The notes under the pieces are model-generated. The model was not told where the DNA came from, did no database searches, and worked only from the letters and a program-made list of their open reading frames with translations. A stretch of DNA of 63,112 nucleotides, counting the filler. It is 5 parts of 5 records of this genome, joined end to end, with 100 filler letters (N's around TTAATTAATTAA, not from the genome) between each part and the next. Parts side by side here need not be neighbours in the genome. Positions count along the whole stretch, not along the records: positions 41,431 to 49,669 come from DRR723986_5294; 4 more parts are not named here. The stretch is one strand, 5' to 3'. Shown here one piece after another: positions 1-63,112 of this stretch (the first letter of the stretch is position 1; every line of letters begins with the position of its first letter). Position numbers and translations under genes: made by a program.

Positions 1-30
1 AGGTGCCTTTGCCTCAGGTGCCTTTGCCTC
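1..30 (-). repeat. 15-bp tandem repeat (2 copies) encoding EAKAP-EAKAP at contig end
   Basis: aggtgcctttgcctc x2, preceded in the protein by an acidic linker EKELPEEGATNEEESEEEAI. Confidence 0.8.
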
Positions 31-1524
31 GATGGCTTCTTCTTCAGATTCTTCTTCGTTAGTCGCCCCTTCTTCAGGCAACTCTTTCTCAGGTGCAGTC
101 CGCTGGTTCAGCGAGTCGCTCGTGCCTGGTAAGTCGACTGTCTGTGCATGCGACGGGCGAATGAGGGCAGCGACTTTCTTGCCTTTGCCTTCATCAAAGC
201 TCGCTGACCAATAGGGGCCCGGGCTGGCGGCAGTTGTATTGTCGCTTACTGTTTTAAGCCAAGCCTGAAACGCTTCATCGGATTCGCCGCGGATGCGATC
301 GATAGACGCCAGACAAGTCGTTAGCTGCTGCTCGACACCAGGGATCTGCATCTGCTTGTCTGGATCTGGGATCTCGAGAACGGGGGCCGCATTGCCATTG
401 CGTGTCTGCATGCCACCATCGGCGCTAACATTGAAGAAAGCATAGAACTGGTAATACTCTTTCTGGCTAATCGGGTCGTACTTGTGATCGTGGCACTGAG
501 CGCACTCCATTGTTAGGCCAAGCCAGGTCGTTGCGGTCGTCTTGACGCGATCCACGGCATATTCGACGCGATACTCCTCAGCGATCGCACCGCCTTCGTC
601 CGTCGTTCCGTTGTTGCGATTGAAGCCACTCAATACTTTTTGCTGCAGGCTAGCGTCAGGTAAGAGGTCCCCGGCTAGTTGAGCGATCGAAAACTGATCG
701 AAGGGCATGTTGGAGTTGTAGGCTTCTACGATCGTGTCGCGCCATCCCCACATGTCGCGAGGTCCGTCGGCGTGATAGACACTTGTGTCACCATATCGAG
801 CAGCGTCCAACCACATGACCGCCATCCGCTCTCCGTAGTGCGGACTGGCCAATAGTCGGTCCACGACGCGCTCGTAGGCCGACGGAGATTCATCACTCAA
901 GAATGCATCGAGCTCTTCAGGCGTCGGCGGCAGACCAGTCAAGTCTAGGGTGACTCGTCTTAGCAATTCCTCTTTGGAAGCCCTAGGGGCAGTCGCTAAG
1001 CCCTTGTCCCGAAGCGTGGAACGGACAAACGCATCAATCGGATTCTGAACTACCTGGTGCGACACGTCGTTCTTTGGAAAAGCCGCTGCGTCGGGCACTG
1101 GCGGACGAGCGGGGGCTACGAACGACCAGTGTTTACTCCATGAAGCACCCGAGTCGATCCATCGCTTGAGGAGCAACTTCTCTTTGGTCGAAAGTGTTTT
1201 CCCAGATTCAGGCGGCGGCATGAGCACGTCAGGATCTGACGCATCGATTCTCGCAACCAACTCACTCTCAGACGCGTCGTGTTCAACGATCGCGTATTCC
1301 TTCGCTGCTTCTTCCAAGTCGAGCCGAAGGTCCGCGCCGCGATTCTCTTCGTCAGGTCCATGACAGTGAAAGCACTTGTCGGACAAGATCGGTTTGATGT
1401 CTCGGTCGAATCGGATCTCATCCGCTATCGAATTGCGGGAGAGTCCAATGGTTGCCAGAGCCGCGCCAATCCAAGTTAGCACGAGAATCCGGCCAGCAGA
1501 GCGAAGCGCAGTAGTACAGGTCAT
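1..1524 (-). CDS. PSD1/DUF1549 and planctomycete cytochrome c domain protein (3' end truncated by window edge)
   Basis: Not in the ORF track. Manual minus-strand translation from ATG 1524 gives MTCTTALR..., IRFDRDIKPILSDKCFHCHGPD (CxxCH), HWSFVAP, a DUF1549-type segment and MECAQCHDHKY; sampled segments stay in frame to position 1. Confidence 0.9.
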   Translation of the reverse strand, partial: MTCTTALRSAGRILVLTWIGAALATIGLSRNSIADEIRFDRDIKPILSDKCFHCHGPDEENRGADLRLDLEEAAKEYAIVEHDASESELVARIDASDPDVLMPPPESGKTLSTKEKLLLKRWIDSGASWSKHWSFVAPARPPVPDAAAFPKNDVSHQVVQNPIDAFVRSTLRDKGLATAPRASKEELLRRVTLDLTGLPPTPEELDAFLSDESPSAYERVVDRLLASPHYGERMAVMWLDAARYGDTSVYHADGPRDMWGWRDTIVEAYNSNMPFDQFSIAQLAGDLLPDASLQQKVLSGFNRNNGTTDEGGAIAEEYRVEYAVDRVKTTATTWLGLTMECAQCHDHKYDPISQKEYYQFYAFFNVSADGGMQTRNGNAAPVLEIPDPDKQMQIPGVEQQLTTCLASIDRIRGESDEAFQAWLKTVSDNTTAASPGPYWSASFDEGKGKKVAALIRPSHAQTVDLPGTSDSLNQRTAPEKELPEEGATNEEESEEEAIEAKAPEAKAP

Positions 1525-1732
1525 GACAGGCGGGGAGTTGAATGGGCGGGGCACGGTGCACGTTTCATGCACGGTGGGGAGCAGAAGGTTCTCCACCCAT
1601 TGTAGTTGGTTTCGCGCCAGCCGGTGAAGACCACCCAAGAACGCACTGGGCAAATCAGTGGGACATCTGTCAAGCGTAGCCCTAAATGCGGTCCGCGCAG
1701 AAGTATGCTGCTGTTACAGCGGCCCCGCGGTT

Positions 1733-2455
1733 CTACCCCTGAGGCTTGTGCCCCGGCTGATAGACAAAGTGCTTCCGGCGGTTCGTCTCTGGCTGCGTCA
1801 GATGATGCACGGGAGCTGACGGTGGCGGCAATTCTTCGGTGGCACTCTGCGGCCCCCCCGCGCGTGCAGCGCTGTTACCAACCTGAAAGACCGGCGACTG
1901 AATTTGTGCTCCCCGCGACGGTTTGGCTGCCGACGGGCGATTGACCGATTCGCTTGCTTGAGCCCATAAGCCGAAACGCGGCTTCTCAGTTTCGTTAGCG
2001 ATCTGATCTACGGTCTCTTCATTGTCAGGCGTCCGGGATGGCGTAGAGTCCAACCAGGTGCGTACGTCTGCGTTGACCGGTCGCTTCTCCCGGCCTGATT
2101 GGCTCGGCGCGGGCAAGCTACTGACGACGGCTGAGTCAATCCAGGTGTCAATCTTATCGCTGCGCACGGCCCAGGCAGGCACATCGCTCGGCTTGGGCTG
2201 AATCGATGCTGCTAGCGCACGTGCAATTGCATCGGTGTTTGGCCGAGAGCCAACGATGCGCCGCGTATCTGCAAATTCGCCTAAATTGCCAGCGTCTGAA
2301 TCGCCAACCCCTCTTGGAGCAACAGCCAGCGCGCGAGAGCTCTCGCTGGCAGCACCTTCGGAGCGATGCATGAAGGGGACAGCAAGGGCCGTGCCACCTA
2401 CGATTGTGAGAACAATCCAACCGCGTGAGCTGGAGGACTGGGAGTTATCTGTCAT
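1733..2455 (-). CDS. hypothetical protein with N-terminal membrane anchor and low-complexity body
   Basis: 240-aa ORF; hydrophobic GWIVLTIVGGTALAVPF followed by S/P/A-rich sequence. Confidence 0.6.
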   Translation of the reverse strand: MTDNSQSSSSRGWIVLTIVGGTALAVPFMHRSEGAASESSRALAVAPRGVGDSDAGNLGEFADTRRIVGSRPNTDAIARALAASIQPKPSDVPAWAVRSDKIDTWIDSAVVSSLPAPSQSGREKRPVNADVRTWLDSTPSRTPDNEETVDQIANETEKPRFGLWAQASESVNRPSAAKPSRGAQIQSPVFQVGNSAARAGGPQSATEELPPPSAPVHHLTQPETNRRKHFVYQPGHKPQG

Positions 2456-2779
2456 GGCACTTCAAATGTGATTGTGAACCACAATGTTCCGCCGTGCCAC
2501 GTCCTTGCGAAGAGCGGTAGAGAACGAGAGGTCGTTGAGCCTTCAACGGACCTAGGGACAATTAAATCGTCCCGAATTCGGTTCTTCGTCGCTTGAGAAG
2601 TCGATCTTCAGTTCAAATCGTAGAAAGTTGGACCATGGGGGCAAGGTCGCAAGTTAGGAGGACGGCCTGGACCGTTTGGGAAAGATCTGCTGGTTCGGGC
2701 GGAACTGTCGCCCTGTGCGCCACTACTTTGCAGGAGCACTTTCGAAGTGCAAACTCCGTGGAGACTCGCGACTCTTGAT

Positions 2780-4231
2780 TTACTTGGCCGCTTTGCGCGG
2801 AGCTTTGCCGCGTGGTTTCCAGTTCGGATGCGGAGTGTGCGCCTCTGCCATCATGGCTTCCATGCGTTCGACGATGTCGGGGTTGTCCGCAGCGACGTTT
2901 TGTTCTTCACCGATGTCTACAGAAAGGTCATACAGCTCAGTCGGCCCCTTCATCCAGGGCATGCGAATCGCCTTCCACTTGCCCGCACGCACTGCCTGCT
3001 TGCCACCCTGTTCGTAGAATTCCCAGTACAGGTAATCGTGCTGCTGCTGTTTTTCATTGCCAACCAAGGTCGGGGCAAAGCTCACTGAATCAAGACCCGA
3101 TGGTGCCTCGGCCCCGGATAGCTCGGCGGCCGTCGCCATCAGGTCACCAAAGTAACCGATATGGTCAGAGGTCGTGCCCGCAGGTGTCGTGCCAGGCCAG
3201 CGAACAATCATGGGCACCCGAATGCCACCTTCATAAAGGTCACGCTTCATGCCACGCAGTGGTCCGCCTGGATCAAATCGCTCCGTGTCATGTCCGCCCT
3301 CATCGTGAGGGCCGTTATCGCTGGAGAACATGACCACGGTGTTTTCATCGATCCCGAGTTCTTTGAGCAAGTCAATGATCCGTCCGACATCAGCATCCAT
3401 CCGCGAAACCATCGCAGCCTGGCCCTTGTCAGGATCGCTCCAGTCTTCGTCAGCATACTGGCCGTAATCGGGAACTTCTTGACCATTGCCAGTTCCACGC
3501 GTGCCCTCGTTGTTGGCGTGCGGGATCGTCAGTGCCAGATACAGAAAAAAGGGCTGTTGGGCTGTGGCTTGCTCTCGGATGTAGCCTAGTGCTTCGGACG
3601 CAATCAGGTCATGCGTGTAGGCGACTTTCTTGGTCGCCCAGCCACCGGTAAAGCCGCCGTAGGAACGATCCACACGCTGGACTACATTGCCGAGCTTCTC
3701 CTGTGTTTCGTTGCGCCACAAGAACTCTGGGTAGTAGTTGTGTGCATGAACTTGGTTGAGATAGCCGTAAAAGAAATCAAAGCCCTGTCGACGAGGTAGC
3801 CCCTGGCGTCCGCCGGTTGCTTCGTCGCCCAATCCCCACTTGCCGCAAAGTGCTGTGCCGTAGCCTGCTGTTTTGAGGACTTCGGGCACGGTAACGTCCG
3901 CATCACGCAGCGATTGACTGGACATGTCGTCACCACCGGCGTTTCCCCGAACATGGGTGTGCCCAAGGTGTTGCCCCGTCATGAGTACTGCACGTGAGGG
4001 GGCGCAAACAGTATTGCCGGCGTAGAAGTTGGTGAATCGCATTCCTTCCGCCGCCATCTTGTCCAGACGCGGCGTCTTGATCAGCGTCTGCCCATAACAA
4101 CCAAGATCGCCATATCCCAGGTCATCGGCCAGGATGAAGATGATGTTGGGCTTGTCCGCATCAGCCGCATTGGCGGGCGACGCCGCAACGACACTAATTA
4201 GCAAGACGGCAGCGTTGAAAATTTTGCGCAT
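2780..4231 (-). CDS. secreted FGly-dependent (aryl)sulfatase
   Basis: Signal peptide from MRKIFNAAV (ATG 4231); [44 protein letters not shown] motifs. Confidence 0.95.
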
Positions 4232-4440
4232 CGATCGAGGCTCCACGGCCAACGGTTCTGAGGATGAGTTTCTTGGATGGCATGCCTGACGTGCAGCCAG
4301 CGGGAGGAAGTTCGCGCTTAGAGCAGTTCCATGAACCGTGGCTGAAGCTTGCCAAGGCGAACCAGTATAGCCCATTTCTTTGGCTCGTTTGACAGTGCCC
4401 GATCTAGCCGCCCAACTGACACTTCAATCATTCAAAGTGA

Positions 4441-4737
4441 TTATTCTGCCGATTCGGCGCCTGGATTGTCGTCGCTTAGCAAGTTGCGTAACCCCTGCAA
4501 TTGCTGCTTGAGTGTGTCTTCCTGAGCTTGGGCGTCGCGAACCCAATCGTCGAATTCATACTGCAGTGCAAGGTCGCTCGTAACGACTTCGCCAAGTACC
4601 CAGCCGAGGGCGAGGAGTTTGCCAACCTGCATGCCGAACTTGAAGCTATCTTCTTCGGAGACGGTTTTCACGTTGTCCATCAATTCGAAAACCCGCCGGA
4701 TTTCTTCTGGCGGCCGCATCTGTTCTTCTTCACTCAT
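4441..4737 (-). CDS. hypothetical protein (acidic, helical)
   Basis: ORF MSEEEQMRPPEE...; GGAGAAAG-like RBS upstream of ATG 4737. Confidence 0.65.
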   Translation of the reverse strand: MSEEEQMRPPEEIRRVFELMDNVKTVSEEDSFKFGMQVGKLLALGWVLGEVVTSDLALQYEFDDWVRDAQAQEDTLKQQLQGLRNLLSDDNPGAESAE

Positions 4738-4977
4738 CGCTTTCTCCAGCGTTTTAAGTTTTAAGGGCTTGCGGCAGCGAGCCACGAAGCTTTGTCCTAC
4801 ACATCATAATTGGCCGGCCAAGAGTATCTTCGCAATTCGCCACCTTGGCCACCGTAGGCGCACATAGCCACAGCAGAAACCGCAAGGCACTGGACGATCG
4901 CTTGAGGCGAGCCGACAATCTGTGACTGGAAGCGATCGAGCAAACCACAACCTCCCATTCGACGAGCGAGAAATTCA

Positions 4978-5361
4978 ATGGCGATCAAGGCTATCAACAC
5001 CGACCAGGCCCCAGCAGCAATCGGCCCCTACAGCCAAGCAGTACAGGCAGGCGACCTACTATTCGTTTCCGGTCAGATTCCGCTCGATCCAAGCTCGGGA
5101 GAAATTGTTGACGGCGGGGTGCCAGAGCAGACGCGTCGAGTGCTGGACAATATGAAAGCGGTCGTCGAAGCTGGCGGAAGTGCGATGGAGAACGTTGTAA
5201 AGGTAACGATTTACATTACAGACATGAAACAGTTCGGCGTCGTCAACGAAATCTACGGCACCTACTTCAGCGAACCGTTTCCAGCTCGCGCGTGCGTCGA
5301 CGTCTGCGAACTTCCCAAGGGCGTCCAGGTAGAGATGGACGCAATCGCCCAAATCAAATAG
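4978..5361 (+). CDS. ridA: RidA/YjgF family reactive enamine deaminase
   Basis: APAAIGPYSQAV, SGQIP, PARACV (catalytic Arg), LPKGVQVEMDAIA. Confidence 0.93.
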   Translation: MAIKAINTDQAPAAIGPYSQAVQAGDLLFVSGQIPLDPSSGEIVDGGVPEQTRRVLDNMKAVVEAGGSAMENVVKVTIYITDMKQFGVVNEIYGTYFSEPFPARACVDVCELPKGVQVEMDAIAQIK

Positions 5362-5376
5362 TTACACACCGTGTGA

Positions 5377-5420
5377 GAGGTCAGTGTATGCAGGGCGCGA
5401 GGTCAGTGTACACAGGGTAA
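5377..5420. repeat. imperfect 22-bp tandem direct repeat between convergent genes
   Basis: gaggtcagtgtatgcagggcgc / gaggtcagtgtacacagggtaa. Confidence 0.7.
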
Positions 5421-5494
5421 GAGCTCTCGCTTGTTCAGGCCTGGAGCGAGCCGAAGGGGCCTAGATGCTTACCAGCTTCTGGGCACCGGTCGCT

Positions 5495-6040
5495 CTAGCG
5501 ATTCGCCGGTTCGATGACCTCGGCGTCGAACGCAACTTCGCGAGCGAACCAAAACTTGGCTAAGTAGACGAGCGTTGCGAGGATGCCCCACGAAAGACCG
5601 ATGACGACCCCGAAGTCCAAAATGCCACGCAACGGCTGAGGGATGAATCGAAACAAGGCGACGATTGCTGCGATCAAGACAAGCAGAACGCAAACTGTAA
5701 TTTTTCGCTTTCGCGGCGCGTGAAAGAAGCCCATGCAGAACAGGGGAGCGAACAATAACCGCATCGGTGTCGAACGCTCTCTCAGATAAACTGCTCGAGC
5801 TGCTACTCGCGGTGAGTAGCCTCGCTGGAAACCTCGGTAGCCTTCGCTGTAGGCCATGAAGACTGCCCAAGGCAGCAGTACGACGTAGTGCCAGCCTGCC
5901 CAATTCAGCGAAAAAGCCTCGCTCGTATGACCGACCATGCGTGTCACTGCATACGCCAGAATCGCCAACGCGCCAGCGGCTCCCCAAATTGCGGCGACAC
6001 TACCCCATGTGCGATTTAAAAACACCAATTCTGATCCCAT
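5495..6040 (-). CDS. conserved-looking hypothetical membrane protein (about 4-5 TM)
   Basis: Hydrophobic helices; MAYSEGYRGFQRGYSPRVAARA and APLFCMGFFHA segments; start chosen at MGSELV. Confidence 0.75.
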   Translation of the reverse strand: MGSELVFLNRTWGSVAAIWGAAGALAILAYAVTRMVGHTSEAFSLNWAGWHYVVLLPWAVFMAYSEGYRGFQRGYSPRVAARAVYLRERSTPMRLLFAPLFCMGFFHAPRKRKITVCVLLVLIAAIVALFRFIPQPLRGILDFGVVIGLSWGILATLVYLAKFWFAREVAFDAEVIEPANR

Positions 6041-6178
6041 CGACGGTCTATTCTGCAAAGCAACGAGTATAACGCGCTGAGTCGTTTCATAAGCTTTGAT
6101 CGCAAAACAAAGCTGGAAATCTGAAGCCCATTCGCGGCCCAAACGGCATATCGCAACCACCGAAACATGCCTTAAACC

Positions 6179-7000
6179 CTAAGACCGCTGGCTTGGCTCC
6201 CCATTCTGGGTGCTTCGCGGTCCGCTCGAGGGCGGAGCCATCGCCGGAGGCGTGTTGTCGCCAAATACAAGCCGCAATGAAGCTACTGCGGTAAAGGCAA
6301 GCAAAAAGAGGTTGAAAGCTTTTTGCGAGATAACATTGAGAAGCCATCGCCCGAAGAACATACCGACCAGAATCCCCGGTGCAAAAACGAGATCGACCCA
6401 GAGCGTGTCGAACGAAATCAGGTCAAGATAAAAGTAGCTCAACGGCAGCTTGAAAATGTTGACAACCAAAAAGAACCAAGCGCTGGTACCGACAAGCTCC
6501 AACTTGGGCAACGCAACGGCGAGCAGATAGAGTGCAACAACGGGTCCGGCCGCATTGGCCAGCATCGTTGTAACGCCGGCCAAGAGTCCTAAGCTCCACG
6601 CAAACAATCGGTTGTGAGGGAACTCTTCGAACTTGTGGGGTTTCCAAATGCGAAACAACTGGATGCCTGTCAGCACGAAAATGATAATGCCGACCAAGGG
6701 ACGGAAGACCGCTTCGTCAAGATCATGCATCAGCATGCATCCGAGCACGACTCCGATCAGTGCTGGGGGCAGTAGTTTGCGAATCTGATCCCATTGAGCA
6801 GTGCTGCCGAAGAACCAAATCGCGCACACGTCTCCGACAACGAGCATCGGCAGCAGAACACCGGTGGAAGCCTTCGTGCCAAACACGAAAGCGAAAATCA
6901 GCACATGCAGCATGCTGATTCCAGCAAAGCCACTTTTGGAAATCCCTATTCCCGCAGCAGCGATGAACAGCAGAACGCACTGCTGGATACTCAGTTCCAT
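6179..7000 (-). CDS. sulfite exporter TauE/SafE family protein
   Basis: GISKSGFAG, GVLLPMLVVGD, TTMLANAAGP motifs; about 8 TM; start MELSIQQ. Confidence 0.88.
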   Translation of the reverse strand: MELSIQQCVLLFIAAAGIGISKSGFAGISMLHVLIFAFVFGTKASTGVLLPMLVVGDVCAIWFFGSTAQWDQIRKLLPPALIGVVLGCMLMHDLDEAVFRPLVGIIIFVLTGIQLFRIWKPHKFEEFPHNRLFAWSLGLLAGVTTMLANAAGPVVALYLLAVALPKLELVGTSAWFFLVVNIFKLPLSYFYLDLISFDTLWVDLVFAPGILVGMFFGRWLLNVISQKAFNLFLLAFTAVASLRLVFGDNTPPAMAPPSSGPRSTQNGEPSQRS

Positions 7001-7303
7001 CTCATAACCTTCACAACGACCTCGATCTGCAGGATCAATCTGCCGGAGCAAACGGCGGGCAGCACGCCTGCTTTTCACCGGTAGGCTACACGACAAACCT
7101 ACAGGCGGTAAGGACAGGCCTGCTGTGTGTCGTAGTTCGTTGCGGTTCGGCGGGGGCGACGCTGTTCACAGTGAGCGTCTTCAGTGCCAGGCTGTGGCAA
7201 TGAAGCGGGAAAAGCGTATAGTTAGGCTGTCTTTTGTGGGACGACTGTCGGCTGAAAGCTGCATTCGGAAAACACTCTATTCGAACATCAAAGGATTTGC
7301 TCT

Positions 7304-7615
7304 ATGTCGAATTACGCTGAAAGCATCGAACGATTTGTGGATACCGTCAACAACGACGCCATCGATGGATTGGTCAAGCACTTGGGGATTGCTCTCCGCA
7401 ATGCTGACTCCGCTACCGTTGCAGTTTCTGATGACAGCGAACTAGCCACGGTTCGTGACGGTTTCTGCGCAAAGCATCTCGGCATGTCGGCTGAAGAAGC
7501 GGACGCAGCAATCGCCAAAGTGGCCGAAACAATGAAGCACGACTCAGCCAAGTGCCGCGTTACGTTCTACTACCTACTGGCAGATGGAGCTGGCAAGCTC
7601 GAGCAGTTTGCATAA
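7304..7615 (+). CDS. DUF2853 family protein
   Basis: LGIALRNADSATVAVSDDSELATVRDGF...KCRVTFYYLLA; AAGGA RBS. Confidence 0.8.
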   Translation: MSNYAESIERFVDTVNNDAIDGLVKHLGIALRNADSATVAVSDDSELATVRDGFCAKHLGMSAEEADAAIAKVAETMKHDSAKCRVTFYYLLADGAGKLEQFA

Positions 7616-7866
7616 CGCTGCCTCTTGCGTGGTTGTTGATGGCATTGAACTGGAAACGCCCCAGTATTGGGGTTCAGGGACCTTCGAGCCAAAGAAACGG
7701 TCCGTCCCGCTTGCCGATTCCATCGGCAGAATCAGCCTGCGGCGAACATACCGAAACGCCGCAACCCTGCCAATGAAAGGTGCCCCACATCTGACGCTTG
7801 GTCTGATGCGGGGCAGTCTTCGAGGTAGCCACATGGCCTAAATGTGGCTGTTCGGCAGGGTGTTCT

Positions 7867-8601
7867 CTAGCGGCGTCGGCGTCGTAGTGTCACGATGCAG
7901 CTAATTGCTCCGAGAGCGACCAGCGAGCTAGGCTCCGGAACGGCAGTTACAGTTCTGCTGGAACTGATCGCCGCAAGTGGATCGTCGGCGGGATCGCCGC
8001 CGAGAGCGAGAAAGCCCTCAACGTCACCGTTGGATGTGAAAATTTCTCCGATCGTCGCCTCACCACCTCGAATGGTCCCGGTGAATGTCGCCAGTGAGGC
8101 TGGATCGCCCTTGGAGTAAACAACCGCCTCCTGTGGTAGGGTATCTAAAAACCGAAAACTGAAAGTGGTATTTAGAGTCCAAGTCGCACTGACCAGTTCT
8201 CCTCCAGATTCAACAATGTTGTCCAAGCTGCCGTTGAAATTCGCTCCTGGTCCCTCGCCAACCCCTCGAAGAAGATAGCGTCCAAGGCCGTTGCCGACGC
8301 CGAAGGTGCCTTCCCTGCCCGAAAAGCTGGCAGAGAAACTCGTTAACGGCGTGCTTCGGTCTCCGTCGGCATCTGCGGCCCAGCCAATCGAAACAGATCC
8401 CAGCGCGCTGAGCACGTACTGATCTCCAGCGGAAATACCACTACCGATCAGCGCCGAATTTGGGGTAATCGTCACCGTCTGATCGGCTCTAGCATCAAAG
8501 CTCAATGAGCCACCAACGAGCCCCGCGCGGACGTTGGATGTTAAGGGGTTCATCGCTGCTAAAGCCAGCAGAACCACCGTGAGTCGGGCGTAGATTCTCA
8601 C
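7867..8601 (-). CDS. PEP-CTERM sorting-domain surface protein
   Basis: Signal peptide; C-terminal VPEPSSLVALGAISCIVTLRRRRR. Confidence 0.9.
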   Translation of the reverse strand: MRIYARLTVVLLALAAMNPLTSNVRAGLVGGSLSFDARADQTVTITPNSALIGSGISAGDQYVLSALGSVSIGWAADADGDRSTPLTSFSASFSGREGTFGVGNGLGRYLLRGVGEGPGANFNGSLDNIVESGGELVSATWTLNTTFSFRFLDTLPQEAVVYSKGDPASLATFTGTIRGGEATIGEIFTSNGDVEGFLALGGDPADDPLAAISSSRTVTAVPEPSSLVALGAISCIVTLRRRRR

Positions 8602-8916
8602 ACTCGGGGACCTTTCAAGTCAGGTTGCGTAAATTAGGTAAGTGGTGAGCATAACTATTTCGCGATGCCATGTCCAACTGGGGGGCACTTGGGCCACGAG
8701 TTTCCGATTGAAAGCTTACGCGTCAAGCGACTGTGGCGTATCCTGATGCTGGCGTGAACTCATAACACCTGTACTCTCCTGCTTGCGAGTCTGCGATCCA
8801 GTCGGGGTTGCTGAACGTATGGATTCTGTGAGCTTGAGTTCTGCGTTCTCCGTCGACTGCTGGCGGATGCGTTGTGTATCAAGACGGGCTGCCTAGAACA
8901 TCCAGTGAATTCCAAT

Positions 8917-10254
8917 ATGAAATCTAAGTCCACGTCTGCCGTCCCTGCCTCAATAGCAACACTCCTAGTTATCCTGGGAGGTTTGGTCGGATGCACGCCC
9001 GAGTCCACAGAGGTGACTAGTGATGGTGGTGAAAAGAAGGGGCCGGCTGTTTCCGAGGTCCCGCTACGTGTCAAGCTGGTCGCGACCGTAGACGATCTGG
9101 AATCCATCAAGCGGACTTGGCTGGCAAAATCGAGTCAGCCAATCGATGCAGAGGTCCTCACGACAGAAGAACTGCTGGGCAGCGATGAAATCAAGGCCGA
9201 TGTGATCGTCTACCCAGCTCGACTGCTGTGCGAATTGGCCGAGCGGGGCTGGATCAATCGCTTACCCTCTGTGCTCGTTGAGAAAAAGGAATCGCTTTCA
9301 GTAGCTGATACGCTTCAGGCCCAATGCAAAGTTGGTGAGCAGACCTTCGCGGTTCCGCTTGGCTGCAGCGTCCCCGTCTTTCTGCTCAGCGACTCAGTGG
9401 ATATTTCAGAAGATACCGATGCTCAGTGGTCGGCTCTCTTGGGCCAAATACCGCAAGAGAAGGCGATAGAGATCGACGCCCAGCAAGTCGACCACGACGC
9501 TTTGGTCGATCGATACCTCGCGATCTTAGCTACGCAGCTCGAGCGAAACCCGAAGTTCGGAACGTTATTCGACCTCAAATCGCTTCGACCGCTCCTGGAC
9601 CAACCTGCTTATGTGAGGGCGGCAGAGATCCTGGTTCAAGTTGCACACCAGACCACCGACGGTAGCTTAGCGTTGGCTAGCGACGACGTTGTGTGGAAAA
9701 CCGTCCAAACCGCAGACGCTCCGGTACTTTCTGTTGCATCGCCGCTTAGCCAGTCGTCGGATGTAAAACGTGCCAAAGGCGGCAAGATCCTGGCGCGACC
9801 GCCTGTCGGCAAGATGGACGTGAACGAGACCAGTTTGCGAAGCTGGAACCTGGGAAGTGGGCTCATCGCCTCGATTTCATCCAATTGCCGGCAAAGTTCT
9901 CAGGCACGCGCGTTTGTTACTTGGCTCAGGGAAGAAGAGACTCGCAATCAGTTGGCTCCGCACATTCGCGGCGTCAGTGTCACCTCTCCAGTGTTTGGGA
10001 TCGAATCGCTGAGTTGGCAGGCACAGGTTAGCTCAGGCAGTGTCGTTCGCGCCACCAACGTTCCTTTTGAGCCCAGGCTCCCTGCGGCGCAATCCTACCG
10101 TGATTCCCTGGCGGAGCACCTACTCGATATCGTTAGCAAAAAGGTCTCACCCAAAGAAGGACTTTTGCAGGCGGTCGCTGACTGGGAAGAGATTTCAGCC
10201 AAAAATCCAGACCAACAGTTTGCATACGAGAAGAGCCTCGGACTCGTCTTCTAG
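8917..10254 (+). CDS. lipoprotein, divergent extracellular solute-binding protein (family 1-like)
   Basis: Lipobox LVGC; ADVIVYP, FAVPLG and C-terminal SPKEGLLQAVADWEEI resemble sugar-binding-protein helices. Confidence 0.65.
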   Translation: MKSKSTSAVPASIATLLVILGGLVGCTPESTEVTSDGGEKKGPAVSEVPLRVKLVATVDDLESIKRTWLAKSSQPIDAEVLTTEELLGSDEIKADVIVYPARLLCELAERGWINRLPSVLVEKKESLSVADTLQAQCKVGEQTFAVPLGCSVPVFLLSDSVDISEDTDAQWSALLGQIPQEKAIEIDAQQVDHDALVDRYLAILATQLERNPKFGTLFDLKSLRPLLDQPAYVRAAEILVQVAHQTTDGSLALASDDVVWKTVQTADAPVLSVASPLSQSSDVKRAKGGKILARPPVGKMDVNETSLRSWNLGSGLIASISSNCRQSSQARAFVTWLREEETRNQLAPHIRGVSVTSPVFGIESLSWQAQVSSGSVVRATNVPFEPRLPAAQSYRDSLAEHLLDIVSKKVSPKEGLLQAVADWEEISAKNPDQQFAYEKSLGLVF

Positions 10255-10279
10255 TCTCGATCTGCTGAGGCCGCGCAAG

Positions 10280-10306
10280 AAAAACGCCTCCACATTTGCG
10301 GAGGCG
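10280..10306 (-). terminator. intrinsic terminator downstream of trxA
   Basis: cgcctcc...ggaggcg hairpin with adjacent A-run (U-run on minus strand). Confidence 0.6.
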
Positions 10307-10331
10307 ATTCGATAAGACAAAACGTTCTGCG

Positions 10332-10652
10332 TCAGGCGGCTGCGTCCGCTAGGTTAAGCAATTCCTGTTTCGGAACCACACCAATTGCGGATCGCTTTAT
10401 CTGCCCCTTCTCGAAGAGCGCGAAAGCCGGTATCGACTGAACACCATAGCTGTTCGCTGCCTCCGGGGATTCGTCCACGTTGACTTTCACAACCTTCACC
10501 CGGCCGTCCAGCTCTTCCGCCAGCTCTTCGACAACGGATCCCATCGCTCGACAAGGACCGCACCACGGAGCCCAAAAGTCAACAAGGACGGGCTGGTCTT
10601 GATTGAGAACTTCGTTTTGGAAGCTTTGGTCGTTTACATTGATCGAAGACAT
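10332..10652 (-). CDS. trxA: thioredoxin
   Basis: VLVDFWAPWCGPCR active site; YGVQSIP cis-Pro motif. Confidence 0.95.
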   Translation of the reverse strand: MSSINVNDQSFQNEVLNQDQPVLVDFWAPWCGPCRAMGSVVEELAEELDGRVKVVKVNVDESPEAANSYGVQSIPAFALFEKGQIKRSAIGVVPKQELLNLADAAA

Positions 10653-10794
10653 TTTCTTTTCCTTTCCCGGTGTTGCCAACTGTGATAGCTAACCTCTCAC
10701 ACTCGTTTCTTCTTGGTACAGCATTGAGACGAAGCACCGGTGAGCTTCCTTACATAGTCGCAGCCAGAAAATTACTTTGATGCACTGAAAGTGC

Positions 10795-10832
10795 AAAAAG
10801 AAACGCCGAGTGCGAGGGCGCACCGGCGTTTC
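10795..10832 (-). terminator. intrinsic terminator downstream of the sigma factor gene
   Basis: aaacgccg-agtgcg-aggg-cgcac-cggcgttt hairpin with aaaaag tail. Confidence 0.6.
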
Positions 10833-10868
10833 TGGGAAAGGGGAATGCTTGTGATGATTTAGTCGGGG

Positions 10869-12539
10869 CTATTCTGGCACATCAATATGCTCAGCATTCG
10901 CCGCCTCACGCAGTTTGCTGAGAGCCCGAGCCTCGATCTGACGAATCCGCTCCTTGGTCACGCCAAGTTCCGCACCGACCTCCTTCAGGGTCAATGGTTC
11001 CTTGTCGTGATTGAGTCCAAAGCGATGAATGATGATCTGTTGCTCGCGATAATCGAGCTGCGTCAGAATGCGATTGACCTGCTTCTCACGCTGCTTCTGC
11101 TCAATCTCGGCGGCAAAATGATCCACACGGGTGTCCTCGCGTCCCATGAAGACTTCTTCGCCGGAAGTGCGGAAGCGATCGCGGTGCTTGTACTCGGTCG
11201 GGATGGACCGAGCAAAGTTCTTCATGATTGCCCAGGATGCATAAGTGCTGAACTTGTTGCCCCGTGAGTAATCGAATTTCTCGACCGCTCGGAATAGCGA
11301 CATGTTGCCATCACTGACCAAACCAAAGAAGTCCTCGTTGCTGCTGGTGTGTCGTTTTGCAATCGATACAACCAATCGCAAATTCGCCTGAACGATTTGG
11401 TTCTTGACCGCTACAGCCTCGCCGTACAACTGATCAATCTCATCCATCAGTGATGGCTTAGGATCAGACATATCAAGTTTGTCACGGAGCTTGCCTGCTC
11501 GATACTTCAGGAAGTTCATCTTTCGGAAAAGATGATACTCTTGCTCACGCGTCAGCAATCCAACGTCATAAAGTGATGCCAAGTAACTCGGCAAACCACT
11601 GGGAGCGCGGACCTTCCGAGGTGGAATGATCGCCTCGGGCATTTCCCCCAAAATCTCTGCTTGCAGAGACTTCGATGGTCGCTCGAAACTCTCGTTCATG
11701 ACGCAATCAAGTGGCAGCTCTGCGATCAAAGCAGCGCGACTCTCGTTGATTACTTTGACAATCGTACTTCGAGCACGTGAATACTGACGGGATAGTTGCC
11801 CAACCTCTTGGCCGCGTACAAACCCGCGGTAGATTGCCTCTTTCTCGTCGATCGTCAGATGCTTTCGAGCAACTGGAAAAACCGCCTGCTCGGGGTGCTT
11901 ACGATCAAAGTTCTTGATCGTATAACGAATTGTCTCTGCCGAGCGGTCGACCGTTTCGGCAACACGTCGAGCAACTTCGGAAAGGCTAGCGCCGCTCTTG
12001 GCAATCGAGCGTGCACGTTCGATGATCTCAGCTCGCTCGTCTTTGGTGAGCTGGCTGAACACCTTGCCGCGTCGGACACGCCGCTTGTTCTTGGCGACAA
12101 ATCGCTCAACGCTTGAGTGCAGGAATCCAACTCGCTTGCGGCCTTCGGTCACGAAGCGGCGGCTAACCAAGCCCTGATCACGCCATCGCGAAATCGTCTT
12201 GGTCGAGACGTTGAACATTTTGCTCAGGTCGTCAACAGTATGAACCGGCTCAGGAGCTTCCTCGATCGGAAGGTCAAGCGAATCAGTAACGTCTTCGACG
12301 AATAGACGCAGATCATGCGCAGCGTCCTCGCCACGGACCATCTTTCGCGAATTCGCCTCAGGCCGAAACTCGGTGATTCGGTAATAGATGAACTCGAATG
12401 GGTAATCACGCTGGAAATCGATCTCACCGAGCAGCTTCTCAGCACGCTCAGCTTGTTCCAGTCGTTTCGTTTTTGGCGTGAACTTTACTTGATGTTCGCA
12501 AAGCTCTCGAATCAAACCGATGCGGTAATCTTGATGCAT
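10869..12539 (-). CDS. sigma-70 family RNA polymerase sigma factor with long N-terminal multi-HTH extension
   Basis: Region 1.2 LLTREQEYHL, region 2 NLRLVVSIAKRH...VEKFDYSRGNKFSTYASWAI, region 4 LTLKEVGAELGVTKERIRQIEARAL. Confidence 0.92.
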   Translation of the reverse strand: MHQDYRIGLIRELCEHQVKFTPKTKRLEQAERAEKLLGEIDFQRDYPFEFIYYRITEFRPEANSRKMVRGEDAAHDLRLFVEDVTDSLDLPIEEAPEPVHTVDDLSKMFNVSTKTISRWRDQGLVSRRFVTEGRKRVGFLHSSVERFVAKNKRRVRRGKVFSQLTKDERAEIIERARSIAKSGASLSEVARRVAETVDRSAETIRYTIKNFDRKHPEQAVFPVARKHLTIDEKEAIYRGFVRGQEVGQLSRQYSRARSTIVKVINESRAALIAELPLDCVMNESFERPSKSLQAEILGEMPEAIIPPRKVRAPSGLPSYLASLYDVGLLTREQEYHLFRKMNFLKYRAGKLRDKLDMSDPKPSLMDEIDQLYGEAVAVKNQIVQANLRLVVSIAKRHTSSNEDFFGLVSDGNMSLFRAVEKFDYSRGNKFSTYASWAIMKNFARSIPTEYKHRDRFRTSGEEVFMGREDTRVDHFAAEIEQKQREKQVNRILTQLDYREQQIIIHRFGLNHDKEPLTLKEVGAELGVTKERIRQIEARALSKLREAANAEHIDVPE

Positions 12540-13312
12540 CGTAACCACCTTTCCCTGCTAGCGAGAGAGCGTCACTCAAATCCTTGCGGCTTCCGACCGC
12601 CGACACTCTAGCGCGGGCTGGGCATAAACCTCGTCCTGAGGTCCAGCATAAAACAGCAGAAGATAGTGCGCTGTTAGGCCAGCAAACCCGCACCACCAGT
12701 CTAGCAACTTCCCCCGCATTCAATACGGAGGGTTAACCAAACATGGTTCGTTTCGCATTTCACGAATCTTGGCAAGTTTCCTTTCTGGCTCCCCAACATT
12801 AGATGCCGTGGGTAGGTCCAGCCTTACGCCAAGAATTACGTTGCCAGCGAGTTTGCTGAGTCGTCCATCTTTGCTGCAGGGTACTAGATGCAAATCAAGG
12901 GCCCAATGTTCGAACAAAGCCGGCGATTCCACGAAATAACGCATAAGTGACTATTTTCAAAGGCTTTATGGCCGACCGCTTTTCCGCCGCTGGTTCCCCC
13001 CTGACTGGTGACAGTTTGTAAAAGCTGCCGTTGCGAATGCAAAAGTGACAGCTCGATCTCACAATGAGACGCGATGCTAGCGGCCCTCCCAACGTGCAGT
13101 TCCCCCAGTTTGTCAGCCAGCCCGAACGAGCTGCAAATCGGTTTAGAAATGCATAACTGACGAAACAGAAAGACTTTGCGGGCTGGCGGCCGCCGGAAAA
13201 CCGTGGTTTGACATCCCACCAACAGACTTGCCCCGTCCCCCGTACCGAATCATTCCGACTCGGTTAAAATCATAGCCCCTCATGTTCGCACTCCGCTGTT
13301 CTAAGTCCCGCC

Positions 13313-15058
13313 ATGACTCGCCGCACACTTTACGCTGCCATTCTGCTCGCATTCGCGGGCGTTCTATCCATTCATGAAACGCTGCCCGCACAAACCGAGG
13401 ATTACGGTACACCGCCCGAAGCGGTACGCCGCGACGGAGTCCCCGAAGGGAAGATCGAAGGGCCATTCGATTTCACCAGCACCATTTTCCATGGCACCAA
13501 ACGGCAGTACTGGGTTTACGTCCCAGCGCAATATGATGCATCGACACCAGCCTGCACGATGGTGGTGCAGGACGGCTTGAACAGAGCCCGAGGATGGCGT
13601 CTGCCCACGATATGCGACAATTTGATTCACGACGGAGACATGCCTGTCACCATTGGCGTCTTCGTCACACCAGGTGTGGTGGCAACTGGCCGGGAGCTGA
13701 GTCAGCCAAGGTTCAATCGCAGCTTTGAATACGACTCGCTTGGCGATCGCTACGCTAGATTCCTGCTTGAAGAACTACTGCCTGAAGTAGCCAAGACATA
13801 CAACCTCAGCAGCAAGCCGAGTGACCGATTGCTGGCCGGAGCAAGCTCGGGTGGCATCTGTGCGTTCAACGCAGCCTGGGAAAGACCGCAGGCATTCCGC
13901 CGCGTCATTTGTACGATCGGTACATTTGTCGGCTTGCGGGGAGGCGATCAACTGGCGACTTCAGTTCGAAAGCATGAACCAAAGCCGTTGCGGATCTTTC
14001 TACAAGACGGATCTAACGACCTAAACATCTACGCCGGAGACTGGTGGGCCGCCAATCAACAGATGCTCTCTTCACTCACCTGGGCTGGCTACGACGTTAA
14101 GCATGTTTGGGGCGAGGGTGGACACAATGGCAAGCACGGTGCGGCGATCATGCCCGAAGCTCTGCGCTGGATCTGGCGCGACTACCCAGAACCCATCGTG
14201 CATGATCCAGAGCGTGCACAGAAGCGAAGGATGGATCTGCTCACCGGTGCAGGTGACTGGGAACAAGTGAGCATTGGTCACGACTCGGCCGCAAGCATCT
14301 GCGCCAACCCAAAAGGGGAGGTCTTCTTCTCGGATCCCAAAGCGGGACGCATCTATCGAATTGGCGACGACGGCAAAACGCGGATCTTTGTCGATTCCGC
14401 GGGAAGTGTATCAACCATGGCATTTGGGCCCGACGACGTTCTATACGCCGGTCGAGGTTCAGAGATCGTAAAATTTGATCCCAGTGGGAAAGAGCTACCA
14501 TTCCTAAACGCCACATCATGCAGTTACTTGGTTGCCCTTCCAGATGCGGTGTACTGGATCGATGGTGAGCACGCAGCCATTTGGCACGCTAATTACAGCG
14601 GCACCAAACAAAAGGCTACGTCGCTATCCCATCCCGCTTCCGCAATGGCCGTCACTACCGACCATGCATTTGCCCATTTGATTTACAAAGATCGGCAGTA
14701 CACGCTACACGGACTGCTCAATGAAGCAGGAACGATCGAACACAAGCAACGATACGGTTTCTTACACATGCCGTACCTGGAATCAAGCAGCGGTGCTCGT
14801 GCAATTGCTGTCGACAAATTGAGTCACAGTTTTGTTGCAACGACGACTGGAATCCAGGTCCTGGACCAACTTGGCCGCGTCCACGTCATCCTGACTTCCC
14901 CAACGGACGATGCCGTAACAAGCCTAGCTTTTGCCGGTCGTCAGCGGAGCTTCCTGTATGCAACGACTGCTGCAGGGGAAGTTCACCGGCGTCTCCTCAA
15001 CACGCAAGGTGTAAACACGGCCGCGGCACCGGTGCAACCACCGAAACCAAACCTCTAG
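13313..15058 (+). CDS. secreted esterase (Fes/IroE-like alpha/beta hydrolase) fused to an SMP-30/gluconolactonase beta-propeller
   Basis: Signal peptide; YWVYVPAQY, NRSFEYD, GASSGG nucleophile, GEGGH; C-terminal propeller repeats (FFSDP, GIQVLDQLGRV). Confidence 0.85.
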   Translation: MTRRTLYAAILLAFAGVLSIHETLPAQTEDYGTPPEAVRRDGVPEGKIEGPFDFTSTIFHGTKRQYWVYVPAQYDASTPACTMVVQDGLNRARGWRLPTICDNLIHDGDMPVTIGVFVTPGVVATGRELSQPRFNRSFEYDSLGDRYARFLLEELLPEVAKTYNLSSKPSDRLLAGASSGGICAFNAAWERPQAFRRVICTIGTFVGLRGGDQLATSVRKHEPKPLRIFLQDGSNDLNIYAGDWWAANQQMLSSLTWAGYDVKHVWGEGGHNGKHGAAIMPEALRWIWRDYPEPIVHDPERAQKRRMDLLTGAGDWEQVSIGHDSAASICANPKGEVFFSDPKAGRIYRIGDDGKTRIFVDSAGSVSTMAFGPDDVLYAGRGSEIVKFDPSGKELPFLNATSCSYLVALPDAVYWIDGEHAAIWHANYSGTKQKATSLSHPASAMAVTTDHAFAHLIYKDRQYTLHGLLNEAGTIEHKQRYGFLHMPYLESSSGARAIAVDKLSHSFVATTTGIQVLDQLGRVHVILTSPTDDAVTSLAFAGRQRSFLYATTAAGEVHRRLLNTQGVNTAAAPVQPPKPNL

Positions 15059-15113
15059 CCCGAGCAAGACCTGAAGTCCGCGACACTCTTTCACCAAATC
15101 ACCGACCGCGACT

Positions 15114-16166
15114 ATGCTCCCAGATCATGTTCAGCAACTTTGTGACGAACTGAGTCAGGCTTCGACTGAGCTGCAAAATTTGAACGAATGGCCAGCAAAG
15201 CAAATCCAGCTTTGCCGAGAGGGCGGGGTCTTCAAGTGGTTTGTGCCCGAAGAGTACGGCGGTCTCGGGTGGGCGGACGACAAGCTGCTTGAAGGCTACC
15301 TAGCGCTCAGTCGCAGTTGCTTGACAACGACGTTCATACTTACGCAGTGGGTGGCCGCGTGCAAACGCATCGTTGGCAGCGAAAACGCACCGCTCAAGGA
15401 ACGCCTGCTGCCTCGACTTGCTGATGGGAGCATTTTTGCAACAGTCGGAATTAGCCACCTGACAACCAGTCGGCAGCATGTTGCACCTGTGCTAGCTGCT
15501 GAGCCTTCCGCCGACGGTTTTCGACTCAGCGGATTTTCACCTTGGGTCACCGCCGCGCCTGCCGCTGACATCATTGTCTTAGGAGCAACTCTCGGCGATG
15601 GACGGCAGATCATTGCCGCTGTCGAAACGGATGATCCTGCAGTCGATGCTTCCCCAGGTGAATTGCTCGTTGCGCTCACTGCCTCGTGTACTGGACGAGT
15701 TGATTTGGGCGGGAAAAACGTCGCTGCATCAGACGTTCTGGCTGGCCCAATCGAAAACGTGATGAGCACCAATTCTGGTGGAGGTGCCGGCGGTCTGCAA
15801 ACTTCAACTCTGGCGGTTGGGCTCTCCGGTGCCGCTGCTAGTTTCTTGGCCGAGCAAGCTGAGAAACGGCCTGACCTGAAGCAGATTGCGCAAAAAGTGA
15901 ACGCTGACGTAGTCGAACTGGAGAACTATCTGTTTCAACTGACTCGCCGCCAGGAATGCCTCGTTGATGCCCCTGAGCTGCGTCGACAAGCCAATTCGTT
16001 GGTCCTGCGCAGCACTCAAGCGGCCCTGTCGGCTGCAAAGGGGGCTGGGTTTCTTGCAAGGCATCCGGTTGGACGGTGGGCGACCGAGGCCCTATTTTTC
16101 TTGGTGTGGAGTTGCCCGCAGGGAGTTGTAGACGCAAACCTCTGTGAGCTGGCAAGAGTGGAATAG
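15114..16166 (+). CDS. acyl-CoA dehydrogenase-like flavoprotein
   Basis: VPEEYGGLG, LLPRLADG..ATVGIS, LSGFSPWVT, KGAGFL..HPVGRWATEALF. Confidence 0.8.
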   Translation: MLPDHVQQLCDELSQASTELQNLNEWPAKQIQLCREGGVFKWFVPEEYGGLGWADDKLLEGYLALSRSCLTTTFILTQWVAACKRIVGSENAPLKERLLPRLADGSIFATVGISHLTTSRQHVAPVLAAEPSADGFRLSGFSPWVTAAPAADIIVLGATLGDGRQIIAAVETDDPAVDASPGELLVALTASCTGRVDLGGKNVAASDVLAGPIENVMSTNSGGGAGGLQTSTLAVGLSGAAASFLAEQAEKRPDLKQIAQKVNADVVELENYLFQLTRRQECLVDAPELRRQANSLVLRSTQAALSAAKGAGFLARHPVGRWATEALFFLVWSCPQGVVDANLCELARVE

Positions 16167-16247
16167 CGACTCCCCAACAATCTCTGAAGCCCAGCATCCG
16201 CAGGCCCATCGCCGCACCGCACCACCAAGAGCCAACCTCCAGCATGG

Positions 16248-16347
16248 NNNNNNNNNNNNNNNNNNNNNNNNNNNNNNNNNNNNNNNNNNNNTTAATTAAT
16301 TAANNNNNNNNNNNNNNNNNNNNNNNNNNNNNNNNNNNNNNNNNNNN
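16248..16347. other. artificial contig spacer
   Basis: N44-TTAATTAATTAA-N44. Confidence 0.98.
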
Positions 16348-16479
16348 GGCTTGATCCTGCCAATGTTCAACGACTTCGTTGCGGGCGTGTCCAACAACGT
16401 CGGCGGTTACGTGAATGATCCAAACGGCCCTGTGATGAACAACAAGTCTCACATTGCCTGCTGGCTGAAAGACGCGTGA
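16348..16479 (+). CDS. C-terminal fragment of ABC transporter substrate-binding protein (DppA-like)
   Basis: GLILPMFNDFVAGVSNNVGGY...CWLKDA* immediately upstream of the permeases. Confidence 0.7.
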   Translation, partial: GLILPMFNDFVAGVSNNVGGYVNDPNGPVMNNKSHIACWLKDA

Positions 16480-16495
16480 TCCGGGCCATTAGCAA

Positions 16496-17452
16496 ATGCA
16501 CCCGATTTTAAAACTCATTGTCCAGCGCGTTGCGCTGGGCATTATGCTGCTGTTTGCAGCGTCCATTTTGATTTTTGGCGGCACCATGATGCTGCCCGGC
16601 GACGTGGCCCAGCAAATCCTTGGCCAGTCTGCGACCCCAGAAAACCTTGCCAACCTTCGGGAAAGCCTTGGCTTGGACGAACCCCCAGTATCGCGTTATT
16701 TCCAGTGGCTCGGCGGTATCCTGCAAGGCGATCTGGGCACCGCGCTGACCAATGGCCGCGATATTGCCGAAAGCCTTGGCGGACGTCTCAAGAACACGTT
16801 GTTCCTCGCTTTCTGGGCCGCTGCGATCTCGGTTCCACTCGCTATTTTTCTGGGCCTTCTGGCCGTACGTTACAAAGACCGGATCCCCGACAAGGTGATC
16901 TCGGCGGTCACACTGACCACCATTTCGATCCCCGAATTTATGATCGGCTATGTACTGATTTACTGGATTTCCATCCGCCTTGGCTGGTTCTCCTCCGTTG
17001 CGATCATCAATGACAGCATGTCGCTTGGCGCGAAGCTCAACGCCATTGCGATCCCCGTTATGGTTCTGACCCTTGTGGTGCTGGCCCATATGATGCGGAT
17101 GACCCGTGCCGCGATCCTGAATGTAATGCAATCGGCCTATATCGAAACGGCTGAACTCAAAGGTATGGGCATGCTGCGCATCATTGCCAAACACGCCTTT
17201 CCCAACGCCATCGCCCCCATCGTCAACGTCGTGATGATCAACCTTGCCTATCTGGTGGTTGGTGTGGTCGTGGTCGAAGTGGTCTTTGCCTATCCCGGCA
17301 TGGGGCAATATCTGGTGGATCACGTTGCCAAACGCGATGTGCCTGTGGTGCAGGCCTGCGGCCTGATCTTTGCCGCCGTTTACATCGGGTTGAACCTGAT
17401 TGCCGACATCGTCTCAATCCTCGCGAACCCAAGGTTGAGGCATCCAAAATGA
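16496..17452 (+). CDS. peptide/nickel ABC transporter permease (DppB-like)
   Basis: LPGDVA..ILG, LGLDEP, EAA loop YIETAELKG, HAFPNA, ANPRLR. Confidence 0.93.
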   Translation: MHPILKLIVQRVALGIMLLFAASILIFGGTMMLPGDVAQQILGQSATPENLANLRESLGLDEPPVSRYFQWLGGILQGDLGTALTNGRDIAESLGGRLKNTLFLAFWAAAISVPLAIFLGLLAVRYKDRIPDKVISAVTLTTISIPEFMIGYVLIYWISIRLGWFSSVAIINDSMSLGAKLNAIAIPVMVLTLVVLAHMMRMTRAAILNVMQSAYIETAELKGMGMLRIIAKHAFPNAIAPIVNVVMINLAYLVVGVVVVEVVFAYPGMGQYLVDHVAKRDVPVVQACGLIFAAVYIGLNLIADIVSILANPRLRHPK

Positions 17453-18264
17453 AGAACATACCTCTTTCCGCCCTCATCGGCCTGTTCTTCACTGGCCTCT
17501 TTTTCCTGATGGCACTCTTTGCGCCCTTTATCGCGCCCTATGGCATGGCCGAAGTCGTCGGCGATGTCTGGGAACCCTCTTCGTCCGAATTCCTGCTGGG
17601 CACCGACAGCATTGGCCGCGACCTGCTGACGCGTCTGATCTACGGCGGACGCACAACGATCTTTATCGCGACCATGGCCACGATCCTGAGCTTCACACTT
17701 GGCTCTGTGCTTGGCTTTTTCGCTGCGGTGTCGGGTGGTTGGGTTGATCAGGCCATCAGCCGCTTTGTCGATCTTATCATGTCGATCCCGTCGCTGATCT
17801 TTGCGCTTGTGGTTCTGTCGGTCATGCCGACAACCACATTCATCCTGATCCTTCTGATGGGCCTTCTGGACAGCACACGCGTGTTCCGGCTGGCCCGTGC
17901 TGTCGCGGTCGACATCACGGTCATGGATTACGTCGAAGCGGCCCGCTTGCGGGGCGAAAAAATCGGCTGGATCATCTTCCGTGAGACCCTGCCGAATGCG
18001 CTCTCCCCCCTCGTGGCCGAGATGGGTCTGCGCTTTATCTTCGCGGTACTCTTCATCTCCACACTGTCTTTCCTTGGCCTTGGCGTACAGCCACCGCTGG
18101 CCGATTGGGGCGGGATCGTGAAAGAGAACAAGGAAGGCATCAACTACGGCATTCAGGCGGCGCTTTATCCAGCTTATGCCATCGCCATTCTATGTATCTC
18201 GATCAACCTTGTTGCGGACTGGATCCTGAACCGCACCACATCGCTGAAAGGGGGCCGGGGATGA
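17449..18264 (+). CDS. peptide/nickel ABC transporter permease (DppC-like)
   Basis: LLGTDSIGRDLLTRLIYG, YVEAARLRGE, LSFLGLGVQPP..DWG. Confidence 0.93.
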   Translation: MKNIPLSALIGLFFTGLFFLMALFAPFIAPYGMAEVVGDVWEPSSSEFLLGTDSIGRDLLTRLIYGGRTTIFIATMATILSFTLGSVLGFFAAVSGGWVDQAISRFVDLIMSIPSLIFALVVLSVMPTTTFILILLMGLLDSTRVFRLARAVAVDITVMDYVEAARLRGEKIGWIIFRETLPNALSPLVAEMGLRFIFAVLFISTLSFLGLGVQPPLADWGGIVKENKEGINYGIQAALYPAYAIAILCISINLVADWILNRTTSLKGGRG

Positions 18265-19898
18265 CCGAACCACTGCTTAAGGTACGCGGCCTCAAAATTG
18301 GCGCGACGATCTATCCACCCGGCGAACGTCCGCGGGATATCGAAATTGTCCATGGTGTCGATTTCGATCTTGAGGCGGGCAAGGTGCTGGGCCTGATCGG
18401 CGAATCCGGCGCGGGTAAATCCACCATCGGCCTGGCCTCCATGGCCTATGGGCGGGGCGGTGTTGAGCTGACTGGCGGCGAGGTCTGGGTCAATGGCCGC
18501 GACATCCTGCAAACGGGCTTGCGCGATGTGCGCCGGCTGCGCGGGGCCGAGGTGACCTATGTGTCCCAATCGGCGGCGGCGTCGTTCAACCCCGCCAAAA
18601 AGATCATGGAACAAGTGACCGAAGCCGCGATCTTTCAAGGTAAGTTCACCCGCAAGGAGGCCGAGGAACGGGCGGTCAACCTGTTCACCAAACTTGGCCT
18701 GCCCGATCCCGAAAACATCGGCAACCGGTATCCGCATCAGGTTTCCGGCGGGCAGTTGCAGCGCTGCATGACAGCGCTCGCGCTTTGCCCAGAGCCGGAC
18801 ATGGTGGTCTTTGACGAACCCACCACTGCGCTGGACGTGACGACCCAGATTGACGTGCTGGCCGCGATCAAAGATGCGATCCGCGACACCGGTGTGGCCG
18901 CGCTTTATATCACCCACGATCTGGCCGTTGTGGCGCAGGTCAGCGATCACATCATGGTGCTGCAACAGGGCGAGATGGTCGAATACGGCACCACCGACCA
19001 GATCATCAACGCCCCGCGCGAAGACTACACCAAGGCGCTGGTTTCTGTCCGGTCGATCAACCACGAAGAAAAAGTGCCCACCGACACGCCGCTGTTGCGG
19101 GTTGAGAACGTCACGGCCCGCTATAAGGGCACCAACTTTGACGTGCTCAAGGGCATAAATGTGGAACTGCATCCGGGCCAAACGCTGGCCGTTGTCGGGG
19201 AAAGCGGATCTGGCAAATCCACCCTTGCGCGGGTCATCACCGGGCTTTTGCCAGCCTCGGACGGGCAGATCGTCTTTGACGATCACACGCTCACCCCCGA
19301 TCTGGCCACACGCCCGCTGGAGGATCTGCGCGAATTGCAGATGATCTACCAGATGGCGGACACCGCGATGAACCCGCGCCAGACCGTAGGCACGATCATC
19401 GGCCGCCCGCTTGAGTTCTATTTTGGCCTCAAGGGCAAGGAAAAGCAGACCCGCATTCAGGAACTTCTGGATGAGATCGAACTGGGCGAAGGGTTTCAGG
19501 ACCGTTATCCGGCGGAACTGTCTGGCGGCCAGAAACAACGTGTCTGCATCGCCCGGGCGCTGGCGGCGAAACCCAAGCTGATCATCTGCGACGAGGTCAC
19601 ATCGGCCCTTGATCCGCTGGTGGCGGACGGTATCCTCAAACTGCTGCTCAAGCTGCAAAAAATCGAGGATGTATCTTACCTGTTCATCACCCACGATCTG
19701 GCCACGGTCAAAGCGATTGCCGACAGTATTGCAGTGATGTTCCAGGGCGAAGTCGTGCGCTATGGCCCCAAATCGCAGGTGCTGGCCCCGCCCTTTGACG
19801 ACTACACCGATCTGCTGCTCAGCTCCGTTCCAGAGATGAAACTTGGCTGGCTCGAAGACGTTCTGGCCCATCGCAAGATGGAAAGCGCCGGGAACTGA
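18261..19898 (+). CDS. ABC transporter ATP-binding protein, fused DppD/F (two NBDs)
   Basis: Two Walker A motifs (GESGAGKST, GESGSGKST) and signature motifs VSGGQ/LSGGQ; ATG 18261 overlaps the dppC stop. Confidence 0.95.
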   Translation: MTEPLLKVRGLKIGATIYPPGERPRDIEIVHGVDFDLEAGKVLGLIGESGAGKSTIGLASMAYGRGGVELTGGEVWVNGRDILQTGLRDVRRLRGAEVTYVSQSAAASFNPAKKIMEQVTEAAIFQGKFTRKEAEERAVNLFTKLGLPDPENIGNRYPHQVSGGQLQRCMTALALCPEPDMVVFDEPTTALDVTTQIDVLAAIKDAIRDTGVAALYITHDLAVVAQVSDHIMVLQQGEMVEYGTTDQIINAPREDYTKALVSVRSINHEEKVPTDTPLLRVENVTARYKGTNFDVLKGINVELHPGQTLAVVGESGSGKSTLARVITGLLPASDGQIVFDDHTLTPDLATRPLEDLRELQMIYQMADTAMNPRQTVGTIIGRPLEFYFGLKGKEKQTRIQELLDEIELGEGFQDRYPAELSGGQKQRVCIARALAAKPKLIICDEVTSALDPLVADGILKLLLKLQKIEDVSYLFITHDLATVKAIADSIAVMFQGEVVRYGPKSQVLAPPFDDYTDLLLSSVPEMKLGWLEDVLAHRKMESAGN

Positions 19899-19914
19899 TT
19901 TGGGTTAACAAAAG

Positions 19915-19946
19915 AAAATGCCAGGCGGACTTGCCTGGCATTTTTT
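19915..19946 (+). terminator. intrinsic terminator of the ABC operon
   Basis: aaaatgccaggc-ggactt-gcctggcatttttt. Confidence 0.85.
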
Positions 19947-20077
19947 GCTATGTGGCTGCTTTGCTGATACCCGCAATAAGCACACTCTCAACCAACTCAC
20001 AATCAAAGATTGAACTTGCGACCAATGCACAGGGGGGTTAACAGGTTACTGTACACCCCTCAACGACGGGCAATTTC

Positions 20078-21829
20078 ATGTCAAAAATCTTTATTTACTC
20101 GGAGCCAGCTTATGTGAGGCCAGTTTCCGACGATTATGTCGATCCAACAGGAGACTTCACCACATTCAACACGCATTTTTCCGCAACCGCAGTCACATTT
20201 GAAGCTTTGGGTGAGGCGGAATTGAGGACCAGATTAGCAGGTGCTTTTCAGCAGGACAGCGACGGCAGGATCACAGGCTCGATCACCGGTATTGTAACGA
20301 CGCTTGAGGAACCGTCCTATGTTTACGAAGGTGTCCCAATCGAGCAAACGGTTATACAGCTTGATGTCAATGGTGTTGATTTCAGTCACTACCCAAATGC
20401 CATAACCGGCAATGGCCAAACCAATGATTTGCCCTGGACCAACGAATTGGATGCGGCCTTTTTTGCCGAAGATGACGAGATCACCGTTGAGGCATTGTCA
20501 GATGGAACAACCCCGCTTGCCGTAAGTGGGCATGATGGCGATGACCGTATTCAGATAGAGCCAAAATTTTACGATTTTTTCGGCAATGTGTTGGTCAGCG
20601 ATCAGATATTGCCAGACCCTGAAATTTATCTCACCTATGATGAACGCTGGAAGATATTCGCCCCCTCAGCGAACACCGTGATCGAAGGCGGTGCCGGTGA
20701 CGATAACATCCGGTCCTCCATCGGTGATGATACCGTGTTCGGGGGAAACGGTGACGATTTCATATTCTCGGATATCGGACAAGATCGCCTCTACGGCGGG
20801 CTGGGGAATGATGAACTAAGGGCAACCGAAAAAGGAATGTTTGGCGGCGATCTGTCCGCGGGGGCTACTGCGGTTTATGACTATCCAAGCTCAAATTTTA
20901 TCATAAATGTCGAGCAGAACGTCGCGAGGATTCATACAGAACTGCAGAGCATCGTACCGATAGACCTTTACGAGGGCATTGGCCCTTCTGCGCCGCTGGA
21001 CACAGTTTTGCTGATGCGAACGATCACCGTCGAAGACAAAGTGGCTGACAGAGAAGGCACAGACACCCTGTACAACATTGATTTTCTGGAATTTCAGGAC
21101 CGCACCATTGATCTAAATGAGCTGAGCACCTTTCATTTCCATACCAACGATGAGGTGCATCACCTGACAGGAGACGCCACAGCCCTCAACATTGGCGCAC
21201 TTCGCGATGCGGTTGAGTTAAGTGAGGCAGAAGCCCGCGAATTGGTTGAGATCTACACCGCGTTTTTCGACCGTGCGCCAGATGCTTTGGGTCTGTATTT
21301 CTGGGCGCAGCATGTGGTGAAGGGGATGTCTCTTGAAGAGGTCGCAGGGCATCTCGCCGCCTCTGTCGAGGCGCAGGCGTTGTTTCCGTTTGACGATGGT
21401 CCTGCGGCGTTCATTTCCGCCGTCTATCAAAACGTCCTGAACCGTGCACCGGATGCCGATGGCTTGGCGTTTTGGTCTGGCGTGCTGGAGGCGGGCCAGA
21501 TCAACCGTGGAGAACTGGTGCTTGAGATCATCCGCGGCACCCGGGCCGAAGCTTCCGCAGATGACAGCGCGGAAACCGTATCCCAGCGGGTCGCCGATGC
21601 GCTCTTTCTGGAGGCGAAGACCTATCTGGGTCTCTATTTTTCGGCCTACAAGGGTATGAGCAATGTCGATCATGCCGAAAACGTGTTCGAGACATTCGAC
21701 GGCTCTGGTCAAAGCTTCGCCGAGGCGAAGACCTTGATCGAGGATTACCACAAAGCAGCGATGGACCCGGAAATGGGCGAGTTGTTGATCACCATGGTGG
21801 GCATCACGGGCGGGATGTTTGACACGTAA
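20078..21829 (+). CDS. RTX Ca-binding repeat protein with C-terminal DUF4214 domain (putative T1SS-secreted surface protein)
   Basis: GGAGDDNI, GGNGDDFI, GGLGNDEL repeats; EGTDTLYNIDFLEFQD; IYTAFFDRAPDALGLYFW and VYQNVLNRAPDADGLAFW; no Sec signal. Confidence 0.85.
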   Translation: MSKIFIYSEPAYVRPVSDDYVDPTGDFTTFNTHFSATAVTFEALGEAELRTRLAGAFQQDSDGRITGSITGIVTTLEEPSYVYEGVPIEQTVIQLDVNGVDFSHYPNAITGNGQTNDLPWTNELDAAFFAEDDEITVEALSDGTTPLAVSGHDGDDRIQIEPKFYDFFGNVLVSDQILPDPEIYLTYDERWKIFAPSANTVIEGGAGDDNIRSSIGDDTVFGGNGDDFIFSDIGQDRLYGGLGNDELRATEKGMFGGDLSAGATAVYDYPSSNFIINVEQNVARIHTELQSIVPIDLYEGIGPSAPLDTVLLMRTITVEDKVADREGTDTLYNIDFLEFQDRTIDLNELSTFHFHTNDEVHHLTGDATALNIGALRDAVELSEAEARELVEIYTAFFDRAPDALGLYFWAQHVVKGMSLEEVAGHLAASVEAQALFPFDDGPAAFISAVYQNVLNRAPDADGLAFWSGVLEAGQINRGELVLEIIRGTRAEASADDSAETVSQRVADALFLEAKTYLGLYFSAYKGMSNVDHAENVFETFDGSGQSFAEAKTLIEDYHKAAMDPEMGELLITMVGITGGMFDT

Positions 21830-21887
21830 CTTGGAACGTCAACTTCACCCTGATGAACAGCGTGCCATTTGGCGTGAGATATGACAT

Positions 21888-21917
21888 AGGCCGGGCGCGA
21901 TTGCCCGGCCTGTTTTT
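21888..21917 (+). terminator. intrinsic terminator
   Basis: aggccgggc-gcgatt-gcccggcct-gttttt. Confidence 0.8.
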
Positions 21918-21930
21918 GTTTAGATCGCCT

Positions 21931-21967
21931 TGACATTATAAATGTCATTATGACATGCTTAATGTCA
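21931..21967. promoter_or_regulatory. two tandem palindromic operators TGACAT-N5-ATGTCA (putative MarR autoregulatory sites)
   Basis: TGACATTATAAATGTCA (21931-47) and TGACATGCTTAATGTCA (21951-67); first overlaps TTGACA, second touches the ATG. Confidence 0.75.
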
Positions 21968-22419
21968 TGAATCACCTAGATCATCTTTACCAGGTTATCT
22001 GGCAATCCCGCCCCCTGATGCAGGCTGCAGAAGCGGCGGTGGAACGCGGCCTCGAGGGCAGCGGGCTGACCGTTCGCATGCGCGCAGTGCTGGAAATCCT
22101 CGCGGATGGCGGCGCGGCGACGGTCCCCGAAATCGCGCAGCGTCTTGAGATCAAACGGCAATATGTACAGCTGATGATCAACGACACCCATGCCGCCGGG
22201 TTCACTGAGGCGGTCCCGAACCCCCGTCATCAACGCTCCAAGCTCATTGCCCTGACCGAGACCGGGCAGAGCCTTATTGCTCAGGTCATGCAGCGCGAGA
22301 AGGAATTGCTGAAAAGGATCTGTGGCGATCTGACTGATGAAGAGTTGGAGATCACGCTTATGACCATGCAGCAATTGATCGCGCGGCTAAAGTCCGCCAC
22401 CGAGGAGAAGGCTCCGTGA
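21967..22419 (+). CDS. MarR family transcriptional regulator
   Basis: GLTVRMRAVLEIL, TVPEIAQRLEIKRQYVQ, NPRHQRSKLIALTETG winged HTH; start may be 21955 or 21967. Confidence 0.9.
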   Translation: MNHLDHLYQVIWQSRPLMQAAEAAVERGLEGSGLTVRMRAVLEILADGGAATVPEIAQRLEIKRQYVQLMINDTHAAGFTEAVPNPRHQRSKLIALTETGQSLIAQVMQREKELLKRICGDLTDEELEITLMTMQQLIARLKSATEEKAP

Positions 22420-23039
22420 CGGTTTTTCTTTCTGCTCTTGTCATTGGCGGTCTCACCCTATGGCTTCTTCACGGCATCTGGCTGATAGGACGGGTCAGTA
22501 CCGGCCCTCTGGTTCAAGGGCAGTCCGAAACGGCACTTGTGATGATCGACCTGCAAACCGTCTTCTGGCAGGATGGCCCCTACAACGCAGATCAGAAGGC
22601 CAAGGCGGAAATCGCAATCTTGCATGCGGTGGAACGGGCCAAGGCCAATGGCATCCCCGTCATCGCCCTGCGGCAGGAATGGTCCATCCCCTCGACCAGA
22701 GTGATTGCACGCCTCACCATGAAGGGGGCTGCAGTGGCGGGCTCGGATGGCACCGAAATTGCCGCGCCCTTTGCGGGCAAGGCCGATCATACACTGGTCA
22801 AGCGGGTGCAGGACGGATTTGAAACGGGCGCACTTGACCCCTTGCTGAAAAAACTTGGCGTTGGTCATCTCCATCTGATGGGGCTGGATGCCGCCTATTG
22901 CGTGGCCAAAACGGCGCTTGCTGCCCGCGCACGGGGGTATCAGGTGATAATTGACCGGCGGACGATATTGGCAGCGGATCAAAGGACCGCTGACAAAGCC
23001 TTGAAACATCTCGAAGAAAAAGGTGTTACCTTGATCTAG
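22416..23039 (+). CDS. isochorismatase-family cysteine hydrolase with N-terminal TM anchor
   Basis: ALVMIDLQ (Asp), VKRVQDGF (Lys), GLDAAYCV (Cys) catalytic triad. Confidence 0.88.
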   Translation: MTVFLSALVIGGLTLWLLHGIWLIGRVSTGPLVQGQSETALVMIDLQTVFWQDGPYNADQKAKAEIAILHAVERAKANGIPVIALRQEWSIPSTRVIARLTMKGAAVAGSDGTEIAAPFAGKADHTLVKRVQDGFETGALDPLLKKLGVGHLHLMGLDAAYCVAKTALAARARGYQVIIDRRTILAADQRTADKALKHLEEKGVTLI

Positions 23040-23045
23040 CGCGGA

Positions 23046-24272
23046 TCAGAACGTCAGTTTCGCCCCGATGATCAGCGTATGAGATTGCACACCCGCATCA
23101 CCAACCGCCTTGGGCATGATCAGCGGCACAAACCCGTCGTTGAACATGTATTCCACGCCCAGTTTCAAATGTTTGTTCATGTCCATCTCAAGGCCCAGCA
23201 CCGCCTGATCCATCTTTTCCCACTCGGTGCCCTTGGCCCCCTGCACACCGCGGCTCAGCGATAAGGAATAGGTGGCGGGTTTGCCAAACAGCTCGGAACG
23301 GTAGCGGCCCTGAAGGGTCAATGCGCTGACCTTGTGCCCCGTGGCAGGCCAGATGCCGGTGGTTTTGGTGAATTCCGCCATCAGGTCATAGCGATCCCCG
23401 CTCAGCGTCGCGTTCAGGTTATAGGCGCCGTTCCAGACACGGGCGGTTCCGGCAGAGGGCGGGTGATGGGCAATCGCGCTGTCATAGATTGTTCCGCGCA
23501 GATAGCCGCCCCCCAGTTGCAGTTGCACCCCGCCCGTCAGGTCCAGCCGGTGTGCAAGGTTCAGCGCGTAATTCTCATAATCGCCATCGTTGTCCGGGCT
23601 GTCCACAACCCGCAGGCCGCGATGACCGGGGATCAAGGTGAACGCCAGATCAGTGTTCTTGCCCAGATAGCCCACTTCGATCACCGGATCTTTCGACTGC
23701 GCCCAAAAGTAGTGATTGCTGTGCGAATGGGTGAAGGGGGCGTAAGTGGCGAAATTGCCAAAATTCACCGTTTTGCGCCCCACGGCAAGATAGAACGGCG
23801 ACCGGTCCAGATCGCCAAGCGCGACCCAATATTTGCGCAGTTGCAGCGCATCCTGACCGGGGTATTCGACCTCGGTGTATTCGGCCTGGGCAAATGCGGT
23901 GACCAATGGCAAGGCCAATGTGGCATGCAAGGTGGCCTCATTGACCACACCGTAAACATCAGAGGTGCCGCTGGTGTGGGTCGGCGGCAGCCGCGACAGG
24001 ATCGGGAATTTGCCAGCAGTGTTGGTACGCTCGGCAATGATGGTGGCAAAAAGCCGCCCGCCAAAGGTCAGCGTGCCAATCTCGCCCGATTGCCGTGCCC
24101 GCAGGGCAATGCCCACTTTGCCCGTGACATCCTCCTGCCGGTCCAGCATCCGTTCCGAATAGCGCAGAGAGGTGCCCACCGGCGGCTTGGCCTCATCCGC
24201 CCATCCCTCACCTGCCCCGACCAGCAAAGTGCTCCCCGCCAAAGCCCCAATAAACTTATGAAAATACGACAT
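23046..24272 (-). CDS. outer-membrane beta-barrel, LbtU/DUF3573-like porin
   Basis: Signal peptide; WVALGDLDRSPFYLAVGRKTVNFG resembles LbtU-family motif; C-terminal LIIGAKLTF beta-signal. Confidence 0.65.
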   Translation of the reverse strand: MSYFHKFIGALAGSTLLVGAGEGWADEAKPPVGTSLRYSERMLDRQEDVTGKVGIALRARQSGEIGTLTFGGRLFATIIAERTNTAGKFPILSRLPPTHTSGTSDVYGVVNEATLHATLALPLVTAFAQAEYTEVEYPGQDALQLRKYWVALGDLDRSPFYLAVGRKTVNFGNFATYAPFTHSHSNHYFWAQSKDPVIEVGYLGKNTDLAFTLIPGHRGLRVVDSPDNDGDYENYALNLAHRLDLTGGVQLQLGGGYLRGTIYDSAIAHHPPSAGTARVWNGAYNLNATLSGDRYDLMAEFTKTTGIWPATGHKVSALTLQGRYRSELFGKPATYSLSLSRGVQGAKGTEWEKMDQAVLGLEMDMNKHLKLGVEYMFNDGFVPLIMPKAVGDAGVQSHTLIIGAKLTF

Positions 24273-24486
24273 GAAATGCGCCCGCTTGATTTGCTGTCCA
24301 CCCATAATACGGAGGATTCTCGCAAATTATCACGGTTTCGTGATCGACTGAATGGCCTTTATTGCCACATGGGCCAGACGCCTTGGGTGACGTGGGGCCA
24401 AGGTGACAAATTTGGCCCAACTGCCCCCTTTCTATTCAGAAATACATCTGTGATGGTTCCCAGAACCGCAAGCAATGAGATGCCAC

Positions 24487-25065
24487 ATGGACAACAAACT
24501 TCTGCTGATCATTCTGGACGGCGTGCCCTACCGCAACTGGCGTCGGCTTTTTGGCAATCTCGAAGGCTGGGTGGACAGCGGCGATGCACGGGTCTGGAAA
24601 ATCCGGTCGGTCCTGCCCTCGATCTCTGCCTCTTGCTATGCTTCGATCCACACTGGCGTCGCGCCTGCGGTGCATGGCTGCACCGGCAACGGCAATGTAT
24701 TCCGCCTGAAGGAAAAGGACGTGTTCAGCCAGGTCCGCGAGGCGGGCGGGGTTACGGGCGCGGTTGCGCACAGCTTCTGGTCAGAGTTCTTCAACCGCCA
24801 TCCCTTCGATTATGTCCGCGATGTGGAATATGACGAACCGGACAGCGCCACGATCAACCATGGCCGGTTTCACACGATGACAGGCTATGGTCAGGCCAAT
24901 CAGATGACGCCCTCCGATGTGGATCTGTTTGGATCGCTGACCAACCTGTGCCTGCGCTTTGGTCTCAACTACGGCATGCTGCACACCTGCACACTTGACA
25001 GTATGGGCCACCGGTTCTTTCACGAAAGCCAGGAAATGGACCATGCCTGTTTCGTGATGGACGAA
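24487..25065 (+). CDS. alkaline phosphatase/NPP superfamily protein (truncated by contig end)
   Basis: LLLIILDG, LPSISASCYASIHTG, DSMGH metal ligands. Confidence 0.85.
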
Positions 25066-25165
25066 NNNNNNNNNNNNNNNNNNNNNNNNNNNNNNNNNNN
25101 NNNNNNNNNTTAATTAATTAANNNNNNNNNNNNNNNNNNNNNNNNNNNNNNNNNNNNNNNNNNNN
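25066..25165. other. artificial contig spacer
   Basis: N44-TTAATTAATTAA-N44. Confidence 0.98.
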
Positions 25166-25485
25166 TTGAGTTGATTCAGATAATTCTTTGAGCGATGCCG
25201 CCCATCGAGAGTTGTCATTTTTGATCTCGATCCGTAGGTTGGGTTAGATATTTTGACGATGGATCGGAAAGTTAACCGTACATCCTAATTCTACTGCATG
25301 GCGATAGATATACAGGAGAAAGCACTTCTCGCTTATGCACCGACCAACCCCATAGTCATCCTCCCATCATCAAAATACCGAATTGCTACTCGTCATCCGC
25401 ACTCCTATAGTGGGCTAATTATTTGAGTATTAATCAATCAAATTATTGGTCCACTCACTAGCCCAACGGCGGGCGCGGAGACAAT

Positions 25486-27849
25486 ATGAAACCAACCGTA
25501 GTGAATCTATTCAAGGCGGCTGGTTTTGCCGCGTTTGTCGCATTGTCAGCTTGCGGCGGTGGCGGTGGTGATTCTAGCCCCACAGCGGGCGGCGGGGGCG
25601 GCGGTACAGTCACCGGCGCAGCGGCCAAGGGTATCGTGAAAAACGGCATTGTCACCGTAAAAAATGCCAACGGCCAAGTCATTGGTACCGGGCGAACCAA
25701 CAACACCGACGGCAGCTACAGCATTGATGTGGGCGATTATGCAGGCCCCGTGTTTGTCGAAATTTCCGCCGACAGCATGACCACCATTCAAGATGAAATC
25801 ACTGGCACCGATGAGCCTGCCACCAACGTTTCTGGTGTGCTGCTTGAATCGGTCAGTACCATCACCGCGGGTCAGGCGGTGGATGTGAATGTTAGTCCGC
25901 TGACCACTCTGGTGGCGCAGCTGGCAAAAAATTCGGCTGGCGAGGCTGAAATAACACCCGCGTTGGTACAACAAGCCCAAGCCGCCATTACCACCACCCT
26001 GGGTTTTAACCCCATTGCCACCAAACCCTTGAACCCCAGCGACCCAGCCACGGCCGATGCCGATGCAGCCTCCAAAAAGCAGGCCATTTTGCTGGCGGGT
26101 CTGGCTCAGTTTGGCAGCGACAACCCCACCTGTGCGGCCTTGGACAATCGTGCCGCTCAGCTTGCCTGTGCCTCCAGTCAACTGGCCATGGCGTATTCGG
26201 GCTCTACCATCAGCAACGAACAAGCCACCATTGTGATCGACGGCCGCGCACTAACTGGCCTTACTGAGGCCATCAACACCGTGTCGATGGACCCAGAAAT
26301 CAACCAGACTAGGGCCACAGTTGACCCTGAAAGCGACCCCGCCACCAACAGCCTGGCGCAGGCGGAGATGAACCCCGAGACGCCACAGCAGCAAACCGTG
26401 GCAACGCCCACACCCAACAACAGTGATATTGTTGCAGTGCGGGAGTTGTTGAATAACCTGCGCTCCAACGCCGCTGCATTGGATAACGAAACCTTGAACA
26501 GCCCGGTTGAGGCGCAGCTTGCCGACTTTTCCGACAGCCTTTCCGCGCAGGCCACAGGCCTGGAGTTTGGTGCCTTTCAAATTGCCGAGGCAACCTCCCT
26601 GGCGATCGAAATGTATGCCCGCTACAAATTTCAGGCAGGCATGTTTCCGAACATACAGCGTATCGTTGATCAATCCCGGTTTGGCACAGCGCGCTGCCTG
26701 GTACTCAACGCGGTTCAACGCGAGCCCAATATGCCAGTTACCGGCGTAACGATTGCCAACACCACGGGCGCAGACAATGCCAACTTCGCAGCCTGCACTG
26801 TGTTTGGTGAAACCCTGCGATTCAACGGCGTCAAGTACCAGGCCCGCCACTATGTGCTCATGACTCCCATTAACGGTACCAACAACACCTTTAACGTGGA
26901 AAGTGATTCCCGCGTGTGCCGCAATCAAACTCCGGGCACTGCAGACACTTGCTTAAGCTTGGCCAATGGCACGGTGGTTAATGGCGTGGCAGGCCCCAAT
27001 GTGGCCACTACCATGGGCACCCAAACATTTGCAAATGGCCGCCCTTCAAGAATTACCGGCGACTTCAATGGCCAGGTGGTGCCACCGTTTGAACTTCAAA
27101 TTATCAACGGTCAGGTTCAGGGCGTTGAGCTGGCCGACACCGCCAGTTTTGAAATTTCATTCGTGTCTAACAACCCCACTGAAACGTCTTCAGACATTGC
27201 AGGCAGTGGCGAATTTGTCTCCGTACTGGATGGCAATACCCTCACCAGCACCGTGAACAGTTTTGTCATCAATGGCGTGGAAAACGAAGAGGGCGAACCC
27301 ATTGGCACCATCAGCGCCGATGTGTCCATTCGAACCACCCTAGGCCGTTTCAGTGGCACTTTCGAATCGAACAGCGACAACACAGGCATGGGCACCGTTG
27401 ACCTCTCGGGGTCAGTTGATTTAATTGAGGGTGAAACCATCACCCCATTGTTCAGCGGCAGCATTACGCTAGCAACATCGCCGGGCACCATGGAAGCCCC
27501 ACCCAGCGAATCGGTGGCGTTTTCTGGCACGGTTAGCCTACCTCAGCGGCCACAACTTACGGTGGAGGTATTGCTCACGTCAATTTCCGAAACGCTTGAA
27601 GAGCCCGCCACTCAGGAAATCAACCTCACCTATCAACAAAACGGAATTACCGTGATTGTGGATGGTGTAGAACAAGGCGACAGTGCAAGCCTTACTATCA
27701 CATCGCCCACCAGCCTGGTGAGCATTGGGCCTTTCAACCCACAGGGCAATGGAAGTGTGGATGTTTTGCGTGGAAGCAGCCTCGCTGGCCGCTTTAACCT
27801 AAGTACTTCACGCATTGATTATGTGGACGGTACTTTCGAACAATTCTAA
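25486..27849 (+). CDS. large lipoprotein of unknown function (787 aa), Gly-rich tether and beta-rich C-terminal half
   Basis: Lipobox LSAC followed by GGGGGDS..GGGGGG; TVTGAAAKG..GIVTV..TDGSYSI Ig/prealbumin-like start; ends IDYVDGTFEQF. Confidence 0.85.
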   Translation: MKPTVVNLFKAAGFAAFVALSACGGGGGDSSPTAGGGGGGTVTGAAAKGIVKNGIVTVKNANGQVIGTGRTNNTDGSYSIDVGDYAGPVFVEISADSMTTIQDEITGTDEPATNVSGVLLESVSTITAGQAVDVNVSPLTTLVAQLAKNSAGEAEITPALVQQAQAAITTTLGFNPIATKPLNPSDPATADADAASKKQAILLAGLAQFGSDNPTCAALDNRAAQLACASSQLAMAYSGSTISNEQATIVIDGRALTGLTEAINTVSMDPEINQTRATVDPESDPATNSLAQAEMNPETPQQQTVATPTPNNSDIVAVRELLNNLRSNAAALDNETLNSPVEAQLADFSDSLSAQATGLEFGAFQIAEATSLAIEMYARYKFQAGMFPNIQRIVDQSRFGTARCLVLNAVQREPNMPVTGVTIANTTGADNANFAACTVFGETLRFNGVKYQARHYVLMTPINGTNNTFNVESDSRVCRNQTPGTADTCLSLANGTVVNGVAGPNVATTMGTQTFANGRPSRITGDFNGQVVPPFELQIINGQVQGVELADTASFEISFVSNNPTETSSDIAGSGEFVSVLDGNTLTSTVNSFVINGVENEEGEPIGTISADVSIRTTLGRFSGTFESNSDNTGMGTVDLSGSVDLIEGETITPLFSGSITLATSPGTMEAPPSESVAFSGTVSLPQRPQLTVEVLLTSISETLEEPATQEINLTYQQNGITVIVDGVEQGDSASLTITSPTSLVSIGPFNPQGNGSVDVLRGSSLAGRFNLSTSRIDYVDGTFEQF

Positions 27850-27863
27850 GCACCAACCTTTCA

Positions 27864-28982
27864 ATGAAAACAATAAAAACAACGGCTGTAATTTTCGCCA
27901 CAGCCTGTAGCGCAACCGGCGCTCAGGCTGATGTGCAGGGCAACTATTTACTTGAATTGGGTGCTCAAACCTATCAAGCCAACAACGCAGTTTCAATTGA
28001 TCAATTCGATTCAAACTTCGCTGGCTACAACCCGAAACACAGTCAAATTTATGGGCTTGGTGAAAATTGGGTTTACCTGCAAGCCAGCCGTGCCGGGTAT
28101 ACATTGCAGGTGTACAAAAAGCAGGAAATATTCATCAACGCTGGGCGAGAAACGGGGCAGCTGTATGCGGATGTTAATGCCCGCATACCGCCCAGCACCA
28201 ACAGGCCTTATGCCGTTGATTTCGATGGTTATGGCATTGAACAAACCGGCATTGGTGTGTCCAAAACGTTTCAGTTGGGCAGCTTCGGCGGCGCGCAAGC
28301 ATTCACTTTAAGCCCAACGGCACGCGTTTATAACATCAACCGATACCGCGAAATTCAGGCCAGCGGTTTTGCGGCTGCGCGTGCCGATGGTAGTTACGAC
28401 ATTGCAGTCAACACCGCCGAGCGCGACACCCAGGCCGACTTCACCTTCCCAGTTGGCAACACCCCCAGCGGCATGGGTTATGCATTTGACTTGGCGGCCA
28501 CCTGGCAAATCAACCCAGCCTTGCAGGCCTTCGCCAAAGCGCAAGACCTGTTGAATTACAACAGCATTAAAAACGCGCCGACCACTGTGCAAACGCTCAA
28601 CAGCAACGTGAACCAGTTTGATGCAGATGGGTTCTTAAACTACAACCCCGCCATTCAAGGGCGCAACAGCCGCGAAACATTCGATTTCAGCTTGCCGGTA
28701 AAAACGCATGTTGGACTTGCCTATGCGACAGGTTCAAATTGGGTTGACACCGTGGGGGTAGACGTTCGCCACCTTCAAGGCTTGGTGTTGCCGCGCCTTA
28801 GCGCGGCTTGGGTTAAGCCCGTTGAATGGCTGGACAGCGTGGGTGTGGGTTATGAAGCACATTTTCAAGCCATCGACCTGGCCGTGAATTTTAAGTACGG
28901 CGGCGTGCGGCTTGGCTTTGATTCTTTGAGTGACAACCGGCGGGTAGAATTTTTGCAGGTGTTCTTCAAGGCCGGCCTTTAA
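27864..28982 (+). CDS. putative outer-membrane beta-barrel protein
   Basis: Signal peptide (AQA); amphipathic strands such as GMGYAFDLAATWQ, VGVGYE, C-terminal FLQVFFKAGL. Confidence 0.7.
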   Translation: MKTIKTTAVIFATACSATGAQADVQGNYLLELGAQTYQANNAVSIDQFDSNFAGYNPKHSQIYGLGENWVYLQASRAGYTLQVYKKQEIFINAGRETGQLYADVNARIPPSTNRPYAVDFDGYGIEQTGIGVSKTFQLGSFGGAQAFTLSPTARVYNINRYREIQASGFAAARADGSYDIAVNTAERDTQADFTFPVGNTPSGMGYAFDLAATWQINPALQAFAKAQDLLNYNSIKNAPTTVQTLNSNVNQFDADGFLNYNPAIQGRNSRETFDFSLPVKTHVGLAYATGSNWVDTVGVDVRHLQGLVLPRLSAAWVKPVEWLDSVGVGYEAHFQAIDLAVNFKYGGVRLGFDSLSDNRRVEFLQVFFKAGL

Positions 28983-29303
28983 CTCGCAAACGCGTTCAGT
29001 AGCGGCACATCAAAAAGATCGCTTTGAATTGGCTCCCCCCAAAATGCATCCCCGCTGTAAAAATTCCATGTTCTTTTGCATCGTTGACTAGTCAATCTTT
29101 TGTAAATGTTAGGTATTACTCATCAATCGATTCGCTAAACCTTCACACTAAACATACCGAATACTGACACCAGTGTATTTTTACTGATGGTGTGTCATAT
29201 CCATAGGGTATATACAAAGTATTTGCCGGGCGCAAATATGGCGTCGTCCAGTTACAGAATTATTAAAAGCTGGCGCCAATTCACCTACTTTAGACCATAG
29301 AAC

Positions 29304-30773
29304 ATGCGCCCTCTCCACTTGGCAGTAGCATTATCAATCGCAATGCTCGGTGGGTGCGCCACCGTCAGCGAAGTCCCAACGTCTTCCAGTGGTGTCGATG
29401 AAGCCATCGTCAAACTGGGCAAACCGTCATCCGATACCGACCTGCTTCATTTCATGGAAAAAGGCGAGCTACTTCGCCGGAAAGGAAACGAGGAGGAGGC
29501 TCGCGAAACGCTCTTGAAGGCCGACGCAGTCGTGCGCTTGTGGGAGGACCATGCCCGTAACCCGGTTGGTCGCGTCGCCGAGACTGCAGGTAGCTTGTTT
29601 TTGAATGATCAGGTCCGCACCTATGAGGGCCGCGATTATGAAAAGGTGCTTCTGAGCAATCGTCTTACGGCAAGCCACCTTGCCATGGGCGAATGGGACA
29701 AGGCTCGCACCGAAGTGAAGAAGATGCACGAGCGCGAGGCCATCATTGCAGAATTCCGCGCGAAAGATCTTGAAAAAGCAAAAGCCGAGGCAGCCGAGAA
29801 AGGGGTGAAGGCGACAAGCTTTCGCGAGATTGACGGATATCCCGTTGAAACCCTGGATCATCCCGAAGTAAACGCGCTTAAAAATTCTTATGAATCCGCT
29901 TACTCCAACTACATTGCAGGCTTTGTTTACGAGGCTTTGGGTGAGGGTGGTCTCGCGGCTGCGGGTTACAGAAAGGCCATTGAAATGCGTCCCGGCGAGC
30001 CTCTTCTCGCCGCTGCTTTGGATGGGCTTGACGCGCGCATTAGCCGGGGTGGGGTCAAGGCCGGGATGGTCGATACACTGTTCATGGTAGAGGCGGGCAC
30101 TGCACCACAACTGCAATCGGTGCAACTCCCGTTGCTGTTGCCGATTCCCTCCAGCACCACTGGTATCAATATCATTGCCACCCCGATCTCTTGGCCTACC
30201 GTGGGCCCGGTTCAACCAACTGAATCTCCAAGGTTTGTGAACGTTAACGACACTCAAAACATCAACTTGGCGCTATTGACCAACCTGGACATCATGATTC
30301 GCAAATCCATTGCGGATGAAATGCCAGGCATCATTGCCCGTTCCTCAATTCGTGCCATCACGCGCGGTGCCGCGCAGCAGGCCATTGATGACAACTCAGG
30401 TCAGTTTGGTGCCTTTGGATCCATCATTAGTTTGGTGTCCAAAGGCGCCGCACTGGCGCTAGAGCAGGCGGATATTCGCAGTTGGCGCAACGTGCCTGGC
30501 GAGTATTCAGTAGGGCGGGCTGCACTGCCAGTTGGCAAGCACAAAATTTCCATCACCGATTCCGTTGGCAATCTACACACGCAGGAAGTGGATCTAAAAG
30601 GCCGCTACGCAGTGGTACTTCTCAACGTGAACCGAAACGAAATTCGGCTGGCCAGCAATGGTTATGGTGACAACGCAAGCATTGCCGAAGTGAAGCCCCA
30701 GCCTGTTATCGCTCCTGAGCCATTGAAAGGCAAGAAATCCAAAAAAGTAGCCAAGAAAAGCGCACAAAAATAA
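29304..30773 (+). CDS. COG3014 family TPR-like lipoprotein
   Basis: Lipobox LGGC; YEGRDYEKVLL, ARTEVKKMHERE, LKNSYESAYSNYIAGFVYEALGE, EQADIRSWRNVP. Confidence 0.85.
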   Translation: MRPLHLAVALSIAMLGGCATVSEVPTSSSGVDEAIVKLGKPSSDTDLLHFMEKGELLRRKGNEEEARETLLKADAVVRLWEDHARNPVGRVAETAGSLFLNDQVRTYEGRDYEKVLLSNRLTASHLAMGEWDKARTEVKKMHEREAIIAEFRAKDLEKAKAEAAEKGVKATSFREIDGYPVETLDHPEVNALKNSYESAYSNYIAGFVYEALGEGGLAAAGYRKAIEMRPGEPLLAAALDGLDARISRGGVKAGMVDTLFMVEAGTAPQLQSVQLPLLLPIPSSTTGINIIATPISWPTVGPVQPTESPRFVNVNDTQNINLALLTNLDIMIRKSIADEMPGIIARSSIRAITRGAAQQAIDDNSGQFGAFGSIISLVSKGAALALEQADIRSWRNVPGEYSVGRAALPVGKHKISITDSVGNLHTQEVDLKGRYAVVLLNVNRNEIRLASNGYGDNASIAEVKPQPVIAPEPLKGKKSKKVAKKSAQK

Positions 30774-30796
30774 ATTTAACTTACAGGTATATCGCC

Positions 30797-31180
30797 ATGA
30801 AAAAACTATTCGCAGTACTGCTCCTGTTGTGGAGCACTTTTGCAATTGCCCAGTCAGCAGCCTCGAAAGTGGAATTCGCTGGCGCGTCCGACGCCATTAA
30901 GGTCAACAAAATCCAAGTGAAACAAGGCGCGTTGATGCAGGTACAGGCCGAAATGTACAACGACCTTCGCACGCCAATGACTGTGTATTACCGCACCCGG
31001 TGGCTGGATGAAGGCGGCTTCCAGGTGTGGGAAGACGAAGCATGGAAACCCATGGTGTTTCAAGCCTTCACCACTCAGCGCATTCAAATGACCGCGCCCA
31101 CCCCCAAGGCTCGAGACTTCAAGATTCAACTGAGCACCGAGGACGCCACCCGCGCACCTCGTCAGACGCTGAACCAATAA
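30797..31180 (+). CDS. YcfL/DUF1425 family periplasmic protein
   Basis: VYYRTRWLDEGGFQV..WKP..APTPKARDFKIQL; position before LpoB-like gene. Confidence 0.8.
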   Translation: MKKLFAVLLLLWSTFAIAQSAASKVEFAGASDAIKVNKIQVKQGALMQVQAEMYNDLRTPMTVYYRTRWLDEGGFQVWEDEAWKPMVFQAFTTQRIQMTAPTPKARDFKIQLSTEDATRAPRQTLNQ

Positions 31181-31207
31181 TTAATCTGCACCCCACAAGG
31201 ATCCATT

Positions 31208-31822
31208 ATGCTGAACTCGAATATCTGTCGCCTGCGGGCACTTGCTTTGCCACTGGCACTGTCTCTTTTTGTAACTGGTTGTGCAGTAACCAACCCCGTG
31301 GTGGGTGACGGTTCGGTCAAGTATGGCGACTCAAAAGCGGTTGAAACCGTGACCAACGAGTTCGGCTCCACCGACTTGCAAACGATTGCTGAAACCATGT
31401 CGCGTTCCCTGACCCAGTTCGCAGCCACGGCTTACAAAGACCGTCCATTGGTTACTGTGGCCGAGGTTAAAAACAAAACCAGCGAATACATCGATACCCG
31501 CTCCATCACCGATTCGATCAAAACCCAAGTGATCAAAGGCGGCACGATGCGTTTTGTCACAGACATTAATCAAATGCAAAACCAGACCGACGAGCTGGCT
31601 CGCCAAAATCAGTCTGGTTTGTACAAAAAGTCGACCACTGCAAAAACCGGGCAAATGCAGGGCGCGAAGTACCGCGTAGAAGGCAGCATTACCTCGATCG
31701 TCAAGCGTAGTGGTGACATCAAGGACGTGTATTACAAATTCACCTTGCAAATGTTCGACATTGAATCGGGAATTACCGAGTGGATGGATGAGCGCGAAAT
31801 TCGCAAAACCTCCAGCAAATAA
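31208..31822 (+). CDS. lpoB: LpoB-like lipoprotein (penicillin-binding protein activator family)
   Basis: Lipobox VTGC; FGSTDLQ, VKNKTSEYIDT, YYKFTLQMFDIESG..W. Confidence 0.8.
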   Translation: MLNSNICRLRALALPLALSLFVTGCAVTNPVVGDGSVKYGDSKAVETVTNEFGSTDLQTIAETMSRSLTQFAATAYKDRPLVTVAEVKNKTSEYIDTRSITDSIKTQVIKGGTMRFVTDINQMQNQTDELARQNQSGLYKKSTTAKTGQMQGAKYRVEGSITSIVKRSGDIKDVYYKFTLQMFDIESGITEWMDEREIRKTSSK

Positions 31823-31836
31823 TCAGGGACGCCGCC

Positions 31837-32682
31837 ATGACCAACTCAATCATGCATATTGCTAAAAACGCCCGACTATTGTTGGTCATGATGTCTTGCC
31901 TGGCTGCGACTTCAGCCGCGGCAGAGGTCCGTATCGCGGTGACCGACCTCTCATATGAAAAAACAGTTGCACATTATTTTTCAGAGACCAACTACAGCTA
32001 CAAAGGCAACGCAAGTTTCAAAGATTCCAGCTCCTCCAATGAAACCGGTACCCGCGCAAGCGAGCGCTCGCAAACCAGCCTTAATTCATCTGTGGACATG
32101 AATTACAGCAACAAGCAGGGCTATCGCCTGTACATTCAACGAGGCGAGTTGCGGAAATTCACTGGCGATATCAAGGGTGGGCTGATTCAGAACGGTTATC
32201 GCGTAGTGCAGGGCAAACCATGGACGTCCACCAACACTGAAACTTTGTACGACATCATTGCCCGGATCAAAAAAGGCTTTTATCCCAACACCGACTACGT
32301 GTTGTTCGGCACTGTGACTGCGGTGGATTATCGCAACGACAACAACAAAATTCAGGGTAGCAACGCCACCAACTATTCCACCAACCTGGAGTTGGTCGCT
32401 GAATTCTCTCTGATTAACGTAAAAACCTACGAAGTGAAAGCGGGCTTCTCGGCAATTGGTGAGGGTTCGGAATCCAAGCTTCTTACTGGCGACGGTGTTA
32501 CCAACTTTTCGCCCAGCATTCCAAGAATCATGAAGCAGGTTTCTGAAAGCCTCGGGGCTGATGTTGCTGGCCAAGTGTATGCACAGTTCTCGGAGGGCGC
32601 ACGGCCCAACGTTGGGCGCAGCAATAACGTGAATATTCAGCAAAACATTTCAGTTGAAGAAAAAGTAATTACCTACCGCTAG
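31837..32682 (+). CDS. CsgG/LpoB-fold periplasmic protein
   Basis: Signal peptide; IAVTDLSYE, DYVLFGTV, LVAEFSLINVKTYEVKAGFSAIGEG. Confidence 0.65.
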   Translation: MTNSIMHIAKNARLLLVMMSCLAATSAAAEVRIAVTDLSYEKTVAHYFSETNYSYKGNASFKDSSSSNETGTRASERSQTSLNSSVDMNYSNKQGYRLYIQRGELRKFTGDIKGGLIQNGYRVVQGKPWTSTNTETLYDIIARIKKGFYPNTDYVLFGTVTAVDYRNDNNKIQGSNATNYSTNLELVAEFSLINVKTYEVKAGFSAIGEGSESKLLTGDGVTNFSPSIPRIMKQVSESLGADVAGQVYAQFSEGARPNVGRSNNVNIQQNISVEEKVITYR

Positions 32683-32690
32683 GAGGCTCT

Positions 32691-32720
32691 CAAAGCGGGA
32701 CGTCAATCCATCCCGCTTTG
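32691..32720 (+). terminator. hairpin/terminator after the lipoprotein operon
   Basis: caaagcggga-N10-tcccgctttg, perfect 10-bp stem. Confidence 0.65.
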
Positions 32721-32847
32721 TGGACCTCTGTCCAGCTCTGCCCAAGGGCAATAACCCCCATCCTGATTACCTACCCAGCCTAGTTTTTGCCTCTCGCTTC
32801 ACCCGGTGCTAGCGTGCTCGTTTGTTCAATACGCGCAGGCTTCAACC

Positions 32848-33330
32848 ATGTACCGCATTTTGTTTGCCCTGGTCTTGCTGCTGCCCCTTACTCCCGTTTC
32901 CTCGGAGGCCTTTGTGTTCAGAAAAATTGTGTACTGCTCGCCCATCGAGGGTTTTATTCATTGGCAGGGAAAGCCACTGGGTAATTTGAAAGTAACTCGC
33001 TTGTTGCGAAGTGGCGGGTTCCAGAATGGTGAATATCAAGACCACGTTCAAACAGATTCAGAGGGTCGCTTTCAATTTCAAATGGTCGCTGAGCGTCGAT
33101 TCTTAAGGCCTGACTTGTTGTCTGCCAATCCCCATGTCTCGCAAGTTCTTGAGGTTTATTTTGACGGTCAGCCTCACACCTTTTGGGCGTTTCAAAAGCA
33201 AAACTTTGAACTCGGGACTGAGGCGAAGGGTGGGGTTCTGAATATCGAGTGCGATCTGTCCAAGTACGAACAAAACTCTTACGGAAGAATCGTGCGCTGC
33301 AAACACAATGGAGTACAACAATATGAATGA
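32848..33330 (+). CDS. DUF6795-like secreted protein (transthyretin-like), candidate immunity partner
   Basis: Signal peptide MYRILFALV..SEA; CSPIEG..GKPL..KVTR, TDSEGRFQF, C-terminal CDL; overlaps the lipase start. Confidence 0.65.
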   Translation: MYRILFALVLLLPLTPVSSEAFVFRKIVYCSPIEGFIHWQGKPLGNLKVTRLLRSGGFQNGEYQDHVQTDSEGRFQFQMVAERRFLRPDLLSANPHVSQVLEVYFDGQPHTFWAFQKQNFELGTEAKGGVLNIECDLSKYEQNSYGRIVRCKHNGVQQYE

Positions 33331-34510
33331 GCTTAATCCTGGTCAAATTTTTCAACTTTCCAAGAATGCATACACGACGAAGAATGGGGATTCTGTCTTA
33401 CTGAGGAGAGAGTTGGATATCGAGTTGCCTTTCGTAAATATTGATAGTTTGCGGATCATCACCGCCACCTCCGGCCTCATCACCCCTGTCTCCAGCGGCT
33501 TTGGCTTCATGGCCCAACTCAACGGTGGTCGCTCCCGTGAAATTGTTATCGCCACCCGTGGAACTACTAATTCACGTGCAGACTACGGAACCGATATCAA
33601 CGCAATCCCAACCCTCGGTCCCACAGGGCACGCCATTCACAAAGGCTTTGGCACCACCTTCAAAAGCTATGTGCAGCAGCTCAATGAATTCATCCGGCAA
33701 CAAAACCTGGGTTTCAAACCCACCGCAGTGCACTGCATGGGCCACAGCCTGGGCGGGGCATTGGCCAACCTCAACGCAGCAGCGTGCGCTGAACTGGGCC
33801 TGAATTCCTACCTGTACACGGTGGCCGCTCCTCGCGTGGGCATGGTGCCGCATGCCGAGCACCTGAGTAAGAAAATGAATGCCGAGCATGTGTACCGCGT
33901 AGCCAACGAAGCGGATATTGTCACCATGGTGCCTTGCTACCCCTTTGTGCATTCTCCCTATGTGCACGGCACCTACTTGCTCGAAGGCGGCATGCTGAAA
34001 ATCAACCCCATGCAACACATGCTGGCCAACGGCTACGGAAGCATGGTCAACGGCAGCTGGAAGCAAATGCAAAGCCTTACACAAGGCAAACAACAGCAGC
34101 TGGAAAACTCCCTGTACCCCGCCAACAACAAGGAAGCAGGGCAGTTTGAACAACTCGCCAAAATGCCCGGTGCCATGTTCAGTGGGCGCTTGCTCAAGCT
34201 CATCAACAAAGCCATTCACGACATGCTTGCCCGCCTGGGCGCACAAAGCCTGCTCAGTGTGGGCCACTATCGCACGGGCGCATTCACGGTGCTCGATCAA
34301 ATGGCCGAAATACTCGCCCGTTACGCCCAAGTCAGCCACAAACAAGCCAAAGAGGTAGCCAGCATGCTCAACGCCATCATGGCTTACCTGGGGCGCGCAA
34401 CTCACACTGTGGCCGATGCCTCAGTGGCCACCATTCGCTGGGTGTTCAACCTGCTGCACCTGTCGGTCACCACCATGGCCAAACAGGCCATTCAGCTAGT
34501 GGGGCGGTAA
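33323..34510 (+). CDS. class 3 lipase family protein
   Basis: IVIATRGT, HKGF, GHSLGG nucleophile, APRVG, RVANEADIVTMVP, catalytic His in PMQHM. Confidence 0.9.
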   Translation: MNELNPGQIFQLSKNAYTTKNGDSVLLRRELDIELPFVNIDSLRIITATSGLITPVSSGFGFMAQLNGGRSREIVIATRGTTNSRADYGTDINAIPTLGPTGHAIHKGFGTTFKSYVQQLNEFIRQQNLGFKPTAVHCMGHSLGGALANLNAAACAELGLNSYLYTVAAPRVGMVPHAEHLSKKMNAEHVYRVANEADIVTMVPCYPFVHSPYVHGTYLLEGGMLKINPMQHMLANGYGSMVNGSWKQMQSLTQGKQQQLENSLYPANNKEAGQFEQLAKMPGAMFSGRLLKLINKAIHDMLARLGAQSLLSVGHYRTGAFTVLDQMAEILARYAQVSHKQAKEVASMLNAIMAYLGRATHTVADASVATIRWVFNLLHLSVTTMAKQAIQLVGR

Positions 34511-34534
34511 GTTTCGCAAGCTTATTGCTGTTTG

Positions 34535-34585
34535 TTTTCATTTGAAGAAATGAGGGTTAAAATATACGCATACAATAATGCGCAT
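34535..34585 (+). promoter_or_regulatory. ccdAB promoter and palindromic operator
   Basis: TTTTCA-17-TAAAAT (34558-63) followed by ATACGCAT-N6-ATGCGCAT. Confidence 0.55.
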
Positions 34586-34594
34586 GAGGTTTCG

Positions 34595-34858
34595 ATGGCC
34601 GTGATCAAACGCAAGCTTCCCTCCCGGCCCGGGACATCGGGCAAGCGGGCGGCAAACTTAACCTTAAGCGCGGATGTTTTGGAGTCTGCCAAATCCTTGG
34701 GGATCAATATTTCTCAGGTTTGCGACAACTACCTTCGAGAAGTGGTTCGCAAAGAACAAGAGCGCCGTTGGAAGCAAGATCATTCTGAATTTATTGCTGC
34801 ATACAACTCAATCGTTGAGGAAGAGGGCTTGCCATTGGACCAATGGAGAAGTTTCTAG
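34595..34858 (+). CDS. ccdA: CcdA family antitoxin
   Basis: KRAANLTL..AKSLGINIS..RRWKQDHSEFIAAYN..EEGLPLDQWRSF; GAGG RBS. Confidence 0.9.
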   Translation: MAVIKRKLPSRPGTSGKRAANLTLSADVLESAKSLGINISQVCDNYLREVVRKEQERRWKQDHSEFIAAYNSIVEEEGLPLDQWRSF

Positions 34859-35175
34859 TGGCGCGTTTTGATGTGTACTCCAACCCCGGTAACCACAAGC
34901 TGACCACTCCGTATTTATTGGACGTTCAGGCAGATTTATTCGATAGCCTGGACAGTCGAATGGTTATTCCTTTGCGCAGCATGGATAACTTCCCCAACGT
35001 CAAGTTGCCTACAAGGCTTACCCCTGTGCTCACCATCATGGGGAAAGAGTATTTGCTTGAAGTGCCCAAAATGGGCGCAGTACCCAAACGCGTACTGAAA
35101 ACACCTGTTGTGTCGTTGGTAGATGAACAGGTCAAGATCATTTCAGCTCTCGACTTTTTGTTTCAGGGTTATTAG
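34858..35175 (+). CDS. ccdB: CcdB family toxin
   Basis: GTG overlapping the ccdA stop; RFDVYSNP, PYLLDVQADL, RMVIPL, RLTPVL, IISALDFLFQGY. Confidence 0.9.
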   Translation: MARFDVYSNPGNHKLTTPYLLDVQADLFDSLDSRMVIPLRSMDNFPNVKLPTRLTPVLTIMGKEYLLEVPKMGAVPKRVLKTPVVSLVDEQVKIISALDFLFQGY

Positions 35176-35454
35176 AAAGCCAATGCGGTGGCGGTATTCA
35201 ATTAATTCCTGCCAACCAATTCTCCACTCGCCCGTTAGCATTTATGGCCACAAGTTGAATCCAAAAGGCTGTAACACGTGTAACAAAGGCAGGCGTATAC
35301 TCTCGACTAGGGTGCGTCGTCACAAACCTGCCATGAAGCAGGTGCAATAATTACGAAATATTACCTGTAGCAATTCGCCTTTAGGGCGCTTTTACTTATC
35401 CAATTAAATTGTGCTTGCCCGCCCGCAAGCACTGTTTCATGTGTGTGGAGCATC

Positions 35455-36567
35455 ATGCAAACAGCAGCGGCGCTAAGCCTGAACTGGCCCTCGGCCATGG
35501 TAGGGCTGTTATGTAGCTTTCTGGTGGCCTTGTTTATTGTCTTAACTAAAAAATGGCATGGCCGCCTTACACTCGATGCCCCCCAGGGCATTCAAAAGTT
35601 TCACACCATTCCAACGCCCCGCATCGGCGGCATCGCGCTGGCCGTGGGTTTAATTGCGGCCTGGTCTTTCCTGCCCGTGGGCAGCAACCGCCAACACCTG
35701 CTGGGCCTGCTGTTATTGGGTGCATTGCCGGCCTTTGCTTTTGGCCTGGCTGAAGACATTACCAAACGCATCAGCGTAAAAGCCCGCCTTCTGGCTACCA
35801 TTGCCAGCGGTTTAATCGCCGCATTGCTTACAGGTTACTGGGTTAGTTTTGTGAATGTACCGGGCATAGACCTGTTGCTGGCACTTGCCCCAATCGGCCT
35901 TATATTCACCGCCTTTGCAGTAGGTGGCATTGCCAACAGTGTGAATATTGTGGACGGGTTCAACGGCCTGGCTGGTGGCGTGGTGGTGCTTATGCTGCTT
36001 ACGCTTGCCACCATTGCCTGGCGGGTCGATGACTTTGTCATCATCCAACTGGCCCTGCTGGGTGTGTCGGTTACCTTGGGTTTTTTGTTCATCAATTACC
36101 CCAAGGGCCACTTGTTCTTGGGCGATGCTGGGGCCTACTTCCTTGGCTATTACGTGGCCATGCTGGCTGTTATGCTGGCCATGCGCAACCCCATCGACGT
36201 AAGCCCATGGGCCATGCTGCTGGTGTGTGGTTACCCGGTTATTGAAACGCTTTTTAGCGTGTACCGCCGCACCACCCGCAAACGCAGGCACAACCCTGGC
36301 ACTCCCGATGCCAGCCACCTGCACAGCCTTGTGTATCGCCGAGTGGTAAGCCGCAAGTTGTTGCCTTATGCGCCTGCCTGGCAGCGCAATGCCGCTACTT
36401 CGCCGCTCATGTGGATTTACGCCGCAGTGCCCATGCTGGGCGCCGTGTTCTGGCCAGAAAGCCTGAGTATGGTGTTGGTGTGGTTGGCTTTCAGCATTGT
36501 GGCCTATGTGCGGCTGTACCGCCGCATGCTGGTGCTGGGAATTTTCTTTCGCAGGCGTGTGGGGTAA
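35455..36567 (+). CDS. MraY/WecA-family polyprenyl-phosphate HexNAc-1-phosphate transferase
   Basis: PTPRIGG, GLAEDI, NSVNIVDGFNGL, FLGDAGAY, PDASHLH motifs; GGAG RBS before ATG 35455. Confidence 0.9.
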   Translation: MQTAAALSLNWPSAMVGLLCSFLVALFIVLTKKWHGRLTLDAPQGIQKFHTIPTPRIGGIALAVGLIAAWSFLPVGSNRQHLLGLLLLGALPAFAFGLAEDITKRISVKARLLATIASGLIAALLTGYWVSFVNVPGIDLLLALAPIGLIFTAFAVGGIANSVNIVDGFNGLAGGVVVLMLLTLATIAWRVDDFVIIQLALLGVSVTLGFLFINYPKGHLFLGDAGAYFLGYYVAMLAVMLAMRNPIDVSPWAMLLVCGYPVIETLFSVYRRTTRKRRHNPGTPDASHLHSLVYRRVVSRKLLPYAPAWQRNAATSPLMWIYAAVPMLGAVFWPESLSMVLVWLAFSIVAYVRLYRRMLVLGIFFRRRVG

Positions 36568-36576
36568 GTACTGGGG

Positions 36577-37317
36577 TTAGAAAAACTGCTTAATTTTGCT
36601 GAGGTTTTTAAACACCAAGGTGCCAAAACCGCCCACGCCGTTGTTGCGCAGGGCGATCATGTCTTCGCGGCTTTTCTGCATAATTTTTTTCAGCGACTTG
36701 TTGCTCTCACCACCCACCCGCATTTTCACCAACACACGCGGAATATATGCCAGTTGAATTTGCCCCTTGTGCAGGTAGCGCAGCATGGCGTCGTAATCGG
36801 CCGCAATGCGCAGGCTGGTGTCATAGCCGCCCCACTGCTCAATTACTTCGCGCTTTAAAAACAGGGTAGGGTGCGGAGGCATCCACCCGCGCTTTAGTTT
36901 GCCGGGGTGGTATTCACCCGATTCCCAGTGGCGAATCACTTTGTTGGTGTCGTCTTTCGACACGTACTGTAAATCGCCATACACACCCTGTACGCCGGGC
37001 TGGCTCAATGCCTGTGCCACATCGCGCAGCACATGCGGGTCAGCCAAAAAGTCGTCTGAATGTACCAGGCCAATTACTTCGCCAGTGGCCAGTTTCAAGC
37101 CTTTGTTCAGTGCATCGTAAATGCCACCATCACGCTCGCTGACAAACAAATCGTGCGCGCGCACGCGTTGCTGAATCAGTTCAATAGACCCATCGCTTGA
37201 AGCGCCATCTACCAACACGTGTTCCGTGTTGGCATAGCACTGCGATTGCACCGAATCGATCGAGCTGCTGAGTGTACCGGCGCGGTTGTATACCGCTGTG
37301 ATAATTGAAATTTTCAT
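36577..37317 (-). CDS. glycosyltransferase family 2 (WcaE-like)
   Basis: MKISIITAVYN, VDGASSDG, GIYDALNKG, HSDD, PPHPT, IAADYD. Confidence 0.92.
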   Translation of the reverse strand: MKISIITAVYNRAGTLSSSIDSVQSQCYANTEHVLVDGASSDGSIELIQQRVRAHDLFVSERDGGIYDALNKGLKLATGEVIGLVHSDDFLADPHVLRDVAQALSQPGVQGVYGDLQYVSKDDTNKVIRHWESGEYHPGKLKRGWMPPHPTLFLKREVIEQWGGYDTSLRIAADYDAMLRYLHKGQIQLAYIPRVLVKMRVGGESNKSLKKIMQKSREDMIALRNNGVGGFGTLVFKNLSKIKQFF

Positions 37318-37563
37318 GAACGCAAGTGTGTTCGCGAAGTGAATTTTGGTCAATAAATAAACGCTCTAATTCACCCCCGCAAATGCGGGGAGATGTAAGT
37401 AAAAATACGTTGTTTGTAGCTGATACTGGGTATGTGCAGTGCAGCAATTTCATAGACATGTAACGTTATGCCCTTTATGATTAGGTCTGTTCAAATTTGA
37501 ACGCAGTGGCACCTTTTAAGACTACTCATAAAAATCTCCCGCTTGTTGAACGGTGCACAACAC

Positions 37564-37575
37564 GGCGGTAGCGTG
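37564..37575 (+). promoter_or_regulatory. ops element (RfaH/NusG-paralog recruitment site)
   Basis: Exact GGCGGTAGCGTG, 23 nt upstream of the first gene of a polysaccharide operon. Confidence 0.85.
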
Positions 37576-37598
37576 CCAAAAATGCCCATTTTCCACAC

Positions 37599-38480
37599 AT
37601 GTCTAAACTTTTAATCACCGGGGCTACTGGTTTTTTGGGCAGCAGCCTTTGCCATCATTTGATTGCTAGCGGGCATCAATTAGCAGCGCTGGTGCGTCCC
37701 AATTCGAACTTAAAAAAGTTTCAAGGTTTGAATATCCAGCTTATCGAACTTGCTGAGTACCACGAGCTAGCTGCAAAAGTTTCACAATTGAATTTGGATG
37801 GCGTTATTCATACGGCTTGCAGTTACGGGCGCAAAGGCGAAAGTGTGCAGGAAGTTGTTGAGGCCAATTATCTGCTTGGCGTTGCTCTGCTTCAAGGCTG
37901 CCTAAGGGCTGGTAAGCCCGTAGTTTTTTTAAATACAGGCACTGTGTTGCAATCGTCGGTGGGTATCTATGCCATCACCAAAAACCAGTTTAGCGAATTG
38001 GGTATGCAGTTGTGTGCAGGCTCGCAAGCTCCAAATGTGCAGTTTATTGATATTGCGCTACAACATATGTTTGGGCCAGGGGACGACGCTTCAAAATTTA
38101 CAACCCATGTTATTCGCAGTTGTTTGGCCAACGTTAACGACTTGCCACTTACCGAAGGTACGCAGCGGCGAGATTTTATTTACATCGACGATGTAGTGCA
38201 TGGTTACTCAACCTTGCTTGATCAAGCAGGCAGTTTAAACAAGGCAGAAAGAGTGGAGTTGGGTTCTGGCTACGCACCAACCCTGCGCGAATTTGTTGAA
38301 ATGGTTCATCAGCTTAGCAACTCAAAAACAAAACTGGAATTCGGTGCAGTGCCTATGCGGGCTGGCGATACTCCAATTTGTGTGGCCAACACACAGCGTA
38401 TGCAGCAGCTAGGCTGGTCAGCAAGGTATTCGCTTCAACAAGGCATCACAAAAACAATTCAAATGGAAAACAAGGCATGA
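37599..38480 (+). CDS. prt: CDP-3,6-dideoxyhexose 4-reductase (CDP-paratose synthase-like SDR)
   Basis: [42 protein letters not shown]; directly before tyv. Confidence 0.7.
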
Positions 38481-39493
38481 AATTATTGATCACTGGTGGT
38501 TGTGGTTTTCTGGGTAGTAACCTGGCTGCCCATGCAATTGAGCAGGGTATTGACTTGGTGGTATTTGACAACCTCAGCCGCTTCGGTGCAGTAGCCAATT
38601 TACAATGGCTGCAAAGCAAAGGCAGTTTCAAGTTTGTACATGGCGATATTCGCAATTCCAACGACGTCAGCCGAATTGTCAAAGAATTAAAACCCGATGC
38701 CGTTTATCACCTGGCTGGGCAAGTGGCCATGACAACATCCATTGCAAATACTCGTATGGATTTTGAAGTCAATGCACTCGGTTCCTTCAATGTGTTGGAG
38801 GCTGTGCGAGATCATTCTCCCAATGCGTGTGTACTGTATTCCTCCACCAACAAGGTGTATGGCGATCTGGAACAGTTTAATTACGAAGAAACGCCAACTC
38901 GCTATAGCTGTACGAGCAAACCCAATGGCTTTGATGAAACGGTGCCTCTCGATTTTCATTCACCCTATGGTTGTTCCAAAGGTTCAGCAGACCAGTACAT
39001 GCTCGACTTCCATAGAATATTCGGCCTACGCACGGTGGTATTCCGTCATTCATCTATGTACGGTGGGCGTCAGTTTGCAACCGCAGATCAAGGCTGGGTG
39101 GGTTGGTTTTGCGAGCAAGCAGTTCAAACGCAGAGAAGTTCAAATCACAGGTTCACCATTTCTGGCACTGGCAAGCAGGTTCGCGATGTTCTGCACGCTG
39201 AGGACATGATCCGTCTTTACTACGCTGCAACCTCCAAGATCGATTCAGCTGCAGGGCAGGCATTCAACATTGGAGGTGGCATGCCCAATAGTTTGTCGCT
39301 GCTTGAACTGTTCAACATGCTAGAGCAAATCACCGATACAAGAATGAACTTTGATCGGTTGCCTCCTCGTGAAAGCGATCAGCGCGTATTTGTTGCAGAC
39401 CTGACCAAAGCGCAGCAAGTGCTTCAATGGGCGCCGGGCGTGTCAGCGTTTGATGGGGTTTCAAAAATGGTGGACTGGATTTCTTCTCGTTGA
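38477..39493 (+). CDS. tyv: CDP-paratose 2-epimerase (CDP-tyvelose epimerase)
   Basis: [66 protein letters not shown] closely match Salmonella/Yersinia RfbE/Tyv as recalled. Confidence 0.92.
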
Positions 39494-39515
39494 ACAAGCA
39501 AAGAGCGCGAATTTA

Positions 39516-39866
39516 ATGGTTAGCAAACAGCAAGAAAGCAGGGAAGACTTGCATTTCAAAACACTGAAGTTGATCGAGGCCAAGCCAGACATTACTCAGC
39601 GAGAACTCGCCGATCAATTGGGCATTAGTTTGGGTAAAACCAACTATGTATTGAAAGCCCTGAAGGACAAAGGTTTGGTGAAACTGGGTAACTTTAGCCG
39701 CAACCCCAATAAATTGCAGTATGTCCACCTGCTTACGCCTCAAGGCCTGTCTGAAAAAACCCAGCTTACCCTTCGTTTTTTAAAACGCAAGGTTCAGGAA
39801 TACGAACAGCTTAAAGCCGAAATTGACGAGCTTAAACACACGCTGGAGTCTGAGAAAAGTGAGTAA
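39516..39866 (+). CDS. EPS-associated MarR family transcriptional regulator
   Basis: [44 protein letters not shown]. Confidence 0.88.
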
Positions 39867-41037
39867 ACAATACAAAGTTGCTGTGGCTGGTACTGGCTAC
39901 GTGGGTTTAAGCAATGCAATGTTGTTGGCGCAACATCACCACGTTGTGGCACTCGACATTTTGCCCGGCAAGGTTGAAATGCTGAACAACAAAGTAAGCC
40001 CAATTGAAGACAAGGAGATTGAGCTTTTCCTTCGCGAGAAGCCACTTCATTTCAAAGCCACTACTGACAAAGCAGAGGCCTACGCCAATGCAGACTTCGT
40101 CATTATTGCAACACCCACCGATTATGATCCGCAAACGAATTACTTCAACACACAGTCAGTTGAAGCAGTTATTCGCGATGTTATGGCACTCAACCCCACC
40201 GCATTGATGGTCATTAAATCAACTGTTCCGGTGGGCTATACAACCAGGGTTCGCGAACAATTCGGTACAAGTAACCTTATTTTCAGCCCAGAATTTTTGC
40301 GCGAGGGAAAAGCCCTTTACGACAATTTGCACCCCAGCCGAATTGTGGTGGGTGAGCAAAGTGGGCGAGCAAAGATATTTGCCGGCATGCTTCAAGGCGG
40401 AGCCATTAAGCAAGACATTCCAGTGCTGTTTACCGACAGTACCGAGGCCGAGGCAATCAAATTGTTCAGCAATACTTATTTGGCCATGCGCGTGGCTTAC
40501 TTCAACGAGCTCGACACTTACGCTGCTACACATAGGCTAAACACCAAGCAAATTATTCAAGGTGTTTGCCTGGACCCACGTATTGGTAACCACTACAACA
40601 ACCCCAGTTTTGGTTATGGGGGGTATTGTTTGCCAAAAGACACCAAACAATTGTTGGCCAATTATCAGGATGTTCCGCAAACACTGATGAGTGCAATTGT
40701 TAATGCCAACAGCACCCGGAAAGACTTCATTGCGGAAGATATTTTGAAGTTAAAACCCAATGTGGTGGGTATTCACCGATTGGTGATGAAAGCGGGCAGT
40801 GACAATTTCAGATCTAGCAGTGTGCAGGGGGTAATGAAACGCCTTAAAGCCAAGGGAGTAGAAGTAATTGTCTACGAACCCGCTTTAAGTGAGCCTGAGT
40901 TTTTTAGAAGCAGGGTAGTGAATAACCTTCCTGAATTCAAACAACAGGCCAACGTAATTGTTGCCAATCGAATTACAGAAGACATTAGAGATGTCGCATT
41001 CAAGGTGTATACGCGAGATCTTTTTGGCAACGACTAG
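39859..41037 (+). CDS. ugd: UDP-glucose 6-dehydrogenase
   Basis: [44 protein letters not shown] start overlaps upstream gene. Confidence 0.95.
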
Positions 41038-41059
41038 CAACGACTAACCCAGTAGTTCA

Positions 41060-41330
41060 ATGACACAAGAACATCAAATTTTATTGGCCAACGGCCGCAA
41101 ATTTTCCGCCAATGCCGAAACCTCGATTCTAGACAATGCATTGCGACAGGGTGTTGCGCTTGAACACAGCTGTAAAAATGGGCGTTGTGGTGTTTGTAAA
41201 ACCCAGTTGCTCAACGGGCAAACTGAAGTGCTACAGCATGAGGAAAGCTTGCAGGAAGCGGAGAAACAGGCGGGCTTTATACTAACCTGTTGCCGAAAAG
41301 CATTGGCCAATGTTGAAATTGATGCAGAAG
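41060..41330 (+). CDS. 2Fe-2S ferredoxin domain of CDP-6-deoxy-delta3,4-glucoseen reductase (DdhD/AscD/RfbI), truncated
   Basis: HSCKNGRCGVC...ILTCC plant-type 2Fe-2S motif in a dideoxyhexose cluster. Confidence 0.75.
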
Positions 41331-41430
41331 NNNNNNNNNNNNNNNNNNNNNNNNNNNNNNNNNNNNNNNNNNNNTTAATTAATTAANNNNNNNNNNNNNN
41401 NNNNNNNNNNNNNNNNNNNNNNNNNNNNNN
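41331..41430. other. artificial contig spacer
   Basis: N44-TTAATTAATTAA-N44. Confidence 0.98.
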
Positions 41431-41631
41431 GCTGCCGGTCGGGTGGGTGCTTTCATCCTTGAGGTAGATGGAAATCCCTCCGAGGCCGGAGAACACCGGC
41501 TTGACCAGATGCGTGTCCGCAGAGCGCCGCGCATCGCCCCGCAACAGAGCGATGGCGCGCCGGGACCACTCGCGTTCGGGGCAGTCGGGCAGCGGAGAGA
41601 GGTCGCGGCAGTCGCGAGGGTGAAGCGTCAT
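41431..41631 (-). CDS. PLP-dependent cysteine synthase-family protein, Cds1-like L-cysteine desulfhydrase (N-terminal part)
   Basis: W..RAI..L..DARRSADTHL...IYLKDESTHPTGS is the typical N-terminus of this subfamily. Confidence 0.8.
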
Positions 41632-41632
41632 G

Positions 41633-42007
41633 TCACAGCCCGATCACGGCTTCGATTTCCACCAGCGCACCCTTGGGCAGGGCCGAGACCTCATAGCAGG
41701 CGCGGGCGGGGTAGGGGGCCTGAAAGGCCTTGCCGTATTCCTCGTTCAACTCGGCGAAACCCGACAGGTCGGTGAGCAGGATCGTGGTCTTCACGGTGCG
41801 GGACATGTCGGTGCCTGCGGCCTCGGCGATGGCGGCGATGTTCTTCAGGCATTGGCGCATCTGGCCCACCGCCTCCGTCGAGGCGAATTCGCCGGTCGCC
41901 GGGTCGATCGGCAGCTGGCCGGAGACGAAGAGCAGGTCGCCGATGCGCATGGCCTGGCTGTAGGGGCCGATGGCGGCGGGGGCGTTGGGGGTGTCGATCG
42001 GGGTCAT
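41633..42007 (-). CDS. ridA: RidA family deaminase
   Basis: APAAIGPYSQA, SGQLP, YPARAC (Arg), LPKGALVEIEAV. Confidence 0.92.
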   Translation of the reverse strand: MTPIDTPNAPAAIGPYSQAMRIGDLLFVSGQLPIDPATGEFASTEAVGQMRQCLKNIAAIAEAAGTDMSRTVKTTILLTDLSGFAELNEEYGKAFQAPYPARACYEVSALPKGALVEIEAVIGL

Positions 42008-42037
42008 GGTTTGGGTCCTTCGAAGGGTGTTTCGGGG

Positions 42038-42601
42038 TCAGCTGGAATGGCCAAGCGGGTGCATGAGCCGGTTGGCCCAGCCGAAGATGGCGATGGACTG
42101 AATCAGGTCCTGAATCTCGGCGTCGTCCATGCCCGCCGCGCGCAGGGCGTCGACATGGCCCCGGTCGGCGCGCGGCGGGGTGACTGTCAGGGCCTCGGCA
42201 AAGTCGAGGATCGCCGCGTCCCGCGCGCTCAGCGCGTCGCGCCGCCCGGCATGAAGCGCCGAGGTGGCCGTGGGACCGGCCAGCTTGGCGTGCTGGCGCG
42301 CGTGGACGTTGGCGCAATACTGGCAGCCGTTGACCAGCGAGGCGCCAAGCGCGCCCAGCTCGCGGTCCGGCCGGGGCAGGCCGCCCTCGGCGTACATGAT
42401 GGCGTTGAACAGCTCGGTTCGTGCCACATAGCTGTCGGGGTCATGCACCAGCGTGCGCACATAGGCAGAGACCTTCTTGGCCGAGGGCGTGACCTTCATG
42501 GCGTCCAACTGGCGCGGGGTGGCCTCTGCAACCTCGACCGGCGGCAGATAGGGGGTCCAGGTCAGGGGTTTGACCCGGATGCGGGGGATGTCGTCAGGCA
42601 T
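42038..42601 (-). CDS. AhpD/CMD family alkylhydroperoxidase-related protein (CxxC)
   Basis: LTWTPYLPPV, ARTELFNAIMY, RELGAL..SLVNGCQYCANVH, AIFGWANRL. Confidence 0.85.
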   Translation of the reverse strand: MPDDIPRIRVKPLTWTPYLPPVEVAEATPRQLDAMKVTPSAKKVSAYVRTLVHDPDSYVARTELFNAIMYAEGGLPRPDRELGALGASLVNGCQYCANVHARQHAKLAGPTATSALHAGRRDALSARDAAILDFAEALTVTPPRADRGHVDALRAAGMDDAEIQDLIQSIAIFGWANRLMHPLGHSS

Positions 42602-43076
42602 CGGCGGCCTCCTTCAAAAGCGAGAGCCCGTGCACGATGCGCGTCTCGTAGCAGACCTGCGCCAGCAGTTCGGACAGGGCGATGATCTGCGGCACGGTGA
42701 ACCCGGCGGCCAGAAGCGCCTGAAGATCGGCCTCGGAGGCGCGGGCGGGCGTGGCGGCGATCATGTCGGTATGGCGCGCAAGGGCGGCCAGCGCCGCGTC
42801 CTGCGGCGTGCCGCCCCGGGCGAGGTCGTGCAGATCGGGCGCCTCTGGGGCCGGGTAGCCCGCCAGCAGCGCGGCATTGCCGGCAAAGGCGGCCGCGCGA
42901 TGGGCCACGGCCAGACGCAGGTCCGGAGAGAGGCCGAGGTCGTCCTCGGGGTGCAGGACCGCCGCGCGGGCGCGTTCCGCCCCGCTGGCGAACTCCGGGC
43001 GGCCTGCCCGGAGCTGCGAGAGGGCGTCCCCGGCGGTCAGGCCGAGGGCGGTGTCGATGGCGTCTTGGGTGGTCAT
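42594..43076 (-). CDS. CMD-domain protein lacking CxxC (Avi_7170/YciW N-half-like)
   Basis: True start MTTQDAID (43076, overlaps dctM stop); LARHTDMIAATP..LLAAGFTVPQIIALSELLAQVCYETRIVHGL. Confidence 0.75.
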   Translation of the reverse strand: MTTQDAIDTALGLTAGDALSQLRAGRPEFASGAERARAAVLHPEDDLGLSPDLRLAVAHRAAAFAGNAALLAGYPAPEAPDLHDLARGGTPQDAALAALARHTDMIAATPARASEADLQALLAAGFTVPQIIALSELLAQVCYETRIVHGLSLLKEAADA

Positions 43077-44368
43077 CGGTTTACAGGCCCCATGATGAGA
43101 TCCGGCAACCAGAGCGTGATGATCGGGAAGGCCGTGATGAGGATGAGCGCGACGAAGGGCGGGATCAGCAGCGGCAGGATCGCCACCGAAAGCCGCTCGA
43201 ACTTCACGCCGGAGACGGCGGACATCAGGTAGAGCCCGACGCCCAAGGGTGGCGTGGCGATGCCGATCAGCAGGGCCAGCGTGATGATCATGCCGAACTG
43301 CACACGGTCGATGCCGAAGGCGTCCGCCGCGGGCAGCAGCAGGGGCAGGAGGATGATCTTGGCCGGCGTCGCTTCCATGAAGCAGCCGATGACGATCAGC
43401 AGCACCACCACGAAGATCAGGAAGACCGTGCGGCTGTCGATCGTATCGAGGAAGCCGGTGGCGAAGGCCTGCGGCACCTGCTCGAAGGCGAAGAGCCAGC
43501 CCATGGTCTGCGACGCGCCGATGATCATCATGATGAGCGCCGAGAGCAGCGCGCTTTCCTTCAGCGCGGTCCAGAGCATCTGGAGCGTCAGCACGCGGTA
43601 GGCGAGGCCGATGAGCAGGGTGTAGACGCAGGCGATCACGCCCGCCTCCGTCGCGGTGGCAAAGCCGAAAACGATGGCGCCGAGGATGATGGCCGGGGCG
43701 ATCAGGGCCGGGACGCCTTCGAGGACCGCGCGCTTGACCGAGGCCATGGAGCGGGGGGCTTCGCGCGGCATCTCCTGAAAGACGCACATGACGCGGATGT
43801 AGGCGATGAAGGAGATCGCCACCAGCAGCCCCGGCACGATCCCGGCAAGGAACAGGCGCGCGACCGATTCATTGGCCAGCCAGGCATAGACGATCAGGCT
43901 GATCGATGGCGGCACGATGGGTCCGACGAGCGAGGTGGCGACGGTCAGCGCGGCGGCGAATTCATGCGAATAGCCGCGTTCGCGCATGGCGCGCACCTCG
44001 ATCTGGCCCAGCCCCGCGATATCGGCGGTGGCCGCACCCGAGACGCCCGCGAAGATCAGCGAGGCGATGACGTTCACATAGGCCAGCCCGGCGCGCACGC
44101 TGCCGATCAGGGCGAGGGCGAAGTTGAAGATCTTGTCGGTCATGCCGACCGCGTTCATCAGGCTTCCGGCAAGGATGAAGAACGGGATGGCGAGCAGGGC
44201 CGATTTGCTGGCGCCGCCGATGATCTGCTGGGGAAAGACGAGGGCGAAGTCCATCAGCCCGGCCCAGTAGAGGCCGGCGACCGTACCGGCGCCGATGGCG
44301 ATGGTCACGGGGACGCCCAGCATCATCAGCAGCATGAAGGCGCCGATTACCACGAATCCGAGGGTCAT
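43073..44368 (-). CDS. TRAP transporter large permease DctM
   Basis: LLAIPFFILAG, GVSGAATAD, GPIVPPSI, TATEAG, TPPLG. Confidence 0.95.
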   Translation of the reverse strand: MTLGFVVIGAFMLLMMLGVPVTIAIGAGTVAGLYWAGLMDFALVFPQQIIGGASKSALLAIPFFILAGSLMNAVGMTDKIFNFALALIGSVRAGLAYVNVIASLIFAGVSGAATADIAGLGQIEVRAMRERGYSHEFAAALTVATSLVGPIVPPSISLIVYAWLANESVARLFLAGIVPGLLVAISFIAYIRVMCVFQEMPREAPRSMASVKRAVLEGVPALIAPAIILGAIVFGFATATEAGVIACVYTLLIGLAYRVLTLQMLWTALKESALLSALIMMIIGASQTMGWLFAFEQVPQAFATGFLDTIDSRTVFLIFVVVLLIVIGCFMEATPAKIILLPLLLPAADAFGIDRVQFGMIITLALLIGIATPPLGVGLYLMSAVSGVKFERLSVAILPLLIPPFVALILITAFPIITLWLPDLIMGPVNR

Positions 44369-44904
44369 TTTGTCTGTCCAGCCTCCAGCAGGTCTCCCGG
44401 CGGTGTGCGCGGATAGGGATTGATCTCGCCGGTCAGCACATGCAGCGCGTGCAGGCAGAAATGCACGACGAGGCAGGCGGCGGAGAGGAAGAGCGGCAGG
44501 CTGTTGACGTAGATCGGCAGGGCGATGGTCTCCATCTGGCCGGTCTGCATCGCCACCAGTTCCTGCGCGGGCGAGAGGATCATGTACATGAAGAGCAGCC
44601 CGATCAGGTCGGCGAAGACCGCCAGCGCCCGGCGGACGGGCAGGGGCATGCGCGCGGCGACCAGATCGACCACCACGTCGCGGTTTTCGCGCATGTAGAC
44701 GTAGACGCCGAGGCAGGTCATCCAGACGAACATCAGCATCGTCCAGTGGTAGACCCAGTCGAAGGCATCGCCGAGGAACGAGCGGCTGAGGATGTTGGCC
44801 ATGTTCATGGCCAGCATCACGAGCAGGAGAAGGGCGATCGCGGCCTTGAACAGGGCCGCGATCGCGTCCAGCCCCGCCCCGATGGGGGAGAGGAGCCGGG
44901 TCAT
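44365..44904 (-). CDS. TRAP transporter small permease DctQ
   Basis: Start MTRLLSP at 44904; 4 TM; NILSRS, WTMLMFVWMTCLG. Confidence 0.88.
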   Translation of the reverse strand: MTRLLSPIGAGLDAIAALFKAAIALLLLVMLAMNMANILSRSFLGDAFDWVYHWTMLMFVWMTCLGVYVYMRENRDVVVDLVAARMPLPVRRALAVFADLIGLLFMYMILSPAQELVAMQTGQMETIALPIYVNSLPLFLSAACLVVHFCLHALHVLTGEINPYPRTPPGDLLEAGQTK

Positions 44905-45908
44905 CACTGCGCGCTTTTCCGGGCGGCGTCCACGGCCTCCATCAGGCCGGCGGGCAGCTCGCCCGCGGCTTCGCGGTCGGCGTAGAAGGCGGCCGTCTTC
45001 TCGATGATGGCCGAGGTGTCGAAGCTGTCGGAATAGGTCACGCCGTCCAGCGCCTTGATCCGTTCGACGGTCTCGTCCGCGCCGGAGAACACCGCGTTCC
45101 ACGCGAAGGCGGCGGCATCGGCATGGGCCTTGGTCAGGGCTTCCTTGTTCTCGTCCGAGAGCGCTTGGAAAGCGGCGTCGTTCATCATGAAGGCGATGGC
45201 CTGCGGGTATTCGTCGGTCCGCACGATATGCGGCGCCACCTCGTAGAAGCGGGTGGATTCGATCAGTTCCAGCGGCGAGGTCACCGCATCCACGATGTTG
45301 CGGTTCATCGCGTCGTAGACTTCGCCCCAGGGCAGGACGACGACTTCGGCGCCGAGGTTTTCCCAGACGTCGATCACCAGCTGGCCGTCGAACTGGCGGA
45401 CCTTGCGGCTGGCGATGTCCTCGGGCGCGGTGATCGGCTCCACACTCAGGAGGGTGCGGAAGGAGCCGCGCGGAAAGGCCGGGGCGTCGCCGAGGATCGA
45501 GATGCCAGAGGCCTCTGTCACGTCGGCCAGCCAGCCCTGCACCATGTCGCCGCGGATGAAGGTGGCCCAATGCTCGTAGTCGTCGAAGAGGAACGGCGCC
45601 GAGGCGTAGCGGATGTCATCCTCCCACCGCGCGAGGAAGGTCATGGCCGAGGGCGCAAGCTGGATCACGCCGGCGCTGAGCTGTTCGACCACGGCATCCA
45701 TCTGGCCGATCTGCGAGTTCGGGAAGATCCGGATGGTCAGGTCGCCGCCGGAGTATTCGGCGACTTTCTCGGCGAGGACCTCGTAGGCTTGCCCCTCGAT
45801 GCTGTCGGGGGCGACCATGGAGCTGAGCCGCCATGTTTCGGCACTGGCGGGGAGGGCGGCGGTGGTCGCGAGGGCCACGGCGGCAGCAAGGCGGGGGAAG
45901 TGGCGCAT
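44904..45908 (-). CDS. TRAP transporter substrate-binding protein DctP
   Basis: Signal peptide; IRIFPNSQIG, APFLFDD, SRKVRQ, LPWGEVYDAM. Confidence 0.92.
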   Translation of the reverse strand: MRHFPRLAAAVALATTAALPASAETWRLSSMVAPDSIEGQAYEVLAEKVAEYSGGDLTIRIFPNSQIGQMDAVVEQLSAGVIQLAPSAMTFLARWEDDIRYASAPFLFDDYEHWATFIRGDMVQGWLADVTEASGISILGDAPAFPRGSFRTLLSVEPITAPEDIASRKVRQFDGQLVIDVWENLGAEVVVLPWGEVYDAMNRNIVDAVTSPLELIESTRFYEVAPHIVRTDEYPQAIAFMMNDAAFQALSDENKEALTKAHADAAAFAWNAVFSGADETVERIKALDGVTYSDSFDTSAIIEKTAAFYADREAAGELPAGLMEAVDAARKSAQ

Positions 45909-45983
45909 ATCAGGTCTCCTGTTGGAATTTGTTCGTTTTGGGGGCTTGCGATGATCTACTTAATGCATAATGATGAGGGTATC

Positions 45984-46973
45984 ATGTCAATAGAAAATAG
46001 TAAAAAGTTCGATCTCAAAGTGCTGGAAGCCTTTTTGGCAGCCATGTCCTGCGGGTCGATGACCAAGGCCGCGGCCCATCTGGGCGTCGGTCAGCCCGCG
46101 GTGACGCGCATGATCAAGGAGTTGGAGGTCGCCGTCGGCTTTCCCCTGTTTCATCGCAACGGACCGCGCATCTCTCCCACCGATCGCGGGCTGCGGTTCC
46201 ACGAAGAGGTGCAGCGCGTCGTGGCCGGGCTGCGCCAGATCGGCCAGCGCGCCGAGGCGATCCGGACCGAACGCGTCGCCTCCATCGACATCGCCGCGAC
46301 GCCCACCATGGCGGCGGGGCTGACCGGCCCGGCGTTGAAGGCGCTGGCCGAGGATCTGCCGCATCAGGTCAACGTCCAGACGATGAACGCGGAGCATGTG
46401 ATCCGGGCGCTGCGCAGCCGCACCGCCGATTTCGGCATCGCCGCCAACCCGATCGACCACGCCGGGATGGTCCGGCACGTGGCCTGCGAATCGCGGCTGG
46501 TGGGCGTGGTGGCCGAAAGCTCGCCGCTGGCCGGGTCGAAGGAGCCGCTGCCGATGTCGATCTTCGCCGAAGAGCGGCTGATCACCGTGGGCAATGCCTT
46601 CCGGATCCGCCACACCATCGACCAGGTGCTGCAGGGGCTTCGGATCGCCCCACCGTCGGAATTCGCCACCAATACCTCGCTCAACGCGGTCATGGCGGCG
46701 CGCGCGGGGCTTGGCGTGGCGATCGTCGACCCGGTCACCGCCTATGGCGTTCCGGTCGAGGGCGTCAGGATCGTCCCGCTGGACACGCCGATGCCCTACG
46801 TCTGGGAACTGCTCAGCGACGCCGACCGCGCGCTTTCGCGCCATCTGGGGGCCTTCGTCGACGCCTTCCGCACGGCCTGTCTGGCGACGGTGCCCGATTG
46901 CGTCCTGCTGGAGGGCGCGGGCGATGCGGACCCCACATCCATCCACCAATCCCTGCCCGGAGATGCTTCATGA
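45984..46973 (+). CDS. LysR family transcriptional regulator
   Basis: FDLKVLEAF..GSMTKAAAHLGVGQPAVTRMIKELE..GFPLFHR; ORF-track 5' extension is antisense to dctP. Confidence 0.93.
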   Translation: MSIENSKKFDLKVLEAFLAAMSCGSMTKAAAHLGVGQPAVTRMIKELEVAVGFPLFHRNGPRISPTDRGLRFHEEVQRVVAGLRQIGQRAEAIRTERVASIDIAATPTMAAGLTGPALKALAEDLPHQVNVQTMNAEHVIRALRSRTADFGIAANPIDHAGMVRHVACESRLVGVVAESSPLAGSKEPLPMSIFAEERLITVGNAFRIRHTIDQVLQGLRIAPPSEFATNTSLNAVMAARAGLGVAIVDPVTAYGVPVEGVRIVPLDTPMPYVWELLSDADRALSRHLGAFVDAFRTACLATVPDCVLLEGAGDADPTSIHQSLPGDAS

Positions 46974-48400
46974 CAGAGCCTGCAAGCCTCGCGGAACTGG
47001 AGGCCGAGTTCGCCCGGCAACGCCAGCTTCTCAACCTGCCGCCGAAGCCGTGGATGCCGGTCACGACCGGCCCCGGGGGCGAGGCCGTGCTGGATGTCGC
47101 CATCGTCGGCGCCGGGCTTTGCGGTCTGGTGGCCAATGCGGCGCTAGAGATGGAAGGCATCACCAACGTGCGCCTGCTGGACCGCGCGCCCGCCGGGCAG
47201 GAAGGGCCGTGGATCACCTTCGCCCGCATGAAGACCCTGCGCACCATCAAGGAAGCCGCTGGCCCGGCGCTCGGCATCCCGGCGCTGACCTTCCGCGCCT
47301 GGTTCGAGGCGCAATGGGGCCGGGAGGCATGGGACGAGATGACGCTCGCGCCGCGGACCATGTGGATGGATTACCTGAACTGGTACCGCAAGATGACGCG
47401 GCCCGATGTGCTGAATGACTGCGACGTGTCCGAGATCCTGCCCGAGGGTGCGCTGTTCCGCCTGCGCACCAGCGCCGGGGACATCCGCGCGCGCCGCGTG
47501 GTCCTCGCCATGGGGCTGGATGCGCTTGGCGCGCCCAAGCTGCCGCCCGTCGCGCAGGGTTTGCCGAAAGGTACCGTTTACCACTCCGCCGATGTCTTCG
47601 ACGTCGCCAGCCTGAAGGGCAAGCGCGTGATCGTGGTGGGCGCGGGCGCCTCGGCCATGGACAACGCCGCCGCCGCGCTGGAGGCGGGCTGCGCGCGTCT
47701 CGACCTGCTGATCCGCCGTCCGGCGCTGCCGGCCATCGACAAGTTCACCGGCACCGGCTCTCGCGGGATGACCGCGGGCTTCGTGGCGCTGGACGATGCG
47801 CAGAAATGGGCGCTGATGGACACGGGCGGCCGGTTTCCCGTGCCGCCCCCGGCGCATTCCGTCGCGCGCGTCGCGCAGCACGACAACGCCCACCTGCATC
47901 TGGGCGCGCCGATAAAGGCCATGTCGCACGGGCCGGAGGGGCTTGCGGTCGACACCCCGCAGGGCCGTCTGCAGGCGGATGTGGCGATCTTCGCCACCGG
48001 CTTCGGCATCTCGATGCAGGACCGCCCCGAACTGGCGGAACTGGCGCCGCATTGGCGCACATGGGGCGACGTGGTGGGCCCCGAGAAGGCCGCGCAGAAC
48101 CGCGAACTGGCCGCGCATCCGCATCTCAACCCGGATTTCACCTTCGCCGAACGCGAGCCCGGCAGCTGCCCGGCGCTGGCGCGGCTGTGCTGTTTCGCCT
48201 ACGCGGCGGTGCCCAGCCACGGCAAGGTCACATCCGGCATTCCCTCGGCCTCGGAGGGCGCGCGGCGGCTGGCGGGGGGGCTGGTCCGCTCCTTCTTCGC
48301 CGAGGACGCGGCCTACCACCTCGACCGCTTCGAGACCTACGACACCCCGGATTTCTCCCCCGACATCTGGCCCGCGACGCAACTCAGCCTTTCGGCCTGA
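46970..48400 (+). CDS. class B flavin monooxygenase, HpyO-like FAD/NAD(P)-dependent oxidoreductase
   Basis: DVAIVGAGLCG, EGPWITFARMKTLRT, VIVVGAGASAMDNA, IFATGF. Confidence 0.85.
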   Translation: MTEPASLAELEAEFARQRQLLNLPPKPWMPVTTGPGGEAVLDVAIVGAGLCGLVANAALEMEGITNVRLLDRAPAGQEGPWITFARMKTLRTIKEAAGPALGIPALTFRAWFEAQWGREAWDEMTLAPRTMWMDYLNWYRKMTRPDVLNDCDVSEILPEGALFRLRTSAGDIRARRVVLAMGLDALGAPKLPPVAQGLPKGTVYHSADVFDVASLKGKRVIVVGAGASAMDNAAAALEAGCARLDLLIRRPALPAIDKFTGTGSRGMTAGFVALDDAQKWALMDTGGRFPVPPPAHSVARVAQHDNAHLHLGAPIKAMSHGPEGLAVDTPQGRLQADVAIFATGFGISMQDRPELAELAPHWRTWGDVVGPEKAAQNRELAAHPHLNPDFTFAEREPGSCPALARLCCFAYAAVPSHGKVTSGIPSASEGARRLAGGLVRSFFAEDAAYHLDRFETYDTPDFSPDIWPATQLSLSA

Positions 48401-48426
48401 GACCCCTTCCCAACAAGGCCCTGCCC

Positions 48427-49416
48427 ATGACCTCCACCGATCTTCACGCCCGTTCCATCGTCATCGACGCGCTGCAATGCTCCGACTTCAACCGCGAACT
48501 GCTGCTGGATGCGCAGCAGGGCGGCATCAGCGCGATCAACGCCTCTTCCGTCCTGTGGGAGAACTTTCGCGGCGGCATGGACTATGTCTCCATGTGGCGC
48601 GAGAAGCTGGCGGAAAACGCCGATATCGCCATGCCCATCCGCACCACCGAGGACATCCGCCGCGCCAAGGCAGAGGGCAAGGTGGGCATCATCATGGGCT
48701 GGCAGAACACCTCGCCCATCGAGGACCGGCTGGACTATTTCGCGCTGTTCAAGGGGCTGGGCGTCAACATCATGCAGTTGACCTACAACACCCAGAACTT
48801 CTTCGGCGCGGGCTATCTGGAGGCGCGGGACAGCGGGCTGACCGGCTTCGGCCGCGAGGCGGTGGACGCCATGAATGAGGCCGGCATCCTGATCGACCTG
48901 AGCCATGTGGGCATCCAGACCGCGCTGGACACCATCGACTACTCCGCCAAGCCGGTGGCGATCACCCATTGCCTGCCAAGCGCGCTGTCGGATGTGCCGC
49001 GCAACAAGCCGGACGCGTTGTTCGAGGCCTGCGCCGAAAAGGGTGGCGTGATCGGCACCTCGCTGTTCGCGCCGGGGCTGGCCAGGGGCAATGACGCGAC
49101 CGTCGCCGACGTCATCGACGCGCTGGAGCACACGCTTAATCTGGTGGGCGAGGATCACGTCGCCATCGGCACCGACTTCAACCACAACCGCCCGCGCCCC
49201 GGGCCGTGGCTGCTCTGGGCCAACAAGGACAAGGGCACGGGGCGGACGCTGGCGGACTTCGGCTCTGCCAAGATCTCCAAGCCGGAGGGCATCCGCCACA
49301 GCCGCGACTTCGGCAACCTCACCGCCGAGATGCAGCGCCGCGGTTGGAGCGACGTGCGGATCGGCAAGATCCTTGGCGGCAACTGGCTGCGGCTGTTCGA
49401 CCAGACCTGGGGCTGA
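48427..49416 (+). CDS. membrane dipeptidase (M19) family, PA5396-like subgroup
   Basis: MQLTYNTQN, DSGLTGFGRE, IDLSHVG, ITHC, PRNK, AIGTDF, LGGNWLR. Confidence 0.88.
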   Translation: MTSTDLHARSIVIDALQCSDFNRELLLDAQQGGISAINASSVLWENFRGGMDYVSMWREKLAENADIAMPIRTTEDIRRAKAEGKVGIIMGWQNTSPIEDRLDYFALFKGLGVNIMQLTYNTQNFFGAGYLEARDSGLTGFGREAVDAMNEAGILIDLSHVGIQTALDTIDYSAKPVAITHCLPSALSDVPRNKPDALFEACAEKGGVIGTSLFAPGLARGNDATVADVIDALEHTLNLVGEDHVAIGTDFNHNRPRPGPWLLWANKDKGTGRTLADFGSAKISKPEGIRHSRDFGNLTAEMQRRGWSDVRIGKILGGNWLRLFDQTWG

Positions 49417-49619
49417 GCGCCGGCCCCCATACCCCCGCAGCCGCACTCCTTGGCGGCGCGGGGGTTGCGCCGTCACATCGGTGCCGCGACACGCTCCCCC
49501 CGCCGTGCGGGCAAATACTCCCCCGCTCGGCCTTGCAAGCGCCGAGGGCCACGGTCCGCGCAACGGCCGGACTCGCCCCACCCGACAAGGCACCCGCCCA
49601 CCCGTCTCCTTCCCGCCCA

Positions 49620-49669
49620 CCCCTCCTTCTTCGGTCCGAAAAATACCTCGGGGTTCGGGGCAGAGCCCC
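49620..49669. repeat. Rhodobacteraceae-type intergenic REP/MITE-like element at contig end
   Basis: cttcttcggtccgaaaaatacctcggggttcggggcagagcccc resembles roseobacter repeats as recalled; contig breaks inside it. Confidence 0.5.
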
Positions 49670-49769
49670 NNNNNNNNNNNNNNNNNNNNNNNNNNNNNNN
49701 NNNNNNNNNNNNNTTAATTAATTAANNNNNNNNNNNNNNNNNNNNNNNNNNNNNNNNNNNNNNNNNNNN
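49670..49769. other. artificial contig spacer
   Basis: N44-TTAATTAATTAA-N44. Confidence 0.98.
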
Positions 49770-49820
49770 CTTCACCTTCTCAGGCCTCTGAGCAGCCGAC
49801 GATCCCGGTAGCACACCAAT

Positions 49821-49860
49821 AAAAACGCCGGCGTCTGTTGCCAGGACGCCGGCGTTTTTT
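49821..49860. terminator. bidirectional intrinsic terminator
   Basis: aaaaacgccggcgtc-tgttgccag-gacgccggcgtttttt. Confidence 0.88.
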
Positions 49861-49874
49861 GCTTCCCCGGAAGA

Positions 49875-51521
49875 TTAGTCTTTCAACTGATCCCGAATCA
49901 GTTTTTTGTTGATCTTGCCGACGCTGGTTTTGGGAATGTCTTCCACAAAACGCATCTGCTCGGGAATCGCCCATTTATTGATGTCGCCGCTGTCGACAAA
50001 CTGTTGCAGGTGCTGCTTGATATCCTGCTTAGAGATGGATTCTCCGGGCTTCAGGGTGATCAGGGCGTAGGGACGTTCCCCCCATTTCTCATCGGGCACA
50101 CCTACCACCGCAGCCCCGGCAACGGCAGGGTGCTGGCTGATCATGTTCTCCAGGTCGAGCGACGACAGCCATTCGCCTCCGGTCTTGATCACATCCTTGA
50201 TGCGGTCTTTGATGGTCAGCGTGTTGTCCGGCTCCATGGAGGCGACATCACCGGTGTGTAACCAGCCGCCTTCCCACAGTTCCTCGCCTTTGTCCGGTTG
50301 TTTGAAGTAACTCTGGGTCAACCAGGGGGCGCGAGCGACCACTTCACCCTTGGCTTCGCCATCATGGGCTACGGGGTTGCCGTCAGGATCGACAATTTCC
50401 AGTTCCACCATGGGCACGGCTTTACCGGTCTTCACCCGGATTGCGGTTTGCTGCTCCAGGGGCAGTTCAAGATCCGCCGGGGAGAGGTGCGTGGTGCTCA
50501 GCAGCGGGCAGGTTTCGGACATGCCGTAGCCGGTGAACATCTTGATGCCCAGTTTCGCCCCCGCATCGCACAGGCCTTTGGTCAGGGCGCTGCCACCGAT
50601 GAGCACATGCCAGTTGCTCAGGTCTGCGGTCTTGATGGACTCGGTGGCCATCATCATCTGCATGATGGTGGGCACGCAGTGGGAGAAACTGACTTTGTGC
50701 TCCTTGAGCAGATCCACCAGCAACTCGGGTTCATAGCGACCGGGATAGACCTGCTTTATTCCCATCATGGTGGCCGCGTAGGGCACGCCCCAGGCGTGAA
50801 CGTGGAACATGGGCGTGACCGGCATATACACCGACGATGAACGCAACAGCGGCATTTCGTCGAAATGGGAGATGCTGCCGGCCATGGAAAGCGTATGCAG
50901 TACCAGCTGGCGGTGGCTGAAATACACGCCTTTCGGGTTACCGGTGGTGCCGGTGGTGTAGAAAGTGGTGGCGACGCTGTTCTCGTCGAAATCGGGGAAG
51001 TCGAAGTGGTCGCTGGCCCCCGCGAGCAGGGCTTCGTACTCGCCGTGGGTGTCGAAAGAGGCGTTGCCCGGCTTGTCGCTGTCGGTTACCTGAATCCAGG
51101 TTTTGACGGTTTTGATCTCGTCTTTCACGCCCTCGATGATGGGCAGGAAGTCATCGTGCACCAGTACCGCGTCGTCTTCGGCGTGGTTCATGGTGTAAAC
51201 GATCTGCTCCGGCGACAGGCGCACGTTGACCGTGTGCAGTATGGCGCCAATCATCGGAATCGCAAAGAAACACTCCAGGTACCGTGGGGTATCCCAATCC
51301 ATCACAGCCACGGTATCGCCGGGTTTGATACCGGCATCTGTCAGGGCATTGGCAAGTCGATGGATGCGTTCGACAAGGTCCTTGTAGGTGTACTTGCTGC
51401 GATCGGCGTAAACGATTTCCTGGTCCGGGTTGTAGCGGGGGCCGGACATCAGCAACCGCTTGATCAGGAGCTGGTACTGGTGGGCATTGTCAGCCGGTTT
51501 GAGAATTCGGGGTTGAGCCAT
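49875..51521 (-). CDS. medium/long-chain fatty acid-CoA ligase (AlkK/DmdB-like)
   Basis: YTTGTTGNPKG, PMFHVHAWG, GYGMSET, WLHTGD, IPKTSVGK. Confidence 0.93.
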   Translation of the reverse strand: MAQPRILKPADNAHQYQLLIKRLLMSGPRYNPDQEIVYADRSKYTYKDLVERIHRLANALTDAGIKPGDTVAVMDWDTPRYLECFFAIPMIGAILHTVNVRLSPEQIVYTMNHAEDDAVLVHDDFLPIIEGVKDEIKTVKTWIQVTDSDKPGNASFDTHGEYEALLAGASDHFDFPDFDENSVATTFYTTGTTGNPKGVYFSHRQLVLHTLSMAGSISHFDEMPLLRSSSVYMPVTPMFHVHAWGVPYAATMMGIKQVYPGRYEPELLVDLLKEHKVSFSHCVPTIMQMMMATESIKTADLSNWHVLIGGSALTKGLCDAGAKLGIKMFTGYGMSETCPLLSTTHLSPADLELPLEQQTAIRVKTGKAVPMVELEIVDPDGNPVAHDGEAKGEVVARAPWLTQSYFKQPDKGEELWEGGWLHTGDVASMEPDNTLTIKDRIKDVIKTGGEWLSSLDLENMISQHPAVAGAAVVGVPDEKWGERPYALITLKPGESISKQDIKQHLQQFVDSGDINKWAIPEQMRFVEDIPKTSVGKINKKLIRDQLKD

Positions 51522-51584
51522 GTTGTTGTCCTCTTTCTCTGCTTATGTTTGTTGTCACGGTAAGAAAGACGGGCTGAGTGGGGC

Positions 51585-51866
51585 TTATCCGTAGGTACAG
51601 AGATAAGCAGTATCGGCATCCGTTTTTGCTTTGAAGCTTGCTTGCCCCGCTACCTCAAAGCTCTCGCCGGCGCCGAAGGTTTGCCAGTCTTGCTGGCCTG
51701 GCAGCAGCACGGTCAGTTCACCGCTGACGACCGTCATGGTTTCTTTTTCTGAGGTGCCGAATTCGTATTCTCCGGCACTGATAACACCGATTGTGGCAGG
51801 CAGTGTGCTGGACTGGAAAGCCACTGATTTTACCTTGCCATCGAAGTATTCATTGACTGTCAGCAT
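51585..51866 (-). CDS. ppnP: pyrimidine/purine nucleoside phosphorylase
   Basis: MLTVNEYFDGKVKSVAF..GEYEFGT..ETMTVVSG..AYLCTY. Confidence 0.9.
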   Translation of the reverse strand: MLTVNEYFDGKVKSVAFQSSTLPATIGVISAGEYEFGTSEKETMTVVSGELTVLLPGQQDWQTFGAGESFEVAGQASFKAKTDADTAYLCTYG

Positions 51867-51932
51867 GTCTGGTATTCCTTGAAATGGTTTGCAGCCTACT
51901 ATACTGGAAATTCCTGTGCTGCCAATCACAAA

Positions 51933-52343
51933 CTATTGGTTTGAGGTACCTTTTCCAGTTCGGGTTGGCTGCCCGTGCTTTAGCTCCTCGAGCCCGCTAT
52001 TGAGTTTGTGGGTAACCGGGTCATATCGTTCCTGCAGCTCATCCTTGATGGTGCCGGCCCAGAGTTTGGTGCCGGTGAAATAACCGGCCCGGCCTATGAC
52101 ATGAGCGGCGATCGGAGCTGTCAGAAAAATGAAGATAACAATGGCAACCGCCCGCGCGGCCACGGTACTGTCCCCGAAATAGAACGCCACGCCACCCATG
52201 GTCATCATGGCGCCCAGGGCACCGGCTTTGGTGGTGGCGTGCATGCGGGTGGGGAGGTCGGGCAACCTCAGAACGCCGATGGCGGCCAGTACCATGAAAG
52301 CAGCGCCCACCAGGAGCAGGACCGATACCAGTATTTCAATCAT
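51933..52343 (-). CDS. mrpG: Mrp antiporter subunit G (group 1)
   Basis: GVLRLPDLPTRMHATTKAG, LTAPIAAH. Confidence 0.92.
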   Translation of the reverse strand: MIEILVSVLLLVGAAFMVLAAIGVLRLPDLPTRMHATTKAGALGAMMTMGGVAFYFGDSTVAARAVAIVIFIFLTAPIAAHVIGRAGYFTGTKLWAGTIKDELQERYDPVTHKLNSGLEELKHGQPTRTGKGTSNQ

Positions 52344-52608
52344 TCTTTACGCCTCCCCGCTCGACGAATCTGGCGAAGCCGATGGCTGCCAGAAAGGCAG
52401 TCAGAGCGATAACGATGGCAACATCCAGAAAACTGGCCACGCCGGTGTCAATCGCGTGCACTCCCACATAGCCGACCACGATGGAGGCGATCAGCTCCAG
52501 TGCGACCACCCGGTCCGGCAGGGATGGCCCCCGGGTGAGCCGAATGAAGGCGAAGAGCAACGCCAGTGACAGCATGAGATAGACAATATTGATCACCACA
52601 TTCAGCAT
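52336..52608 (-). CDS. mrpF: Mrp antiporter subunit F (group 1)
   Basis: RLTRGPSLPDRVVALE; 3 TM. Confidence 0.92.
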   Translation of the reverse strand: MLNVVINIVYLMLSLALLFAFIRLTRGPSLPDRVVALELIASIVVGYVGVHAIDTGVASFLDVAIVIALTAFLAAIGFARFVERGGVKND

Positions 52609-52618
52609 GACTGGCCTC

Positions 52619-53092
52619 CTAGCGCGTCACCTTCAGGATTCGGCGTTCGAGTTCTCTCAGGTCGCTTCTGAGCTGCTCTTCGTCGTGAAGAAACATGGCG
52701 TGGATAAACAGCACCTTCCGATCGTCAGAGACATCCAGGCTCAGTGTCCCGGGTGTGAGAGAAATGACACTGCTGACAAACAGAATTTCCATGTCGGTCT
52801 CAGCCCGGAGCGGAAACGCGATCACCCCCGGCTTCATATGCCAGACGGGCGTTGCGATGTCATAGGCGACCCGCAGATTCGACTTCACCAGTTCTTTCAG
52901 GAAATACACCAGGAAAGCGGCGAGACGGGGAATCCGGCGGGAATACCCTTTCAACACCGGCACCTGTTTCTGCAGCACCATGAGGGCGACGTAGCCAAAG
53001 ATAAAACCTGCCAGCAAGTTCATGGCCGTGATGCTGCCCGTGAGGGTTACCCAGGCCAGAGCCAGCAGTAAATTCCAGAACAGGCCGATCAT
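52619..53092 (-). CDS. mrpE: Mrp antiporter subunit E (group 1)
   Basis: SNLRVA, ISLTPGTL, LFIH. Confidence 0.92.
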   Translation of the reverse strand: MIGLFWNLLLALAWVTLTGSITAMNLLAGFIFGYVALMVLQKQVPVLKGYSRRIPRLAAFLVYFLKELVKSNLRVAYDIATPVWHMKPGVIAFPLRAETDMEILFVSSVISLTPGTLSLDVSDDRKVLFIHAMFLHDEEQLRSDLRELERRILKVTR

Positions 53093-54603
53093 TCAGGCTG
53101 CCCTCCCAGAACGGCTGCGATGTAAAGCTGCGGGTTCATCAGCTGTTCGGCGGCGGATTCTGCAAGCATGTATATGGGCTGACCATAGAGGCCGATAATC
53201 AGAGTGCACACCGCAAGCGCCACCACCGGGGTGTAGTAGGCCCAACTGCGTTGGTCTTTGATGTCACCATTGAGCCGTCTGGTGTCGGTAACGTGCTCGG
53301 GGACTTTCTTCCAGAACACTTCCGCCCAGATCTTGATCATGGAGTAGAGCGTCAGCAAGCCCACCAGCAGGGCCACCGCTGCGATAAGGTATTCACTGGA
53401 TTCCAGTGTGGCACGGACAACAACGAACTTGGCGAAAAAACCGGATAAAGGCGGAATGCCGGCCAGCGACAAGGCCGGGATCAGGAATAACAGCGCCAGA
53501 TAAGGTCGCTGCCGATACACGCCACCCAGGTCTTTCAGGTCATAACCGCCCAGCAGGCGGTAGGTGATGCCGCTCACCAGGAACAGATTCGTTTTAACGA
53601 TGATGTGGTGCATGATGTAAAACACGCCGCCAATCAGTGCCAGGGGCGTAAACAGCGCCAGTCCCAGCAGCATATAGCCGATCTGGCTGACGATGTGGAA
53701 GGATAGAATCCTCCGGAACTCGAACTGCGCGGCAGCGCCGAGCACACCGGTCAGCATGGTCAGAGCGGCCGCCCAGAGCAGGATGGTGTGGGTGTACTCC
53801 ACATCCTGGGTGAAAATCAGGGTGAATACCCGATAGAGCGCATACACCCCGACTTTGGTCAGCAATCCCGCGAACAGAGCTGAGACCGCGACCTGAGGAG
53901 TGTGGTACGAGGCCGGGAGCCAGAAAAACAATGGGAATGCCGCTGCCTTGATACCGAACGACACCATGAACATGAGCGACACCACCGTGATCATGCCTGG
54001 ATCATCAACCCGGCTTACCTTCTGGGCGATATCCGCCATGTTGAGGGTGCCCACCATGCCGTACAGCAGGCCAACGGCCGACAGGAAGAGGGCCGATGAA
54101 AACAGGTTCAGGGTAACGTACTTGATAGCGCCTTCCATCTGGGCACGCTCGCCACCGAGGGTGAGCAGGGCAAAGGATGCCAGCAGCATGACCTCAAACC
54201 AGACGAAGAGGTTGAAAATATCGCCGGTCAGAAAGGCGCCAGCGACTCCGGCAAGCAACAGGTGCATCAGCGGGTAGTAGCCGAACCTTTCATGGCCCGG
54301 AGGCGTTGAAGCCAGAGAATAGATGGCGATGGCGAGCCCGATCATGCCAGTCAGCACAATCATGATGGCGCTTAGGATGTCAGCTACCAGCACAATACTG
54401 AACGGTGCCGGCCAGCTGCCCATTTCCACTACCAGGAAACCTTTGTCGATGGTTGAACGCAACAGCCAGATGCTGGCGACCAGTAAAAGAGCGGTGGCCA
54501 CCACGCTAACCAGACGTTGCAGCTGAACCGATCGCCACAAAGCCAGGGATAGAGCGCCCGCAGTCAGGGGGATCAGGATCGGGAGAACAACTTCCAGGTT
54601 CAA
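53089..54603 (-). CDS. mrpD: Mrp antiporter subunit D (group 1)
   Basis: [41 protein letters not shown] start. Confidence 0.93.
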
Positions 54604-54947
54604 GTGTCGGTATCCTTCATCTTGTCCAGATCGTCGGTGCCCACCACCTCATACGCCTTGCGGATCAGAACCACAGCGAAGGCCAGAACGCTGAACGCGA
54701 TCACAATAGCGGTAAGGATGAGAGCTTGAGGCAATGGATCCGCTACTGCTCCCGCTACCTGCTTTGCGCCGTCAGCGATGAGTGGCGGAGCGCCTCGGGT
54801 TAAACCCGAAACCACGAAAATCAGCAGGTTTGCCGCATTGCTCAGAATGATCAGGCCAATAACGATTTTCACGATGGAGCGCCTGAGCATCATGTAGATA
54901 CTGGCCGCGAACAGGGCGCCAACCACCAGTGCCATCAGGCTCCCCAT
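54600..54947 (-). CDS. mrpC: Mrp antiporter subunit C (group 1)
   Basis: [24 protein letters not shown] before ATG 54947. Confidence 0.92.
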
Positions 54948-54981
54948 TGCAAGGCTCCCCGTTCCAAAAAGTGTGTTCGAC

Positions 54982-55407
54982 TCATCCCTCAACCTCCATC
55001 AGACCGATCAAAAATGCCATAAGCGTTCCCAGCACCGCCAGATACACACCAATGTCGAAGACCAGAACGGTTGATAGTTTCAGGTAGCTGTCTCCAGGCA
55101 GCGGAAGCTGCCACCAATGGGCGGTCAGCATGGCCTGGCCAGAAAGCAGGGCCGGAATGGTGGATGCCAGCCCGAACAGCAGGCCGGCTGCCAGGAGATC
55201 TTTGGGGTGCACCCTGAGGAGTTTCCGGGTAGCTTGCGCGCCGAAGGAGAAGGCATAGAGGACAAACGCGCTTGCGGCGACCAGGCCGCCGATGAAGCCA
55301 CCGCCAGGCTCGTCGTGTCCGCGAAAAAGCAGGAAAACCGAAAACATCAGTTGCAGCGGCATGATCGCCAAGGCTGCGGTATGCAGGATCAGGGTATTGT
55401 GCTTCAT
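54982..55407 (-). CDS. mrpB: Mrp antiporter subunit B (group 1)
   Basis: [21 protein letters not shown]. Confidence 0.92.
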
Positions 55408-57713
55408 GGCTTGTACTGATCCTCCGCCCTGAGCTTGATCATGGAGTACACACCAATCGCCGAAAGACCCAGAACAAAGATTTCCCCCAGAGTATCCAGT
55501 TGCCGGAAGTCCACCAGAATCACGTTGACAATGTTCTTGCCAAACGCGAGGCCGTAGCTGTTTTCAACGTAGTAACTGGAAATGCTCTCAAAATACTGGA
55601 TATTCAGAACCGCCAGCATAATGAGTGTCATCACCACGCCTGCAAACACTGCGACAGACAGGTCCCTGTATCGTTCCCAGGAGGAAGACAGTTTGGCAAA
55701 CGCGGGCAACCGAAACAGCACCAGCACCAGCAGGATAACGGTGAGGGTCTCCACCAGCAGTTGGGTAATGCCCAGGTCCGGGGCACTGAAGTGAATGAAA
55801 GTCAGGGCCACACCAAATCCTGCAACCCCCAGCGACGCCACAGAACCAAGGCGGGATCGGGTGACACAGGCAAAAACCGTCGCCGCAACAATCAGCAGCG
55901 CGATGCCCCATTCGTAGAAAAAACTGTCGCTGAAGTCGAAATCCAGCTGCAGACCGTGCCGCGTCAGCAGCGTGAAGCCCGTCAGAGAAAACGTGACAAG
56001 AACCAGAACCAGTAAATAGGTGCCGAGAACGCCATTCTGTAGGATTCGTGTCTGCCAGCCAGCAACCTGACTGATCCCCTCCATAAAACGGAAATAACCG
56101 GCTTCCGGGCCGAATCGGCTGGCGGCGGTATTCATCGCATACAGGGTTGGTTGCAGTCTGTGCCAGGCCGCTACGAGGAACGAGCCTGCCAGGAGACTGA
56201 GACCGGAAAGCATCAGGGGAAGGTTAATGCCGTGCCAGAGGGCGAGGGCGGTTTCCACCGGGTAGCCGGAGACTGCTGAAATAGCGGCGTCCAGAACCAG
56301 ATTTGCGGGCAGAGATGGCATGAAGCCGAAGATCAGGGCGAGCATTGTCAAAACGCCGGGGCCGACGAGCATCGCAAACGGGGCCTCGTGGGGCAGTTTG
56401 GGCGTTTTGACAACCGGGCCGAAAAAAGGCTTGATAATCACCAGGCCGGCGACCGCCACCACCAGCATGGCCGAGAGAACGGCGGCCACCAAAAGCCCGG
56501 TTTGCCATATTGGCGCATGCAACAGCGACTCCAGTAACAGTTCCTTGGCCACGAACCCGAACAGCGGTGGAAGCCCTGCGAGGGATAAGGCCGCAAGTCC
56601 GGTAATAACGGCTGTCTTTGGCATGCTGTGCCTCAGGCCACCCATCCGGGTAATGTCTTTGGTGCCGGTTTCGTGGTCCAGTGCGCCGGCGAGCATAAAC
56701 AAGGCGCCCTTATACAGCGAGTGGGCCACCAGGAAACAGATGAAAGCTGTGATGGCCAGTTCCGTCCCCACGCCCACCAGCATGGTCAGGGTGCCCAGCG
56801 CCATCACCGTGGAATAGGCCAGAACCTTTTTGATGCCGGTGCTGCTATAGGCAAGATAGGCGCCGGTGAGCATAGTGACGGCACCAAACACCAACAGCGA
56901 GCCGCTCCAAAGCATGTCTCCGTCCATTGACGGGTTCAGGCGGGCCAGCAGATACACACCCGCCTTCACCATGGTCGCAGAATGCAGGTAGGCCGAAACC
57001 GGGGTGGGCGCAGCCATGGCGTTTGGTAGCCAGAAGTGGAAAGGCGCCTGCGCGGATTTGGTAAAGGCGCCAATCAGTATGCAGACTGCTGCCGCGGTGT
57101 AATACGGGTGCTCATGAATGGACAGTTCTGACGCCAGAAGGCCCGAGAAGGAGGAATCCCCGGTGATAAAAATCAGCAGGATCAGGCCCGCCATCAACAC
57201 GAGCCCGCCACCTGCGGTTACGAACAGGCCCTGGAGGGCAAACTTGCGCGCTTCGGTATCTTCATGGTTGAAGCCGATCAGCATGTAGGAGGTGATGCTG
57301 GTCAGTTCCCAGAACACAAAAAAGGTAATGAGGTTGTCCGAGAGTACCAGCCCGAGCATCGAGGCCATGAACGACAACATGATGACGTAGAACCTTGCCA
57401 GGTCTTTGTGGCCTTTAAGATAGGAGCCTGCATAGATCAGAATGAAGGTGCCGATGCCGCTGATCAGAAGGGCGAACACCAGGGACAGGCCATCAACCAT
57501 GAAGTCCAGGGTAATCCCGAGGCCTGGCATCCAGGGCGTTTCAAGCAGGAGCTTTTCACCACCACGGATCGCGGGAATCAGGCTGGCGAAGTAGGCGGTG
57601 AGGGAGGCGGGGAGCAGAGCCAGTACCCAGCCGATGTAACTGCCTGCCAAACGATATAGCGCCGGTACCGCGACCGCCAGCATAAAACCGGATAGCACAG
57701 CCAGTAACATCAT
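55404..57713 (-). CDS. mrpA: Mrp antiporter subunit A (group 1)
   Basis: FWELTS, FTKSAQAPFHFWLP, AYLHSATMVKAG, NVILVDFRQLDTLGE; MrpB encoded separately. Confidence 0.94.
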   Translation of the reverse strand: MMLLAVLSGFMLAVAVPALYRLAGSYIGWVLALLPASLTAYFASLIPAIRGGEKLLLETPWMPGLGITLDFMVDGLSLVFALLISGIGTFILIYAGSYLKGHKDLARFYVIMLSFMASMLGLVLSDNLITFFVFWELTSITSYMLIGFNHEDTEARKFALQGLFVTAGGGLVLMAGLILLIFITGDSSFSGLLASELSIHEHPYYTAAAVCILIGAFTKSAQAPFHFWLPNAMAAPTPVSAYLHSATMVKAGVYLLARLNPSMDGDMLWSGSLLVFGAVTMLTGAYLAYSSTGIKKVLAYSTVMALGTLTMLVGVGTELAITAFICFLVAHSLYKGALFMLAGALDHETGTKDITRMGGLRHSMPKTAVITGLAALSLAGLPPLFGFVAKELLLESLLHAPIWQTGLLVAAVLSAMLVVAVAGLVIIKPFFGPVVKTPKLPHEAPFAMLVGPGVLTMLALIFGFMPSLPANLVLDAAISAVSGYPVETALALWHGINLPLMLSGLSLLAGSFLVAAWHRLQPTLYAMNTAASRFGPEAGYFRFMEGISQVAGWQTRILQNGVLGTYLLVLVLVTFSLTGFTLLTRHGLQLDFDFSDSFFYEWGIALLIVAATVFACVTRSRLGSVASLGVAGFGVALTFIHFSAPDLGITQLLVETLTVILLVLVLFRLPAFAKLSSSWERYRDLSVAVFAGVVMTLIMLAVLNIQYFESISSYYVENSYGLAFGKNIVNVILVDFRQLDTLGEIFVLGLSAIGVYSMIKLRAEDQYKP

Positions 57714-57796
57714 GGGAGAGGACTCCTTAAAGACCTGACTTTACGGGTATTGAAATATATCGGTGCCGGTAGCCTTTTGATTTATACGATTGTTTT

Positions 57797-57836
57797 GAAC
57801 AAAAGGCTCACTGAGCCCTTGAATGAAAAGGGCTCA
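57797..57836 (-). terminator. overlapping alternative hairpins at the phaG stop (terminator/antiterminator candidate)
   Basis: mRNA UGAGCCCUU-UUCAUUC-AAGGGCUCA-G-UGAGCC-UUUUGUUC. Confidence 0.55.
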
Positions 57837-58166
57837 TTGATCCCAGGTCTGACCGCGAGTTTCCTTGGAGGTTCTGACTTCCAGGTGCATAGCGGCTTTT
57901 GCCAGGAAGTTAGCGCTGATGGGCGCCGTCATGAACAGGAACGCCGTGATCAGGATTTCCTCGATCCCGATGCCTCGTCCAAGCGTGCTGAAGTAGATCA
58001 CGGAGCTGATCACGATGGCGCCAACGCCAACCGTGGTGGCTTTGGTTGGGCCGTGTAGTCGGGTGTAGAAATCCGGCAGTCGAGCCAGACCAATGGCACC
58101 GATGAGGGTAAAAACGCCACCGATAATCAGCATGGCGGAAATGGCGTATTCTGCGAAGGTGCTCAT
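57834..58166 (-). CDS. phaG: Mrp/Pha antiporter subunit G (group 2)
   Basis: LARLPDFYTRLHGPTKATT, MTAPISAN. Confidence 0.92.
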   Translation of the reverse strand: MSTFAEYAISAMLIIGGVFTLIGAIGLARLPDFYTRLHGPTKATTVGVGAIVISSVIYFSTLGRGIGIEEILITAFLFMTAPISANFLAKAAMHLEVRTSKETRGQTWDQ

Positions 58167-58181
58167 AGGGTGTCCTCCGGG

Positions 58182-58451
58182 TTATTCAATGACGCTGCCG
58201 CGCTTGAGGTATTTGGCCATGGCGACGGTTCCAACAAATCCCATAACCGCAATCAGCAGCGCAGACTCAAGGTACATGCGTGTTTTCAGCGTGATGCCCA
58301 ACAGAATGATCAATGCGATGGCGTTAATGTAGAGGGTGTCCAGCGCCAGTATCCGGTCCGGCGCATCCGGGCCCTTGATCAGGCGGTACACGTTCAGCAA
58401 GGCGGCCAGCGTGACCATGGCAATGGTGATGTAGAGCGCGGTTAGCATCAT
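58182..58451 (-). CDS. phaF: Mrp/Pha antiporter subunit F (group 2)
   Basis: GPDAPDRILALDTLYIN, KYLKRGSVIE. Confidence 0.92.
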   Translation of the reverse strand: MMLTALYITIAMVTLAALLNVYRLIKGPDAPDRILALDTLYINAIALIILLGITLKTRMYLESALLIAVMGFVGTVAMAKYLKRGSVIE

Positions 58452-58936
58452 TGGAACATCTCCAGCAAAGGCTTTTCGTACCGGTTCCGGATAGTGTCGA
58501 TGACTTCCTGCTCGTCCTCGGCGTCCAGGGCATGAATCAGCAGCAGTGTGTTGTCATCGCTCACATCCGCGCTAACGGTGCCCGGCGTCAGGGAAATGGT
58601 GCTGGCTAGAATGCTGATAGCCAGCGGATCCGTTAGTTCCAGGGTGTAGCAGATGAACATCGGCCGTGGTGCGCGAGGGCTCAGTATCAGCCTTGCCACA
58701 TCAACGCTGGCGACCACAATGTCCCACAGAACCCGCAACAGGTAGGCAGGTGTCTTCCAGGCCTTGAGCAAGGTGGGTGGATCTGGCCAGAAACCCTGGG
58801 TCATCAGGGGGATTATCCAGGCCAGGATCAGTCCAAGAACAATACTGCCGCCACTGATGCCGTCACTCAGAAATTGCCACATGACGAACAGGGTCAGGCT
58901 CAGCCAGGGGTGGGGAAACCTCAGTCGATCAAGCAT
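58448..58936 (-). CDS. phaE: Mrp/Pha antiporter subunit E (group 2)
   Basis: PHPWLS, ISLTPGTVS, RYEKPLLEMF. Confidence 0.92.
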   Translation of the reverse strand: MLDRLRFPHPWLSLTLFVMWQFLSDGISGGSIVLGLILAWIIPLMTQGFWPDPPTLLKAWKTPAYLLRVLWDIVVASVDVARLILSPRAPRPMFICYTLELTDPLAISILASTISLTPGTVSADVSDDNTLLLIHALDAEDEQEVIDTIRNRYEKPLLEMFQ

Positions 58937-60453
58937 CAGTCATCCTCCCCGACCATAGGCATCTGCAGGATTTCGATATAGGCATTGTTATTGTGTAGCT
59001 GTTCGGCCGTTGCATCGGTATAGCGTGTTATTGGACCGGCAAACACGACCAGGACGATCGCCAGTGCGGTGAGCGCGCCTGCTGCTACAGAAATCCGACC
59101 ATTCAATGGGTCCGGCTTTTCCAGGTGACCGTCGACGGTTCGCCAGAAAACAATACTGCCGGCCCGACTGTAGGCAATGATTGTGAGGAAGCTGCCAACC
59201 AGCAGCACTGACCAGAGCCAGGCCATTTCGAAACCGGGCTCAACGGACTGTAGAATCAGCAGCTTGCCAATGAAGCCGCTGAGCGGAGGCAACCCGGCGG
59301 CGGCAACGGCACCGATCAGAAACAGCACGCTCAGGAAGGTGCGGTTATGCATCCTGGGCGCGGTGATGATGCGATCATTCGCGCTGCCGCGCTGGTTGGC
59401 TATCAGTTCCGATACAAGGAATAGGCCGCCGACGGTCCAGGTCGTGCTGAGCATATAGAACAAGGCGGCAGACAAGCCGGCTTCGGAGCCCAGAGAGATG
59501 GGAGCCAGCAGGGTGCCCACGGATATGATTACCTGCCAGGCCACAAGCGTCTTCAGGCTACCAGAGCCCAGAGCGCCTATGACGCCCATGGCCAGGGTGG
59601 CCAGAGCGATCGGGAACAACCAGTCCATGCCGAGATTGGCGAGCTCACCGGCTTCGTCGCCAAACACCAGTGGGTACACCCGCAAGATGGCGTAGATGCC
59701 CACCTTGGTCATGACCGCAAACAGAGCCGCAACGGGCGCCGTGGCTTTGGAGTAGGCACGGGGCAGCCAGAAACACAGCGGCAGAATGGCGGCCTTCAGG
59801 CCGAAGACTACCAGCAACATCATGCCGCCGGCCTTGACGATATTCAGGCTTTCACCGGTTACCTGGGGAACCTTGACCGCAAGGTCTGCCATATTCAGGG
59901 TGCCGGTGACGCTGTAGATCATGCCCACACTGATCAGGAAGATCGCCGAGCCGATCAGGTTGAGAACCACGTAGTGGAGGCCAGGCACAGTCCTTATGGT
60001 GCCTCCACCATGCATCAGCAAGCCGTAGGAGGCGATCAGCAGCACCTCGAAGGCAACGAAAAGGTTGAACAGGTCACCGGTCAGGAAGGCGATGTTGAGT
60101 CCCATCAACTGGAACAGGAACAGGGCGTGGAACTGTCGGTTACCCTCGTCGGCGCCGCCGATGGCATAAAGGTGGCAGAACAGGGCCAGAACGGAGGTCA
60201 TGATCAGCATCAGCGCGGCCAGCCGGTCCAGAACCAGGACAATCCCGAACGGCGGCTGCCAGTTGCCAAAAGCATAAATGCGGTAACTGCCGTCGTTTGC
60301 CAGCACCAGAAGGACTATGGCCGAGACCAGGATCAGCACGGTGGTTGCCAGTGCCAGAGTCCGGCGCAGCGTGATGGGGGCATAGCCCATCAGTGCCTGC
60401 AGAATACCGCCAAGCAGAGGAATCAGAATCGGAGCGGTAAGCCAATGGTTCAT
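58936..60453 (-). CDS. phaD: Mrp/Pha antiporter subunit D (group 2)
   Basis: GNWQPPFGI, TGDLFNLFVAFEV, MTKVGIY, GLPPLSGF. Confidence 0.93.
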   Translation of the reverse strand: MNHWLTAPILIPLLGGILQALMGYAPITLRRTLALATTVLILVSAIVLLVLANDGSYRIYAFGNWQPPFGIVLVLDRLAALMLIMTSVLALFCHLYAIGGADEGNRQFHALFLFQLMGLNIAFLTGDLFNLFVAFEVLLIASYGLLMHGGGTIRTVPGLHYVVLNLIGSAIFLISVGMIYSVTGTLNMADLAVKVPQVTGESLNIVKAGGMMLLVVFGLKAAILPLCFWLPRAYSKATAPVAALFAVMTKVGIYAILRVYPLVFGDEAGELANLGMDWLFPIALATLAMGVIGALGSGSLKTLVAWQVIISVGTLLAPISLGSEAGLSAALFYMLSTTWTVGGLFLVSELIANQRGSANDRIITAPRMHNRTFLSVLFLIGAVAAAGLPPLSGFIGKLLILQSVEPGFEMAWLWSVLLVGSFLTIIAYSRAGSIVFWRTVDGHLEKPDPLNGRISVAAGALTALAIVLVVFAGPITRYTDATAEQLHNNNAYIEILQMPMVGEDD

Positions 60454-60821
60454 TTACCGGTTACCTCCTCGTCTTCCTGCTCCGGTGCTGGCGATTTATA
60501 GGGTTGTTTGCCATCAACATGGTCATCTTCGTTATCCGCAAGGTTTCGTAGCGACATCACCACCACAAAGGCTGTCATGGCGAAGCCAATCACGATGGCC
60601 GTTAAAACCAGCGCCTGCGGCAGTGGGTCGGCATAGCTTTCCGCAGTGCCGATAATCGGTTGCTTGCCGGTAGCCAGCCGGCCAGTGGAGAACAGGAAAA
60701 GGTTTACCCCGTAAGACAGGAGTGTCAGGCCAACCACCACGGGGAACGTGCGCGCCCGCAGCAGCAGATAAACGCCGGAGGCGGTCAGGGCACCAATCAC
60801 CAATGCATAGACAAGTTCCAT
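60450..60821 (-). CDS. phaC: Mrp/Pha antiporter subunit C (group 2)
   Basis: [32 protein letters not shown]. Confidence 0.92.
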   Translation of the reverse strand: MELVYALVIGALTASGVYLLLRARTFPVVVGLTLLSYGVNLFLFSTGRLATGKQPIIGTAESYADPLPQALVLTAIVIGFAMTAFVVVMSLRNLADNEDDHVDGKQPYKSPAPEQEDEEVTGK

Positions 60822-63112
60822 TACGCGCCCTCCCTCTTACTCTTGATGGCCGAATGCGGCGATATGCGGCCAATGGTCACCAGCGCCAACAGGGTGGCCC
60901 CGATTACCGTGAGATAAACACCCAGGTCGAAGACCAGTGCTGACGCTACCTCGAACTTGCCGACTACCGGCCAGGTGATATAGCCGAATGTTGAGGTCAG
61001 GAACGGATAGCCGAAGGCCAGGCTGGCCGCGCCGGCAATGGTTGCGAACAACAGGCCCAGGCCAATGACGTTGTGATATTTGAACGGAATCCGGTCCTGG
61101 GTCCAGTTCAGGCCACTGGCAATGTACTGGAGGATCAGGGCTATCGAGGTGATCAGACCCGCGATAAATCCGCCGCCGGGCAGGTTGTGGCCACGCAGGA
61201 AGATGAATGCCGACACCATCAGGGACAGCGGCAACAGTGGCCGGGCAATCAAGCGCAGCATTAACGGGTAGGCATCCCGTGACCAGGCATGGCCTTCGCC
61301 ATCACTGGGTGGTGGCGTCAGCGGCGTATTTTTCAGCAGCGCGTAAATGCCCAGGGCAGCAATCGCCAGAACGGTGATTTCGCCCAGGGTATCAAAGCCC
61401 CGGAAGTCCACCAGAATGACGTTGACCACGTTGGTGCCGCCACCGCCCGGTTTGCTGTTCTCAAGGAAGAAATCGGAAATCGAACTGAACGGTTGCGTCA
61501 GCATGGCCAGGGTAACCAGAGTCATACCAATACCCGCAATACCCGCGATGGCGATGTCCCGGAAGCGACGTTTCAGCGGCGTTTCCACGGGTGTCCAGCC
61601 CGGCATGTAGTAGAGCGCCAGCATGAGCAGAACAATGGTCACCACTTCCACCGACAACTGGGTCATGGCCAGGTCGGGCGCCGAAAAGCGGGCAAACGCC
61701 AGTGCAACGATCAGGCCGACCACGCTCAGCACAACCAGCGCGTAAAATCGCTGCCGGTGCACGGCAGCCGTCAACAGGGCACAAATGATCAGCACGCCTG
61801 CGGCAATGGCCGTGGGCCAGTCCACAGGGCTCAGCCCGGTCTCACCAATGAAGATGCCCAGATCCAGCAGTGGCATGGCAGCGACTGCCAGCACGCTGAC
61901 CACAAGCAGCATGCCGTATCTTTGCAGAGAGCCGTTCTCGATTCTTGCCGTAAAGCCGTTCGCCAGGTCGACGATCCGCAGTACGATCGCTTCGAATACG
62001 GCCTTCTCGTCGATTTCCTTGAAGCGCGCGTGGAAATCAAAGAATTTCTGGCGCTGGCTATACATGATCAAACCGCCAAAGAAAGCCGCAAAACTCATGA
62101 TCAGTGGCAGGTTAAAGCCATGGATAACCGCCAGTTGATAATCCGGCACCTCGCCGCCAAGGGTGGCGTGGGCGGCAGCGTATAGCAGAGGTCCGACCGA
62201 TACTGCCGGGAACATGCCTACCATGATGCAGGCGAAGACCAGGATCTCCACCGGGATTTTCATGTACCGGGGCGGTTCGTGGGGCGGGTAGATGGGCAGA
62301 TTGACGGGCTTGCCGTTAAAGAACACATCGTGAATAAAACGTGCGGAATAGGCGACCGCAAAAATACCGGCCAGCGTGGCGACGATCGGTGGTAGCCAGG
62401 CCCAGATGCCGGGCAGATTCAGTTGCAGGGACTCGGCAAAGAACATTTCCTTGCTCAGGAAGCCGTTCAGCAGCGGAACCCCGGCCATGGATGACGCGGC
62501 CACCATGGCCAGAGTGGCCGTATGGGGCATGTATCGCCACAGGCCGTTAATCCGGCGCATGTCCCGGGTACCGGTTTCGTGGTCGATAATACCGGCGGCC
62601 ATGAACAGTGAGGCCTTGAAGGTGGCATGGTTGATGACGTGGAATACCGCTGCCACCGCCGCCAGCTCGGTACCCATACCGAACAACAGCGTGATCAGGC
62701 CCAGGTGGCTGACGGTGGAGTGCGCCAGCAGCCCTTTCAGGTCGTGCTTGAACATGGCCACGTAGGCGCCAATCAGCAAAGTTGCCATGCCGGTAAAACT
62801 GACCATGTAGAACCATTGTTCCGTACCAGCCAATGCCGGGTACAAACGCGCCATCAGGAAAATGCCGGCCTTGACCATGGTGGCAGAGTGCAGGTAGGCC
62901 GAAACCGGCGTGGGCGCCTGCATGGCATGGGGCAGCCAGAAATGGAACGGGAACTGTGCAGACTTTGTAAACGCGCCCAGCAGTACCAGCGTCAGGGCGA
63001 CGGGGTACATGGCGTGGGCTTTGATAACATCGCCGGCGGCCAGCACATCGTCCAGTTCAAAACTGCCGACAATGTTGCCGATGATCAGAATGCCCGCGAG
63101 CAACGCCAGCCC
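60821..63112 (-). CDS. phaA: Mrp/Pha antiporter fused subunit A/B (group 2), 5' end outside window
   Basis: FTKSAQFPFHFWLP, NVILVDFRGFDTLGE, then fused MrpB RGHNLPGGGF and FDLGVY. Confidence 0.94.
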   Translation of the reverse strand, partial: GLALLAGILIIGNIVGSFELDDVLAAGDVIKAHAMYPVALTLVLLGAFTKSAQFPFHFWLPHAMQAPTPVSAYLHSATMVKAGIFLMARLYPALAGTEQWFYMVSFTGMATLLIGAYVAMFKHDLKGLLAHSTVSHLGLITLLFGMGTELAAVAAVFHVINHATFKASLFMAAGIIDHETGTRDMRRINGLWRYMPHTATLAMVAASSMAGVPLLNGFLSKEMFFAESLQLNLPGIWAWLPPIVATLAGIFAVAYSARFIHDVFFNGKPVNLPIYPPHEPPRYMKIPVEILVFACIMVGMFPAVSVGPLLYAAAHATLGGEVPDYQLAVIHGFNLPLIMSFAAFFGGLIMYSQRQKFFDFHARFKEIDEKAVFEAIVLRIVDLANGFTARIENGSLQRYGMLLVVSVLAVAAMPLLDLGIFIGETGLSPVDWPTAIAAGVLIICALLTAAVHRQRFYALVVLSVVGLIVALAFARFSAPDLAMTQLSVEVVTIVLLMLALYYMPGWTPVETPLKRRFRDIAIAGIAGIGMTLVTLAMLTQPFSSISDFFLENSKPGGGGTNVVNVILVDFRGFDTLGEITVLAIAALGIYALLKNTPLTPPPSDGEGHAWSRDAYPLMLRLIARPLLPLSLMVSAFIFLRGHNLPGGGFIAGLITSIALILQYIASGLNWTQDRIPFKYHNVIGLGLLFATIAGAASLAFGYPFLTSTFGYITWPVVGKFEVASALVFDLGVYLTVIGATLLALVTIGRISPHSAIKSKREGA

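Follow-up and report, generated by a model that had tools for sequence, protein, structure and literature searches.

A recurrent gene island around a class B flavin monooxygenase and its tentative assignment to cysteine-yielding organosulfur catabolism

In the window (the whole stretch of DNA analysed here, 63,112 nucleotides), we characterized a cluster of two divergent operons that is shared by many bacteria of marine and soil origin and whose hub gene encodes a flavin-dependent monooxygenase (FMO). The best reading of this island is an organosulfur pathway that yields cysteine, but this assignment is tentative and we infer both the substrate and the sequence of the reactions. Our literature search found no description of such a gene combination.

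Gene layout and origin of the contig

The minus strand carries dctP-dctQ-dctM-CMD1-CMD2(CQYC)-ridA-cds1' and the plus strand lysR-FMO-M19-like (Table 1). ORF calls and family profile matches confirmed the gene content and the two divergent operons described in the initial annotation. The overlapping genes reported there were also recovered, with five overlapping junctions (8 nt for CMD1/CMD2, 4 nt each for dctM/CMD1, dctQ/dctM and lysR/FMO, 1 nt for dctP/dctQ) and a spacing of 1 nt between ridA and cds1. Its cds1 gene, however, is present only as a fragment of 67 residues, because the contig starts at position 41431.

Table 1. Features of the contig and its boundaries (positions in the window)
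Feature	Position	Strand	Evidence
Left-hand artificial linker N44-TTAATTAATTAA-N44 bounding the contig, not biology	41331..41430	.	sequence
cds1', N-terminal 67 codons of Cds1-like PLP-dependent cysteine desulfhydrase, cut by contig end	41431..41631	-	profile NF052478
ridA, RidA enamine/imine deaminase	41633..42007	-	PF01042 130 bits; TIGR00004 157.5 bits, cutoff 106
CMD2, AhpD-like 'peroxidase-related enzyme'	42038..42601	-	PF02627; TIGR01926 161 bits, cutoff 81.8; motif NGCQYCANVHA
CMD1, cysteine-less CMD-domain partner (TIGR04029-like)	42594..43076	-	TIGR04029 61.5 bits, below cutoff 100.75
dctM, TRAP large permease DctM	43073..44368	-	family profiles
dctQ, TRAP small permease DctQ	44365..44904	-	family profile
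dctP, TRAP solute-binding protein DctP	44904..45908	-	family profile
Putative divergent promoter/operator, AT-rich partial palindrome (ATnATC...ATAATGCATnAT)	45909..45983	.	conservation
lysR, LysR-type regulator	45984..46973	+	family profiles; start 45984 backed by invariant ATGTCAA
FMO, class B FAD/NAD(P)H monooxygenase, FMO/NMO type	46970..48400	+	Pyr_redox_3, Lys_Orn_oxgnase
Atypical M19-like amidohydrolase, 2i5g subgroup	48427..49416	+	PF01244 252 bits, with the match starting only at profile position 39
Non-coding contig tail	49417..49669	.	ORF survey
Artificial contig linker N44-TTAATTAATTAA-N44, right boundary of contig	49670..49769	.	sequence

The whole contig spans positions 41431-49669 (8,239 bp) with a linker on either side, and the DNA beyond it is therefore not its true genomic context. 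Its GC content is 0.678, as compared with 0.508-0.575 in the window's remaining four pieces, and the earlier assumption that the cluster belongs to the surrounding genome has become doubtful for this separate contig. The contig to its right is Marinobacter nauticus-like, whereas the relatives of the cluster are Roseobacter/Stappiaceae-type alphaproteobacteria. Because of this disparity and the high GC content, the contig is probably a contaminant or mis-binned and foreign to the Marinobacter-like assembly.

The AT-rich partial palindrome between the operons was conserved in 6/6 aligned orthologous regions and is a candidate LysR site. DctP has kept the carboxylate-binding arginine ('kvRq' aligns with 'kiRt' of 2vpn and 3gyy). 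These two structures, which we take to be ectoine-binding proteins, are its nearest solved TRAP relatives, at about 90 bits only.

FMO carries two invariant Rossmann motifs and an ATGF motif, and the top matches of its predicted structure (pLDDT 87.8) were all class B monooxygenases. The nearest solved folds were ornithine, lysine and diamine N-hydroxylases (SidA, PvdA, NbtG-like, DesB, KtzI, DfoA; TM 0.64-0.67), which have both Rossmann motifs as well as the ATG motif in common with FMO. However, sequence identity to these enzymes is only 15-19% and they are biosynthetic (siderophores), whereas FMO is located in an uptake/catabolic operon that contains no siderophore genes.

The M19-like protein is atypical, as the initial annotation had stated. 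It has neither the HxD motif nor the bridging Glu, and with three out of five canonical zinc ligands missing, amide hydrolysis is not assured. Its closest solved relative is the 'amidohydrolase' 2i5g (325 aa), which matches over the full length (300 bits) and has likewise lost the HxD motif. We take 2i5g to be PA5396 of P. aeruginosa, whose gene opens the dgc (dimethylglycine) operon, and the context of this presumed counterpart is dimethylglycine catabolism and not sulfur metabolism. The composition of the dgc operon and the 978-bp length of the PA5396 gene are given in PMC13492115.

Recurrence across genomes

The TRAP-type set comprised 14 loci, the window and 13 further ones. The arrangement goes beyond chance, its gene order being shared with these 13 loci at protein identities of 55-93%. 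The core dctPQM // lysR-FMO-M19-like was kept in all 14 loci and the CMD1-CMD2 pair in 12, so that the genes grouped into one system by the initial annotation do co-occur in other genomes. The CMD pair is dispensable, because two TRAP-type loci (L007 and L031) lack it. FMO and the CMD pair were also found with ABC or TctC transporters, in line with the earlier remark that CMD pairs accompany ABC transporters elsewhere. More distant FMO homologues (35-46% identity) almost never occur with the partners of the island: in a random alphaproteobacterial sample, the CMD pair was seen in 1 of 20 cases and M19 plus TRAP in 1 of 20.

The surroundings of the cluster vary. A gene with a DsbA-like thiol-oxidoreductase fold lies directly 3' of FMO in seven loci. 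Rhizobial versions include an Octopine_DH-family gene and PotD/PotF-like binding proteins and have a MATE exporter at their end. At a Comamonadaceae locus (L022), the FMO-M19 pair adjoins GbcA-, SoxB- and GbdR-like genes.

Cysteine-degrading neighbours and the CMD pair

The proposed link to cysteine was strengthened by the neighbourhoods, since a cysteine-degrading PLP enzyme adjoins the cluster in 9 of the 14 TRAP-type loci. Five of them (window, L002, L005, L006, L032) carry Cds1 together with RidA and four (L004, L009, L010, L031) a SufS-like class-V enzyme with the conserved SPHKF lysine and RGGCACAGPY cysteine, its gene occupying three different positions relative to the cluster. Cds1 and the class-V enzyme represent a non-homologous replacement. 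In two genomes (G002 and G004), the only Cds1 copy is the one at the cluster, and the sole class-V copy of a third (G003) is also found there. At the other five loci, no cysteine-degrading enzyme was detected in the neighbourhood DNA examined; L001 and L008 adjoin IS genes and L003 is a short contig. RidA and Cds1, which the initial annotation had counted among the components of the system, do stand beside the cluster but are accessory (5/14 TRAP-type loci) and not core.

On p42e of R. etli, the class-V gene precedes genes for a persulfide dioxygenase (an MBL-fold protein with 535 bits on the sulfur-dioxygenase domain of Blh) and for TauE/SafE, and this group adjoins CMD2-CMD1 // lysR-FMO-ABC. 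The Sinorhizobium version also adjoins TauE, and the persulfide dioxygenase and TauE of R. etli are further evidence for the cysteine link.

Over positions 1-51 of the Cds1 model NF052478, the cds1' fragment reaches 42 bits. It shares 85% identity with the N-terminus of a 373-aa protein of L002 that itself attains 570.8 bits on this model (cutoff 600). With about 571 bits, the ridA-adjacent enzymes of L002 and L005 resemble the M. tuberculosis Cds1 (Rv3684)/RidA 2-aminoacrylate paradigm, but they score below the 600-bit equivalog cutoff, and the gene of the window amounts to 67 residues of an accessory component. PMC8389258 describes Cds1 as an enzyme that breaks cysteine down into H2S, pyruvate and ammonia.

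The CxxCxxxH motif of CMD2 (CQYCANVH) was invariant in 25/25 orthologues. For CMD1, we found no Pfam match and no CxxC, and the alignment of its orthologues contained no conserved Cys. In Burkholderiaceae (L025, L026), both proteins are fused and encoded beside FMO. This 388-aa protein matches TIGR04029 and TIGR04030 and aligns with the putative peroxidase YciW of E. coli across both halves (E 5e-17). CMD1 and CMD2 represent the two halves of a YciW-type protein, with CMD1 as the N-terminal one. The corresponding earlier suggestion held for the fused form and for CMD2 alone, which matches the C-terminal half of YciW (E 9e-6), but not for CMD1 alone (E 0.24, not significant). The architecture of two AhpD/CMD domains is common to YciW and the pair; however, the protein is split over two genes in the window, identity is only 21-25%, YciW has CFATC where CMD2 has CQYC, and yciW is not adjacent to an FMO gene in the K-12 region examined. 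The available passages of PMC10821248 link YciW to cysteine tolerance: a CysB-binding motif lies upstream of yciW, and disruption of the gene raises sensitivity to cysteine.

Proposed pathway and alternative readings

In the organosulfur reading, the TRAP system would import a compound that bears a carboxylate, as the conserved arginine shows, and that may resemble an amino acid or peptide. The atypical M19-like amidohydrolase may open an amide bond, and FMO, a class B enzyme by its modelled fold, would oxygenate a heteroatom of the substrate, the likeliest one being sulfur in an S-substituted cysteine moiety. The split YciW-like pair, CMD2 with its invariant CxxCxxxH and CMD1 without cysteine, may then act as thiol reductase for the oxidised sulfur product and convert, for instance, a sulfenic acid to L-cysteine. 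In the last step, the Cds1-like desulfhydrase would form H2S, pyruvate and ammonia from cysteine, and RidA would dispose of 2-aminoacrylate. Elsewhere, a SufS-like desulfurase takes the place of Cds1 and is accompanied in one case by a persulfide dioxygenase and a sulfite exporter.

A precedent for this logic is the S-alkyl-cysteine salvage of B. subtilis (CmoO/CmoJ, and the related YxeK route for S-(2-succino)cysteine). In the part of PMC10863075 drawn on here, a flavin monooxygenase attacks sulfur, C-S cleavage gives a sulfenic acid that is reduced to the thiol, and deacylation by an amidohydrolase then frees cysteine. However, this route has no protein family in common with the island, whose oxygenase is a single-component class B FAD/NADPH enzyme with an NMO-like fold, whose candidate reductase is a dedicated AhpD-like pair, whose hydrolase is M19-like and whose uptake system is TRAP and not ABC. 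Unlike in B. subtilis, no N-acetyltransferase gene was seen among the island genes.

Several observations count against the organosulfur reading. The closest solved folds of the FMO model are not S-oxygenases, and the gene context of L022 suggests N-methyl-amine metabolism and not sulfur metabolism. Further counterpoints are the five TRAP-type loci in which no cysteine-degrading enzyme was detected, the two that lack the CMD pair, the missing zinc ligands of the M19-like protein, the dimethylglycine context presumed for its relative 2i5g, and the rarity of the partner genes beside FMO homologues of 35-46% identity. FMO might instead be an N-oxygenase in an island that degrades a non-sulfur secondary or tertiary amine, an opine-like imino acid, or a betaine-type or cyclic compatible solute, with the cysteine neighbours unrelated. 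The N-hydroxylase folds, the rhizobial Octopine_DH and PotD/PotF-like genes, the GbcA-, SoxB- and GbdR-like genes of L022 and the presumed ectoine binding by the distant DctP relatives (about 90 bits only) are in its favour. Nevertheless, we consider it somewhat unlikely, since it leaves unexplained why two unrelated, single-copy types of cysteine-degrading enzyme abut 9 of 14 loci, and accounts neither for the persulfide dioxygenase-TauE and DsbA-like neighbours nor for the invariant redox CxxCxxxH motif. A different order of steps on sulfur, in which FMO makes an S-substituted cysteine sulfoxide, the PLP enzyme (Cds1-like or class-V) splits it as an alliinase/EgtE-like sulfoxide beta-lyase into 2-aminoacrylate and the sulfenic acid R-SOH, the latter is reduced to the thiol by the CMD pair and RidA takes 2-aminoacrylate, so that cysteine is never freed, is unlikely as a whole. 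RidA directly adjoins the PLP enzyme, the class-V enzymes match the EgtE C-S lyase model weakly (32-34 bits), and AhpD-type CxxC chemistry acts on sulfenic acids, as established for AhpD. On the other hand, the L002 and L005 enzymes come near the Cds1 cutoff, the class-V enzymes keep the desulfurase-type active-site cysteine, and the R. etli class-V enzyme followed by a persulfide dioxygenase fits free cysteine as substrate.

The membership of CMD2 in the AhpD/alkylhydroperoxidase superfamily, the CDF transporter and metal-sensing repressor near the R. etli locus and the MATE exporter of rhizobial versions would suit a redox-stress or metal-homeostasis module of FMO, the CMD pair and the DsbA-like gene, not a catabolic pathway, that serves peroxide/disulfide stress, Ni/Co tolerance or an opine-type metallophore. 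In a table of PMC5315480, a nickel-adaptation island of Mesorhizobium has genes at near-consecutive gene numbers for an opine dehydrogenase, a 'flavoprotein involved in K+ transport', a peroxidase-related enzyme, a polar amino-acid ABC system and a CDF transporter; there, one association P-value is common to all island genes, and such a shared value reflects linkage, not function. Metal genes are not conserved across the TRAP-type set, where HupE/UreJ (L002) and a CDF gene (L004) occur once each among the 14 loci. In the marine version, a dedicated uptake system is accompanied by hydrolases and by a LysR gene in the classic divergent catabolic layout, so that we regard such a module as improbable. 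Even less credible, to the point of being highly improbable, is an HpyO-type urate hydroxylase in purine catabolism: the label 'FAD-dependent urate hydroxylase' was assigned automatically in one source to a 93%-identical protein and some homologues, but NCBI and Atlas names are generic only, the annotated neighbourhoods contained no gene of the uricase pathway, and DctP retains an arginine for a carboxylate that urate does not have.

With a similar reserve as for the organosulfur pathway itself, we suggest that the cluster may be a mobile accessory island of Roseobacter/Stappiaceae-type alphaproteobacteria that serves catabolism or salvage, its two divergent operons being controlled by the LysR regulator.

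Gene content and origin of the cluster contig

The DNA analyzed here is a pseudomolecule, in which a script search located four N44-TTAATTAATTAA-N44 six-frame-stop spacers. Since these linkers join separate contigs, gene adjacency across the N runs is artificial and does not reflect biology. The cluster occupies the fourth piece, which is one whole contig of 8,239 bp, and all ten genes claimed for it by the initial annotation were present. For the Cds1-like gene this holds for the N-terminal part, but only 67 codons are present and the contig end cuts off the remainder. The overlapping start and stop codons were also recovered (five junctions, 1-8 nt each), and ridA and cds1 are spaced by 1 nt. 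The divergent intergenic region comprises 75 bp and involves an AT-rich partial palindrome, which is kept in all six orthologous regions aligned. The regulator carries an HTH_1 and a LysR_substrate domain and is oriented divergently from its target operon, as is expected for LysR-type regulators.

Positions of contig pieces, linkers and genes along the window
Feature	Position	Strand	Remark
First piece	1-16247
Linker	16248-16347		artificial join between contigs
Second piece	16348-25065
Linker	25066-25165		artificial join between contigs
Third piece	25166-41330
Protein used for relative search	27864-28982		left-hand contig
Low-GC contig end	37500-41330		GC 0.46-0.48
404-aa ORF	39823-41037		read by eye
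Ferredoxin-like ORF	41060-41330		cut by contig end
Linker	41331-41430		artificial join between contigs
Fourth piece	41431-49669		cluster contig
Cds1-like, first 67 codons	41431-41631	minus	gene cut by contig end
ridA	41633-42007	minus
CMD2	42038-42601	minus	motif CQYC
CMD1	42594-43076	minus
dctM	43073-44368	minus
dctQ	44365-44904	minus
dctP	44904-45908	minus
lysR	45984-46973	plus
FMO	46970-48400	plus
M19-like	48427-49416	plus
Linker	49670-49769		artificial join between contigs
Fifth piece	49770-63112
Acyl-CoA ligase	49875-51521	minus	right-hand piece

To explore the origin of the cluster contig, we compared it with the rest of the window. Its GC content is 0.678 vs 0.553, 0.565, 0.508 and 0.575 for the other four pieces. 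The acyl-CoA ligase of the right-hand piece is 99-100% identical to Marinobacter nauticus/M. hydrocarbonoclasticus proteins, and the one protein searched from the left-hand contig has relatives at 88% identity or less. The flavin monooxygenase (FMO) of the window shares 83-86% identity with its counterparts from Roseibium, Labrenzia, Maritimibacter, Yoonia, Pacificibacter and a Paracoccaceae MAG and 93% with a JGI protein, and Marinobacter is absent from the names of the best 120 relatives listed. Exact look-up of five window proteins in the protein collection returned no identical entry, and when sequencing runs were searched with sampled words the best run contained only 0.15 of them. We conclude that the cluster contig is foreign to the assembly around it. 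Contamination or mis-binning is the probable explanation, clearly ahead of recent acquisition; since the island is found on plasmids or next to IS genes in other organisms, real transfer must still be considered. The window is a poor place for studying the island, since its contig is truncated and probably foreign.

One record titled 'MAG: Marinobacter sp.' (locus L009) also carries the cluster, with a locus GC of 65%. In its genome (G001), the closest counterpart of the M. nauticus-type ligase was 27% identical, and in none of 151 family genomes did this value exceed 52%. The organism label of this MAG looks doubtful. Since the family sample is without a close M. nauticus-type ligase, it cannot speak for Marinobacter, and the single TRAP-type FMO among these 151 genomes was not used as evidence for this genus. 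At its low-GC end, the left-hand contig resembles a surface-polysaccharide island. By eye, the 404-aa ORF located there was predicted to be of the UDP-glucose-dehydrogenase type, and the truncated ORF next to it carries a CxxxxCxxC ferredoxin-like motif.

Properties of the encoded proteins

The FMO carries two invariant dinucleotide-binding motifs (G47/G49/G52 and G224/G226/A227) and an ATGF motif with invariant T343-G344-F345. When its structure model (pLDDT 87.8) was searched with Foldseek, all matches listed were class B monooxygenases of the N-hydroxylating kind (an NbtG-like enzyme, DesB, SidA, PvdA, KtzI, DfoA) with TM values of 0.64-0.67 and 15-19% identity. The two dinucleotide motifs, the ATGF motif and these fold matches identify the FMO as a genuine NAD(P)H/FAD oxygenase; the oxidized atom is not told by the fold. 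A function confined to NAD(P)H-dependent reduction of the CMD2 disulfide (YpdA/TrxR-like) was discounted, since every fold match listed is a class B monooxygenase. Database names for the FMO clade are generic ('NAD(P)/FAD-dependent oxidoreductase') or automatic labels ('CzcO', 'urate hydroxylase'), and the names given by the Atlas are generic only. For the candidate link to HpyO there is an automatic name, 'urate hydroxylase', from one source, and no purine-catabolism genes were seen in the annotated neighbourhoods of FMO loci.

CMD1 and CMD2 are AhpD-like proteins. The redox-active CxxCxxxH of this family is conserved in 25 of 25 CMD2 sequences, and CMD1 is without a conserved cysteine across 23 sequences. 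Both proteins remained below the cutoffs of TIGR04029/TIGR04030 (Avi_7170/Avi_7169), with 61.5 vs 100.75 bits for CMD1 and 142.1 vs 233.15 bits for CMD2, but CMD2 passed the broader TIGR01926 (161 vs 81.8 bits). The initial annotation had compared the pair with the two halves of YciW. YciW is a single polypeptide with two CMD-like domains, but in the window CMD1 and CMD2 are two genes with an 8-nt overlap. CMD2 alone aligned with the C-terminal half of YciW (E 9e-6), but the alignment of CMD1 alone with the E. coli protein was insignificant. In two Burkholderiaceae loci (L025, L026), the FMO gene is followed by a gene for a fused CMD1-CMD2 protein, which matches both TIGR04029 and TIGR04030 and aligns with both halves of E. 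coli YciW (E 5e-17). The comparison with YciW halves holds, though solely at the level of distant homology. Since fused forms exist, we argue that CMD1 and CMD2 are probably associated. For E. coli yciW, an upstream motif for CysB binding and a more cysteine-sensitive disruptant are described in a review (PMC10821248).

The M19-like protein matched PDB 2i5g, an 'amidohydrolase' that is its nearest solved relative, over its full length (300 bits). The binuclear zinc site of M19 enzymes comprises an HxD motif, two His and a Glu that bridges the metals (numbered after human DPEP1). In the window protein, the N-terminal HxD is changed to ALQCSD and the Pfam alignment begins only at profile position 39. 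The HxD motif is absent from all 12 orthologues, in which the bridging Glu is also replaced by Gln (GAEGG to GWQNT) but the DLSH, tHC and tDF motifs are kept. Of the term 'atypical dipeptidase' the first word is therefore justified, but the defining feature of M19 dipeptidases is lost. The FMO and M19-like genes occur without the CMD pair in L033 (A. tumefaciens pAt1D1108a), where their partners are a DsbA-like gene, a carboxylesterase and an ABC system whose binding protein is PhnS/PotD-like, and in L074, where the partner is a TRAP system. From these two loci, we regard the M19-like hydrolase and the CMD pair as separable additions to the FMO.

All three TRAP components exceed their family cutoffs (DctP, PF03480, 169 bits; DctQ, PF04290, 61 bits; DctM, PF06808, 340 bits), and DctM scored 370 bits on TIGR00786 (cutoff 268). 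The closest solved relatives of DctP reach only about 90 bits, but the conserved arginine is kept ('kvRq' aligned with 'kiRt' of the binding proteins 2vpn/3gyy). In proteins of this type, this arginine binds the ligand carboxylate. RidA scored 157.5 bits on TIGR00004 (cutoff 106.25). The Cds1-like fragment reached 42 bits on NF052478 over 67 aa only, with a model cutoff of 600 bits for the full-length protein; its orthologues in L002 and L005 scored 570.8 and 570.6 bits.

Distribution of the cluster

When representative genomes were scanned for the FMO, 28 loci were obtained, and a plasmid search yielded 236 records, eight of which were examined. All loci were scored by tblastn with a reference-protein panel, and 14 of them including the window, each with an FMO at least 68% identical, make up the TRAP type. 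Co-occurrence of the genes in other genomes, which the initial annotation had named as a test, was observed: dctPQM // lysR-FMO-M19-like is present in 14/14 loci (lysR only partly matched in L007) and CMD1-CMD2 in 12/14 (absent from L007 and L031). An M81 (MlrC-like) peptidase gene lies 3' of the M19-like gene in two of them (L009, L032). More distant FMOs (42-57% identity) keep the partnership with the CMD pair next to other transporters, and CMD2 is found in 19 of 23 such loci (absent from L022, L024, L028 and L033). Nine loci from Rhizobiaceae and related Hyphomicrobiales follow the order Octopine_DH // regulator - PotD-like ABC - FMO - [DsbA-like] - CMD1 - CMD2 - [MATE], six Roseomonas loci carry FMO-CMD1-CMD2 adjoining TctC, and in R. 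etli and Pantoea a polar amino-acid ABC system accompanies FMO and CMD pair; the two Burkholderiaceae loci with the fused protein belong to this more distant group as well. When 401 alphaproteobacterial genomes were sampled, 19 involved an FMO homologue at E <=1e-60. Among 20 loci around such homologues (35-46% identity), one carries the CMD pair and one the M19-like gene with a TRAP system, and these counts caution against over-generalization.

In Roseibium algae and a Paracoccaceae MAG, IS/transposase genes flank the island (L001:3657-4759, 713-1378; L008:4024-4356, 13304-16758), and in Salipiger, Thioclava and Palleronia it is plasmid-borne; these locations characterize it as a mobile accessory trait. 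Cultured carriers are Labrenzia sp. OB1, Yoonia maritima DSM 101533, Martelella limonii NBRC 109441 and Palleronia sp. LCG004. A second FMO gene, paralogous at 44-45% identity and accompanied by a separate LysR gene, adjoins the island in two loci (L002:881-3281, L010:2527-4889), and in L002 it neighbours an ABC permease gene. This suggests a sister pathway sharing the CMD/RidA/Cds1 genes. Metal-transport genes near some versions (HupE/UreJ, L002:12554-13252; CDF, L004:14143-14892 and L034:1140-2519) echo a Mesorhizobium nickel island described in PMC5315480.

Evidence on a possible role in sulfur metabolism

The strongest evidence linking the island to sulfur and cysteine is that one cysteine-degrading enzyme is exchanged for another, unrelated one between loci. 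In five of the 14 TRAP-type loci (window, L002, L005, L006, L032), the operon ends with ridA and the Cds1-like PLP enzyme, the window copy being a fragment. The products formed from cysteine by Cds1 are H2S, pyruvate and ammonia (PMC8389258). Four other loci carry a SufS-like class-V PLP enzyme abutting the cluster, with a conserved PLP lysine (SPHKF) and the RGGCACAGPY cysteine. Its gene converges with CMD2 in L004 and with the M19-like gene in L010 and L031, and in L009 it is part of the operon. An AsnC-type regulator gene adjoins the class-V gene in L010, L031 and R. etli L034. Such genes are scarce in the genomes that carry them: Cds1 is single-copy in two genomes (G002, G004) and sits at the cluster in both; in a third (G003), the sole class-V copy does so. 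On R. etli p42e, genes for an MBL-fold protein (535 bits, Blh sulfur-dioxygenase domain) and a TauE/SafE exporter come after the class-V gene, all directly adjoining CMD2-CMD1 // lysR-FMO-ABC. TauE also abuts the Sinorhizobium version, and a DsbA-like gene lies immediately 3' of the FMO in seven loci.

Several observations point away from sulfur. The fold neighbours of the FMO are N-hydroxylases, a MATE exporter and a gene of the opine-dehydrogenase family are found in the versions from rhizobia, and in a Comamonadaceae locus (L022) FMO, DsbA-like and M19-like genes lie next to GbcA-, SoxB- and GbdR-like genes. Moreover, five of the 14 TRAP-type loci are without a cysteine-degrading neighbour in the DNA examined. 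The Mesorhizobium nickel-adaptation island has the same gene set by a CDF transporter, but one P-value is common to all genes of that island (PMC5315480), which we take to reflect linkage.

The best reading, held with less than even confidence, is that the island is a flavin-monooxygenase-based organosulfur/cysteine salvage system that uses different enzyme families from the known kind. The data establish the gene families, the CxxCxxxH motif, the class B fold, the carboxylate-binding arginine and the gene associations; we infer the following order of steps, and likewise the substrate. The TRAP system would import a carboxylated compound, the M19-like enzyme would cleave an amide as a putative hydrolase, and the flavoenzyme would oxygenate a heteroatom, most likely sulfur. 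The CMD pair would then carry out a thiol-dependent reduction to cysteine, which would be desulfhydrated, with RidA removing 2-aminoacrylate.

The nearest precedent is the CmoO/CmoJ/Sna system of Bacillus. Its S-alkyl-cysteine salvage begins with acetylation and sulfoxidation, after which cleavage of the C-S bond yields a sulfenic acid; reduction and deacetylation follow (PMC10863075). The likeness is an analogy and the island does not belong to this system. The Bacillus flavoenzymes include CmoJ, a homologue of YxeK and DszA, and act together with N-acetylation and deacetylation steps, whereas every family hit of the window FMO is of class B and an acetyltransferase was not seen. No protein family is common to the two pathways, the Bacillus enzymes being compared by description. 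The initial annotation knew of no characterized pathway with this gene combination, and our literature search, the coverage of which ended short of subscription journals and supplements, likewise found no description.

With low confidence, we extend this interpretation to a widespread, often plasmid- or IS-borne module (class B FMO and YciW-type AhpD pair, optionally with a metal-poor M19-like amidohydrolase and a DsbA-like protein), which may recover cysteine from oxidizable adducts. Candidate substrates of this module are Cys-Gly or N-acyl S-conjugates, thioether bis-amino acids (for instance lanthionine, cystathionine or S-aminoethylcysteine) and aldehyde adducts of the thiazolidine-4-carboxylate type. 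If true, this would be an undescribed enzymatic route and would provide the first biochemical function for the YciW family and for 'dipeptidases' of the 2i5g/PA5396 type. The marine loci were found in genomes of the Roseobacter group, Stappiaceae and Martelella; rhizobia, Agrobacterium pAt plasmids and Pantoea have versions as well. If the island does yield cysteine from an organosulfur compound, it would represent a new enzyme set for organic-sulfur recycling, and the FMO clade, the YciW/TIGR04029-04030 pair and the M19-like proteins poor in zinc ligands, all three of them orphan families, would thereby gain a testable function.
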